This document shows, one piece after another, positions 1-64,000 of a stretch of 64,000 nt of DNA. Both the position numbers and the translations under genes were made by a program. This DNA is from Okamejei kenojei (lineage: Eukaryota). Under the pieces are notes generated by a model. It did not search any database and was not told the DNA's origin. It was given only the letters and a program-made list of their open reading frames with translations. The first letter of the stretch is position 1, and each line of letters opens with the position of its first letter. The stretch is taken from assembly GCA_035221665.1 (NCBI GenBank), contig CM069149.1, positions 9,796,001 through 9,860,000 of the forward strand, given 5' to 3'.

Positions 1-732
1 GTACTGCTAATCACACTAAAACATTATGACAGACTGCAAACCAGAAAGAATAATTTTCTTTTTTTTTTAAACATTATAGTGCTGAATATAGATTAGAACA
101 TGCGCATTATCTATAGATGCTGAAACATGAATAAACGTTTTCAAAAGTTTTTTTTTTACTATAGGCTTGAAATAATTAGAATGAATTACATCAGCATATA
201 AAACACACATTTTTGGCCGGTGAATTTGCTAATCAACAATTATGACATGGTATGTCATTAAAAGCCCATTTAGACCTCGTGTAACAAAGCATAAAACAAT
301 TGTGACGGCAGGATTAGTTATTAAATTGGCCCAAATTGAAACCGTTTATGTGATTTCCCCCAGTTCCCTTAGTGAAGGCACCAAACGCTATAGGCAGGCT
401 GCGAAGAGCAAGTCACTGACAGCATTTACAGGGCTTTCATCGAATCGTACAGCACAGAAACAGACCCTCCAGGCCACCATGTCTAGAACAATCACTGAGC
501 ATCTATCTATACCAGACCCATTTATCAGCACTTAGTCCATTGCCCATACTTCCCCAGACAATACGTTCCAGATTGCAATCACACGCAGGGTGAAAAAATC
601 TCGAATCTCCGCCAAACCTCTCCCCTTAAATCCGTGCCATCTGGTTTTAGAGACTTTTGCCATTGGTAAAAAGATTCCCACTATCCACCCTATGTCTCAT
701 AATTTTAATGTATCAAAATTCCATCAGCGGAC

Positions 733-1240
733 AGGGCCTGTCCCACCAGCATGCGTTTGCATGCGTCTAGCGCGACCAAACGTGGTTGCTCGAGGCGTAC
801 ACCCTCGCGGGGCCGGTCCCAATTCAAACCACGGAGGTGTATGGTGTTGTGCGGGGCTGGTCCCGACATCATACTCACCAATCAGCTGGGCAGGAAGCGG
901 GCCGACTGAGTTTGGACGTCGCACAGCATCGGGCGGTGACATCATCACGCAACTGCACGCCGGGCAGTGACGTCATCGTGCAACGCCATGCGCTAGGCGT
1001 ACACCGTCAAGATGCTGCGTATGATGTCGAGGTGCTGCGTACGTCCTCAATGCGGCTGCGGGCCAACAGGACGTTGGTGCACGGAATTTTTTGGACAGTG
1101 TCAGTTTTTCGGAGCCCCGCGCGATGCCGGGACCCGCCCCGCACAACTGCATACGCCTCGAAGTGGGACCGGCCCCGCGAGGCCGTACAGCTCAAGTGAC
1201 CACATTAGGTTGCGCTAGCCGCATACATGGGACAGGCCCT
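733..1240. mobile_element. PIF/Harbinger-type MITE, CpG-rich subfamily, inserted in a CR1 fragment
   Basis: Termini AGGGCCTGTCCCA...TGGGACAGGCCCT; subterminal inverted repeats; no transposase. Confidence 0.8.
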
Positions 1241-1334
1241 TACCTCTACTTCAAGGGAAACACACTCAAATGATCTATTCTCTTCTCATAATTGAAACAT
1301 TCTATCCAAGAGAACATCTTGGTGAATCTCCTTA

Positions 1335-1637
1335 AGGGCCTGTCCCACTTTCCCGAGTTACTCATAAATTCTCACGAGTTTTCCCCTTGATTTCAAACTC
1401 GGAGAATGTCCGTAGGAGGTTGTAGGAGTCCGTAGATACTTCGTAGCGGCTTGTTATGCCAGCTGTAGGTACTAGGGCATCAGGCATGCCGGGACGTTTT
1501 TTCCAGCATGACAAAAAAGTCCACGAGTAAAAAGATAGTCGGGAGGAGGAGTTCGTAGATCACAAAAATCTTAATATTTTTTTTTTTTTTAAAGTTCTTT
1601 CAACTCGGCAGAGGACTTGGAAAGTGGGACAGGCCCT
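1335..1637. mobile_element. PIF/Harbinger-type MITE with TTA target-site duplication
   Basis: tta|AGGGCCTGTCCCACTTTCC...GGAAAGTGGGACAGGCCCT|tta. Confidence 0.88.
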
Positions 1638-1912
1638 TTACACTCTTTCCAGAATGCAGATTCCTACAGTGCGGTGACCAGAACCAACCACAACATTCCA
1701 GCGGTGAATCTCTGCAGGTGTAGAAATGCCAAAAATGCTGCCACTTTCAGCCATAATGCCAAATACAATATCCAAGTCAATAAGATTATTGCTACATGTA
1801 AAATTGTGCATTATTCTGGCACTAGCATACTGAAATATACATGTGGATTCTAACGTCTAATCAAAACTTAAATTAATCCCATTGAATCAATTAAGTGATG
1901 TTGGCAATACTG

Positions 1913-2061
1913 AAGATAGACACAAAATGCTGTAGTAACTCAGCGAGTTAGGCAGGTCAGGAGGAAACGAGATCCAGAGATGTTGCCTATCCTGCTGAGT
2001 TGCTCCAGCATTTTTTGTCTATCTTCGGTATAAACCAGCATCTGTAGTTCTTTCCTATACA
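1913..2061. mobile_element. Penelope-derived short fold-back element, 12-bp TSD
   Basis: Inverted arms agatagacacaaaatgctg.../...cagcattttttgtctatct. TSD ttggcaatactg at 1901-1912 / 2062-2073. Confidence 0.85.
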
Positions 2062-2295
2062 TTGGCAATACTGTCTCGTTGACCCCACAAAGCTGGAAGC
2101 AGTTCTGGAATGAAATTCCGACGGCTAGGGACTGAGTGTACATATTCTGAAATGTTTTGTAATTGGTGTTTTGTATCATCTCATGACTGCAAAATTTGAG
2201 CAGCCAGCTGTACCACCATTTTATATTCTACAGCAATTCTTCCCAATCAAACAAGCCGTTTTTTTTGTAACTCCACACCAATGTTATACTACTAG

Positions 2296-3004
2296 TAGCA
2301 ATGTTACAACATTTTGCGATTAAAAAAAATCAAGCCTGCAATTTATCCCATCAGATAAAACATAAAAATAAGTTTAATTTGACACCCAATTCACTTTCAT
2401 ATCTTCAGTATTAAAAAAGTTATGGCCATTTTCATACACAATATAACATGATTTTTATATTTCATTTTCATGAATTTATAGGCCAAATGGAAGGAATTTA
2501 GTGTGTAATTCCTGTAAATTAATGGCCATTTAAATCAACTAGCGAGTGGGTTTTAGTGGAACGCGGTGGATTGGAACGTTGCGGTTTGCGGTGAAGTCGG
2601 CATGAAAAACACTGCCGGTTCATACATTTTCTTTGTCCCCATTTCGCAACATGAAAATGTGATTAAAGGCTTCCTAAAACCAAGTTTTAATGTAAAAATA
2701 AACGGTGTACTTTATTTTCTCCACTACGTAAATTCCTTCCCGTTGTCGGCGCTCATGGCTTTAGAAGATGATTTTTAAATTATTCTAGCTAATAAATAAT
2801 CTAGCGTAATTTAAAAATATCTTCATGAATGAAATGTCGGAGCGATATTTCTTCAGCAACGAAATCTCCCGACATGGATCGATTTGCCCTGTCTGTGGAA
2901 AAACGGCACTTTAAACACGCCCCCCTCTGAAAGGCGCCAAAGTCACGCACACGGGGAGCGGCAGAACTGCAGCGCTGCTCAAGGTAAGTTTTGTAACATA
3001 CCTA
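2296..3004. mobile_element. Non-autonomous DNA transposon, superfamily uncertain
   Basis: Imperfect TIR TAGCAATGTTACAA...TTGTAACATACCTA, flanked by direct repeat ctactag (2289-2295 / 3005-3011). Confidence 0.7.
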
Positions 3005-3439
3005 CTACTAGGCGCACACTGCATGAATGAAGAATCATTGTTAAACATCAACAAAAGCAGAAAATTAAACATCCCAAATTCTTTATTAGTGCATGTTGAG
3101 GAAGTGGGAAATTATGGACTTTGGTAACCATATTTGGAGGACGATTAGCAGATTATGATCGATTTGCTGGGGGGAAAAAAAAAAAAAAATCAGCACAACA
3201 ATTTGTCAATATACTGACACATTATTTAAATTCGAGAGGCAGTTGGTGATGATAGTTATTTGGCATCACCCAATTTCAATGTATTCCTAAGGAATTATGC
3301 TACATTAATAAATAAGCATCTTGTTCATTATACAAATTATCTTATGGCTATCGAGCAGCATTGTTTTTTAAAAAGGGGAAATAAACGAACCACCTTTTTT
3401 TTTGTCTGTCGTAATTGTGGCAGAACCTCCAGTGTTTAC

Positions 3440-3712
3440 TATCAACCATCAGGTAGAAGGTACTGGAGCCTGAAATCTGCAACATCCAGGTTCAGGAACA
3501 GCTTCTTCCCCACGGCCATCAGACTATTAAACACAACTTCAAACAAACTCTGAACTATAACAGCCTATAGCAGTGTGAATGCGAGTGTGTATATTCTATG
3601 GTATATGAACACACTGATCTGATTTGTATTTATGCCTAAAATAGTCTTGTGCTGCAGCAAGCAAGAATTGCATTGTCCTATCTGGGTCACATGACAATTA
3701 ACTCTCTTGACT
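3440..3712 (+). mobile_element. Rex1/Babar 3' end
   Basis: PSGRRYWSLKSATSRFRNSFFPTAIRLLN plus tail. Confidence 0.8.
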
Positions 3713-3809
3713 TAATACTCAGTGTCAGCAACTTTGGTAACTTCACATTTGCTTTATTACAGAAATGACAAATATGTTCTCAGTGACTCAGCACAACTGA
3801 TTCAAAAAC

Positions 3810-4050
3810 TATAGGTGAAGGGAGAGATTTGAGAGGGATTCACTTCAAAGGTAGTCTGTATCTGGAATGAGCTGCCATAGTATGTTCTTCTCAGTGGATA
3901 ATATTATGTATTTTAAAAAACATTTGGAAAGTTATGGATACAAAGGTTTTTGAGGACCATGGGCCAAATGCTGGCAAATGGGACGAGCATGGTCAGCATG
4001 GACCAGGTGGGCCAAAGGGCCCTTTTCCGTGTTGTCCAGCTCTATGACTA
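3810..4050 (+). mobile_element. CR1 (HER1-like) 3' end
   Basis: tggaatgagctgcca...gggccaaatgctggcaaatggga...gggccaaagggcc...ctctatgact. Confidence 0.75.
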
Positions 4051-4918
4051 ACTGTCCAGGCTGTGCTGTTGTACCATTCATCACTACAATCAAATAAACC
4101 TGTCAATTCAATTTAAGATGCTTACAAACTGCTTGCTTCAGTAGCCTGGAAAGCTTTTGTTTGGTTTCATGAGACCCAAATGAGATTTTACAATGAGTGA
4201 ATCTATAATTACTGCCTCGCAAACTCTCTGGACCCAACCAAAAAACTAACATCGCCTACATTTCTTAAAGCGCCTCATAAAATATGAAATTATAGAGAGT
4301 TTATTTTTAATTATTCAATTTCCGGCCCAATATTTTCATATTTTAAAAGATGGTACCTTTTATTTTTGGCTTGAAGGTGAATTGTTAAACAATTGATCTT
4401 TCCCCCTGCTTGAAGACATAGAGCTGTTGCATACCCAGCATCTCTGATGAACTGATGTCCAATATCAGCAAGTGTTGGAAAAAAGAAACTGAAATCTTGC
4501 AAGAGAATAAAGTCTTTGTGAAAAGCTGTCTATGAAAGCAGCAACAAACATCATGGCTGTTACACATACTCTGGGCAAGTAACTTAGTGCAAAAGTTTAT
4601 ATTTGCAAAATGAGCACAGCATAATGGATATTGTTTAAATACTGGGGTGCGGATTTATGCAGAGTAGTAAATGGATTTTCTGCATAAATGGTGTGTGATA
4701 ACAAGAGATCCAAGCAGTTGAATAGAGGAATGGGAACAGGCAACAGTGGTTGGATGAAAGACAGTATATACTGTAATTGTGCTCAATTAGTATCTATTCG
4801 TATCCATAGGCCACTGTTAGCACTGTCTGAAGAAGGGTCTCGACCCAAAACGTCACCCATTCCCTCTCTCCAGAGATGCTGCCTGTCCCGCTGAGGTACT
4901 ACAGATGTTTGTGTCTGA

Positions 4919-5031
4919 TGGGCCAGTCCCACTTGGCGATTTTTTTTTGGCGACTGCCGGCATTATTGACTGACGTATCAGGTCGCTGAAATAGTCGCAG
5001 CATATCATATCGACGCGCTGTGTTTTATTCC

Positions 5032-5081
<50 letters not shown>

Positions 5082-5196
5082 AGTGTCACAACATTTTTTT
5101 TGTCGCCGCTGGATATTGAAATGTTCAAAATCTTTTGGTGACCCTGATATGACGGCGGCAGTCGCCCAAAAAAAAAAAACCAAGTGGGACAACCCT
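4919..5196. mobile_element. Harbinger-type MITE (contains C48 tract) inside a Penelope-derived repeat
   Basis: tga|TGGGCCAGTCCCACTTGG...CAAGTGGGACAACCCT|taa. The empty paralogous site gtgtc-taa-cttc is at ~7800-7811. Confidence 0.85.
5033..5080. repeat. Poly-C tract (48 nt)
   Basis: Directly visible, inside the MITE at 4919-5196. Confidence 0.95.
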
Positions 5197-8100
5197 TAAC
5201 TTCGGTTTAAACCAGCATCTACAGCAGTCCCTTCTTTATACACTGTTAGCATCACTTGGTTTAGTAATAAATACTTACAAGTGAAAACCCAAATGTTTAC
5301 CAGGTGTTTGTCTTCATTATTCCAACTCAAGATTCTAATTCAAAAAGTTCAACTATATGCACTTCCAATAGATTGAATATTCTTTTTGCCCACAAGTCTA
5401 CATTGCATGCAAACTAAGAACAGATTTATATACACACCCAGGAGTATTTGTTCATTCAAAACATTGCCCCAAGCAAAGCCAATTAGATGCACACTAATAG
5501 TTGCATTATTCTTAACCGGGGAAAGATCGACAAACATTTCCACTATCAAGTCAACCAAACAACCAAGCACTTTTTCCCGCAATTAACTTCAATACGTAAA
5601 AAACTCTATCAGAAGGCCACACTTTTGGGGACTTAGTGAAAGGTATTGTGCTCTGCGCTTTGGCATAAGGTTGTACATGATGTCGCAGTTTCAAAGATTT
5701 CACAAGCAGAACCATAACATTTATTTGTATTTAACAATTGCTTTTTGCTAAAGTCCAGCAATACCACTTTGTTTTGCCAGAGCCACCGCTGAATTAGTTC
5801 TTGTTGGCTTACAATCATAACCTGTGCCTTGGTTTAGTAAGCACCACGACCGCAAGTTGAGTTATCTAGGTGGCCCCAATGATGCCGACTGGCTCACAGA
5901 AGCCTTGCACACTTTTGACAAGGCTTGGAAGGATTCTGTGAGAAGAAACTGGTTGTTGACTTACATCAGATGCATATTCCTGTCACGGGGCCTCCTCTAT
6001 TGTATTAACACAAGACACCTGTGAGCATTCAAAGCAATGCCCCAGAGGCAGTCAAAGATGCCCAATAACACCTGCGTGATTCTTAAACTTAGAAAGGGAG
6101 AAACACTTCAATTATTGTCAGCCAAAAGATCAAACAATTTGAACCTTCAACCAAGTAAATTCAATATTTTTTAAAAGTTGATTGAACAGAAATAAATTGT
6201 AATGTGTTACACGGGCATTATTTCCTTAACCACACACAGGGTGTCGACATGGACATGGTGGACTGTAAGGTTCATTGAAAGTGGAAGGGTGGGAGATGCC
6301 GCAGAGCATCCTGAGAAGCTTGATTGTTGGTATCATTATCATAGTGCGACTGCGAGAAGGGGAAATGTTGCTCAGAACTCAAAGCCATCACAGATTAAAA
6401 AAAAATAATTGGAGAGTTGGTTTGATGGGTAAGTAATTTTAATATGTTGGATACAGAATTTGGTGCGTGCCAAAAAACTGGGTGACAATAGATCAGTATT
6501 AACAGGTAGTATGACGAGAACACTCTGCCCTCGCTGGAAAAGCTCACGATCTTCCTGAAGATCATCAGTGAACCAATCTTCAATAAAGCATCACTCTCTC
6601 CAATATGTTGTGTATTAACAAACTATAGCAGAATGGTTAGGTTCACCACATTGCAAGCTACATTAATAATTTGCAGTTCCGTTCAAATCCACCCACCTAT
6701 GAGAACATCAAATAGTATCATGTTAGTTACTAATCAAAATACATAATTTTTTTATTCTGTATTTATTTTTAATGCACTTCTTGCCATGGTTGACTAAATT
6801 CCTGACTGCGAGATTTTAATGGGATTTAACTCCTTTTAGTTTGGCAGTTAACAAAAATAAGACGGGTTAACAATGCTATTGAAATTGCACAGACAGGAAA
6901 TTAAACCATTAAAGTCTTAATCATTTCCACTCCAATATGCATTACTTAATGGATGGAGGCTTGCAACAATTATATTAATGTCGAAAGATTGTTGTTCTTC
7001 TCATATAAGCGAAAATCCAAGTGTTTTATTTTTGTGCTTATTTTATCCATTTCACATTTTGGTAAATAATTATAAAAGCTTGAAAGGAATTGACAAGAAT
7101 CATTTGTGAAAAGTTGACTTCCATGAGATGGGTTCAAATTGAACAAGCAACCAATCAAAGATTTGCAATTCAGCGGGACTGGCAACATCGGTTTAAACCG
7201 AAGATAAAAAAGTTACATTTTGCAATTCCTACCATCAGTTGAAGGCAGATGTCCTTTCATGCAATAACACATGCAGATTACCAATATCAGCTTAAAATGG
7301 TGCCTCAAAACATAAATTTCTCTTTTCACAATTGAAAGGCTTACGTTATTTTTAATAAAACAATTCCCTTTTACTTTCAGCTTTTCACCCCAAAAATTAT
7401 TTCTTTATGAAGTGAATCAAACTAGTAAAATGTATTCAGTGTAAAATTCAGTTCCCCCTTTATCCAAGTAACTTGCCTCTCACTCACGACCTCCCACTTA
7501 TTCTTTCCCTTTTTTGTTACAGAAAACTCAATCAAGACGTCACCTTTTACTTTATCTTCTGCCCTAGGTCAAGTATTGGTCACAACCTCGGGGTTTTTCA
7601 GTGGTTACAATCTGCAGCAATAATCAGCTAGCATTCCTGCCCATTTCCTCCCCGAGTACTGTAATTGTGCTCAATTAGTATCTATTCGTATCCATAGACC
7701 ACTGTTAGCACTGTCTGAAGAAGGGTCTCGACCCAAAAACGTCACCCATTCCCTCTCTCCAGAGATGCTGCCTGTCCCACTGAGGTACTCCAGCTTTTTG
7801 TGTCTAACTTCAGTTAAAGCCAGCACCTACAGTCCCTTTCTTTATACATTGTTAGCATCACTTGGTTTAGTGATAAATACTTACTAGTGAAAACCCAAAT
7901 GTTTACCAGGTGTTTGTCTTCATTATTTCAAGTCGAGATTCTAATTCAAAAAGTTCAACTATATGCACTTCCAATAGATTGAATGTTGTTTTTGCCTACA
8001 AGTCTACATTGCATGCAAACTAAGAACAGATTTATATACACACCCAGGAGTATTTGTTCATTCAAAACATTGCCCCAAGCAGAGCCAATTAGATGCACAC

Positions 8101-8239
8101 TAATAGTTGCATTATTCTTAACCGGGGAAAGAGCGACAAACATTTCCACTATCAAGTCAACCAAACAACCAAGCACTTTTTCCCGCAATTAACTTCAACA
8201 CGTAAAAAACTCAATCAGAAGGCAACACTTTTGGGGACA

Positions 8240-8890
8240 AGAGCCTGTCCCACTTACGCGACTTTTCAGCGACTGTCTTCGACCTTCAAGCTCGAGGGCA
8301 CTCGCCTGAAAAACCTCGAGCTGGATCGACCGTCAGCACACACACACACATCGGAAATGTGGGGGCCAGGGAAAGCGGGGGAGCACTGTCTGAAATTCAC
8401 ACCCATGATGAACAGGAAGGTAAAAGATGGCGGGCACAGTGTGCGGTAAGCCTCTTAGAGAGTGTGGGGGGGGGGGGGGGGGGTGGAGGAAAGGAGTGGA
8501 GACAACTTTTAATAAAGTTTAGCATTTAACATTCCCGGCTGGTTTTCCTTGGTTCTGAAAACTCCAATGAGCCAATTAAAATGTCCGGTCAGCAAAGGAG
8601 ATTGCCTACGGCTCCCTCGACTGCCTGCAACCACATGGCGACTTCACTACCACAGCACTATGAAGTTCAAAAGAACCATGCCGACCAATTTTTATTTGCA
8701 GAAAAGTTTTCAGCATGCTGAAAATGTTTCTTCTACCAAACTGAGACCGCGTGTATGTGGGAACTTCTCTCGAGCACGAAGGAGAGTTACAATGACCTCC
8801 AAGGACCACGTGTCCACCATGCTGCGAGTTTGTGGCAAGTGCAAACTCTTCTAAACTCGCAAATTAGGTCGCCATAGTGGGACAGGCCCT
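8240..8890. mobile_element. Harbinger-type MITE (~650-bp subfamily)
   Basis: AGAGCCTGTCCCACT...AGTGGGACAGGCCCT|taa. The empty paralogous site ggggac-tta-gtgaa is at ~5627-5640. Confidence 0.85.
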
Positions 8891-10734
8891 TAAGTGAAAT
8901 GTATTGTGCTGTGCTCAGATTAAATCTGCACTTTGGCATAAGTTTGTACATGTCGCAGTTTCAAAGATTTCACAAGCAGAACCATAATATTTATTTGTAT
9001 TTAATAATCACATTTTGCTAAAGTCTAGCAATACCACTTTGTTTTCCCAGTTCTTGTTGGCTTACAATCATAACCTGTGCCTTGGTTTAGTAAGCACCAC
9101 GACCGCAGGTTGAGTTATCTAGGTGGCCCCAATGATGCCGACTGGCTCACAGAAGCCTTGCACACTTTTGACAAGGCTTGGAAGGATTCTGCGAGAAGAA
9201 ACTGGTTGTTGACTTACATCAGACGCATATTCCTGTCACGGGGCCTCCTCTGTTGTATTAACACAAGACACCTGTGAGCATTCAAAGCAATGCCCCAGAG
9301 GCAGTCCAAGATGCCCAATAACACCTGCGTTATACTTAAACTTAGAAAGGGAGAAACACTTCCATTGTCAGCCAAAAGATCAAACAATTTGAACCTTCCC
9401 TCACAAGTAAATGCAATATGTTAAAAAGTTGATTCAACAGAAATAAATTTGTATTAAGTGTTACACGGGCATTATAGCGTTAACCACACACAGGGTGAAA
9501 GATATGAACCTTGTGGACAATAAGGTTCATTGAAAGTGGAAGGGTGGGAGATGCCACAGACCATCCTGAGAAGCTTGATTGTTGGTATCATTCTGATCGT
9601 GTGCGAAGGAGAAATGTTGCTCAGAACTCAAAAGCCATCACAGATAAAAAATAATTGGAGAGTTGGTTTGATGGGTAAGTAATTTTAATATGTTGGATAC
9701 AGAATTTGGTGCGTGCCAAAAAACTGGGTGACAATAGATCAGTATTAACAGGTAGTATGACGAGAACACTCTGCCCTCACTGGAAAAGCTCACGATCTTC
9801 CCGAAGATCATCAGTGAACCAATCTTCAATAAAGCATCACTCTCTCCAATATGTTGTGTATTAACAAACAAGCAGAATGGTTAGGTTCGCCACATTGCAA
9901 GCTACATTAATAATTTGCAGTTCCGTTCAAATCCACCCACCTATGAGAACATCAAATAGTATCGTGCTAGTTACTAATCAAAATACTTAATTTTTTTTAT
10001 TCTGTATTTATTTTTAATGCACTTCTTGCCATGGTTGACTAAATTCCTGACTGCGAGATTTTAATGGGATTTAACTCCTTTTTAGTTTGGCAGTTAACAA
10101 GAATAAGACGGGTTAACAATGCTATTGAAATTGCACAGACAGGAAATTAAACCGTTAAAGTCTTAATCATTTCCACTCCAAAATGCATTACTTAATGGAT
10201 GGAGGCTTGCAACATTTATATTAATGTCGAAAGATTGTTGTCCTTCTCATATAAGCGAAAATCCAAGTGTTTTATTTTTGTGCTTATTTTATCCATTTCA
10301 CATTTCAGTAAACAATTATAAAAAGCTTGAAAGGAATTGACAAGAATCATTTGTGAAAAGTTGACTTCCATGAGATGGGTTCAAATTGAACAAGCAACCA
10401 ATCAAAGATTTGCAACTCAGCGGGACTGGCAGCATCGGTTTAAACCAAAGATAAAACCAATCAAATTTTGCAATTCCTACCATCAGTTTAAGGCAGATGT
10501 CCTTTTGTGTAATAACACATGCAGATTACCAATATCAGCTTAAAATGGTGCCTCAAAAGATAAATGTCTCTTTTCATAATTGAAGGGCTTACGTTATTTT
10601 TAATAAAACAAATTCCCTTTTATATTAAGATTTGCCCCCAAAATACTTCTTTATGAAGTCAATCAAACCAGTAAATGTATTCAATGTAAAATACAGTTTC
10701 CCCTTTAGCCAATAACTTGCCTCTCACTCGCGTC

Positions 10735-11660
10735 GTCAGGCTGTTGTTTGTAGACTACAGCTTGGTGCTTAATACCATCATCCCTTCCAAGCTGGTTACC
10801 AAGCTCATGGAACTGGGCCTCTGCAATTGGATCCACGACTTCCTCATCCACAGACCACAGTCTGGTTGAATTGGCAGAACCACTTCATCCTCAGTAACAA
10901 TTAGTACGGGAGCACCTCAAGGCTGCGTGCTCAGCCCCCTGCTTTACTCACTCTATACCAATGATTGCATAGCCGGTCATAGTGCGAAATCCATCATCAA
11001 GTTCGCCGATGACACCACTGTGGTTGGACGAATCACAGATGGGGACGAGTCAGAGTATAGAAGTGAGTTCGACTGACTGACCAAATGGTGCCAGCGCAAC
11101 AACCTGGCTCTCAACATCAGTAAGACCAAGGAACTGATTGTGGACTTTAGTAGGGAATGGATGAGGACCCACAATCCTGTTTATATCAACGGGACCATGG
11201 TGGAGACTGTCAATAACTTCAAATTCCTGGGCGTGCATATATCAGAAGATCTTTCCTGGACCCAGCACACCGATGCAATTGTAAAGAAGGCAGATCAGCG
11301 ACTCTACTTCCGGAGAAGATTACGGAGATTCAGCATGTTGAAGAGGATTCTCCTAAACTTCTACTGGACCACTGCCCAGTCCATTACTGGCTTTGACCTC
11401 CCCACCGTCGAAGGGATCTATCGTAGTCGCTGCCTCAAAAAGGCAGCCAAAATCATCAAGGACCCACACCATCCTGGCCACACACTTATCTCACCACTGC
11501 CAAAGGGAAGAAGGTACAGGAGCCTGAAGACTGTAACGTCCAGGTTCAGGAACAGCTTCTTCCCCACAGCCAGCAGGCTATTAAACACGATGAATAAGCT
11601 ATGAGCTCTGAACTGCAAAAGTACATTGTTATTTGCACCATGTTTGTTATTTATTGAATT
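10735..11660 (+). mobile_element. Rex1/Babar LINE, 5'-truncated RT fragment
   Basis: Translates GAPQGCVLSPLLYSLYTNDC...IIKFADDTTVVG...RFRNSFFPTASRLLN with stops and deletions. Absent from duplication copy 1. Confidence 0.9.
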
Positions 11661-12349
11661 TTTTTTTTTCCCCCCCATTATAAAACTCAATGAAGACGTC
11701 ACCTTTTACTTTATCTTCTGCCCTAGGTCAAGTCTCGGTCACAACTCGGGGTTTTTCAGTGGTTACAATCTGCAGCAATAATCAGCTAGCATTCCTGCCC
11801 ATTTCCTCCCCACACAAATGTTGCTGTCCATCAAGGTCTGTCCAACACCAGTGAACAGACTGCTTTTTCTTTGAGATCCAAGTTCAGAAATGGACATCAC
11901 TATCCTTGACAAAGGTACCTCGCGAATCCTATAGAATATTTTTGCCAATCAATGGTACAATTATCTCAAAAGAAAACTACTTTACATAATGAGTATAATT
12001 GATATTATAATTCCCTGTGCTTTAAAACAGGATTGGTGTGATTTTGTCAGAGTCAAGACTTGTCTATTTAGCAGGATTCGTGCATTTGCTTTATATGATT
12101 TATTGTAAATATAAAACATAATCTCCTTTAAAACGGTGGGAATATATTGAGTTCCTTCTTTTTGCACAAATCCCATCACTGAAAATCTTGTAGTCTTCGA
12201 AGCCAGAGAGACCTGTAGCATTGTTATATTACAAAGCAAGCACTAAAATGTTCTGGAACTTTTTCACCACATAAAGAGTTATGGAAAATATTACCTGATT
12301 AAAATGGCTAATTTTGTAATTATAATCATACCATATATTTAAGGATTAA

Positions 12350-12615
12350 TTAGTGCTCCTCTCAATAATCAAGGCTGACATTTCATTCAGCAATGAGGAA
12401 TGTTACATGGCCAGAGGTGATATCTTTCATCTAAGATGTGAAACCGATGCCGCTACTTGTAGAATGCAAAAAAAGTTTGACAGATAAAAGAAAAGTTCCT
12501 CTCGTAGTGACATATAGAATATTCAGTTACGCCAGAAGCTCTCAATATGTTAATAGGGTTATATTAATAATCCTGTTAGGCTGGGAGCTTCCTATGATCA
12601 AAATGGCTGCCACGT
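12350..12615 (+). mobile_element. Very old Deu-SINE relic
   Basis: aatcaaggctgaca...gaggtgatatctttcatctaagatgtgaaaccga...aaatggctgcc. Confidence 0.5.
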
Positions 12616-12996
12616 AACAAGATAACACCACTGTACACATCAATGGAAGAATCAATGACAAATCACTATCAAAATGTCCAGTATCCACACATACTGCCCA
12701 GTAATTTTAACTGTTTAACCTTTCATTTAAGGAGCCACATGGATTCCTTTTCACTGGAACAAACTCTAAATAATAGCTATTTTCCCACAAGCAGCACTAG
12801 TTCCTTTGAATGATTAGAATTAAAATAGCTCAATTAATATCACACTTCTTGTTTTGGGAACATTCCAAGCAATTGTAACATTTAGACAAAATAACATTAT
12901 ATTGCCAGTGTCCCAGTCATGTCTGCGGAGATTGCTTCAAGAACGTTTGCCAGAGATTTGGCAATACCGTAAACCACCAATACAACACATCAAGAG

Positions 12997-13457
12997 ATAG
13001 ACACAAGATGGTGGAGTCACTTAAGGCCCTGTCCCACTGTGCGAGTTTACCCAAGAGCTCTCCAGAGTTAAAAAAAAAAAATCAAACTCGTGGTAAGTAC
13101 GTAGCAGGTACGTCGAAGCTCGTGGATGTCTCGTAGCGGCTCGTAATGCTAACGGCAGGTACTCGGGAAACGCGGAAACTCGTGAAGTTTTTTCAACAGT
13201 GTGAAAAATTTCCAAGAGTAAAAAAAATACTCGTGATGAAGTACCACGAGTTTGATTTTTTTTTTAAACTCGGGAGAGCTCTTGGGTAAATTTGCATCGT
13301 GGGACAGGGACTACAGCAGGACAGGCAGTATCTCTGGAAAGATGGAATGGATGATTTATTCCCTCCAGAGATGCTGCCCATCCTGCCGAGTTACTATATA
13401 TAGCATTGTGTGTCCATCTTCTGTGTCAACTAGCACCTGCAGTTCCTTTCTACACAT
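12997..13457. mobile_element. Penelope-derived fold-back element (split by MITE), 11-bp TSD
   Basis: TSD cacatcaagag at 12986-12996 / 13458-13468. Confidence 0.82.
13024..13312. mobile_element. Harbinger-type palindromic MITE inside a Penelope-derived repeat
   Basis: tta|AGGCCCTGTCCCACT...GTGGGACAGGGACT with ~70-bp inverted arms. Confidence 0.85.
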
Positions 13458-13602
13458 CACATCAAGAGCTAAGCATTCAAACTAGCACACATGGTAAAGA
13501 TAATGGCTGGACAAAAGTGATATATAAAGAGTTGTTATTCAATATTTATAAGGTTGGGGTGGGGCTTGGGAAGAGTGACACAGGACTGATAGTACTTGGA
13601 AA

Positions 13603-14406
13603 ACTTTATTGTCATTCAGACCTTGCGGTCTGAACGAAATTCCGTTGCCTGCAGTCATACATATAGTAAATAACAAAAACACGCAATAAACACATATTTA
13701 ACATCCACCACAGTGAGTTCACCACACACCTCCTCACTGTGGTGGAAGGCAAAAATCTTGTCTTTGTCTCTTCCCTTCTTCCTCTGCGCTGAGGCAACCC
13801 GGGCCTCCGATGTTGTGACCGCACTGGGTGATGTAAATAAGTCCCGCGGGTGAACCGCGCTCCGCGAGCGGGCCGGTTCAACTCCGCACCCGGGGCGGTC
13901 GAAGCTGCCGCCCTCCAGTCCAGCGGACGCAGCTGTTGCTACAGGAGCTCCGGAAAAACAGGTCACCAACCTGAGACCTGCGAGCTCCCGACGATGTCGT
14001 CCACTGGGCCCGCGACCGGGCCTCCGAAGTCGCTGCAGCCGCCACCACAGCTCCGAGTCGGGCCGCCGGAACGCCTGAACCCGCCACAGCCCCGAAGTCG
14101 GGCAGCCCCACGCTGGTTAGTCCTGGGTGGCTCTGCCTCCGGAGCCTCGGGTCGGTCACAGTTAAAGTTGGAGGCCGCCAGCTCCGCGATAGGCCTCAGC
14201 GCAGACGGAGACGGGGGATACGACAAGAAAAGTCACGTCCCCCCCAAAAGGAAGAGACTAAGAACGTTTCTCCCACCCCTCCCACACACATACACTACAT
14301 AATGACTCAAACTAACGCTAAAAACAAGACAAGAAAACAACAAATAAAAATAAAAACAGACGGACTGCAGGCGAGCCGCTGCTGCCAGGGCAGCGCCGCC
14401 ACTCCC
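13603..14406 (-). mobile_element. GC-rich non-autonomous retroelement with Rex1-type tail (unclassified)
   Basis: The minus strand starts ggcggcgctgcc...gctcgcctgcagtcc and ends tgactgcaggcaacggaatttcgttcagac...tgacaataaag. CpG-rich, no protein motif. Confidence 0.6.
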
Positions 14407-14849
14407 TTTCTGAAGTTGGGTATAACAAGCAGTTTGGAAATTCTATTGTAAGACATAACTAAGTTTGATTATTTTGATTTTTTGTTCAATTCTGGGTATC
14501 TTTGTTGGTTATCATTGTGGAACAAAATTAAGTGATAAATTTTAAAATATCTTTAGCCAAATACATTAACTTTCTGTAGTTCCTTGGAAATAAGTTGGCT
14601 TTGACAATAACAGCTGCATATTCAACGTTGCCATTGCAATCCATATTTTCACCCAAGTCATACGATATGATAAGATAAAATTTTATTCATTCCCCGAGGG
14701 AAATTGTTCTGCCGACAGTCACAACACAAGGTACACAAAAAACTTGAAATTAAAGATGAAAACAAAAAGAAAAAGACATGCGACTGCTGGCTGGCTGCCG
14801 TGTGCACAGTGCCTTCGCTGGAACAACCAAACAAACAAACACACACTGT

Positions 14850-15445
14850 ATTTTTATTTTCAAATATCTTAAATGTAAACATGATTTGCCCGTTTCCCTT
14901 CATGATCGTTTCACCCTTTCTTATAATATTCACCATTACCCAACCAGAAGAAGAAATGATCTTCATCTTCCGTTTTGTCGAACATCCAAACACCAACATT
15001 GCATTACTTTTAAAGGTCCTAAATTTTGGAATACCCTGCCTCTGTCATTAAAGTCTCACACCTCCTTAGCCACCTTTAAGATTGAGCTTAAAAAGTTTCT
15101 CATCATGTCCTGAGTTCTGACCTCCAGCTTTTTGTAATGCTATTTATGAGCTCAAACTACTTCTGTTGACTCTTATCTCATACTGTACCTTATTATTTTA
15201 TTTATTTTCATATTTTTAATTTCATATTTTTAATTTTCATTCTTAAACTGTATTGTTGTTTATTATTGTCTTTTTTATTTCTCCTACCTCCTGATTTGCC
15301 ATTAACGCTCGTTTTCAGATGGGAGCGGACTTTGTATAAGCCCTCTGGGCTTCCCTTCCCTCCCAGCACTGTATGGTATTATAAATTGATCGTTTGTCTT
15401 CTTTTAAAACATGGTGCAAATAAATAAAATTAAAAAAAAAAAAAC
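14850..15445 (+). mobile_element. L2-group (Crack/Daphne-like) LINE 3' end
   Basis: Peptide HHYPTRRRNDLHLPFCRT...FKGPKFWNTLPLSLK...FKIELKKFLI, then 3' UTR stem-loop (aagccctctgggctt), AATAAA and poly(A). Confidence 0.78.
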
Positions 15446-17152
15446 AATCCCCTGGTCAGAGGATTCTAAACTAGAGTGCCCCCCCCCCCCTCCCCCACAC
15501 CTGGTCCCCCTTTGTTCTCCCACTGTCCCTCACAGAGGTTCCCCCACGCTGGGTCCTTGCAGTTCTTTCTTCCAGTGGAAATCCTACCAATCATGTCCAT
15601 ATCACTGGGCTGCCAACTTTTGCTATAGTTGGGCCAATCGACCCGTCACCCGAATGAAAGCAAGGTTTGCATTCCTCCGATTTGTCTCCCAACAATGTAT
15701 GCCAGTGGCAAAAAGGGGGCTGCTCTATGCCCCGATCATATGGAATATCCATGCTGATCAGGTTATTGAAATCCAGCAGTATTTGATGGAGCTTGTTGGT
15801 TCTAGGCTCTGCCAAGCTGTACCTTAAAGTCCTTGGATTCCTATTTATTGTGTAGTTAAAACAGCAAGCAAACTTTCTCTAGTGCAAACTAGTTCCAAAG
15901 TACTATCTACCTCATTAGAGATCCTCGTACTATCTTTGATCAGACTTTACTGGCTTCATCGTGCACTAAACATTATTCCCTTTATCATGTTTCTGTACAC
16001 TGAATGGCTTGATTGTAACTATGTGTTGTCTTTCCGCTGACTGGGTCAGCAAGCAACAAAAGCATTTCACTGTACCTCGGTACATGTGACAATAAACTAA
16101 ACTCAAACGCAATTTTATTTTAGTTTACAGCCACAAATATGGGAATGAATTTCTGCATAAGACGCATGCAAAACTGCGAACAAAAACAGTGGATTAGGGA
16201 GAGGTTGTGTAGTGGTGGATATGGTTAAGTAACATTCAACATTTTGTCAAAAAGCTAGAGTTTGTTACTTCCACAACTTCCAAGGCTGCAAACTGCCCAT
16301 GTTTAACATTAACATAAATTAATCATGAATTACCTCGTTTCTTTTACCCTTTTCAACTGTAACAACATCCGGCATTATGAGGCTTGAGCCTTCCCCCAAG
16401 TTTCTCTCATAAAAATTCATGATTAAGCTCAGTTCAGATACAACTGTCCACTGGGACATTCCAGCAATGAAGTTCGCACAAAGGAAATTCATGTCTATAA
16501 TGACTGTAAAGGAAGCATTGTTGTGAAGAATTTCTGCCCTGCAACCAGGAAATTCCTGATTTAAACAAACCACCCACTCTGCAGCAGACAACATTGCACT
16601 GCAACGTGAACTCACTGCATTTTTCTTCAGTTTCGATATTTCTGAAGAGCTTGGGGAGTAAGACCTTCAAATTTAGTAAAATTTCAGCAAGAGTACACAG
16701 CATTCATGAACTCTAATCTTATTAAACCACTGCAAACATTTGCAGTATTTTTTTTTTTTAATTTTGTAATGCATTTGTGCAACAACACACCTGTTGCCAG
16801 TGAAGGCTGAAATTGGTATCTTTTCTTATTGCTTATAGATGGATTCAAATACTGAAAGACACAATCTTCTTCCATTTCATCACCCACTACAGTGCATCAA
16901 GCAGCCGAAAAACAAATGACAGACTATTTTCAAGCAGCTCCAAGCTCATGCGTGTATGCATTATTTCTGCTGCTTTGGTGGAATCTCTCATCAGCCCATT
17001 TCAAAAACTGCTGCATTCCGCTATTAAACACGACAACCTCGAATAAGCTCTGAACTACAGACTATTATTGTTATTACTGCACTATTATTGGTTTTCTTGT
17101 TTTATTTTATTGTTCTATCTGCTACATATGACAATAAAATACTCTTAACTCT

Positions 17153-17365
17153 CTGGTAGAGGGCTACTGCCGCACAGCGCCAGAGACTCAAGTTCAATCC
17201 TGACCTCGGGTGGTGTCTGCATAGTTTGCTTTCTCCCAGCGATTGCCTGGGTTGCCTCCTGGAACTCCAATTTCCTCCCACATCCCAAAGACATGTGGAT
17301 TTGTCGGGCAAGGGGCCTCTCTAAATTGCTCCTCATGTGCAAGGAGTGCATGAGAAAGTGGTTAA
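17153..17365 (+). mobile_element. HE1-like V-SINE, degenerate
   Basis: ggtagag...cacagcgccagagac...gttcaatcctgacctcggg...ttcctcccacatcccaaagac. Confidence 0.8.
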
Positions 17366-17664
17366 TTGATTCAGATGATCATTCAATAAATCAAAGCAAC
17401 TCTGGATGGAACACCACCAACAATAATCACAAATGTTTTATTATTAATATTTAATGTTTTATGTGTCATTCCTAACTGTCACTGTATGTCACGTTGTCAC
17501 TTGCGGGCGGAGCACCAAGGCAAATTCCTTGTATGTGAATACTTGGCCAACTTATTCATTCATTCATTCAACTAAATTTTAAAAAAAACATTTATTTCTA
17601 GCATAAGATACAGTCAATTACGATATTTCAAAGTCTCTGCATTTCCCGTTTTCAGCTCATAGTC

Positions 17665-18015
17665 AGTCATACAATGTGGAAATAGGCCCTTTAGCCCAAT
17701 TTACCCAAACTGACCAACATGTCCCACCTACACTCATCCCACTTGCCTGAGTTTGCCCATATCCCTCTAAATCTGTCCTAACCCTGCACCTCTCTAACTG
17801 TTTCTTAAATGTCATGATAGTCCCTGCCTCTACTACCTCCTCCAGCAACGTGTTCCATACACGCACCACCCTTTGTGTGAAAAAGTTACCTCTCAGTTTC
17901 CTATAAAATATTTCTCCCTTCACCTCAAACCTAGGCCCTCCAATTCTCAATTCCCCTTCTTTGGGCGAGAGATATTGTGCATCCACCCAATCGATTCCTC
18001 ATGATTTTATACACT
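17665..18015 (-). mobile_element. CR1 (HER1-like) 3' end
   Basis: ORF LRGNFFTQRVVRVWNTLLEEVVEAGTIMTFKKQLE. Confidence 0.85.
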
Positions 18016-18329
18016 AATTGCCAATGATATAGACATATGGCATACACAAATGTCTCTGAATAAAAGGAAACTTAACGGTACAATATATTTCCATTGCGTT
18101 TCATGTACCCCAAATCGGCTTTTATTTCTACATCTGAGGGTACTCCGAGTTAACATACACTGGAGTTCCCTTCCTGTTGTCAGACTCTTTTTTTTTTCAA
18201 TTTACTGACAAGACTTCCCTCAATTCTTAATGCCTGGTCAACCTGCAGCTAAAAACATTCCAAAGATGTAAAACATGTAATGTATTGCAGTATTCTGAAA
18301 CTGGTCGCTGTGTGTTGTGTGCAAGAAAG

Positions 18330-18600
18330 AACGGCAGATGCGGGTTTACACTAAAGATAGACACAAAATGCTGGAGTAACTCAGCGGGACAGGCAGCATT
18401 TCATAGGCCAACATGTCACCCATTCCTTCTATCCAAAGATGCTGCCTGTCCCGCTGAGCTACTCCAGTGTTTTGTGTCTATCTCGGCTGTGTGCAGGCAT
18501 GGACTATGAGCAACACAGAGTGCTGGAGGAGGTCAGGGGGTCTGGAAGCATCTGGTATAGACAGGTGACGTTCCAAGTCAGGACCCTTCTTCACACTCTG
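18330..18600. mobile_element. Two adjacent Penelope-derived short elements (one fold-back, one minus-strand)
   Basis: gatagacacaaaatgctggagtaactcagcgggacaggcagc plus its inverse; decayed hammerhead-like motif at ~18565-18595. Confidence 0.75.
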
Positions 18601-18619
18601 CTGCTTTCATTTCATTTGG

Positions 18620-19320
18620 ATCAGTTGGAAATATGGGTGTAAAACTGGCAGATGGAGTGTGAAGTGTTGCACTTTGGGAGTCAAAGTCTGTGGTGGATGT
18701 TCATGTTAAAATGTGTTTTTGAGTGATCTGTTGCTTTTAATTGTATGACTGACCTGGCCTATGAAATTCCTTGTATGTTGCAAAACTTAGCGAATAAAGT
18801 GTGATTCTGTTTCTGAAATGGGTCATGAAAGTATACAGGAAATGGCAGGACCTTCAAAGAGTATTGATATACAGAGAGATCTTTTGGTGCTGTCATGTTC
18901 ACAGGGAGATCAGGTTATAAGGATAGGTTCGAGAAACGGGATTGTTTTCTCACTAGCATTAGAGGGGCAAACCAATACAGGTATACAAATTGATGAGAGG
19001 CACTGGTTGGGTAGATAGATGCAGATTTTCTTAAGGGTGGAAATGCCAAATAATAGGGAAAATAGTTATACAGTGAGATGGGGAAATTTAAAGGAGATCT
19101 GCGAGGCGAGTGTTTTTTGAATTGCACCAAAAGTGGCAGATGACATGAACACACTGCTGGGGTTGTGGTGAAAGATATGATAGCAACATGTTAGAGACAT
19201 TCAGATAAACACATGGACATACAAGATATGGGGGACAGAGGCTACATATAGGCAGTTTGGCATCTTAATTGGCATAGACATCTTGGGCCTCTGACTGTTC
19301 TCCACCCTTCTGTGGTCTAT
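18620..19320 (+). mobile_element. CR1 fragment, degenerate, with an internal Rex1-like tail insert
   Basis: tggcagatggag...tgtgaagtgttgcactttggga; gggaaatttaaaggagatctgcgagg. Confidence 0.6.
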
Positions 19321-19339
19321 GCTGCAAATATTATGAGCA

Positions 19340-19652
19340 ATAATACACCCAAAATGGCAAGTTGGTCACAAGAAAAGTCAGATATTGGTACATCTTCCAT
19401 AGCAAGTAATAAGAATTTTATCAGTTGAGAATAATCGGCATGGAGCGTTTGGAACAACAACTATTAGTACAATCATAACACGACAGGAGAAGCTAACACA
19501 TGCGCAGCCATCTATAGGTAGGAAGGAACTGCAGATGCTGGTTCACACTGAAGATAGACACAAAATTGCTGGAGTAACTCAGCGGGACAGGCAGCATATC
19601 TGGAGAGAAGGAATGGGTGACTTTTCGGGTCGAGACCCTTCTTCAGACTGAC
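19340..19652 (-). mobile_element. Penelope-derived element carrying ~170 bp of transduced flank, 11-bp TSD
   Basis: TSD tattatgagca at 19329-19339 / 19653-19663 encloses a copy of ~26470-26673 plus the element. Confidence 0.85.
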
Positions 19653-21087
19653 TATTATGAGCAGCATTTCTGACAGGCAATGTTGTTGTTCCAATCGACT
19701 TCTCAATCCTGTCCAGTTATTCTCATTTACGTTTGCACGTGCAGTCTATTATTGCACCAAAACATATCCAGAAACAGAGTTTATCCCAGGTTGTCCAGTT
19801 ATCTGTCTAATTTGCCTAAGATTCTGAATTCACATTCAGAATTCTAAAAACATTTTGATTTTAGTATAGTTGAATGGAGACCTGAAATATCCAACGTGCT
19901 CCATGTGTGGTCTCATCAAGATTCCCATTTTCATTTACAAATTCATCCATGGTTTCATCTCTCTCCACCTCTGTGATTTACACCAGCTCTATAACCTTTT
20001 CAGATGCGCTGTCCTTTAAATCTGACCTTGCGTGTTCTCAATTGTAATCAATCTTCCAGTTGCTAAGAACTTTGGCCCTGGAATTCCCTCTTAAACCACT
20101 TTCACCTCTCCTCCTTTATAAATCCAAGAGATATTTTCAAAGGCTGCCTGAAAGGAGCTTCACATAAGTGATTATCAAATAAAATTTGACAAAGATCCAT
20201 ATGTGGAAGTATTAGGGCAAATGACCTTTGGTCAGAGGAAAATCTTAAAGTGTCTCAAAGACGTAGAAAGGCGAGACAGAGGACTGAGGGCCACAAGTGA
20301 CTAAAGAAAGAAATTCCAGAGAAGTGGTTTAAAAAGGATTAAAATAGATAAGAGATTAGGCTCTGAGAACAGCATACCTCAAATTGAATACTTGAAGACT
20401 GAGATTGTAAAAAAAAAGGGAGATACGAGGTCATGAATGGATTTGTAAACAGGGATGAGATTTTTTACATTGAGAAACTTAGGTACACTACACTTTGATG
20501 AACAACTTTGCTCTCTGATTTATGTAAAGAATACAGAGACACTGGGGAAAGAGCAAAATAGATTTACAATAATGGTAGCACAACCTGGGGAAGTTTTACT
20601 TGCTGAGAACAAAACTCTTTCCTCTAATACATAAGTCCAAGAGGGATTGGACAGATGTTTTTCGACATTATGGAAGAATTTGATAGCTTATATTCCTAGA
20701 GAGGGTCACCACCCAGTAAGACCACCTTATGGACTCCCGACCGTCCTTCTTACCTTGTCACTGTCATGTTCTGAAGTGTTCTGACTCTAGAATTTTGGTC
20801 TGAATGGTGGAGAACCTCCTCCCAATGCACACTGTAGAAGCCCTTCCCCAATGTATTCCTGAATGCTTTGCTATCTGACAAAACCCAACCCTAGGTTTGC
20901 CCGCTGTTGAAGCAAGGAAGGAACTTTAATCATTTTTAAAATAGAGATTTCTCCGATATCGAGACAAAGCTATTAAATATGAAGGAAATAATTACAGCAT
21001 GAGAAAGTAGTTTTCGGAAAGAGGTAATTTAGATCATAGAAATTTGGAACAAATTCCAACTGATCAGAGGTTACAAACAAAAAAGGA

Positions 21088-21193
21088 CCCCTCTCTCGTT
21101 TCCCTTATCCCAAACCAGTCTGAAGAAGGGCCTCGACCCAAAATGTCACCCATTCCTTCTCTCCCCAGATGCTGCCTGCCCCGCTGAGTAACT
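21088..21193 (+). mobile_element. Penelope-derived short element
   Basis: cagtctgaagaagggcctcgacccaaaatgtcacccattcc...gatgctgcctgccccgctgag. Confidence 0.8.
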
Positions 21194-23479
21194 TTGGAAA
21201 ATTCGTGCGTGGATATCCTAGATTTGCTTCCACTTCAATGGTCAACAAATACGAACAAACTCAAAGTGGAATTCAGGAGATGTTTCTTTTCTCAATGAAT
21301 GGTTAAAACATGGAACACGAGGAGTGGCTGAGATGAACAGTTTAAATACATTTAAAGCAAAGCAAAATAAACACACCAAAGTGTAAGAATGAGAAGGATA
21401 TGTGGATCATTTTGGGTGGAGTGGTATGGGAGAGGGCTTAAGCAGAGCTAAAACCAGCATAAACCCCCTGGGGTTAAGAACGTGGTTTGCAATGAAATAC
21501 AATGTACACAATATGCATTTCTTTTTAAACACATATAAAAGACAACACACAGCATCATGCTTTGTATTGTCATACAATTCTAACAACAAAAATGTCCATT
21601 TACATACAACCTCAGCCATGAAAGACAAATCCCCACGGTCTTCTGCATTACCAAATAGAAATTGACACCATGCTGAATAAAGAGGTATATGGGGAGATGG
21701 GCAGAAAAGTAGATTAAGGAGCATGTACAAGTGAGTAAGAAAATATAATGACTATCAACCCAAAACATTCCCTCTTCATAGCAGCTGTCAGCTTTGCTGA
21801 ATATTTTCTGGATTTCCCATTCTTATTTCAAAGGAAATAAGAGGGAGGACACTCTAGATACAAGTAAGCAGCAGCTGAAAGTAGGGTCACCAATAATGAA
21901 GCAGTCAAATTTGGAGATGACCAAGGGATAAATTCAGAAGCACATAGGTTGCTTGCAGGACTTTTACAGAATGGAAAATTAAAATAAGTCTATTAACGTA
22001 AATAAAAATAAGGGTGTGAATTTTAGTTTTTTTAAATCAACCTGTTATTTACTTGGAAGGAAACATAGCTTGGTAAGCCTGTAAGTGATGAATGAATGGA
22101 TTTTGATCACTGATAGGACACGGGCAGCAGAAGCTTGACAGGTCTTAAATTCAATGGAACAACCTGGGACATGACCGCTGGGGGAGTTCATTTATTGAAT
22201 GGGGGCAAGGAATTCCAGTGATGGGTTAATTGGTTCACGATCTTTGAACAACAGAATGGGGCATGCCCAAGTGGCCAGAATTGGAAAAGCACAGCCTCTT
22301 CCCAGAAGCAATGTCACCAGTTTCTGCCTGCAGATATATTTCTGCACAGGATGTAGAAGCCCTCAATTAGGGATTAAACCTCCACTCCCAAGCCAATATC
22401 ATCCCCACTACAACAGTGGAGCCAAAAACTTGGAAAATGTTTAGCAGTTACAGTCCCTTCTCCACATTCCACAAGCAGAATTTTTTTTTTTGTTCTTATC
22501 AGTTCAAACAAGAACAATTAATTCCTTAGCCCTGCAAGAATGTGACAAGGTGCCAACAAAGCCAACAGGCAAGGTGATATATGGTCTATTTACCACGGTC
22601 AAATAAATAGCTTCATAAAACAGCACTGGAAGTAAATCCAGCAAATAGAAAACCTTTTTTTTAAACTCCCTGATAAAGACTTCCTCATTCCAGTCTCCAA
22701 TGAAGCAGCACTTAAAATTGTTTTAAGGTAATTGCAAGGACTGCTGCATCCTCTCCAAGTCTGAACAAAGTGGCAAGATCAAGTCTGGTTTGTCTTGGCA
22801 ATTAAAGCTAGATTTCATCTTGTGACAACCCCCCACCCTATGGGCCACACAGACTTCCCAATAATTACTCTTAGATTTTGAAGAGGTCAGAATCGTCTTC
22901 AGCAGCAGAACATTTACGAAAGTGACTGTTTACAACATTACTGCTTAAATAATCATTTTGCAAAATTCTAACAAACTACTAAACCATCAGGTGGCACTTT
23001 TAGATTACACCAACAGATTTCTTCTGGCACTACAAACGTGCGATTGAAGACACAGGGGTGTAATATTAACTTACAACAGTGACATAAAATTGATAGGGTG
23101 AAATTAGCTGGCCATTATATAAACAAACGCAGGAAACCTGAAATAAAAACAGAAAATGCAGAATGTGCTACTAAGCAGGACTGACAACAGTTGTGGTAAA
23201 AAAAAAGTTTCAGGTCAATGACATTTCCCTCAAACTGGGAGAAAAAGTTCTTTAATATTTTCCGGTTCTGACAGAAGAACAAAGTAAAATTCTATTGCTA
23301 GTTCTCTTTTCAGTCACTGCCTGACCTGCTGAGCACTCCTGTTGGCCTCCTACAATGCATCAGAATCAATCTTCTAGAATACTAAATTCAAAAGTTCAAG
23401 AATTTCTTCATGCAGAGTTCTGAAACTCTAGAATTCACTTCCCAGGTAAATACACAGGCAAAGTATTCACTATAGTAGT

Positions 23480-23720
23480 AGAAGGGGCCCAGGACAGAAA
23501 GGTTGGTATGGAGTGGGAAGGAGAGTTTAAATGGTTAACAACGGGAGATTCAGCGGGCAGAGCACAAATGTAGCAAAAACAGTAGCCTAGCCTATGCTTG
23601 GCCTCGCCAATGTAAAGGAGGTCACATTGGGATCACCAGATGCAGTAGATGAGGTTAGAGGAGGCGACGAAGGAGGTATAGCACCCGTTAGATCTCCTGC
23701 AGTCTTGGTGGGCAAGGATG
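23480..23720 (-). mobile_element. Penelope-like GIY-YIG fragment, degenerate
   Basis: Minus strand SSNLIYCIW*SQCDLLYIGEAKHRLG; homologous to 62180-62340. Confidence 0.8.
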
Positions 23721-24831
23721 AGTGAACCTAGGGATAAACGCTAAGGGATAAGAATGGGTACTCTAATATATTTTGGCACCAGGAGCCAATCAATCCTCAT
23801 TAAGACCTTTTTCAGCACGATCATGAATGGAAGAGATTTTTGGTTAAAACATTAGTTATACAGCTTATGTTACAAATGATGCCAAAACTCATTTGTTGCT
23901 ATCCAATTTTCAAGACTATTAAATACATCTCAATATGCTTTCAATGCAGACATAAATATATTTTGTAATGCAAATGTCTGAGAGTAAATATCCCCTAAAG
24001 AAAATACGATTAATATCAATAGCCACAGTTGGTAATGTGAGGAAAAAATAACCCAAGTGAAATTAGCCGTTAATTGATCCAGAAAGGCACAGCAAGTACA
24101 CTTTGTAGCACTAAAGAGATACGCCAAGTTATACACAGCTCCATTTTAAATGACTATTGTGTATTCCTTTGTATAACTCTCCTATTAAAGCTAAATGTTC
24201 CCTGGCCTGGAATAATCAATGCCCCTGGAGAACCAGGAATAAATATTTATACAAAACATTGATGGGCAGAACTTGGTAGCTTAAGCTTCTTATAATGCAA
24301 GAGCTACCTGAAGTAGACCCCTATAGTGAATCTAAGCAGAAGTATTGTTCTTACCCCTCTTAAGCTAGAAAGGAAATGTTCTTCCAGATATGTTTCCTAT
24401 TCTGCTGGTTCCTCATGCCTCAACTTTCTCCTATCCTAAAGGCTCCCGCAGTGGACAGTTCCTTGGACTTGGTGAATCTATTCTCCGAGGCTGTCCTACC
24501 AAGTCTTAAATCGAGGAGAATGTAAAACTAAGAGGCAGGGACATGCCACATGGCGCCACATGCTTCAATTCAATGATTAAATCCACTGCGAGATTTAGAT
24601 TCCCTTTGTGTTATATCATATAATTTAATGATGGTTACCCATAGATCTCCAAGATGGGGGGAATTCCTTGATTTATAGCTTTGCAGGAAATTTCCCCTCA
24701 TCTTGGTCCAAATTCTTCCCATAACCCAGGACTGTGTCCACAAGTCCTGTAGTCTCCAACTAGAGGAAAAAGATTTCTCTGAATCTTTTCTTCCGATTCC
24801 CCCCAGAGTTTTGTAACGTTCAATAAGATCA

Positions 24832-25115
24832 GCTGGTAGAGTGGCTGCATCACAGTCCTAGGGACCTAGGTTCGATTCTGACATCAGGTGCTGTCTCTGC
24901 ATGTTCTCCCTGTGACCTCGTGGGTTTCCTCCACGTTCTATGGTTTTCTCCCACATCCCCAAGACGTGCGGGTTTGTAGGTTAATTGGCTTCTGTAAATT
25001 GCCCCCGTTGTGTGGAGAGTGGATGCAAAAGTGAGACAACGTAGAACTACTGTGACTGACGAACTGCATGGACACACGAGTCAAAGGGCCTGTTTCCGTG
25101 CTGTATCTTGCAATC
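24832..25115 (+). mobile_element. HE1-like V-SINE
   Basis: tRNA-like head (ggttcgattctgac), V-domain, tail gggcctgtttccgtgctgtatct. Confidence 0.82.
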
Positions 25116-25599
25116 AATCCTATCTTACATTCTTCTAAACCCCGGTACATACCGTCCAAATCTAGCTCAAAGACAAGGTCTTATTTCTACGCACTGGAGA
25201 TCAACAGATGTATTAGCTGTACACATCTCATTCATTACCAACCCTCTGAATCACATGAAATATCAACAAATCATCTAACAACCCTCAGCTTTATCCAGTC
25301 AGTACATTTGGAATTGCAACCAAATGCAGCCACAAATTTAATTTCCTATATTAATTGCGAAGGAAGCATACATGAAAACAAACACTTAAATTAATATTTG
25401 TCATTACATTCACATTGCAATACCACCCAATGAGATGAGGTTCCTAATGGAATCAGGGACAGTGTTGTCATCTCCTGAATCGGGGACGATAGATTCAAGA
25501 CTCACTGGCGATTACAACACACAACCTGGACAGACCTGCCTGTGCATTACCAATGACTGAGGTCCTGTCAAAGGTGGCAATTTTTGGCTACATTACTCA

Positions 25600-25770
25600 A
25601 AGATATTTCATTGTCATTGTCACCGGGCACTTTGCTGCTGAGGTAGGCTTGTGGTTAGAGTTACGCAATGTCTTTCAAGTATCTGACGTTTGATGGGAAG
25701 AAGCTATTCCTCAACATATAGGTGATGGTTCTCAAACTCCTGGATCTTCTGCCCTATGGTAGCAGTAAGA
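25600..25770 (-). mobile_element. Rex1/Babar 3' fragment ending at the orphan Tc1 TIR
   Basis: gggaagaagctattcct...ctcctggatcttctgccc is the reverse complement of the Rex1 RNSFFP region. Confidence 0.7.
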
Positions 25771-25913
25771 TGTATAAAGATGGCCTTTATTAAAATCCGA
25801 CAATGTGCACTTTAACCACATGTGAGTTTTTCTATTACAAATCTCAAATTGTGGAGTACAGACGCAAATAAATAAATGATGGGTCTTTGTCCCAAACATT
25901 ATGGAAGGTACTG
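25771..25913. mobile_element. Orphan outer part of the same Tc1 TIR, followed by TA
   Basis: Near-identical to 38069-38213; ends ggtactg|ta. Confidence 0.9.
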
Positions 25914-26673
25914 TAGATCACCTTGAATCAAACTGCTGTGACACAGTTACACAGCAATCACTTTGTAATGTCCTGTAATCACTCCAAAGCAGATTTATAA
26001 GCACCAACAAATCAGCATTTAGCTCAGCAATGAATCTGTGTCAGTGTTCAAAGTATGTCTTGGGGCACACTGAATAACTCGAGTGAGAGCAAAATCTTTC
26101 CTCTCTCTATTCATTGCTGTTTTAAACAAGTCTGTTGCATAGGATAGGAATGAGACAGCTCTCAAACAAATATTTATTCCAAAATTGATGCTCCCATTAA
26201 TGGTGTGGCCACTAATTGGTATGTGTGATGTACCACTCAACCGGAAACTATTTCATTACAACTACCTGCCCACTTCATACCAAAACACCTGGCAAAGAAT
26301 ATCATTCTACCCACACAAAAATTTGGCTTTTCAGCAACGTTCCTGGAAGTTTTGTGGCTTTAGCTACTCAAGACATTTCAGAAGTACCTGTTACTGCAAG
26401 TTGCTACTTGCAAATCATCACAGTAGCACAAAGGAACGCCCAATGACCTTTGCCTGGATATACCTACCACACACCCAAAATGGCAAGTTGGTCACAAGAA
26501 AAGTAATTCTCAATTAAAGTCAGATATGGTTACATCTTCCATAGCAATTAATAAGAATTTTCTCAGTTCAGAGTTTAACAGTTATTTTGTGAATAATCGG
26601 TGTGGAGTGTTTGGAACAATTATAATATAATCATAACACTACAGGAGAAGCTAACACATGTGCAGACAACTAT

Positions 26674-26876
26674 AGGTAGGAAGGAACTGCAGTTGCTGGT
26701 TTAAACTAAAGATAGACTAAATGCTGGAATAACTCAGCGGGACAGGCAGCATCTCTGGAGAGAAGGAAAGGGTCAAGACGTCTGAAGAAAGATCTCTACC
26801 CGAAACGTCACCCATTCCTTGACTCCAGAGATACTGCCTGTCCCGCTGAGTTACGTCAGCATTTTGTGTCTATCAT
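26674..26876. mobile_element. Penelope-derived fold-back element, 11-bp TSD (putative transduction source)
   Basis: TSD cagacaactat at 26663-26673 / 26877-26887. Confidence 0.85.
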
Positions 26877-27259
26877 CAGACAACTATCGGGTTATATTAG
26901 GGTTTCCCAGTAGTCTGGCAAATAAGGATTTCCATCAACTGTAAAGATATTCAAGGATAGGAGATGAGGAAAGATAATTCAGGATGACAGTATTATTTCT
27001 GGGAGCTGAATGAATTTTACTATTTCCCCTGTTGGCCATCGAGTCCATGGAACGAATCACAAACTGTAATCTCTGATATTTTATCCAATTGCCTATTCTT
27101 CATTTTGGAAGCTATGTGCATTGGTGCTTTATTCAATCACATGCCAGATATCCCCCCCGAGGCTTGTATACACCTCTGTACATAAAAGAGGATTACAGAC
27201 AGAAGTGGGACTTTTGGCCAATTTTCCCTTTGCCTAACTGAGTCGGACGTTAAAATTCC

Positions 27260-27480
27260 TGACAATGTCGGGTTCCCGCCCCACTCTAGTACTTGAACAC
27301 ATCACCTCAAGCACAGGCTGCATTGTCACAGATTTCATCTTTCAGTTTTGTACATTAAACCAAAACTATGCTCACCCATTTACTAGGTAACAAAAGATCC
27401 CACCTCCTGAAGAGCAAGGGAGCTCGCACTATGTCCTGGCCAATATGTACCCCAAAGCCAACACCATTCGCCTCATTGCT
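27260..27480 (+). mobile_element. Ancient Deu-domain SINE relic (SacSINE1/AmnSINE1-like)
   Basis: gctgcattgtc...tctttcag...cattaaacc...aaaagatccca...gaagagcaaggga...tgtcctggccaatat. Confidence 0.65.
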
Positions 27481-27754
27481 TTATTCAATTAGTCCAAGTT
27501 TGTTCCTAAAACAATAGCGATGCACTCAAACAATTATTGTCGGTAATCTATCTATTTATCACATTCTAAGCTGATAAATAGACATTTTGCTTTCCATTTA
27601 CTGAAATGCAAAACACAATTTCTTTCAAAAGATCTGTTCCCCGTTGGTCAAACCTGATGTGAATTTGAAAACTGGTCTCCTTAATTTGCAGCCGATAGGA
27701 GGAGATTCTCCATTTGTCATTTATATTTTGGAGTATGTTTTGACCACAAGAGGA

Positions 27755-27845
27755 TACAAAGTGCTGGAATAAATCAGCAGGTCAGGCAGCGTCTCCGGAG
27801 AACATGGACTTGTGACGTTTCGGGTCAGGACCTTTCTTTAGACCG
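27755..27845 (-). mobile_element. Penelope-derived short element
   Basis: tgctggaataaatcagcaggtcaggcagcgtctccggaga...gtgacgtttcgggtcaggacctttctttagac. Confidence 0.75.
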
Positions 27846-28753
27846 CAAGAGCTCACACAAGAATTTATGCAACCCCAAATGTTTCAGACTAAAAATGTTC
27901 TATCCATACATGTTAAAATGTTTTTACAGCCTTGTCCAATTTGTGTCATATTCTGTCCGAACCCGACATTTATAAGCAAGCAGTCACAGAGGGGGATTCT
28001 GCCCATTCCGATGTACATCTGGAATATTGCTTTTGATCAGCATTTTAATAGTCATATAGACAAATATGCTATCCATTGCAATGTCATATAACTAATGTTT
28101 ATGTACAAAATACATTTTTTTAAACCTTGACTAGATGGCAGCAATAAAAGACAATTGAAAAGATTGCCAGAAAAATGGAGGTCAGCTTTTATCCACTGTT
28201 CTGTAAAAATGCTGTGTTTCATTAATTAAAACAATGCAGATTTATCAGCCAGACTGGGAGCCATAATATCCCTTTACAAGTCCAAACACTACATGCTTTT
28301 TCCCATCACAGTTAATGTTCCCAAATAATGGAAATACAATTTCAGTACATTAGGCTTAACAGTATATTAGTAGCTGGGTAAATGAAGTGAACCATGACAC
28401 AACAATAATGGACAGTTCTCCAGTATTACAAGTAAGGACATTATACTCTGTCAACAAAACCTGACGTGGTCAAACCACAATGAACAGCCAAAGACAAAAA
28501 GTATTTTGAACTTAAAAGTTACCACAAAAGCTGGTGTCAAGGTGAATAAATGTGATTGCATTCATTCCATTACAAGGTTCTTCCTTTCTTCATTCCCCAT
28601 CATGCTGATATAGTTGAACTTCTTCCCCATCTACCTAATCATGCTTTAAGAATTACAATTACATGCTACTTTTTAAAAAAGCTGATTGAATGACAAATGC
28701 CCGATTAATACAATTTTCTAAAACAAAATGGAGTAATGCTCTGGTCAACAGTA

Positions 28754-29060
28754 AGGGCCTGTCTCACTATACAAGTTTACCCAAGAGCTCTCCCTGTTTA
28801 AAAAAAAAAATCAAAGTCGTGGCAGGTACGTAGAATGTACGTAGCGGGTACGTCGGAGCTAGTGACGTCTCTTAGCGGCTCGTAACTCTAACGGCAGGTA
28901 CTCGGGAAACGCGGTAACTCGTGAAGTTTTTTCAACATGTTGAAAAATGTCCACGAGAGCCCCGAGTACCTACGAGCGGCTATTACCGTAATTCTCCGAG
29001 TTCAAATCAGGGGAAACTCGGGAGAACTCTTGAATTACCTCGTACAGTGGGACAGGCCCT
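28754..29060. mobile_element. Harbinger-type MITE with hybrid arms
   Basis: AGGGCCTGTCTCACT...AGTGGGACAGGCCCT|taa. Interior resembles the 13024 copy. Confidence 0.85.
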
Positions 29061-29724
29061 TAATAGACAAGCTTCATTTAGTGAAGGAAACTAAATGGCT
29101 GGTACATTAATATTAAAGCAGATCCATCAAATTTTGTTAGCAGATGCTGATCAATTTGAGACGGCATAATTTAAATGTAAAATGAATGTAATAGTACCAT
29201 ATTGTGCATTATTGAAGGAATAAAAAGACCAAGTCTACAATGTTCAAAAGAACCAAAACTTGTTAGCACTAGCTACACAAGTCAGCATAAACAGAAATGG
29301 TCACATCACTGGATGTATGGTTATTTGCAGGAATATTTATTGGACTATTTTCACTTGTTAAATGACAAAGGGCAAACCAAACTGGACTCGGGTCTTGCAT
29401 TTGCAATATACAGATAAACTTGGAAAGACTAGAAAAGGTCAAAAAGTAGAAACTCAGAAAAATAACCTGCATTAATTTCTTCAAAAGCAAGTGACTGGCA
29501 AATTTGCATTTATTGACAATTTTTAGTTATCCTCAGTAGGTATTGATGGGTGTTTAAGAGGGAATTAATTTCCATAATGCGATGGTGAATAAGAAAGATA
29601 AAATGAACAAGGGTGACAGAATCGTACCAATGCAACTTGATCGAATCTCAAATAAACCTCCATAAAACATACACTTCAGCAAATGCCTTAATTCTTCAAT
29701 TTCATCCTGTAAGTATTAGATTAG

Positions 29725-29850
29725 TACGGGTGTCAGTGGTTATGGGGAGAAGATAGAAGAATGGGGTTAGGAGGGAGAGATAGATCAGCCACGATTGAAT
29801 GGCAGAGTAGACTTGATGGCCGAATGGCCTAATTCTGCCCCTATGATTTA
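29725..29850 (+). mobile_element. CR1 3' tail
   Basis: tagatcagccacgattgaatggcagagtagacttgatggccgaatggcctaattctgc. Confidence 0.75.
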
Positions 29851-30004
29851 TGACCTTACACCAAGACTGTTCCATTATTGACAACGAGTACAAGTTGCTG
29901 TTGTTCCCCGTCTTACACAAAGCTAGCGCAAAGCTCTTTACACGTTGATTGCTTTTGAGAATGGGAATGACGTATAATCTTATTTATGCAGTTAGAAATG
30001 GATT

Positions 30005-30133
30005 ATTTAAGAATGAACTGCAGATGCTGGAAAATCGAAGGTAGACAAAAATGCTGGAGAAACTCAGTGGGTGAGGCAGCATCTATGGAGTGAAGGAAAT
30101 AGGCAACTTTTCGGGTCAAAACCCTTCTTCAGG
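30005..30133 (-). mobile_element. Penelope-derived short element, second subfamily
   Basis: gaaggtagacaaaaatgctggagaaactcagtgggtgaggcagcatctatggag...tttcgggtcaaaacccttcttcag. Confidence 0.8.
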
Positions 30134-30236
30134 AGTTGAAAAAAAAGATTTGCTTCCAATTGGGTTGGTGTCAGAACTAATATTTCCCTTGCTAGATATT
30201 AATAAGCTAGAAATGGGAAGACAATACCACCTCAGA

Positions 30237-30393
30237 TAGACAGAAAATGCTGGAGTAACTCAGTGAGACAGGTAGCACCTCTGACCCGAAACATCACCCA
30301 TTCCTTCTCTCCAGAGATGCTGTCTCTCCTGCTGTTACTCCAGCGTTTTGTGTCTATCTTTGGTTTAAATCATCAGCTGCAGTTCCTTCCTAC
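30237..30393. mobile_element. Penelope-derived fold-back element with imperfect ~16-bp TSD
   Basis: acaataccacctcaga (30221-30236) / acagtacaacctcaga (30394-30409). Confidence 0.78.
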
Positions 30394-30689
30394 ACAGTAC
30401 AACCTCAGAATTTGAGATAACTCAAAACCAGCAATATAGTAATGAAGATTTAAACAAGTAAGAGAAAATTCTGTGGACGCATGCCTGATGCAATTCAAAC
30501 AGATGGAGTGTGACAAGAATGTACTTTGCGAGAATCAACATGAAAAGGCAGTATAATCTAAATAGCATTATTTTGATGGGACGGTGCAGTGTGGCATGAA
30601 AATCACAAGGACAGATATCTGGAAAAGGGTAGATAAATTGATAACACTTAAAAGCATAAGATAAATTTGGCTTAGTAATTATGGACAAT

Positions 30690-31240
30690 GAACACTCAAA
30701 TGAGTCATTCTACGTGTTTGCAAATCATTAAGGTTTAGCTGGATTAGTAGGTTGTTATGGCTAGGTATTACACTTGAGAAGGCATATCTAAGACTAGAGG
30801 GAGTACAGATGAGGCTTGTCCACCACCCCCTCACCCCCAAGTAGCAGTGAGGTTACTCAGTGAGATGAATCAGATCGGTTGGGCCAGTTCTCTCTAAAAC
30901 AGGGGAGATTGAATAAAAATGCTCAAAACCATCTGGGGGTTTTGACTGAGCAAGCATGGAGAAAATGTTTTTTCTGGCAAATGGATCAGTAATTTGAGAT
31001 CATGAATTTAAAAATAGCAAAAGTAGAGGGGAGATAAAAATAAATCATTTCCCCCCCACAAAGGATTCTGAATCTGAAATGTACTAATTTAAAAGTGGTA
31101 GAACCAGATTCCACAGAAACTTTCAAAAATTGGGCAAAAACCTGAAAATGAGCCACTTAGTGTTATGAAACTAAATCTAAAAACGTTTTCAAAAGAACAG
31201 ATCAAGCTGAATGGCCTTCTGTGTGAAAATCTCTCTAATG
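30690..31240 (+). mobile_element. CR1 fragment, old
   Basis: ctagagggagtacagatgagg...aggggagattgaata...gctgaatggccttct. Confidence 0.55.
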
Positions 31241-31459
31241 CTAGGAAAGAATGGGATGTGGCCTAATCAAAGGCTGAATTGGTGTTCAAGCTGGGAGCCA
31301 GTTCAAGAGGAGATTTATTGCTCTTCCCTGTACACTGGGGGTTTTAAAAATGAAAACTACACGTTTGTGCTGGGTGGTGTTTATTCAAAGAACACAAGCC
31401 TCCAGATCCCGTCGTCTCATTTTTGCCCAATGCAAGCAAGATATCATGATACAGGTGCT

Positions 31460-31641
31460 AAGCTGTGCGGTTACACTACAGAGGACTCCAAGAGGTACAG
31501 GTTTGTAGGTTAGTTGGCTTGGTAAATGTTAAAATTGTCCCTAGTTGGTGTAGGATAATGTTAATGTGTGGGGATCACTGGCCGGCGCGGACCCGGTGGG
31601 TCGAAGGGCCTCTTTCCGCGCTGTATCTCTAAACTAAACTA
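31460..31641 (+). mobile_element. HE1-like V-SINE, 3' portion
   Basis: caggtttgtaggttagttggc...gaagggcctctttccgcgctgtatctctaaactaaact. Confidence 0.75.
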
Positions 31642-34600
31642 TTAACGCCCAAGTAAAGGTGAAATATGTTATGAACTCAGTTTTGCAGTAGATCAGTTTT
31701 GTCCATGAAATTAGCCCTCGTTGAGCTTGTGAAGTGAACACCTGAACTAATTTCTCCTCCAAAATGCACCCATACTAATCAAGGGAGCATTTCAGAAGTT
31801 GCAATATACATTTTGCTGCATTAGATAAAATTTAAAACACTATATTTCAATTCATCATACTGGGAAAAATCTGGTTAAATCTATTAATGCTTGAAGATCC
31901 AATAATAATAACTTCTACTTTTCACTATTTTATCACAGTACCATGTTGTCCATTCATTACTCAGCTAACAGCCTGATGCAAAAAAACCATTTTGCATGAG
32001 GCTGTTAGGAGCACTTAACTAGGGGCACTTGTTCAGGATTTTCCATTGGTGTGCTCATCAAAGTGCTTAGGACAGAACATTTCCTTATTCTTTAGTATCT
32101 GTAGTTCGTATGAATCATTTCTAGGTCAAATGTAACTGCACAGTATAGCTCTTTACCCCAACCAAGAATTGCTGTAACACCCAACCACAAAAGGGACACC
32201 TTTCACTGTAGCTATGTCTTTTTCCATTAATCACACCCATGAGTGTACATACTTCACTGTGCTTTACTTTGAATTTATATAGATTGAAATGTTATGACCA
32301 AATTCTTCCATACATACTTAAATACTTGGCACAAGAATGACTGGAGATTTATAGTAACCTTTTTTGTTAAAGATCTCAGTTTTGTACTCCAAAGGACCTA
32401 GTAAGGCCTCAACATTCATGTTCCTAAAGGTTTATTTCAGGCACTGGAAATGACTAAAGTTACTATCTGAATCAGAAGCAAACATTTGATTGGTGGCGGT
32501 TATAAGAGTGGAAACATGTCAGAACAATCTAGCTCCCACAGACTAAAGGGAAGGATCTTATAATTTATTGGAAACAGTGTCACTTAACAACTGTACTAAC
32601 TCTTTCCAAGCCACCAAATAACTTGCATTTATAAAAGTAGCTCTATCAAACAACGCAAAATGTTAATGCATGATAGCAATATTCACTTCTTTTTAGCCAA
32701 ATGTAGCATTGCTCTCACAGCAGTGAGATCTTTTTTAGAGTCATACGTAAAGGAGGAAAGTTGGACACAGGCAAGCAACAGTAAACACACAGATATATGC
32801 TTTGGAGATCATGTAAAGCAGTGTCTGAAATTCCTCTGGAGATCTCAGTCAGATTTGCAGCTGAAACATATTAATGTACGTAAAGGGATATGCACATCCC
32901 AGGCAATGTCCTGTCAGCCAACAGCAGAACCTGGATTAGTACTTGTACAACTCTTCCTCTCCTGATGCAGGCGGCTCTTACTGCTCACAAAAAGCAACTA
33001 AGAAAAAATGGTCAGCACTTTAATGCCTAAACCAGAGGTAATAAGTCCAAAGACTTTCTCAAGCAAGGATCTTAAAAGCAGGATCCGTTGCTATCGGTCT
33101 TCCATTAAGCTTGGAAACTCTTCCACAGTGTGCTATATTCAAAAATGACCAGGCCTCCCGCAGCTGGTGCCTAACTTACCGAAATGGAACAAACTTGCAA
33201 TCTGACCCAATAGCTAAGCTGTTTTTCTGTTTATTGAAAGATTTTTCCAAACAGGAGGCCAATTATTTTGCAATTGGATCTATGAGAATTCTGAGAAATA
33301 TTTCACAGTTAATACTACCAAAGGTAACCAATTAAAAAACATCTCGGGTAGGGTTGCGAGTTCCTTGGGTTTACGTTCAACTGTGGGACAAAGAGCTGCC
33401 GTGACTTTGATCAGCAAAAAGGAGACATCAGACTGGTCGATACACCCTTTTCATCGGCTGGTACATCACAGGGGCTAAATTTCACCCGAGACATCTCACT
33501 TAGGAATTGACACCTTAATGTTGACTACGATGTTTGTGAAACCTCCAGTTGGGAGTGAACATACGCTTCAAACCCTGAGGCGCGACAGCCAGCACTGAGC
33601 CACAACTGAAATGGCTAACATATTTTTATTGAATTTATTTAACATTCAATTTCCAACATTATGATCATTCCATTGCACCAAGAATTCATTCCATCAGCAG
33701 TTTTAAGCCAAAGATACTTTTCGTCATCTTTAACAACGTTGTCATTATTCACTTACACTATATGGCCTTTCACTAAGTATTCATTAGCTTCAGAAATTTG
33801 TCACCCATGACATATACTAAACTATTGAACTTTAGAATGCAGTCAAAAAATGACACCCTTTTATTTCAATTCTGACTGCAAATCCAGTGTAATACTTTAT
33901 TCCGTTAACTCGGCAGTGGCTAAATTGGATAACCCCAATACAAAACAGCATATAGATCAGAGCACATATTTAACTAGGTCCATCATTTCTACTGCAGCCC
34001 ACAAACCAACTCTGTGCCTCTTACCAATTTACATTGATAGTTGAATGCAACCCACACTAACCCCAGTAGTTAATGACTGCTCACGTCAGCAAGGGTCCAA
34101 AGGCAGGGATGACTATTACTACCACTCAATGCACCTGCAACAGCCTCTTCAAAACTGTAATACAACCTTGGACAGCAGACACCACAATTTCCCAATACTG
34201 ACAATGGAGACTCCAGTAAACATGGTGGAACAGAGTAAGAGATGCAATCTGTGCACTGAGAGGCAGGATGCCCAGCAGACAATTTCTGGGGGCAGTGGAA
34301 GAAGGTATGCAAGGTGGTCAATGCATTTGTCAGGATTCAATGCAATGAGTGCAGTACCTGAAAATAAATTCACCCACCTCATTTGCATGGGAGTGGTCAG
34401 TGAAGACAACTTTGACTGCCATATGCCACCAAAAACAGAAATATACTGGAAGTCCTCAGCAGGTTAGGCAGAGAATAAAGCAGAGTTAACATTTCATGTC
34501 AGGGATGTTTGGTCAGAACTGGGAGAGAGAAAATAATGTTTTAGGTTGCACAGAAGGTGGGTAACGGGATGGATCGGACAAAGGATGAAGCCAAGGTTGC

Positions 34601-35985
34601 TGTGAGAATTGATTCATAGAGCAGGTCAAGGGTGACAAAAGTTGCAACACATTCCATTTCTTTACTACCCCCAATAGCTCCATTAACAAGCTACCTCCAA
34701 AGCAACCAAGACCTGAACGCATCACATATATTCTGTCCTATCTATCCCTCCCCAAATTTCTCCGAAACCCAAAATACTTCTTCTCTTTCCAGCATTCCTA
34801 TCAGTCTGAAGAGTCCCAACCTGAAACGTCACCTTTCCATGTTCTCCAGAGACGCTGCCCGACCTGTGACACTGTTCAATGCAGCTCATACACATTATTC
34901 TCACAAACTCTCTCTAAAGCTCAGAATTGATATCCAACATTCCTGTGCTCCACCGTACCAACACAAAACCAAGTCTGCTTCAAGCCACACTCCCACATCT
35001 CCTAGCTTCCACGTGGTGCCATCTGTAAAACATATCAAGCGAATGATCCAAATACATTACACCATATGAACAGACACACCTCCTTCTTTTGTAGAACAAA
35101 CCAACTGTATAGCAGCTGTAAATAAATGGGAAAGCCAGCTGAATATTTGAGTTGGTGGCAGGTTTAGCTGAATAAAGTCAAGGCAGGGTGTCAGCTGAAA
35201 AGCTAAGTTCATAAAACATTATAACAATTAATTAGCAGCCTGACTCGGGTATTGGTACCATCTGCATACTTTTGATGAGTATTAGAAGTGCTCGTACTAA
35301 CAGCCTCAACTGTAGTGAACAGCCCAGTACATGGTTCTAATGCATGTGGATGAAATGAATGCTATTTTGAAACAAATTTGGCCCCATCGTGCTCAACAAC
35401 CAACTTGCACTGCTAATCAAGTTTTGCATCAAACAAACTCACAACAATTGCTGAAAACAGATACAGTCTCAATTAGATTAACATCGAAATTTCTTAAGAC
35501 TTCCACATGTGAATTCACTATTAAATTAATTTGAATAGCAAATGCCATTCTCCGTAAACATGAGAAAATGTGACTCATTTTGTAAGTTAATGCTCGAATA
35601 CATTGGTAACGAAAACCGATTTGTTATTTTATGCGCCACATCACAACGTTTTTGTTAAAGCAAGAACATACTTCCAAACACAGCATCTCAGCTTATCCTG
35701 TGTTGCCTCCACTTGACTTGTTTGCCAATGGTCAACTCCATGCCCACGTAGGGAAAGTGAAAGCATCCTGCAGATCGAGGTCAAGCCTTATGCATCAGAG
35801 AAAACAAGCTGATCAAAACTTAACCAAATGGATAGGACAAGTTTTTGAAAATGGACCAAACGCAGGCAGGCGAGAATAGTGTAGCTAGGACATGTTGGCA
35901 AGTTGGGCCGAAGGGCCTGTTTCCACATTGTATCACTCTGTGACTCTAAATACAGTTTAGATTAACTGAGCATACTGTGTTTCAA

Positions 35986-36198
35986 TCGAAGGTTGACACA
36001 AAATGCTGGAGTAACTCGGGGGGGACAGGCAGCATCTCTGGAGAGAAGCAATGGGTGATTTTTCAGTGTCTGAAGAAGGGTCTTGACTCGAAACATCACC
36101 CATTCCTTCTCTCCAGAGATGCTGTCTGTCCCCCCGAGTTACTCCAGCATTTGGTGTCTACCTTCGATTTAAACCAGCATCTGCAGTTCTTTCCTACA
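35986..36198. mobile_element. Penelope-derived fold-back element, 15-bp TSD
   Basis: catactgtgtttcaa (35971-35985) / catactgcgtttcaa (36199-36213); internal ctgaagaagggtcttgactcgaaacatc. Confidence 0.85.
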
Positions 36199-36697
36199 CA
36201 TACTGCGTTTCAAGTTGAGTTAAAACAATTTGAAAGCAGTTGAACTGCTAAATTATGTCAGCAACACTGCTGTGGGCCAGTATAATAAAAATAAATTATA
36301 GGTCTATATTAACAGTTCACAGGAGGGTTGGGGAAAGTTAAACCATCAGTGTGAATGGGGAGCTGGAAATGTAAGTTCAAAGATCAATCCTGAAACAGTG
36401 AAACGGCTGTTGTATTTTGCCCCATGACTGCAAACTAAGCAATTTGATTTCACTTCAATTATATTTCTTCAACAGAAGTGTTGAAATCACCTGTCCAGAC
36501 ACTAAATTCATTGGCACGCCCAATAAAATGTCCAACCAGTAGACAGGGTTTTGCCAATTGAAAATGTCCTGCTAAGGGTGCGGCTATCTCTGCATTAGTT
36601 TAGCCCATGCACCAACTTCAGAAAGAATTGCCTTTCATATCCTGTACAATATCAGTAAATAATGTTTACAAGAGCCCATTTACTTCAATAAGAAGGG

Positions 36698-38213
36698 TTT
36701 TGGTTTCACCATGTAGAAATTACAGCTGTGTTTATACATTGTTCCCCCCCCCCCCCCCCCCATTTCAGGGCACCATCATGGTTGGGACATGGCTTTACAG
36801 GTGTTTGTAATTTCTCGGGTGTGTTTAAATGCATCATATATGCAGGTACAAGAGAGCTCTCAGCACCTAGCCTTTCCTCCAATCTTTCCATCACCTTTGG
36901 ACGCTTTTATTGCTGTTTATCAACGAGGACCAAAGTTGTGCCAATGAAAGTCAAAGAAGCCATTATGAGACTGAGAAACAAGAATAAAACTGTTAGAGAC
37001 ATCAGCCAAACCTTAGGCTTGCCAAAATCAACTGTTTGGAACATCATTAAGAAGAAAGAGAGCACTGGTGAGCTTACTAATCGTAAAGGGACTGGCAGGC
37101 CAAGGAAGACCTCCACAGCTGATGACAGAAGAATTCTCTCTGTCATAAAGAAAAATCCCCAAACACCTGTCTGATAGATCAGAAACACGCTTCAGGAGTC
37201 CGGTGTGGATTTGTCAATGACCACTGTCTGCAGAAGACTTCATGAACGGAAATACAGAGGCTACACTGCAAGATGCAAACCACTGGTTAGCTGCAAAAAT
37301 AGATGGCCAGGTTACAGTTTGCCAAGAAGTACTTAAAAGAGTAATCACAGTTCTGGAAAAAAGGTCTTGTGGACAGATGAGACAAAGATTAACATACCAG
37401 AGTGATGGCAAGAGCAAAGGATAGAGACGAGAAGGAACTTCCCAAGATCGAAAGCATACCACCTCATCTGTGAAACACGGTGGTGGGGGTGTTATGGCCT
37501 GGGCATGTATGGCTGCTGAAGGAACTGGCTCACTTATCTTCATTGATGATACAACTGCTGATGGTAGTAGCATAATGAATTCTGATGTGTGTAGACACAT
37601 CCTATCTGCTCAAGTTCAAACAAATGCCTCAAAACTCAATGCCGGTGGTTCATTCTTTAGCAAGACAATGATCCCAAACATACTGCTAAAGCAACAAAGG
37701 AGTTTTTCAAAGTTAAAAAATGGTCCATTCTTGAGGGGTCAAGTGAATTGCCCGATCTGAACCCAATTGAGCATGCCTTTTATATGCTGAAGAACAAACT
37801 GAAGGGTACTAGCCTCCAAAACAAGCATAAGCGAAAGATGGCTGCAATACAGGCCTGGCAGAGCATTACCAGAGAAGACACCCAGCAACTGGTGATGTCC
37901 ATGAATTACAGACTTCAAGCAGTCATTGCATGCAAAGGATATGCAACAAAATACTAAACATGACTACTTTCATTTACATTACATTGCTGTATCCCAAACA
38001 TTATGGTGCCCTGAAATGGCAGGACTATGTTTCAACACTGCTATCATTTCTACATGGTGAAACCAAAATGCATAAAAATGGCCTTTATTAAAATCTGACA
38101 ATGTGCACTTTAACCACATGTGATTTTTTTTCTATTACAAATCTCAAATTGTGGAATACAGAGGCAAATAAATAAATGATGGGTCTTTGTCCCAAACAAT
38201 ATGGAGGGCACTG
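36698..38213 (+). mobile_element. Tc1/mariner (IR/DR type) with inactivated transposase; outer part of left TIR missing
   Basis: Transposase remnants ~36925-37957: paired-like HTH (VRDISQTLGLPKSTVWNII), GRPRK, VKHGGGGVMAWACM, PDLNPIEH. Start lost, with stops and frameshifts. Right TIR ~37990-38213 has two tcccaaaca.tatgg DRs and ends gggcactg. Confidence 0.93.
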
Positions 38214-39489
38214 TGCATTACACTCCTTGATGATTTCATCAAATGAAAATGAATTATACACTCAGGAATTCAATGGCTGTATCCCCATTTAGCTAGGAGG
38301 TTAATTGCTGGGATTTTAAAATAGTTTCTAGGATAGCTTTCTGCTTTATCTTTGGAATTATAATATTGGTATTGGACGTCAATGTTTTAAAATTCTCTTA
38401 CTTTAGATTTTTAAATTGGTTTATGAAGTTACACTAAAGGGCCGTAGTACTCTGATTTTTGATTCTGGTTCTTTGTAAAGCACAAGTTTAAAATAATTTC
38501 TTAAATGTACGTAGCTCTTCCTTCAGTGGAACATTTGCTTAGTCTTCAGCCACAATGTTGCATTTGTAACCAGAGGTCATGGTAACAAAGTTATGTAATT
38601 GTGTTTGTTAAACTCCCAACAAACATTTAACACCTCTTGCCTCATTGAAGGATGGATGTTCCAACATATTCCATAATTACAAATGAGCGAGACTCACATC
38701 CAGTAATAGAAAAAAAATCAAACCAACCAATTTAGGGGGAAAATTCACAACTTCAATATCAATTATAAATACATTGCCTGAATCTAATTGTCTGCTATAT
38801 ATTACATTAAGTGCTGGGGGGAGCAGTTTAGAAGTTGATAAAGTATATGATCTATATTCACATTTATGAGAACTGTCAGCATGACTGATACATACCGCTG
38901 GTGGGCTTAACAAATGCAAGAAGGATGCTTCAAAGACTAGAATAAGCAATCATTACAATGTCCCAAAACATTATTTTCTCTCAACAGTCACATAATTATT
39001 TCTACTTCGAAACACCCACAGCAACAGTAAAACTTTACACCACTTGCTCAGCTGTTAAACATACAGAGTGTGTTAACAAGAAAAATACACTGTGCAATAA
39101 ATTTATTTATTTATTGTGGCTCCTGATTTTTCACCTTTACCCCATTCTTTCCTGAACCAGAAACTACTGACAGTATTCAGTTCCACTAGTCTTTTATCCA
39201 AATGGCAATTGTGCATGAACCCGAAAATTGACTGCAACATTTGCAGAACTCAATTGCCAGCTTCGCCACTGGCAGTTAATCTCCCAAACTGTGGCTCAGT
39301 ATATCAACCCTCAGTCCAATTAACGACCCAAACTCACTGTAAAGTTACCCAAAGTATCTGGGGAGCTACTCAATGATTGAGGGAGAAACAAAATTAATGT
39401 TACAAGATGAAAGCCTTTCATCAGAGCAAAAAATGTTGGAAATCAAACTTTCCAGTTGCAATGTGTAGATGTATTGAAAGCATTGGGCC

Positions 39490-39860
39490 AAGTTGTAAGC
39501 TGCATTCAGCACCCACAATGTGATCACCTCAACACTGCAGAAACCAAATGCAGATTGGAGAACAATTTTTCAGAAAAGCTCCAATTAAAAAAGTGACCCA
39601 GAACTTTCATTTTAATTCTTCATTCCACTTTCACCCCTGTATTTAGCATCCTACACTTTCCCCACGAAGCTTAACATACACTTAAAGGCTAAAGTCGCAT
39701 CTTCTAACTGCAATCAACTGGCAATATTGAATTCATCGATTTCAGGTAAACAGCCTTTGCAGTTTGCATCGCAAATTGCCAGTTTTGATGAAAGATCAAT
39801 AACTTGACTAAGCATTTCCAGCATCCTCTTATTTCAGATTTCCATCAACTGCAGTGTTGG
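39490..39860 (+). mobile_element. Old Penelope-like 3' fragment
   Basis: Decayed gaaaccaaatgcagattgg and aatattgaattc...ttcaggtaa motifs similar to the 62-kb element. Confidence 0.55.
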
Positions 39861-40575
39861 GGATCTCACAGCTCTAGTATTATGTTTTCCTTCTCTTATC
39901 TGTCCACATTAATTTGCCATTTTCTTCTTTGATCAGCTATTATTAGTAATCCATTACCAACCACTCAGTTGGCACCACGATCACTTGTGACCTTTTGGTA
40001 TCCAATTTGTTATCCAAATCGCAATTGCGCATGAACGCGAAAATTCACTACAGCATTAGCAGAACTCAATTGCCAGCTTCCCCACTGGCAGTTGTTAAAT
40101 GCCCAGTGATTAATCTGACCTACAGTCTCTTGCTCCCCACCCTTTGTTTTCTCCGTTCCCCCTTCTGCAACCAAAAACATGGCTCATTTATAGGTCTGAG
40201 GCAAGGCCATCACGTAACATTTTAATTCTGCTTCTCTCTGCACAGATGTGGTCTGATCTGGTGAACATTTCCAGGATCTTCCCCGTTTATTTCTGCATTT
40301 CCAACATCTGCTATTTCCAGATTTCATCGATTACTCAGTCTTAGTTCAGGTGAAAAATGAAATCTTGCTGTTATGATCTTTGGTTGCTACACTGAAAATT
40401 GCTTGCTTCATCTATCCTTCTACTATTGTTTTGCTGGTTAATTGACATATGTTATAAAAAAGTTGAAATCTTGGAAGGCACAAAGATACCAAGTGCGTGT
40501 CCCAAATCAAACAGGAACTGGCTACATTATTAAATGTAATCTATAGCTTTTCTGAATAATTTTCACTTATGTAGA

Positions 40576-40753
40576 ATGTTTAAGAAGGAACTGCAGATCG
40601 AAGGTAGACAAAAATGCTGGAGAAATTCAGCGGGTGAGGCAGCATCTATGGAGCGAAGGAAATAGGCAACGTTTCGACTCAAAATGTTGCCTATTTCCTT
40701 CGCTCCATAGATGCTGCCTCACCCGCTGAGTTTCTCCAGCATTTTTGTCTACC
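40576..40753. mobile_element. Penelope-derived near-perfect hairpin element (second subfamily), 14-bp TSD
   Basis: TSD ttcacttatgtaga at 40562-40575 / 40754-40767; ~70-bp inverted arms. Confidence 0.87.
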
Positions 40754-41145
40754 TTCACTTATGTAGATTTGCGATTCTGGCAATTGAATTCATTTTAATA
40801 AAATTCACCTTCTGTCAATCTTATTGCGTTCCAAAAGAATATAATTGGGTAAATGCAGAGAAATTGATGAGAAGTGATATTCCTTCATCTTACAGTCAAC
40901 AAAGTTATTTTTATGCAGTTTATTTCTAATTTACGTTATTGAAAAAAATGGCTCTGACATTACAGAAAAATCACATTCAGTTCAGTGTTTTCCACAGTTT
41001 CCTTTTGCTACTGCCAGCTGAGTTTCAATGTATGCATAAAAGTAATCGTCTCTCCAAATAGTGCATGAAGACAAGCCCATTAAAGAAGCCATGCACTCTA
41101 CTAGCAGGCTTCAACCAATATCAATGGTGAAAAAAGGAAACTTAC

Positions 41146-41157
41146 TTGGCTTCCCAG
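41146..41157 (-). CDS. HMGA2: Candidate alternative 12-nt HMGA2 micro-exon (LGSQ)
   Basis: Minus strand reads atttccatgttgtcttcaatcag|CTGGGAAGCCAA|gtaagt: phase 0/0, frame-preserving. TGCATG lies ~50 nt downstream. Confidence 0.55.
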
Positions 41158-43215
41158 CTGATTGAAGACAACATGGAAATACGATTATGATGTGTGTGGA
41201 GGTTTAAAAAAAATTGTTATGGGTTTGCTGCAACAGACAAATTTTGCGATACACTTCTATGATTCTATGCAGTCACCTGAAAATATGCACACCGCTCAGG
41301 TCACCATATTATAAACAGGAAAGAGGGTCATTGAGTAGATACCAAAAAAAAGGCTTGCAATTGGCAGAATCAGAAGTGAGAAGTTATACCTATATCAAAA
41401 GACAATGCCTCAGTTGTTACCAAACAAGTGAAAAATGCTGAGAAATTAGCATAAATCTTTGGGAATTATGGAGAGGGCATACTTTGAAAAAATTCTTCCA
41501 CATGGGTCTGACAAAAACGGAGGCTTTAAATACAAGGAAGGAATCAACAGATCCAACAGGAAGTTCAGGGCTTCTTTATCTGAGAGATCAATTGAATTGT
41601 CTGAGGATCTTGCTAGCTCAGGTGAACAAAAAAAAAAATCAATGAATTTTAAGAAAAAGCCAGATAAACTCACAACAAATAATAGAATTTTGGTAGTGCC
41701 TGGAGGAGGTCTACATGAAGCAAAAGGATCAAAGGACCCATTCCAGTATTGCAAATTAGATTTAATTCTAAAGGTTTAAATGTGGATACAGGGTTCTCCT
41801 GAAATGCTGCCTGACCCAGAGTTAATCCAGCACCTTGTGTTTCTTTTCTAAAAGGTTTAAATACAAATTACACACAATGCAACCTTCAATATAGCGATGA
41901 TCATGTACGTTTGCGTTAGAATGAAGCTTTTCTTCAACAGCATTGTATCATTCAAGCTTTTCCGATTCCTGCTTTGAATTTTTTTTGGTGGATTTGCACC
42001 CATCATTAGTATACAACTTGATATTTTATACTGTTGGAATTGAAATTTTATTCAGTGGTGTTGTGAATCTCTGGGATTATCTACCCCAATTTCTTAAAAT
42101 ATTGAATTACTAAATTACATTCAAGTCTGTGACAGATTTTGTACTAAGGGAAATAAGAAGCAGAAAGCAATTGAAAATAAAGATTAGATTAGCCATCTTT
42201 AAGAGACAGATTAGGCTTCTGGGCTCAGCTCCATTTCTCCTCTTCTTTCCCACGTTCTTAAACATACTCTGTTGGAATTAAATAAGTTATAAGCTACTTC
42301 TTAGGAACAATTCATTAAATTTTAATAAAGTCCATTTCTATCACTGACTATCCCCCCAATTTATCTCCTCTAAAGATTTCTCCCTACTCAACCTGAATAA
42401 TTGTGAACCACAGATAGTATAACCAGGGTAAAGGTGGGATGCCATTTAATGATATGTTGAACTTTGTTTTGCTGCTTTCCACAATCCCAGTAACACTGAA
42501 ACAACAATGACTCCAGGGGCATTTAATGTCTGCTTCAATGTATCCCTGATAACTTCTAACTTTTTCCTAACCATACTTTTATCAACTTTTATGAAGGAAC
42601 TAAATTAACAAGATATCGGCATTATCTAATTATTGAGAGTAACAAAGCAAAGCAATGACTGTTTTCACTTTAATTTTAATCTTTGAAACTGGTAGGCTTC
42701 CAATAACAGTACATTCATAATAACTTGCATTCATAATAACTAGATCACCTTTTCTTTGAATCATCATTTTGCAACAAATATAATTTTAGTTTAAGCAAGG
42801 TCCTTGAAAGTAGTTGAAATAATAGGTAGTTGAGTCATGCATATCATCAAAATGGCAGGTTGAGTCTTCAGACTTTCAGATTTTGCTAATCTCCAATGAA
42901 CAGCCACACGGGCAAAACCAGTTTTTCCTCAATGTCTTTGAATTAGTGAAGGGAAAACAAGATCATTGTTCCTCTCTGTTCTGTTTTGTGTTCAGCAATT
43001 AATGTTGAAACTGCTCACGGGAAGATCTTGGTCAAGGAGAGCACAGAATTCGGATCTGATCCATCTCATAACAAAATGAAATCCCCAACACAAGGAGAGT
43101 CAGGTAACTGAACATAAAATAAATTATGCTGGCCTGGAGAAGGGTTGCAGGGAGATGATGTAAAAAAAAAAGAAATAGGTCCAACACTGAATACAACAAA
43201 GAGAGTGGAACTTAC

Positions 43216-43266
43216 CCATTTTCTAGGTCTACCCCTAGGTCGTTTCTCACCAGTGGGCTCAGCTTT
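43216..43266 (-). CDS. HMGA2: HMGA2 coding exon 3 (KAEPTGEKRPRGRPRKW, AT-hook 3)
   Basis: 51 nt between acceptor tgttag| and donor |gtaagt. Size and peptide match mammalian HMGA2 exon 3. Confidence 0.97.
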
Positions 43267-43664
43267 CTAACAAAATAATTGGAAAAACAATGTTATCTTC
43301 ACAAGCTTAAGTATTCTTTTGTACAGAACCCATTACAACTTAAGGTAAAAGTTCACATGCCTTTTCTAAGGGAAAGATATTACATCCCTTTACTAATAAA
43401 GAGATTGCTTTGCTAATCTATAAACTATGCAAGACTGTCTGCTGTTTACAACTGAACAATAATGATTCCTACAAATTATCTCCATTGATCAGTCAGACTT
43501 CTTTCAGTCTTTAATCGAAAACATTAACAACTAATTTCTTGGATAAACTGAATATAAATCTAGTTTTGAGCTATTTACTGATATTAACAACTATCTAATG
43601 GTGTATACAATCAGTCTATTATTTATTTCTATGACAATGGATCATTCACTCAAGGAGTTAGAGT

Positions 43665-43762
43665 TTGTAGAAGGGTCCCAATGCGAAACTTCGCCCACTT
43701 TTTTTCCTCCAGAGATGCTGCCTGACCCGCTGAGTTACTCCAGCACTTTGTGTCTATCTTTG
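43665..43762 (+). mobile_element. Penelope-derived short element in HMGA2 intron 2
   Basis: ccagagatgctgcctgacccgctgagttactccagcactttgtgtctatct. Confidence 0.75.
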
Positions 43763-45913
43763 CGGAAATTACACCCAGCGACATTAAATGATGCACAAAG
43801 TGTCTTTACTATTTAAATTAAAAATTATACTACAGTCCACTTCTCTTAAACTTAAATTTTCCACCTTACTTTTTATGCAGCTGTTGGCCTTCTAAAACTC
43901 AATACAGTTGTAAATCAAAAGGTGTCAATTTACCTCAGAAATCAGATCACGTAATGCAAAAGACAAGAGACAGGAGCACCAAATTGCCATTTGTAGAGTC
44001 GATAAATCAATCTAATAAATTCAACAGGAAAACTAACAAGCACAGTCAGACTATTCTGTGTCTAGCTAAATGATTCGGTTACTAATAAATCTCAACTGTT
44101 AACAATTAACATGTAGATTTGATGTCACCTGAACTCTAGGGTTATTAAAGTATCTAAAACAAGGAGACAATTGACATGGGATCTGAACCAAATGAGGTGG
44201 AGCTTTTGTGCTCTGCCTTTGTACATTACTCTGGTAGGTGCAATGGAAATTAAACCTGCACACTCGAATGCAATTAACAAGACACGGCGTGTTTAAATAA
44301 TTAAATGGGATATTAAGTGTTCTTTAGCCATCCTCCCTTTGTTAAGTAATAATATAAATGTAACAATATATAAATCCTGGATAGGGATCTGCCCTGCAAA
44401 ATAATAGCTAGACATCAAGACAAAAGTGTCAAAGGTTCAATTCTGGGAGTAATTGGTGGTGTACTGGACAAATAATTGCTGCCAGAGATTGTTGTAGAAT
44501 TACTATGGCTTACATTAGAAAACACAATACTCAATGTATTAAATATAATCTATAGGAAATTACAAGGGATTCTGAAATCAGAGCTACAGAAACTGTCAAT
44601 ATTTCTGTCCAAGAGGTTTCAACTCTATTACACAAATACAGTTTTAGAAAAGATAATACTTAACCAAAGGAAAAAAAATGATTTAATTTGATTTCAGAAG
44701 GATGTTGATTCCAATCCAAGTCTTAAATTATAAATCAATTTTAAGCTTTAAACCCAATGACAAATTGAACCTAGCAAATCCTCATTTCTTTTAAATTTCC
44801 CTTCTGTTTCAACTGTTAACCAATAGCCTTTTATCTACATTGATATGGTGGGAGTGACACATTTCTGAAAAAAATCAATGCGATCGAATCCTTGTAAATT
44901 TCCATACTGTTTTGCAATATTGAGCCCACATAATGAAGTTGTCCTTCCCAAATGATGCATTCTTGAATCTTGGTCACACTTTGCATGACTGATATTCAAA
45001 TGAGCATTATTTTTTTGTAACAAGCCCAAAGGATAAATCATTGGCAAAAATACTTGTTTGTTAAAGTCAGAAAAAAAGTTATTAAACAAATATTTTTTCC
45101 TCTCTGGTTAAACATACCCTCAAAAATAAAAATAACAAATTATATCATACATGACTTGCTCAAGTTACATTTACCAATTTAATTACAACTGCAAGACTTC
45201 AAGAGAACACTTAATCTCTTCGGGCTTCTAATTTCTAGGAACACCCAGTTCAATACAAACTTATGGAAACAATGTTTTTTCCCCCCAAATAAGTGGCATT
45301 AACAGCTTAAACTTTTATTTACAATTGGACATAGAACAGAATTACACAATTGAGATTTCATTGAATGTTAACACAATCCATAACAGAATTGTGAAACAAG
45401 TGATGCCTATTATTTAAGTTTTCACCAAGTTTAATATGCAGATACAACAAAATATTTCAGGTTAACATTAGATATTACTAAGTACTCACCATGAAATCAC
45501 ATTAAATATATACAAGAGCACAAGTCTTGCTAATCTTTGAGCAGATGCTTATAGTTCAGACATTTCTCTAGATGGAATCAACTTCAATGCTAACAAGAAA
45601 CTATGGTGAAACAGTGCAGCTCACTGGACTGGCCTTACTAAAACAAAACAAAAATGTTCCCCTCTCATGAAGCTGCTCAACTTCCTCAACATTGAAACAG
45701 AAAACAATCCTTCCTAGGGGAAGCGGTCATGGTCTCTTACTTTAAACTTGGACTTTACTCTGACATAGCAAACTGCAGGAAATGTGATTCAAACAACACA
45801 AATTACCAAAATGGTGTAAATCCTCTGGTATTCAGGATGAATGACTGAACTCATTTGTAAACTAGTCTTCCGAGTGTGGTTAATGCTCAGAAATGTTCCC
45901 AAGTTAATCTCAC

Positions 45914-46000
45914 CTTTTGAGCTGCTTTAGAGGGACCCTTGTTTTTGCTTCCTTTTGGTCTTCCCCTAGGTCGTTTAGGCGTAGGTGGTCCAGTGGGTTC
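45914..46000 (-). CDS. HMGA2: HMGA2 coding exon 2 ([31 protein letters not shown]-hook 2)
   Basis: 87 nt between acceptor ttatag| and donor |gtgaga. Size and peptide match mammalian HMGA2 exon 2. Confidence 0.97.
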
Positions 46001-47862
46001 CTATAATTTAATATGGAACAGTGGCCAGTTAAACAGAGACCCAAAGAAGGCTCCAATACATCAAATTATTTCAAAAAGTACACAAGCTCCATACAGAAAA
46101 TTGGTGCTTGGTAACAACAGCATTTCACTGGAATTTGGTTACCTGTTCCTTTTTAAATGTGGAAAAACCCAAATGAAACACCAAAACAGTAGGTTACATT
46201 TTTACTGGATATCCATGATTTCAGAAAGAATTGGGACTCATTACTAAATAATACACACCTTCTGAAATTATTTATCAACGACTTAATGACTTGAATTTCA
46301 TAAAGAGATTTCCAAATGACTTTATTGAGAAAATAGAGGTGAGGTGCCCATATTGTGTAACTGCACCGAACCAAAAAAGACTAAGTTGATGCATTACATT
46401 TGAGACAAAAATCAAAACGATTGCAGCTTATATTGAACATCACTTCAAAGGCAGCGATATAAACCCCAAGTTAAACTGTTTTTTTTAAATTAAAAAACGC
46501 AATGTCAACTCATCAAGCGCTGAGTGTTGGCCAAGCTGTAGATATCCAACAGGCGATCGCCATTCAAGTTGGTTCACCCAACCATTCAGTTAATGAATCC
46601 AATACAAATCCTTCAGTCTCGCCGGTTGAAGCGGTCAGACCCTCAACATCTACACCTCGACTCATTTTTTCACCCAGATTCATATAAAAGTCACAACATG
46701 GGGAAACGATGCCTGCAAACCTGTACCATCGGCAAGCAGCGTTTTCAACAACACGGGGGGTTTGATGAAAAGAGAACGTGTCAAGTCCAAGCGGAAGGGA
46801 AGTCTAAGCAGACATTTGACTGCTTCGTGATCCGGGCACAGACCAGATTATTAAATAAACCGATCCTTACAGGACGTCCTGCCTTAGAATACAACATGAC
46901 CAGAGCTGGAAATGAGAAGGAAAAACAAGATGGACACATTTAGCCAGTTGGTACTGGCATCGAAATATTAGCCCTCGACACAAAAGCAGGTATTTCGTTT
47001 GCATAGTGTGGGGTGTATCAGCAAATTGGAGAGAATGTGCCTTCATAAAGTCCCGCGCTCAAAACAGAGGTCTGGAAACAATGTATTTGCATGAAATAAG
47101 GTCCATTACTACGGTCCTGAAAGTGGCAGCAATGTGGAGGAAATGGTAACGATATACTTTCTCGCGCTCAAATGGTGTCACCGTCCCCAAGTAGCAGAAG
47201 ATCGAGGAAGACCTTTCACCAAACTTGAGGAAAGGAAACCTTTTGTGGCAGTCACGTAGAAAGGGCGAGAGAGAGCGAGCGAGCGAGAGGCAGGGAGCGC
47301 GACCGGGAGGGCGAGCGAGCGAGCGAGTGTCTGACTGTGTCCCACAAGACATCAAATTAGGCGGGATTTTCAGATCACTTTTTTTTTTAAATGGGTGATA
47401 CTTGAACAACAAAAACAAAGCTGCCGGCCTTTCCGGAATGTTACAGAAGACCGAGAAGTCGTGAATATGCAACAGGTAAACGCCGACAAACGTCCTCCGC
47501 TCACTTTATTGCCCACACTTCACCCCCTTTGCCATTATCCCTGATATCGGTGGCGGGCCGAGTTTAACGCCGCAATCACACAAAGGTCAGCGCTTCCTAA
47601 ACTGCCTTTGCACCAAAAAAAAAACTCTGGGGGGGAAAAAAAAAGCCACATATTCCCCCACGCAGGCTCCCGGGCAAACTTTCGAAACCTCTAAAACGCA
47701 ACCGAATCTAAAGAGCGAAATCAGGAAAGGGTGGCAACTTATAAACGCGCATACAACGAAAACCGCCTTTAAACTAATCCTCGGCTCTATTCCCACTCAC
47801 TCCGTGGGTCCTTTCAGTGGAAAAGAGAGAATAATAAATAAAAAAAACAGCGCTATACTGAC

Positions 47863-47967
47863 TTGCTGCTGTTTCTTGGGTCGTCCCCGACCTCTCTTCT
47901 GCGGTGGCTCTGCAGGTTGTTCCGGGGCAGACGTGGACTGGCTGGGTCCTTCACCTCGTGTGCTCAT
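47863..47967 (-). CDS. HMGA2: HMGA2 coding exon 1 (MSTRGEGPSQSTSAPEQPAEPPQKRGRGRPKKQQQ, AT-hook 1)
   Basis: ATG at 47967 in gccgcaATG context. 35 codons match the vertebrate HMGA2 N-terminus with AT-hook KRGRGRPKK. Ends at donor CAA|gtcagt, phase 0. Confidence 0.97.
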
Positions 47968-48661
47968 TGCGGCTTGTGGCTCTTCCCCAACAGGTTGCCA
48001 CAAGAAGGAACAGTTAACACCGGCCGCCCTGGTGTTGAATGCAATGAGGAGGAGGCAAAAAAAGGAAAGAGAGAAAGAGAAGAGAGAAGCTGACGGGAGA
48101 AGAGAAATAAAGCTAGAGCAACTAATTGCAGGATGCTAACAAAGATGCAGTGGGTACCGCCGCTTGCTGTTACTGGTGTTGTAATTTAATGGGAATTTAG
48201 AGTGTGAACGGGACCAGTTATGATCTTCTGGGACGGCACAGGCTGAAGTCGGGGCACCGCAGTTTCCTGCCAAGTGTGACAATAATGATCATACTTTATG
48301 CCCCGTAAACTAATAAACGAAAGGGGGTGGGGGGGGAGGACAGAGCCCAGCAGTCGCTAATACAGGAGTTTTAGTGAAAGGGAAAGAGTTACTCGGGGCT
48401 ATTATTCCTGTCCTGCCCACGAAAGGAGAATGGGTAAAAAAAAAGCACCTTTACTCGTGGGTGGAAAAAGGAGGGAGGGGTTGAGAATGAGGGAAGGGGA
48501 GGGGGCAAGAGGCAGGGCCAGAGGGAAGGGGGGGGGGGAGAGAGAAAGCCCAGCGCTCGGCTTGGACAAGATCCAGATGAAACCTTCACCGAGACTGGGG
48601 GAGAGAGCGATGCCTCACGTGTCCCGGCCTCGGGCACTCTGTAACAAAGCTTCTGCTGAAT
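47968..48661 (-). other. HMGA2: Putative HMGA2 5' UTR (~0.7 kb) with pyrimidine-rich tracts
   Basis: Lies between the inferred TSS and the ATG. CT-rich sense-strand tracts at ~48047-48117 and ~48466-48548, reminiscent of mammalian HMGA2. TSS is inferred only. Confidence 0.55.
48218..48292 (-). other. Upstream ORF in the HMGA2 5' UTR (MIIIVTLGRKLRCPDFSLCRPRRS*)
   Basis: The only minus-strand ATG seen between 48661 and the main start. A at -3; TAA at 48220-48218. Confidence 0.5.
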
Positions 48662-48875
48662 GGCTGAACTCCAGCAGGTTATTTAAATACACCACCCCCC
48701 GTCCCATCAACACAGCGCATTCCGAGGGAGGAGAACTTCCAACTTCACTTTTTTGTTGTTTTTTTTTGACCCAGAAAAAAAAAGGAAAAAGCGTAGACAG
48801 GTTTCCAGCTTTTCTGGAGGTTCCCGTCCCCGCTGCAATAGGGCGAGCACAGCGACAGAGCGCAGATTGGCGGCT
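48655..48875 (-). promoter_or_regulatory. Putative HMGA2 core promoter (TATA-like, Inr-like, CCAAT)
   Basis: TATTTAAATA at 48680-48689, 28 nt upstream of Inr-like CCATTC (A=48661). CCAAT on minus strand at 48870-48866. E-box CACGTG at ~48616. Confidence 0.5.
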
Positions 48876-51800
48876 CGCTGTACAAAGGGCACCGGGGGGA
48901 GGGGGGGGCTGGTGTTTCACCCCAGTCTTTCAATTAAACCATTTGTGTAAAGGCAAATTGCAAAACGCATTGCACAATAAAGCAGTGTTGCCGATAACCT
49001 TGGCAATGCACACTTTTTAAAGGTGAACTTCGTTTTTATTGTTGACTGTTTGCCGGTTGGGTGGATAATTTTAACCTGTGCAACGCTCTCCCCCTCTCAC
49101 ACTCACACAGATACACACACTGTGCATTATTGTGCGCTGCTGCTAGTTATATATATATATATATGTATACACGAGCAGAGCATCTTCAGCCCTCCCCAGA
49201 CGCGATGCTCTGCCACTCTACAAGCCGCATGTGCCTTCTCGACCTCCAACAGCCGTGCCCGACTTTGATGTGCGCCGCTCGACGATATGAAGTGAGATCA
49301 ATTACAGAAGAACAACAGTGACAAAGAATTCGCTGCTTTACGTGCAGGCAGTTTCCCACGATCGCCGAGTCAGTTCAGAACAAGGAATTTGGATTTCTCC
49401 CTGTCCTCTGTCTTGTACACAATGGGGAGGGAAGTTGTTGGTGGTGGGGAGAGGAGGGGGGGTGGGGGGGGGGGGGGAAGCAAGAATTTTTTTCCTCTGT
49501 GCCTCGTCGGGGAGAGGAATGAATTACTTTTACAGTAATGTGACAGTCTACGCACTGATCGAAGTGCAGGGAAAATAAAACTCACAAATTAAAACATTGT
49601 GTTTCTTTAAAATAAAGTTTCAAACAGGACACCTATTTTTTTTTTTAAAACGAGGTAGGGTGAAATCTCCCCCACTTGCACACACACACACACACACACA
49701 CATGCGGTCCTCTCATTCGCAGATGCACTTCATTCATAAAAAAGGGCAGTACCAGGACCCCCAAGAAGCTGGCCGCCCGTCGGCTCCCGACTCCACCCCC
49801 TGTAGACTGCATGGCGTCAGCGCTTGAAGCGAATGAAATGATCACGCTCGAGAAAAAAAAAACTAATCAATAGCCATTGCCATAAATGACTGCAGGAAGT
49901 GCTAAATAACACAAGTTCCTAAGAGAAGACCGATTGTACCTCTGGCATGTAATGTTAGGGGATCCGACAATGGATAGTCAGAAATAAGACGGTTGTCCAT
50001 AGCCGCCACATGCATGAGAACATTATTGAGCTCAGTTATGCAAAAGGGATTTCAGAACCTTTAAGTAAATTTGAGTATTGAAATTCCCGTTCACGTTTGC
50101 CTATTTTCACCACTACAAATGTTTCCTTGCAATTGTAAGAGCTTCTCACCTCAGTCACAATACTCGTTTAATTTCTTATATCCGCATTGTGGGGACTGTG
50201 TTTTTGTTCAGAATAGTGATGCTCCTGATTCTATGGCGGTTGGCAGCCGATTACGTTTAATATGACCGAAATTGACAATTCGATTTTAATTTGGGGTATC
50301 TTGGGAGGAGCCGGTGTACCCACAGCTTAAACACATTTACTTGGGCGTGTTAACGAGCGTGATGGTTGCTGGTTCTATTTATGACAGCGATGGTGGATTG
50401 TCCTGTCACATTAAATATGTTTATTTCCTGTCTTTTAGCTCCGTAGGGCCGCCGAGGAAATGTCAGCAAACAGGCGATGCAGCAGTGTAGAGGGTTATAT
50501 GGAGGCATAGCATGCCACACGCATAGTCACTGAAAGGTGCCCCTCCGCTCCCCCCCCCCCCCCCGCCCCCCTTTCCAGGAGAAAGCATTCCCACCCCCTC
50601 CCCAACCCCGCCACCACAGAAAGTTCGCCATTGCTTATCAGTCTTCGAGCTGTGTTCATATTATCTCGTGAAGAACAAAGTGCAAACGCCGTGTATATTT
50701 TTAATAACCCATTTCCTTTATCAAAGTTTTCAACCCTTGTGTTTTTTGTGTTAATGCACAACAAAAGTCACGTTTTTTTTTATCAATCAAGCCTCATTCA
50801 TTCACAAAGTCTTCGCCTCTCAGCTGGCAGTGTAATGGGAACCCCCAAGTCTTCAAAGCACGCTGGTGACCTGGAACAAGCTATACTTAATGGAAGAAAC
50901 AAAGAAAGACGGCACAGTTTATAGCTTTTTTCGCATTTACCATTATTCTACAAATGTATATGTAAACAGAAAACACGATAGGTCGCAAATCTACAGATAA
51001 TTTCGAGGGAGTGTGGTCTGGAAGGCATGGGCACTTTGTTTTTTTTATTTTAAGTTTCAAGTGCGCTTGTTTTCATTTGGAAGAATGCTAGTTTAAAACG
51101 ATTTATTAGATCTGATGGCTAAACAACCCGAGGGATGAACAAAAGAAACCAGCCATACATACATCGATTTACACAAAGCACAATGGGACATTCTAGAATC
51201 ATAAACCAAGAATGAGGGAGGGGGGACCCGGGAACGTGTAAAAGAAAATTGTCGCTCAGATAGAATTTGTAACTCTGAACTTTTTGTTTGCACTGTCAAC
51301 CACCTTGTTTGTTCGTAAACAAACCCATGTTGAACACTCACTCGCTTTGCCAAACACTTGATTCAGTTTGCTGTATTGCCTCTTTCATTGTTATGCAGAC
51401 CGTTTAATTTATACGCAAGACCATTTCCTTTTAAGAGCAAATTCGTTTCATTAAATTTCTCCCCTATCGCCTATCATTCAGTGCACCCTGTTCGATTCAG
51501 ATTATCCTTCCATAGTATGTATCCTTTAAACAAAAAATAATGTCATTTCGCCGTGGGTTGGTGCGAAATTGACAGCAATGCGGAACAACGTAATTTTAAA
51601 TATGCTAACTTTACCATGCCATTTTATTATTGATGAGCGTTTTATATACTTGCATATTTCTGATTTGAATTAGACACGCAAAATCGCAATCTGAAGCAAA
51701 TACTGCCACTTTGCAGAATCAAATGTATGTTAAAACCATCAAGGACCATAATACGCAATTGCTTCAATGCGCCTCGGTTTCCTTTGCAGAAAATGGCTCC

Positions 51801-54800
51801 ACGTGGTATGTTTTTAAAATCATAATATATTGCTACAAAGAAATTTTTCCAGAGTCCCTGGAGGGAAGGCTGTGGACAAAAACCTCAGTATGTCTAATAA
51901 TGCTCTTGTTGTTTTGAGAGTTTCAGTTTCTTAATCATCTATTCGGAACTTTGTGGAGAGAAAGAGGAAAAAGACTCCAGCGGCGACAGTTTTTTTTTGT
52001 TAAAGAGGGGGTGCGATTTGTGAATGTGAAATTGATTGGAGAAATACCCCCCGAAAAATGAATTGTTAACCCACAATGCCGCTTTTAATTAGATGCGCAC
52101 CTCGAAAGATTTTCGAGTTTTATATTTTTACCAAAAAAAATCACCCTCTACAACAGTTTACCTATATGCTTGCCTTTAGGTGTAGATTTTTGTGCCGCTA
52201 CGCACATCATCTTAAGCAGCAAAATCTGCCCTTTATAATTAGCCATAGTAGTAAGGTCAGTTGCATTTAAGTGAATATTTATGTTAACTGAATAGAAATT
52301 GGGGAAGCCGGTTTTTTGGCCCAAGCTTGTTTTTTTTAACAAGTCAATTGAATTCCTTTATTTCAAACAAAGTATGCATTGTCATAATTCTGAAATTTAG
52401 AAAAATAAAATAATAGTAGAATAAATGTTTCCTGTTTTATAAATCTATTGCTATCAAGCATGTAGCAGAATAATTGCATTGGAGCACGGTTTTAACGTGC
52501 ATTTCTCCTGTGTAAATAAATTGCCCATAGGAAGACAGAGTCGTTTTCTTCATAGACTGATTCTCTGTTCCCTGTATGTGCTGCATTTGGCTTTGTGTCA
52601 ATTTTAAGTTATGGATGCCAATGGTGCAAACATATTATTTCATAATTGGTTAGGAGTGCAAGTTCACTTTGGTGAATGGTGTGTATGATCAGAACAGACA
52701 CACTACAATATACCAACAAGAATGTAAAAAACTTGGTGTAACAAAAAGCTCACAATCTCCAGTCAATTTTCAGGGTGAAAGATGTGTGGTAAGATGTTAA
52801 TTTGATTTCATTTGATGCTATCTGGTTTGAGCTCATAATCAATGGGAACATGTTTCCAAATGTAGCATTGCATCGAGGATGATCGACTTGACAATAACCG
52901 CATGTCATTTTGTACTGTAAATGAAAAGAGAGAAAGATGTTTCATAAGTGTTGCACTTTTTCCTATACTGGCTTGTTAAACTAAATTCTAGGACAGTTAT
53001 ACTGCTACCCTATTGTTTAATAGACATGAAAGTTATGGATAATCAATAACTTTCTTGACAAAACAGGTAAATGGCTGTTATTTCATTCAATTCTCTCCAA
53101 AGCCTGTGGTCTACTTCTGTTTACCTACTCCAGCTGCTGACTTAGGCTGAACCTAAGGAAACACTTTTAAATTGACTTGTTACACACCTTCAACCTCACA
53201 TCCTCTCCAATACCAAAACTACAAATGTCCCTCTCAACATTATCAATTACCCTAATTTACTTTCTTCGTAATGTCATTGGAATTCTCATCAAACCGCAAC
53301 TTCCAGTTATGTCTACCGATGAGTTATCAAAATCATCTTGCGTTGTTCACAGAAAAAAATGTTTCTAGGCAGCATCAGCAGATATGAAGGCAGTTGACCA
53401 AAATCCTTGTCATAAAGTTAAGTTTTAAAGAGCTTTCTAAAAAGGGTACAATAAATAGTATGGCAAGATAATTTTGAGAAGGGTTTCCAACAATTAGGGT
53501 TAAAGTAATCGAGGAGCATGGTGGATAGTTATATTTGTGGATGTCTCAAAATATCAGAACTGTATGTGTGCAGATACAGTATGATATGGAAGGAAGGAAG
53601 GAAGACATAACAGAGAAGGAATGGAGCAAGGCACAGGAGGTATTTGGAAACAAGGATAATAATTTTAATACTGAGAGCGCGCTCATTGATATCCCCATTT
53701 AAATACAGGTTTAATTTTATTGGGATTTCTCAGGATTCATTGTATACAAATCCAAACTCCACCTAAAGTAAACCATCTTCACAACATTCCACTTATTTGG
53801 GTACATCGATTGCAAGCTTCTCAGTATTTACAATTTTTTTCAATGTATCAGTGCAGCCTGCCTTTGTAACTTCTTGGCATGTATTCTACTTTGCTTTTCT
53901 ATCTCTTGTCTAAAATGCTTCTTCCTCAATTCCATCGTGAGCAATTGGTGTTGCACCTCTAAATTGTCTTCTTAAAATCATCTTGCAGTATGTAGCCCTC
54001 CTGATTTTCAAACACCTGCAAACAAAACTCTTTGGTCATGGATTTCCTCACCTCCTTCATTTCTTCTTTCAACTTGTAGTTAAGTTGTTTTCATCCTCCT
54101 GACCTTCATCCTGAAGCATCTTGGATTTTAAGGAACAACACTTTGCGGGGTTTATGTAATGAAAATGTAGAACTTGTTACATTTACTTGCTAATACAACT
54201 GCAGACCTCAGGGCTTAGAACTGCAAGCATATTTTGTGTACTAAATTGTTTCCCATTTGTCTACAGAGAGCAATTTTGTGGATCATTTCTCCCATTATTT
54301 TGAAACTATATTGGTTTTAAGGAACAAAATCAATGAAGCAAAGAGAAACAGTGAAAAGCATTTGACCACATTTTCAGATATCTTAAAAAAAAACAAACAT
54401 CACAAGTTGATAACTTATTTAATAAGATTCTTTTACATAGACAAACATGATTTGTGAGGAAACAACTCTGAAAGAATATTGGAGTCTGTTTGACAAGAAT
54501 GATGCAATTGGCGAGTTTTAGTCCCTATCCACGTTGACTTTCTAAAGTGTGATTCAATTGGATGGACTTTACGTGGGAACAATCTTTTTACACGGATATT
54601 ATCAATTAGTACATTCACAGGACGCTTGGTCATAGATTCTTCAGTTTATTTGCAATGTTTCTTGGTTAATTACATCAAAACATTTGCTCTGAATTTTTTA
54701 ATTATTTTTACTGTTTGATAAAATTGATAAAAAATCAAACTGTCAGATAAGACATGTATACATTTCTTTAAAAACAGGAAAGTTTGTGACTCCTTTATTC

Positions 54801-55297
54801 AATCTTTCATTTCAAAATTTTTGTTTCATAAACAATTGGAAGCCTTTGCAAGCAATACAGTCTATTCTTCCATTTTCTTCCCACAGTTATCGTCATGACT
54901 GTTTTTCCGCTAAAATATTTCTCCAAACTTGTTAATTTTAATGAAGATTTTTTGAACAATGATTTGTAAATCTGCAATAAAGTCAGAGCCACTGAACAAT
55001 CCAGAAGCAAATATAGTGCTTCAGTCTTAAAATAATTCCATTGTCGTAACTGCTAAATTTAATGGTACAATTGAAACGATTACAGGGCAACATCAAAATA
55101 CAGCAATAAGGAAGGTAAAAGTATGATTTGAAGATGCTACTCTTTAAAAATGTCCACAGTTCGGGGGCTGGTGTTAAATATGAGACGAGGAAAAGCAAAT
55201 CAATAAAAGCATTCTGCTTCTAGCTAAGTATTTTTAAACATCAGTAAATAATGACTGCGGGAAAGGCACCCATTTTTGGTTTCTTTTGCCTCCACTT

Positions 55298-55377
55298 CTG
55301 AAGAAGGGTTTCGACCCGAAACGTCACCCAGAGATGCTGCCTGTCCTGCTGAGTTACTCCAGTATTTTGTGTGTATA
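55298..55377 (+). mobile_element. Minimal Penelope-derived element with intact hammerhead core, 10-bp TSD
   Basis: CTGAAGA-A-GGGT-TTCG-ACCC-GAAAC-GTC at 55298-55325. TSD tccacttctg at 55291-55300 / 55378-55387. Confidence 0.85.
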
Positions 55378-56894
55378 TCCACTTCTGTGGAGTTATATTA
55401 AAATATCTGTTGAGCTATATTCCCTTAAATCTGAAGCATCACAGTGATGAGATAGAAAATTCTTTAAGAAAACTCTGTGCCTTCTATAATAGCAATTATC
55501 TGTTTCTTCAACTGTTAATTGCATACTAGCTGTGAAAAAGGTTTTTTTTGCAAGAGTAACATGCACTCAAATAACATAATAAAGCCTGATGTGTTTCTTT
55601 GGTTGTGCTGTACATGTAGGGAATGATACTCATTGCCTTCAACAATGAATGCTAATTGGTGACAATCTATTTAACAGATTGTGTTTGATATGACTGAGTC
55701 TATATCGCTGACATACCACACTTCACTGATAAGGCACAATCTATTAGACTGATACCCACATCTTATCTGTATACTGGTGCAAATTATGTACCTTCTGGAT
55801 CATCCTATTTCCTGTCTGTGATGGGAAGTGACAGCAAGCTAGAATGTCTTTTCGGTCAAACACAAATAAAGTTAAATGGATTAAGCAGAACACTGCCTCT
55901 GTTTTGAAACAGCAAAATTATACCAGTTGGGTGGATGAATTAAAGAAACAGTAGAAATAACTTTCAAACTATCACCATCTAATTATATTCTGAAATAAAT
56001 ATTTTTAGTTAATAGACTATTAATAAATGGTGTTAAAATTATATTTTCTGTCAATGAACAATCGAAAAGTGCAGAATTTATACTTGTGCACTGACTCCAT
56101 AGAGTTCGAGTGCACTTCTACTGCACAGTTCATGTCAGTGACAAGTAATTTTATGTTCACTCAACACAAAGATGTCAGATTCTAACTGCAAGTGATGTGA
56201 AATCCCTGCTGGGAGCTGGCTACAATATAACATAGGTTACACTTGTGTCATAAATAAAACAGTGTGAAACAGATAACATTTCTCTGTATATTTGGAAGTA
56301 TTGGGGTGGATATATAAGTTACCAGTTCTGAACATTGTTGTATCATTATGTTATAGTCAATTTTATTCCACATTTATGAAAACGCATTCCTCAATAATCC
56401 AGTGGAAAATACTAACGTTATAATTCGGCACTTTATATGATGTGGATGCTGCAATATGAGGCCAGTATTGCTCTGGATGGGATCGACTAACCCACTCCAA
56501 ATTTGGTGGTGCGGGTGGGGAGGGAATCACTCTGCACTTTTCATCACTTGGGACATCTGGTCTCCATGTCACCTCCTTCCCTCCACCTTCCCTCTACTTT
56601 GACATTCCTGATCTTTTCCATCTGCCTCCCCAAACCCAGAACCAAGACTCTGCTGTTTCTGCAGCGTATCCTCTCAACTAAATCAGCCACATCCCTGAAT
56701 GAAAGTTATGGACTGCAGTGTACCGAAGAACATGCCTTGAAATAATATATATATATGACGTGGTTTAATGGTAGCTTTAGATATTAAAAAGAAAAACTTT
56801 ATTCCATGTAACCTGTAACACCATCCAGTGAAGGAATATACCTCTTGCCATTTGCAAATTATTGCAGCTGCTAAATGTGAAAGTGTGAATAATA

Positions 56895-57233
56895 TACTTC
56901 TAGATGCGCTGGGACGCATCCTCAGTGATGTGTCCTGGGGTCATCGGGTGTTTCGGGTCTCACAACATCAGACACCCTCGCCCAGGCGACCCAGCCGGGG
57001 TTGATCAGGCCCCGACTTGCGTCCCAGCAGCAACCGCCCACGGATCAGCCATCTTAATAACCACTCTGCAGGGGTTGGTAGATTCTAGTGTGTGGGGGGA
57101 CTGGGCTCTGTGGGCTGAGTCCTGGCCGGGCTCCTCCTGCGTCTCACCAGGTTCAAGGCCTGTGCGCTGCTCCTCTTTCTCCTTCTCCGAGCATTTCATT
57201 CTCGCCTGATGGATTTTTAGCCTGATAACACTT
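56895..57233 (-). mobile_element. Internally deleted Hero-like LINE (N-terminal piece fused to C-terminus and 3' UTR)
   Basis: Minus strand LKIHQARMKC...PGETQEEPG joined in frame to IKMADPWAVAAGTQVGA*, then 3' UTR gatcaaccccggctgggtcgcctgggcgagggtgt...gaaacacccgatgaccccagg. Family assigned from recalled motifs. Confidence 0.7.
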
Positions 57234-57639
57234 TGATAAAACTTTTCTGAGTAAGAAATTTTTGCTAATTAGCAAACTGCAAGCTCCCAAACATAACAAT
57301 TTAATAATGACCAGATAATCTGCCTTGTGATTAAAAAATACAGAAAACACCGGCACACGTAGGTTAAGACGCAATTATGGAAAAACAGAGTTAACATTTC
57401 ATGCAAAAGATTCTTTGCAATGGTGATTGTGGGATAAATATTAGCCAGGACACTGGGAGTAAGTAAATATAAGAAAGTTCATAACTAATTTCAAAACATT
57501 TTTTATATATACTACAATGAATTTCTATCATTTGACATTGTTCTAAATTAGTTATTCATTCTCTTAATTCTTTGAATTCAACATTTAGTCTGTTCTGGCA
57601 TGGCAACTATGATATGTTGAATCTGTCGAGGTTTTGATG

Positions 57640-58090
57640 CCTCATTCTAAGTCAGTCCCTCAGAAGGAAGGTTGACTTGTTTTCCCATCGAATCTGTGGG
57701 ATCTGAGACAGACAATGAATGCCGTGTAAGATGCACAGTCCGTGCACGCCGGTTGATGTTTGTGTTTTGGTTCCACATTCACCCATCGTTGGGACTCCAG
57801 AGCTCAGTGCTCTCCCGTATATTCCTTCTGCACCTTGAGAATTATGTGGCAGTGATTCCCATGAGATGGGGAGAATGCTAAATGTTTTCGAGAGAATGTC
57901 TTTCAAGCCTTTTGTCAATGTCCTGGAAATGTCTTATCATGACAGAGCTTGGAGCCAGGAGTTTGCTTCAGGAGCTGGGAGTCAGCCGTGCAGACATATT
58001 GACTTCCTCATTGGAGTTGGTTGAACGTGATCACAACCCAGAAGCTGGGAATGTTGGCCAGGGAGAGATCGAATTGGCTGCAAAACCTCC
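57640..58090 (-). mobile_element. RTE-clade LINE 3' fragment, degenerate
   Basis: Minus strand KGLKDILSKT...ISWESLPHN resembles the RTE C-terminal KRFKDTLK...WESLAHDR motif. Confidence 0.6.
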
Positions 58091-58231
58091 TTTTCAATAA
58101 CCAACAGCACAGGAGCACGTCAAGGCTGTGTGCTCAGCCCCCTGCTCTACTCGCTCTATATCCATGACTTCATAGCCCGACACAGTTCCAACTCCATCTC
58201 TAAATTCACCGACAATTCCACCCTGTTGCTA

Positions 58232-58547
58232 TTTAGTTTAGTTTAGAGATACAACATGGAAACAGGCCCTTCGGCCCACTGGGTCCGCGTCAACCAGCGA
58301 TCCCCGCACATTAACACTGTGCTCCACCCACTAGGGACAATTTTTACATTTGCCAAGCCAATAAACCTACAAACCTGTACGTCTTTGGAGTGTGGGAGGA
58401 AACCGAAGATCTCGGAGAAAACCCACGCAGGTCACGGGGAGAACGTTCAAACTGCATACAGACAGCGCCCGTAGTCGGGATCGAACCCGGATCTCCGGCG
58501 CTGCATTCGCTGTAAGGCAGCAACTCTACCGCTGCGCCACCGTGGCC
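58232..58547 (-). mobile_element. HE1-like tRNA-derived V-SINE, near full length
   Basis: tRNA-like head ggccacggtggcgcagcggtagag...gggttcgatcccg, V-domain, and CR1-type tail ending in (ctaaa)n. Confidence 0.88.
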
Positions 58548-59368
58548 GGTGATGATGATGAGTCAGAGTATAGGGTATAGGAGGGAGATCGATTGTCTTA
58601 TCCAATGGTGCCAGAGCAATATCCTTGCTCTCAATGTTAGTAAAACTAAGGAACTGATCGTTGATTTTAGAAGAGGAAGTCAGAGGATCCACAAACCCAT
58701 CTTCATCGATGGGTCAGTGGTGGAGAGAGTGACAAATTTAAAGTTACTGGGCGTGCATATCTCTGACGATCAGTCCAGAACCCAGCATATTGATGCATTC
58801 ATAAGGAAAGCCCATCAACGCTTCTACTGCCTTTGGAGATTGAATTGATGATATTTGGTATGTCAACGAGTACGTTCTTGAACTGCTACAGTGTACGGTA
58901 GAGACCATAGGGCCTGGAACAAATGCCCAGGAACAAAGCCTATTGCAAAAGGTGGTGAACACAGCTTGGTCAATCACAGGTACTGACCACTCCACCATCA
59001 AACTGACCTATAGGATGCACAGTCTCGAAAAGGCAGTCAGCATTCCTGGGGACCCCACACCACCCTGACCACACTCCAATTTCACTCATGCCATTGGGAA
59101 TAAGGTATGGGAGCCTGAAAAATTGGAACATCCAGGTTCAGGAGCAGCTTCTTCCCAACAACCATCAGGCTATTGAACAATAAGAACTCCTACTAAACTC
59201 CGAACTGTGAACAGCCTTCATTGCACTGGGGACTTGAGGGTTTTGTTTTTGTCTTTGCACTATATTGGTTGTTTGTTTTTATATATTGAACTTTTCATTG
59301 TTTGATATGGTGTGTATTGAGTACTATGTACTATCTATAGTGCTACTGTAAAGTAAGATTTTAATTGT

Positions 59369-59850
59369 ATAGGATATATAGTCTGCAAGAAGTGATCCGT
59401 TTTATACCTGGGTAATATAACTACAGTGGTGCTGAAGGGAGACCATTACTTGGTTAAAATCCTACTCACAGCTGGCAGAAAGGCCATTACAAGAAACTGG
59501 CTTGCAGCGGACACACCCAGACTTAGACAATGGTTAGACATAGTACAGGAAATATTTGTCATGGAGAAAATGACATATTCTCTAAGTGAAAGAAGACGAG
59601 TTCAACAGAAAATGGGAAAAATGGATTAGGTATAGAAATAAAGACATCAACACTGTATAATTTTATAGACAATAATGTAAGTTATTAGAAAATGTTTTAA
59701 TATGAAAATAGTTCTGTATACTGCATCATTAATTGTAAACTGAACCCCCCGCTACACTGTTGTACGTTTCACTGTAATGTTGTATGTTTCGTTGTTATAT
59801 TTGTGTTTTATTTGTGTATACATAAAAGCAATAAAAACTAAAGTGGAAAA
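59369..59850 (+). mobile_element. L1/Tx1-group LINE 3' end with 14-bp TSD
   Basis: Peptide ILLTAGRKAITRNW...QWLDIVQEIFVMEKMTY, AATAAA and A-rich tail. TSD aagattttaattgt at 59355-59368 / 59851-59864. Confidence 0.85.
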
Positions 59851-60159
59851 AAGATTTTAATTGTTCCATTTCAAGACATATGACAATAAAACACTCTTAA
59901 TTCTCTTGACACTGGTACTCATTCAAAAACCCAGTTAATGGATTTGGAGGATTATGAGTCGAAATCCTTCTTCAGACTGGAGATATTGCTTGACCTAGTT
60001 TCTACGGGGAATAGATCTGAAGCAGATGTGTTGGTTCATGTCCTGTATATCTTGGTGTAGCAGATGCAAAATGATAGAGTGTTTTTGAGATCACGTTCTA
60101 TGAGGAGAATTGACTTTATAAATCTCATGCATTTTGGTCGTGGCGTTGGTTTGATTATT

Positions 60160-60500
60160 GTCACGTACTGAGATAAAGTGGAAAACTTTGTCTTTCCATG
60201 CTATCCCATCAGATCATACCAATCCAAAAAGAAAAATAACCAGAGTGCAGAATATAGACCTTCATGGTGTTGCAGCTAGAGCAAAAGTGGAGAGTTTTTT
60301 AAAGTGTAAGGACGGTAATGAGGTAGGTTTGGGAGATTGGGACTACACCCTTAGCTTATGAGAAGTCTATTCAGTAGTCTGATTGCAGCTGGGAAGAAGC
60401 TGTTTTTGAATCTGGTCATACATGTTTACAAACGTTTGGATCTTCTGCATTATGGGAGAGGGGAGAAAACGAATGATCAGTGTCCTTGACCATGTTTTCA
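60160..60500 (-). mobile_element. Rex1/Babar 3' fragment
   Basis: ttcagtagtctgattgcagctgggaagaagctgtttttgaatctgg. Confidence 0.7.
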
Positions 60501-61149
60501 TGCTCTTCCATATATAAAAAAACTATATGTTTGTGCACAACTACATACCGACATTTACTCCCTGCTGCCACACTCCACATGTTATGTTCATTGTTTCAGG
60601 ATATAAATTCCTGGGTCCACATTTATAATGAAAGGGCATATGTAAGCCTATCATGAAGTTACTGAAACCTCCCACCAACATTCAGCTGTTCTGCAATGTA
60701 CTATTTTCCAAACCATTTGTCCAGTAAATTTAATACTATTTGGCAAAAAGTTAAAGGACACATTTTTAACCTTTTATTGAGGTAAAGTTCACATGGAGAC
60801 CTTTTCATAAATAGACTGCATTTGTGCAAGTGACTGAAAATTAATAGATCAGAATGATTAGGCTCTTGTAAATTTTGTTTTGAGTTCCATCTAAGAAAAA
60901 TCATATTATTCTGTCAACAATTAGAAATAATAAGATAATTATTCACACCTGTAAGACAGGATGAGGCATTTGGAAATATAAACATTCAATTTCTGACAGC
61001 TGTCTGAGTCAGAAAGAAAGGCAGACCAATGTTTTGCACTTTTAGATTTCAATTATTTGCAAAAATGTCAGTCGTTGTGCTGCCGTCACAGCCAAAGCCT
61101 CATGGCAAAATTGGAAAGAAAAGTATTTTGGAGTAAAATAAGTTTAGGT

Positions 61150-61710
61150 TACGAACATACAAACCAGGAACAAGGGTAGGCCACTTGGACTCTTGAATCT
61201 GCTCCGTCATTTAACAAGATCATGGCTGATGTGATCATATTCCCATATCCCCATGGTAACCCTTCAACCCTTGTTTATCAAAAATCTTTCTGCTCCAGAT
61301 TTGAAAAATATTCAAGATCTCTATTTCCGCTCCCCTTTGAGGACGGCAGCTCCAAATACTTACAAACCTCCAAGAGAACAAATTTCACCCCATGTATTTT
61401 AAATTAATGACCCTTTATTTTTAACCCCCCCTTGCCCCTTGTATGATGTTCTCTCAGGAACCATTCTGTCCACTTATATCAAGCGCATTTCAGTCAAGTC
61501 ACTGTTCACACTTCTACATATCAATGGTTACGTGTGAAATGTGGCCAGAGTAAGACAACCTCCAAGGTATTATTGTAGTAAAACCCTCTGCGAACTGCTT
61601 GCAATAACATTAGCATTCTTCCTGCAATGGAGGGACCAATAATATACATGATATTCTAGATGGGGTTTCACAAATGCCTTGTATAACTGAAGCAGAACTT
61701 TCCAAATTTT
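61150..61710 (-). mobile_element. CR1 fragment, 5' side abutting the Penelope element
   Basis: Minus strand VLLQLYKAFVKPHLEYHVYYWSLH, plus CR1-type 3' tail at ~61150-61240. Confidence 0.75.
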
Positions 61711-61711
61711 A

Positions 61712-62346
61712 TGTGTAGGGGAAACTGCAGATGCTGATTCACACCGAAGATACAAAATGCTGGAGTAATTCAGCGGGTCAGGCAGCATCTCTGGACAAAA
61801 GTAAAACGGACCTTTCTTCAGACTGAGAGTCAGGGGAGTGGGAAACTGGAGAGGTACAAAAAACAAATGAATGTAAGGTATGCAATTGGACAAATCAAAG
61901 CCAGCAATGATGATCTAGGAAAGGTGGAGCCCACAATGGTTCATTGTTGGCTGTGGAGAAGGTGATAACGGGTGACGCTAACAAGTGAAACTGTGAAACT
62001 AAGTGGTACAACAGAGAAACTAGTAGGATGACTAGGGTGGGGAGGGACGGAGAGACAGGGAATGCAAGGGTTACTTGAGGTTAGAGAAATTAATCTTCAT
62101 ACTGGTGGGTTGTAAGCAGCCCAAGCAAAATATGAGATGCTGGTCCTCCAATCTGTGTTTGGCCTCACTCTGACAGTGGAGGAGGCCCAGGACAGAAAGG
62201 TCAGTAAGGGAATGGGAAGGGAAAGTGTTTGGGAACCGGGAGATCGCGTAGGCCAAGGTGAACTGAGCGAAGGTGTTCAGTGAAATGATCGTCCAGTCTA
62301 CACTTGATCTCGCTTATATATACATCCACATCTAGAACAGCGGATA
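61712..62346 (-). mobile_element. Penelope-like element 3' region: GIY-YIG C-terminus plus terminal (pLTR) sequence
   Basis: Minus strand translates IRCSRCGCIYISEIKCRLDDHFTEHLRSV...DLSVLGLLHCQSEAKHRLEDQHLIFCLGCLQP. It continues into the ctgaaga.../agatgctgcctgacccgctga repeat found dispersed across the window. Confidence 0.9.
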
Positions 62347-62356
62347 ACTTCAAACA

Positions 62357-62604
62357 CTATACCCCCTCCCTTGACTTTGTTCAGGGACCCCGACAGTCCT
62401 TTCAGGCAACGGTTTACTTGCACCCCCTACAACCTGATCTACTACAGTATATCCACTGTTGGTGTGGACTCCTCTTTATCGGCGAGACCAGGCGCAGACC
62501 GGGCGATCGTTTCGCTGAACACCTGCACTCAGTCCACCTTGGCCTACGCGATCTGCTGGTTGCCAAGCACTTTAACTCCCGTTCCTATTCCCATACCCAT
62601 ACCT
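62357..62604 (+). mobile_element. Penelope-like GIY-YIG fragment, inverted relative to its neighbour
   Basis: QGPRQSF...FTCTPYNLIY...CGLLFIGETRRRPGDRFAEHLHSV...VAKHFNS. Confidence 0.88.
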
Positions 62605-62788
62605 GCCGTTCTGCCCTGGGCAGCTCCTTTGTATGGGTGGGGAATGTTGCCTTTGATCAACAAGTGCTTTCTCAGATGTAATAGTAAGGCATTAATAAAT
62701 CTCCTATAGGGGCGGGGATGGGGGTGGGAGGGAGGAGGGGGGGATAATGGACACAGTCCCTGACATGGAGTTTATCTCAGCCAAGGAT

Positions 62789-62921
62789 GTCTGAAGAAGA
62801 GTCTCGACCCGAAACGTCACCCATTCCTTCTCTCCAGAGATGCTACCAGTCCCGCTGAGTTACTCCAGCTTTTTGTGTCTATCTTTATTTTAAACCAGCA
62901 TCTGCTGTCCCTTCTTACACA
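62789..62921 (+). mobile_element. Penelope-derived short element with hammerhead core
   Basis: gtCTGAAGA-A-GAGTCTCGACCC-GAAAC-GTCac at 62789-62820, then the family body. Confidence 0.85.
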
Positions 62922-63505
62922 TGTTAATTCAACGTGTAGGCACATTATTCTGCCTGTGCCATTGTGTCAGGTGAAGTAAAGAAGAAAAACATAGAGCTCA
63001 GATCCAAGTGGGGTTCAGATTGGCTGCGTTTTACATTTTCTACCCAAGCAAAGCTCCAGCTGACAGGACAGAATAAAACAAGAAGTAATAGAAGAAGGGA
63101 AATTAAGGGAGTGAATTAGAGGAGCAGAAAATAGAGTGAAACAGGGAAACAACAGAAACTTTATTCTTAAAGTTGCCGTGCGAAATGGCACACATGATAG
63201 TGACCCCATTATTTGCAACTGCAACTGTGGTAAAACAATCAGGCTTCACTGTCACAGCCTTCCTCTGTCGTGTGGCGTGCACAGCCTAAAGTTGTAGGAC
63301 AACTTGTCTATTTGGTCTTCTGTTTGTGCACGTCAAGTTGATTGCATCAGTCGAAACAGGGCGGACCACGTGAAGGTTGCAATCTCCCACCCCGTCACAA
63401 CCTTGGAGAGGAGAGAAACCTCTGCGTTTGTGCATGTGTCGTTTAACATGGAAATCCAGACGTGGCTGTCAGGGATAATCCCGCTCTTCCACAGTTGCGT
63501 TGTTA

Positions 63506-63816
63506 AGCACCTGTCCCACTTTCCCGAGTTACTCACGAATTCTCCCGCGTTTTCCCCTTGATTCAAACTCAGGAGAATGTCAGTGGCGAGTCCGTAGGAG
63601 TCCGTAGCGAGTCCGTAGATATTTCGTAGCGGCTAGTAATGCCAGCCATAGGTACTCGGGGCATCAGGTGAGTCGGGACGTTTTTTCAGCATGTTGAAAA
63701 ATGTCCACGAGTAAAACAAATAGCCACGAGTACCTACGGCTGGCATCTCCGAGTTCGAATCACGGGGAAAACTCGGGAGAATTCGTGAGCAACTCGGGAA
63801 AGTGGGACAAGGCCTT
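63506..63816. mobile_element. Harbinger-type palindromic MITE
   Basis: tta|AGCACCTGTCCCACTTTCCCGAGTT...AACTCGGGAAAGTGGGACAAGGCCTT. Left part homologous to the 1335 copy. Confidence 0.85.
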
Positions 63817-64000
63817 TTCTGTCTTTTCTGCAATGTTTAGATAGTAAGAACCTATGGAAATGCTAAATCTCCTTGAATGAGGTGGAACTTAGACTTCAGT
63901 TCTGCGGAGTAGCTGCGCGGTGAAGCCCAACGGAACCTCGGCTGCGGCCCATGGAGCCTCGCGGGTCGGTGGGAGCCTCGGGGGTTGGGGGTTGATGTCG

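Follow-up and report, generated by a model that had tools for sequence, protein, structure and literature searches.

The window, by which is meant the whole 64,000-nucleotide stretch of Okamejei kenojei DNA analysed here, carries the first three exons of HMGA2 on its minus strand, at ~47.9, 46.0 and 43.2 kb in window coordinates. Exon 4 lies ~61.6 kb to the left of the window (at ~-61.6 kb) and the last exon at ~-79 kb; all of these are taken to be HMGA2 exons from their motifs. Intron 3, which is ~105 kb long, holds two insertions of Penelope-derived sequence, at 19.3 kb and at 26.7 kb, which are referred to below as daughter and donor. The copied strand is the HMGA2 sense strand, and the target site lies downstream of the donor along HMGA2. 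An earlier note on this DNA had placed the reinsertion in the same intron and had read the copied strand as HMGA2 sense, and both statements stand: the two sites share intron 3, and the gene is on the minus strand, like the copied element. Its further proposal, that the donor lies within an inversion, fares less well. A limited test, covering the 56 repeat ends in the interval from 10.9 to 43.8 kb, turned up no convincing pair of inverted TSDs, and a 13-bp match between 21.2 and 30.1 kb, considered as a trace of such an inversion, is a direct match and does not fit. The features that the argument needs are the following.

43216..43266, minus strand: HMGA2 exon 3; the intron after it contains both donor and daughter
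19329..19339, plus strand: left copy of the daughter TSD, tattatgagca (11 bp, 27% GC)
19340..19344, plus strand: 5-nt filler that does not match the donor
19345..19356, minus strand: start-motif mimic, 10/12 like the family's first RT start motif
19345..19504, minus strand: copied 3' flank of the donor (from alignment and genome search)
19505..19517, plus strand: inherited, diverged half of the donor TSD (11/13 match; cagccatctat at 19505-19515)
19518..19652, minus strand: Penelope-derived monomer (tail and hammerhead-like core), whose 5' end falls on the 5' boundary most often seen in the family
19653..19663, plus strand: right copy of the daughter TSD (11 bp)
26471..26662, minus strand: unique 3' flank of the donor, with the start-motif mimic at 26471-26482
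26663..26675, plus strand: left copy of the donor TSD (cagacaactat at 26663-26673; 11 exact, 12/13)
26676..26779, minus strand: tailed arm of the donor, 5'-truncated or deleted beside the hairpin centre
26780..26876, plus strand: inverted tail-less arm of the donor, ending at the first start site
26877..26889, plus strand: right copy of the donor TSD (13 bp with one mismatch; 11 exact at 26877-26887)

Other repeats lie nearby. Directly to the left of the daughter, 18800-19320 is decayed sequence reminiscent of CR1-type LINE 3' ends. At 36698-38221 lies a 1.5-kb element, presumably Tc1-like, which has terminal inverted repeats and a frame resembling a transposase; one of its ends recurs by itself as a 150-bp fragment at 25766-25916. 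A ~3-kb tandem duplication (4769-11811, 93-98% identity) includes a copy of the Penelope family that is interrupted in one of its versions.

The family to which both insertions belong is abundant. In the 864 kb around the window its profile detects 363 arms in 285 clusters, and the family covers ~7.8% of that region. Long copies ending in this unit encode RT followed by a C-terminal GIY-YIG segment, with two cysteines between GIY and YIG (the Pfam matches, E 0.0012 and 0.00036 for GIY-YIG and 0.2 for RVT_1, are all below curated cut-offs, and the motifs are visible directly). The 3' ends are bimodal and ~35 nt apart: among 262 strong arms, 94 end at profile positions 95-109 and 128 at 130-139. 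Two-arm clusters are almost all head-to-head (65/69), and 44 of 55 hairpins combine one tailed with one tail-less arm. The TSDs are AT-rich and 9-15 bp long, with exact ones in 33/285 clusters against 0.65% of random controls. Monomers start within the first ten positions of the profile in 141 of 166 cases (57 are longer copies that continue upstream), and the 5' end of the daughter is therefore the usual one. Truncation at the 5' end affects 23 of 44 tailed hairpin arms and is far commoner in hairpin arms than in monomers. The family is a true EN+ Penelope-like element (PLE), with RT and GIY-YIG, an optional tail, head-to-head hairpins and short TSDs; the earlier note had likewise called the element Penelope-derived. 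The family's cysteine-rich linker may place it in the Neptune clade, and the unit contains letters that look like a hammerhead core. A minimal hammerhead motif (min-HHR) is described in PMC4209133, and the EN+ features seen here match those of EN+ PLEs in PMC8557442 and PMC3846280. Rfam gives no match at gathering level at either copy, and the fold of the monomer is not notable. Cleavage by a ribozyme was considered as the source of the donor's truncation and rejected, there being no peak of 5' ends at that point (2/58 tailed arms). Elsewhere (L133-L142, from ~1219), two or three Penelope hairpins ride as cargo in a young repeat that is at least 1.4 kb long, with copies 97-99% identical and 766 search candidates; what had been presumed to be a composite of arms around a captured core is in fact such cargo.

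Read on the plus strand, the daughter consists of TSD, 5 filler bases, 173 bp of flank, a 135-bp element and TSD, with 313 bp between the TSD copies when the filler is counted. The element is one monomer (profile positions 4-136) on a single strand, and the sequence to its right is single-copy by genome search. Microhomology at the left end of the insert amounts to at most 2 nt; the filler may come from snap-back of the TSD, from bases of a family RNA or from a small indel against the donor. No poly(A) tail is found at the insert, which is accordingly not a member of the L1 type of 3' transduction (a tail is not expected for PLEs). The donor is a head-to-head hairpin, its tailed arm covering profile positions 35-136 and its inverted tail-less arm 6-106, and its fold is very stable (z -10). 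Most of positions 4-36 are absent from the tailed arm; a remnant, positions 19-28, survives in front of it. Between the two copies of the donor TSD lies nothing but the element.

The duplication of sequence between the two sites is real. Positions 19345-19517 align with 26471-26676 with 16 substitutions in 169 aligned bases and gaps of 16, 20, 4 and 1 nt, and the divergence of the element (8 in 91 aligned bases) is similar; the distance from donor to daughter is 6,954 bp. The copied flank is on the 3' side of the element's sense strand, and no 5' sequence of the donor was copied. The two bases after the tail motif are a standard pair in 24 of 29 copies, and a variant occurs in the donor and the daughter only (2/29). 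A search of the 2.76-Gb genome with the flank, which the earlier note had proposed, returns two matches, whichever copy is the query (two multi-copy repeats used as controls gave 40 scored matches), in a search that skips very common words and by which rarity is not provable. Since the flank has these two matches and the daughter contains half of the donor TSD, the nesting of the TSDs indicates that 26.7 kb is the donor; the order and timing of the insertions are read from this nesting alone. The resulting structure, in which one TSD brackets an element and unique flank 3' of an identified donor, is that of a 3' transduction. Most of what the earlier note had read here is thereby borne out: the match of 19345-19515 with ~26470-26675, tattatgagca around flank plus element, cagacaactat around the 26.7-kb element alone, the diverged half of the latter inside the 19.3-kb insert, and the direction from 26.7 kb to 19.3 kb. 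It was mistaken in having the flank followed by the same element, since a monomer in the daughter is matched by a hairpin with an incomplete tailed arm in the donor. (Slippage during copying was considered for the 16- and 20-nt indels and set aside, as P is 0.04-0.08 against the indel background, 13 per 608 substitutions, of a segmental duplication nearby. That duplication, in L075-L086 at window coordinates -377 to -265 kb, is tandem, ~60 kb long and ~4% diverged.)

The point at which copying of the flank began is distinctive. On the minus strand, the copied flank terminates in CATTTTGGGTGT, which agrees at 10/12 positions with the motif preceding tail-less 3' ends of the family (a natural example lies at 26860-26871). 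This mimic is the best match to the motif in the 2 kb downstream of the donor. Its per-site P is 1e-4, which with correction for 5 motif windows becomes 0.004 (11 positions) or 0.011 (31 positions), in a post hoc test devised after the sequence had been seen; longer motif windows are weak (P 0.009, 0.04, 0.06), and the tail-end motif has no match at the copy start (P 0.87). The mimic played no part in the earlier note's choice of this site. The insert ends 7 nt past the motif core, and 7 is the commonest offset, found at 5 of the 19 ends that are measurable among 27 TSD-verified ones (range 1-9). The RNA fold around the mimic is mildly stable (z -2.1). Other local duplicates, of which there are 27 low-copy pairs, score lower for the motif at their ends (best 8.9 vs 10.4 here). 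In PMC11167929, a PLE RT starts within its RNA, at two sites by which the tail is defined, and priming further 3' is weak. Because initiation is internal, a 3' transduction needs some reason for starting in the flank, and such transductions should be rare. The mimic favours copying by the Penelope RT from a read-through RNA over repair.

A survey of the family, also suggested in the earlier note, provides the donor-daughter distance given above and no further transduction in 285 + 104 clusters. TSD-bracketed 3' extensions occur in 6/285 clusters of the 864-kb region (itself chosen because of the 19.3-kb case), against 5.5 expected by chance, and a donor is found for the 19.3-kb case only; the other five candidates are three family-internal matches, one interrupted element and one local 5' capture. 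Among 104 clusters in 46 loci from elsewhere, no second 3' transduction with a donor was found. One hairpin (L024:1315-1756) has a TSD-like repeat on the inside and, further out, a 12-bp repeat that brackets 168 extra 3' bases, ending in a loosely motif-like stretch; a search for its donor gave a single genome match and no donor, and the arrangement may be due to chance.

A TSD of at least 9 bp within 20 nt of the ends is seen in just one of the 27 other local low-copy pairs, and these pairs look like the repair-mediated class described in PMC2671141. Local duplicates abut family edges in 8 of 28 cases against 2.8 expected, an enrichment that is weak (5/25 without the 19.3-kb case and two pieces of one tandem duplication). 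Several further copies involve local DNA. A young long PLE copy ~118 kb rightward of the donor (L061 ~4500-5350, window coordinates 144519-145345) carries at its 5' end, within a 15-bp TSD, 88 bp derived from adjacent DNA (98.9% identity), and is a clear local capture during insertion. Two more copies (L065 ~4390-5760, at 185.4 kb, and L070 ~1500-3200, at 236.1 kb) have 5' ends templated locally, from ~1 kb away, and no TSD was found at either. At -380.3 kb (L074 ~9610-9860), a 190-bp copy of sequence 8.9 kb away is followed by a possible 3' end of the family, decayed and scoring under the profile threshold. At 370.1-371.1 kb (L103-L104), an old inverted copy of an element's 3' flank sits inside another element 0.7 kb away and looks like a templated insertion of the repair type.

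The most likely mechanism, with a probability of about 0.58 (the weights given to this and the other readings being matters of judgement), is that PLE RT copied a read-through RNA of the donor, a 3' transduction. The earlier note had proposed an RNA-based 3' transduction; the mimic, which it had not noticed, supports it, and repair-mediated duplication, which it had not weighed, is considered below. The events would have run as follows. A Penelope-like element inserted first at 26.7 kb, as the hairpin with a TSD that is seen there. Soon afterwards, with the family still active, a minus-strand RNA would have extended through the tailed arm into the flank, started either from the element's own 5' boundary or as HMGA2 pre-mRNA. 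(The pre-mRNA is a compatible template that fits strand and order; a transcript from the element's boundary fits equally, and the two are not separable.) The RT-GIY-YIG protein of the family would have made a staggered cut 7 kb off, and RT would have been primed ~205 nt past the tail, at a chance mimic of the first start motif. Copying of flank, half-TSD and element as far as the usual 5' boundary would then have given the insert with the 11-bp TSD that is observed. The first 36 element bases of the daughter would stem somewhat more probably from the donor before erosion of its centre than from a switch to a family RNA. The TSD of the daughter is within the family range of 9-15 bp; the body of the element, as compared below, does not tie daughter to donor, and the want of a second case among the 285 clusters or the 104 from elsewhere also counts against an RT origin.

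Alternatives to this account differ in how much of the daughter they take from the donor. That 19.3 kb is the older site and 26.7 kb derived from it is hardly credible: the 19.3-kb element is indeed nearer the consensus (5% vs 8-12%) and more complete, but half of the 26.7-kb TSD lies inside the 19.3-kb insert, and its partner is found only at 26.9 kb. It is very improbable, if a little less so, that the flank belongs to some composite unit of low copy number or that both sites were supplied by a third donor, since lost; a genome search that skips common words leaves room for this, but either version of the flank finds only two matches, the donor flank continues into unique sequence, and the donor TSD takes in nothing besides the element. 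More weight, at a level that is still doubtful, attaches to a daughter of mixed parentage, with only flank and tail end from the donor and the rest from another family copy, either through a template switch during copying or through later conversion of one copy; this is compatible with RT transduction. The donor arm is only the 17th closest to the daughter among 128 arms, and no subfamily with the daughter's private changes was found among the family copies. Three 5' bases of the daughter, which are consensus, are in neither donor arm. Site 108 is dimorphic (of 58 subfamily copies, 35 have T and 20 have G) and differs between daughter and donor (G vs T), although at 9% divergence one transversion suffices for this, and at CpG site 105, three bases off, the two share a non-consensus base, the only one that they have in common (the site is changed in 26% of copies). 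The donor's present structure alone cannot yield the daughter's 5' end, which leaves two options, loss of the hairpin centre from the donor after the copying or a jump of RT to a different RNA of the family. Truncation is common among tailed arms and could come about in both ways, by later loss or by a switch. About half of such arms are truncated, possibly from birth, which speaks for mixed parentage; that truncation so strongly prefers hairpin arms over monomers also fits later erosion of palindrome centres. From these comparisons, derivation of the daughter's element body from the donor is not demonstrable.

The alternative to RT transduction that has to be taken most seriously, though it is clearly the less likely of the two, is repair-mediated local duplication, in which a staggered break at 19.3 kb, perhaps made by the PLE endonuclease, would have been patched with ~320 nt of DNA from 26.7 kb, copying would have stopped at the hairpin centre, and the element would have been a passenger. 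Random targeting would hit a site within 7 kb about 5 times in a million, which means that action in cis is required of either mechanism. Retrotransposition is not known to land beside its source. Repair duplication does so (PMC2671141), and thus accounts more naturally for the short distance, with no new biology. The copies in that study are proximal, up to 619 bp long, often furnished with filler and sometimes chimeric, with TSDs in 6/39 cases; the present two copies, with their filler, are within that length. The very stable donor hairpin, the 28 local low-copy pairs in 864 kb and the capture of local DNA at 5' junctions of family copies (in the clear case with a 15-bp TSD) are all congenial to repair, and a large scan will select rare look-alikes. 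On the other hand, repair predicts neither the start-motif match nor an end at the family's 5' boundary, and the combination of filler and TSD without microhomology is seen in 0/39 proximal cases of PMC2671141. The distance of 6.95 kb exceeds the 5-kb group of that study (its cut-off is ad hoc), yet 5/27 of the other pairs here are also more than 5 kb apart. On balance, 3' transduction by the Penelope machinery, from a cryptic start that can be identified, is the most likely origin of the 19.3-kb insert, and a credible, known alternative stands beside it.

The case can be compared with several known systems. In L1 3' transduction (PMC6431247), likewise, element and unique downstream flank share one TSD and the donor is traceable. 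Here, by contrast, the enzyme is of the Penelope type, poly(A) is missing, the daughter is 7 kb from the donor, and a start-motif mimic, in place of a poly(A) signal, would fix the 3' end. Capture of host DNA by Penelope elements of Adineta vaga (PMC3846280), for which read-through transcripts and template jumps are proposed, also has PLE machinery moving host sequence with a TSD, but the cargo there is between pLTRs. In the present case it is outside, 3' of a single short unit with its donor nearby, and its outer end is the 12-nt mimic and no pLTR. Poseidon of Anolis (PMC11167929) has two start sites, an optional ~35-nt tail, AT-rich targets and weak 3' priming; these are results in vitro on a different family, with neither a cryptic start in host flank nor local targeting reported. 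Repair-mediated duplications (PMC2671141) similarly comprise two nearby copies of a few hundred bases with filler at one end, but are usually less than 5 kb apart and have microhomology or deletion instead of a TSD, and their ends are not expected at start and stop signals of an element. Host capture by PLEs (PMC3846280) and 3' transduction by L1 (PMC6431247) are thus already known. A search of mostly open-access literature, a weak negative, found no PLE 3' transduction that starts at a host mimic or lands beside its donor, and the available part of bioRxiv 10.64898/2026.07.22.740005 has no match for transduction or tail.

The 19.3-kb case is a single, old intronic event with no sign of function. 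What it may contribute concerns the enzyme. Choice of start point by a PLE RT has so far, in the accessible literature, been shown only in vitro and for one element (PMC11167929); a natural start at a host mimic, if true, would point to a short sequence determinant for PLE RT, and donor and daughter would be ready-made substrates for the in vitro assay already in use. Should the 7-kb distance stem from insertion out of tethered nascent RNA, it would represent a mode of targeting not found described for PLEs. It is conceivable, if speculative and on the whole unlikely, that PLE proteins load on nascent pre-mRNA, start at any ~12-nt mimic of their internal start motif that lies downstream of a bound element, and insert in cis within the same transcription unit. 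Were that so, PLEs would be local shufflers of intron and exon DNA where they make up several percent of the genome.

Follow-up and report, generated by a model that had tools for sequence, protein, structure and literature searches.

Positions 55291–55387 of the window, by which we mean the whole 64-kb stretch of DNA that was analyzed, hold a 77-bp insert bracketed by an exact 10-bp direct repeat, TCCACTTCTG, with its left copy at 55291–55300 and its right copy at 55378–55387, both on the plus strand. The insert (55301–55377, plus strand) is a solo, tail-less terminal repeat that covers unit positions 7–95 with a 13-nt internal deletion. A minimal hammerhead motif spans 55298–55328 on the same strand, and the letters of this best copy, CTGAAGA-A-GGGT-TTCG-ACCC-GAAA-CGTC-ACC, are those given in the original prediction: CUGAAGA with an extra A, stem II (GGGU/ACCC) with a UUCG loop (a variant, CUCG being commoner in the family), GAAA, a palindromic ACGU, and a GUC triplet. 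A strict minimal-hammerhead descriptor matches the window only here and matches none of 200 shuffles; this sole descriptor-complete copy keeps both the core and stem II. The last four nucleotides of the left repeat (TCTG) double as the head of the element and supply C3-U4-G5. Because CUG thus falls within the TSD, with a target-derived base before it, stem I of this copy amounts to 1 bp and not to the ∼2 bp expected from the prediction. A second copy, at 62788–62921 (plus strand), is a solo repeat of the full 134 nt with a tail. Its motif at 62791–62818 had been put forward as a second intact core, which holds for the 13 core letters; stem II, however, forms three of four pairs owing to an A-C mismatch, and no TSD was found.

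The window is vertebrate DNA of 34–49% GC, presumably from a cartilaginous fish, which has similar repeats. Three AT-hook-coding exons lie on the minus strand (∼47857–47967, 45914–46000, and 43216–43266; the Pfam AT_hook match reaches only E = 0.021) and belong to what we take to be an HMGA2-type gene. The 55291 and 62788 copies are upstream of this gene on the opposite strand, and the copies below 43.2 kb sit within its long third intron.

A Family of Solo and Inverted Terminal Repeats

The short elements are solo and inverted terminal repeats (pLTRs) of a Penelope-like element (PLE), with a unit of ∼134 nt. A profile built from eight arms in the window returned 34 matches in the 64 kb at E < 0.1, 28 of them at E < 1e-3, and the best E with the same profile on the reversed window was only 2.2. 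The 28 arms group into 19 short loci and one GIY-YIG-bearing parent fragment, in agreement with the ∼20 short related elements first noticed; the loci at 4824 and 7712 are a single insertion doubled by local duplication. The size of 80–250 bp proposed earlier fits most loci, with one of 313 bp and another of 69 bp falling outside it. Motif counts in the window were 13 against 0.36 expected and 21 against 0.35 expected. Bacterial and archaeal genome contigs, searched twice with an exact motif, contained no stray copy either time. The family may already be in a catalogue (Dfam, Repbase), and every structural feature has published precedent; a literature search mostly outside the subscription journals found no publication on the family in cartilaginous fish.

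The parent is a 5′-truncated PLE on the minus strand (61712–62346), comprising a broken GIY-YIG C-terminus, a pyrimidine-rich 3′ UTR, a pLTR, and a tail. The pLTR unit forms the 3′ terminus of this GIY-YIG element, as predicted, and its hammerhead is deleted after the 5′ side of stem II. Head-to-head with this fragment lies an inverted GIY-YIG arm (62347–62628, plus strand), the best homologues of which are 51–53% identical. The 130-aa frame of this arm matched no Pfam family, and a word-index protein search with it scored 0 of 110 candidates; a full HMMER library search gave 153 homologues at E ≤ 0.001. Ten of the 153 were scanned, with GIY-YIG in six, RT in four, and both in two, all below curated cut-offs; at longer lengths, three of the ten have RT or RT plus GIY-YIG, and one more has RT only. 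The homologues join an RT to a C-terminal GIY-YIG, the closest ones with a CX3-4CX2C linker, and the atlas neighbors are eukaryotic GIY-YIG clusters (0.94–0.95). That the pLTR ends a GIY-YIG fragment whose homologues are PLE-type RT/GIY-YIG proteins bears out the proposed Penelope origin. A cysteine linker (CX2-5CxxC, between RT and EN) is tied to the Neptune clade in the available text of PMC8557442. Judged from sequence, the element probably belongs to that clade, the linker being seen only in the homologues and the window fragment, without an RT, beginning just after it. A further GIY-YIG fragment, old and standing alone at 23477–23549 (minus strand), is related to the parent.

Seven loci are head-to-head dyads: 1913–2061 (12-bp TSD; tail on the plus arm only), 13314–13456 (short arm interrupted by a TIR element; no recognizable TSD), 18315–18485 (8-bp TSD, weak; tail on the minus arm only), 26674–26876 (11-bp TSD, 26663–26673 and 26877–26887), 30237–30393 (16-bp TSD, two mismatches), 35986–36198 (15-bp TSD, one mismatch; plus arm full length), and 40576–40753 (second subfamily; 14-bp TSD; arms differing at 1 of 61 columns). 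All six uninterrupted dyads pair one long arm with one short and carry the tail on one arm only, and in two of the seven the arms clearly share subfamily variants (three and six shared changes). Sub-threshold Rfam microRNA-precursor matches occur on the dyads at 40576–40753, 18315–18485, and 35986–36198 (best MIR1507, 48 bits versus a cut-off of 73); we dismissed the Rfam miRNA and plastid matches on the copies as merely dyad hairpins. The dyads could yield hairpin RNA from the host intron.

Solo pLTRs on the plus strand include the insertion present both at 4823–5240 (split by a TIR element; 11-bp TSD) and at 7711–7849 (tail, G12-to-A, TSD), a copy at 21090–21193 with a broken core and ∼30 nt of retained pyrimidine-rich upstream UTR, and a tail-less copy at 43663–43760 with a broken core and no TSD found. 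On the minus strand are two older solos, at 18513–18597 (broken core, no TSD found) and 27753–27836 (15-bp TSD with two mismatches, overlapping the head), and a solo of the second subfamily with a GUU triplet (30008–30132). An old, 3′-truncated head (34804–34866) and a headless 69-bp fragment with a 12-bp TSD (41782–41850), both on the plus strand, complete the set together with a composite locus described below.

Other repeats accompany the family. One, with terminal inverted repeats of ∼20–66 bp (1331–1638, 4920–5195, 13020–13312, 28752–29062, and 63503–63816), resembles a DNA-transposon MITE; its copies interrupt pLTR copies at two loci, so it is the younger family there, and one copy contains a run of 48 C (5033–5080). 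A local tandem duplication (∼4770–7490 versus ∼7660–10730, 92–96% identity) copied a pLTR insertion and has the MITE in one copy only. A Tc1/mariner-like transposase remnant occupies 36692–37760, its HTH matches below curated cut-offs except for HTH_24. LINE-type ORF-end fragments lie at 3230–3553, 11077–11604, and 58516–59180; Pfam ALKBH8_N, a usual match for such LINE tails, matches 11077–11601. A GC-rich inverted repeat at 758–1227 (arms of 68 and 37 nt) is unrelated to the pLTR family.

Ends of the Copies

The 3′ ends were counted on 26 arms, with the duplicate and weak fragments excluded. Twelve of the 26 end at unit positions 129–134 and 11 at 91–99, none ends at 100–128, and three are shorter (one cut by a TIR element); there are, in other words, two 3′ stops ∼35 nt apart. 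At the other end, 10 of the 12 arms that reach CUGA stop inside a 7-nt interval upstream of the uncleaved core (p = 3e-12 against the hazard from other arms, with starts read by hand and the interval picked post hoc), and two 5′ boundaries are blurred by TSD microhomology (positions 2–9 and 3–7). The cleavage site (within 2 nt) is the start of 1 of 25 arms, and the upstream 40 nt of the parent are resembled by 1 of 10 heads. A weak (E = 0.04), 3′-truncated head at 59952–59980 (minus strand), which starts just upstream of CUGA, was kept outside these statistics.

The 5′ boundary, which in the parent reads as an initiator-like TCAGT, coincides with a 3′-splice-site-like CAG and with the base of a competing hairpin. 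Excerpts of earlier reports describe an initiator-like TCACT in a rotifer pLTR (PMC3846280), a D. virilis start site inside the pLTR (PMC2377424; PMC8557442), and a D. virilis intron that ends at the same point relative to the hammerhead (PMC4209133). Given that intron end, a splice acceptor is a live alternative identity for the boundary sequence, although not a cause of the stop. A spliced template as the cause, at least in its simple form, was rejected: the heads have no common upstream exon, and several keep the AG.

TSDs of 8–16 bp flank 12 of the 19 short loci, 11 of them recovered by a fixed-window search of 23 intervals and one by a wider search. Among 300 random positions, a score of at least 11 was reached by none and a score of 10 by four; three of the TSDs fall within the upper 1–8% of this null, and the 8-bp case and two 2-mismatch cases are individually weak. 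The description of the family as TSD-flanked therefore stands for 12 loci and not for the remaining seven. When more distant TSDs were sought (800 bp, 10 solos), a new significant repeat appeared only at 19340–19652, the other scores (5–9) being inside a null of 60 (maximum 9). An 11-mer at 7713 was discounted, as it reflects the local duplication. We note that three TSDs end, in the element sense, in the head letters of the element itself (26663–26673, GTCTG; 27837–27851, GTCTAAA; 55291–55300, TCTG), a hint that joining is guided by microhomology or that certain targets are preferred.

An Apparently Re-mobilized Copy

The composite locus at 19340–19652 (minus strand) joins a tailed pLTR (19518–19652) to ∼178 bp of flank from the locus 26471–26675 and has an 11-bp TSD (19329–19339 and 19653–19663). 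It appears to be a short copy re-mobilized once, carrying the flank of another copy, with the dyad at 26674–26876 as the inferred source. The flank, which lies 3′ of the tailed pLTR in the element sense, is identical to the source flank at 153 of 169 positions with two short indels, and the matched part includes the TSD of the source dyad and the same non-standard last bases. This flank sequence occurs at only two places in the window. The perfect 11-bp repeat directly adjoins the 5′ end and, on the far side, is separated by 5 nt from the point where homology stops; the probability of this by chance is ∼2e-5, rising to 2e-3 when the full range of the search is allowed for. Plain DNA duplication is disfavored, as the direct repeat abuts both ends of the homology and one of these is the usual 5′ boundary.

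This structure is most simply explained by a read-through RNA, an intermediate that we infer, on which priming took place downstream of the tail. Low-level priming of this kind is described in part of PMC11167929, and capture of host DNA by pLTRs, in trans, in part of PMC3846280. The copy and its source are 7 kb apart and both sense to the host intron, so a nascent host pre-mRNA is a possible template. None of the substitutions by which the source arm departs from the majority sequence recurs in the transduced copy. Most of the head is missing from the source arm today, which requires either a deletion after the event or a template switch.

State of the Hammerhead

The majority sequence fits the published PLE minimal-hammerhead consensus, with an extra A after A9, G10.1-C11.1, a palindromic ACGU at 15.2–16.2, and a GUC triplet, which corroborates the minimal type I anatomy of the Penelope kind that was originally proposed. 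The 13 letters of the CUGANGA...GAAA core with its NUH triplet are intact in three of seven main-subfamily heads and in the majority sequence, and stem I is 2 bp in most heads, with 92% of cells paired, next to a helix I of 2–5 bp in the published PLE motif. An Rfam covariance scan found no hammerhead family on any copy and none in 55250–55420 at E ≤ 10; an HH9 match at 18238–18302 (E = 4.4) was discarded, as it lies away from the family copies. The hammerhead in itself is expected, for canonical PLE pLTRs carry minimal hammerheads, with dead single motifs by the thousand.

For a test of selection, we compared the core with the rest of the element in the seven main-subfamily arms with a full head. 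Core divergence was 5/91 versus 26/391 for the rest (p = 0.82). CpG sites were mutated equally in the core and stem (5/28) and elsewhere (5/28), and non-CpG core sites were mutated at 0/70 versus 23/377 elsewhere (p = 0.035; 4.0 expected). This last deficit is weak and may reflect conservation in the source or the choice of heads; four older heads show none (core 5/40 versus 36/219). Of these seven heads, four are substituted in the core, stem II is broken in two, and one shows neither defect. Compensatory change was seen at none of the four stem II pairs, counting two-sided changes across 13 heads (a small sample), and the covariation count for the whole structure was matched by 363 of 500 shuffles. 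Conservation of the core beyond the rest of the element and covariation of stem II, on which the original prediction had staked a working family, are thus largely absent across the copies.

Predicted folding points the same way. In four of six folded heads, a competing hairpin, in which the core pairs with the downstream pyrimidine run, lies 8–11 kcal/mol below the hammerhead-compatible fold. The 13-nt deletion of the 55298 copy removes this hairpin and brings the penalty to 4.2 kcal/mol; its predicted stem II pair probability is 0.07–0.08. The motif was kept in the source lineage and decays near-neutrally in the copies, as the copy-level divergence, covariation, and folding results together indicate.

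Discussion

We lean toward the view that the solo and inverted pLTRs are short products of the RT/GIY-YIG protein of a Neptune-type PLE. The TSDs, the tail, and the inverted dyads support the mobilization by PLE machinery that had been proposed. The endonuclease would cut the target with a stagger of 8–16 bp, observed as the TSDs, and reverse transcription would begin inside the RNA at unit position ∼95 or ∼132, by analogy with anole Poseidon, for which a portion of PMC11167929 reports two internal RT starts. The cDNA would then extend to the observed fixed boundary a few nucleotides upstream of CUGA, most likely the RNA 5′ end at the initiator-like TCAGT, giving run-off products of an uncleaved RNA that starts in the 5′ pLTR. 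Both target strands would be primed, one per start site, and the cDNAs would join head-to-head into one-tail dyads. The hammerhead would be inherited cargo, selected in the source, where it probably folds only with the help of another pLTR or of the PLE protein. As each copy holds the cis signals, it could be re-copied in trans, and the window records at least one such event, which took ∼178 bp of flank along, presumably through an RNA. The start of only 1 of 25 arms at the cleavage site is in line with the uncleaved RNA that, in the same portion of PMC11167929, is the substrate in vitro. Against this explanation stand the lack of a full-length element in the window, the putative nature of the TCAGT transcription start, the weak deficit of mutations at non-CpG core sites, the seven short loci at which no TSD was found, the indirect basis of the clade assignment, and the fact that recombination between direct pLTRs would yield the same solos and dyads.

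That last route, in which a full-length inverted pLTR plus pLTR-ORF-pLTR arrangement loses its interior between direct pLTRs, seems to us quite improbable. Three pLTRs, a single tail, and a 9-bp TSD make up the typical Penelope structure, and recombination or deletion has been proposed for rotifer solos, both according to excerpts of PMC3846280; the process would also preserve the TSDs and the restriction of the tail to one arm. To leave no full-length element and 19 short loci in the window, however, conversion by way of ∼100-bp repeats would have to be almost complete, and the rotifer solos to which this account was applied are without TSDs in those excerpts. By itself, the process would also leave unexplained the fixed end on the 5′ side, the headless 69-bp piece between TSDs, and the transduced copy. 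A self-propagating, SINE-like family of dispersed ∼134-nt non-autonomous PLE units, with short copies made from short copies through an internal promoter instead of from autonomous mRNA, is unlikely but less so. It would account for the fixed 5′ and 3′ ends and for the 19 short loci against one ORF-bearing locus and one old fragment; one copy among the 19 loci does derive from another short copy, and pLTR promoters (PMC2377424) and trans-mobilization (PMC3846280) are documented in parts of those papers. Yet the transduced copy lies only 7 kb from its source, where read-through host pre-mRNA is a possible template, it has none of the majority-departing substitutions of the source arm, and with one decayed parent no diagnostic mutation separating short from autonomous copies is demonstrable. 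Of the SINE-like claim, what stands is that one short copy served as a template; in this one window, the family is otherwise indistinguishable from the short products of an autonomous element.

We regard a non-LTR retrozyme, in which tandem transcripts self-cleave, monomers circularize, and the PLE RT re-inserts them, as very improbable. The type I hammerhead motif is present, monomers of such families are dispersed, and, in the available text of bioRxiv 10.64898/2026.07.22.740005, retrozymes derive from pLTRs and are present in one chondrichthyan genome. Tandem Repeats Finder, however, returned no tandem (head-to-tail) units in the 64 kb, all seven two-arm loci are inverted with motifs on opposite strands, no arm has a tail followed by a head, and stem I of at most 2 bp departs from the canonical helix sizes given in part of PMC7229834. 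With neither tandem units nor permutation at the cleavage site, and with ends upstream of an uncleaved core, the retrozyme label does not hold for this window. The supplement of the bioRxiv report contains chondrichthyan families that may bear on this one. Least credible of all is the idea that the 55298 copy, by itself or together with 62791, has been retained for ribozyme activity in an RNA that lies upstream of the HMGA2-type gene. Its descriptor-complete sequence and its freedom from the competing hairpin speak for such a role, and the two copies with an intact core share a strand at a distance of 7.5 kb; but its 1-bp stem I, low stem II pair probability, and want of an Rfam hammerhead match in 55250–55420 speak against it, one survivor in seven heads ∼3–10% diverged is the drift expectation, and the core is broken in all four heads that lie in the sense orientation of the host intron.

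A further reading, possible but doubtful, is that the pLTR makes up the whole mobile unit by itself, as a PLE parasite of ∼134 nt that is dispersed without tandem arrays, spreads from copy to copy, and can move downstream host DNA. Such a parasite would have its own TCAGT start, an uncleaved hammerhead, and two RT start sites, and, if the idea is true, each one-tail dyad would document, in vivo, how a dimeric PLE protein primes the two target strands from separate sites on the template. What gives the family its value is its junctions. The insertions retain an intact cleavage site and start 5′ of it, an in vivo pattern that parallels the in vitro finding of an uncleaved RNA template. With a density of ∼20 loci in 64 kb, such junctions may be very numerous genome-wide and could report on start-site pairing, the 5′ boundary, and flank transduction.

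Comparison with Known Systems

Available parts of PMC4209133 describe minimal hammerheads as thousands of dispersed single motifs from truncated PLEs, some in opposite-strand pairs, that are inactive as monomers and weak as dimers. These and the present family have in common CUGANGA plus an extra nucleotide, G10.1-C11.1, GAAA, a palindromic 15.2–16.2 without loop 3, an NUH triplet, and a pyrimidine-rich upstream region. Stem II has 4 bp here versus mostly 5–8 in the published examples, and the 2-bp stem I is like that of the D. virilis, Culex, and Oikopleura rows. Neither shark nor skate occurs as a term in two supplementary files of that paper other than file 1.

Animal retrozymes, going by portions of PMC7229834 and bioRxiv 10.64898/2026.07.22.740005, share with this family a type I hammerhead, a non-coding nature, pLTR ancestry, and PLE-dependent mobility. 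They are head-to-tail repeats, mostly of 150–450 bp, with circular RNA; unlike them, the family has no tandem units or cleavage-defined ends in the window.

Excerpts of PMC3846280 and PMC8557442 give the pLTRs of EN+ PLEs head-to-head inversion (an inverted copy with a Penelope tail of 30–40 bp on one end), solo pLTRs, TSDs of 8–10 bp, and captured host DNA, all with counterparts here, including the ∼30–40-bp one-end tail. In contrast to the pLTRs in those excerpts, the present unit is smaller, at ∼97 or 134 nt, most copies are short forms, the 5′ ends fall at a sharply fixed boundary, and the captured sequence follows one pLTR on its 3′ side instead of sitting between two. The Poseidon element PAc of Anolis carolinensis belongs to the Penelope/Poseidon clade, whereas the homologues of our fragment have the Neptune-type cysteine linker. 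According to parts of PMC11167929, the PAc hammerhead is unneeded for insertion and inactive without protein, and the likeness to the present family would extend to two internal RT starts that define the tail and to extension of both target strands.
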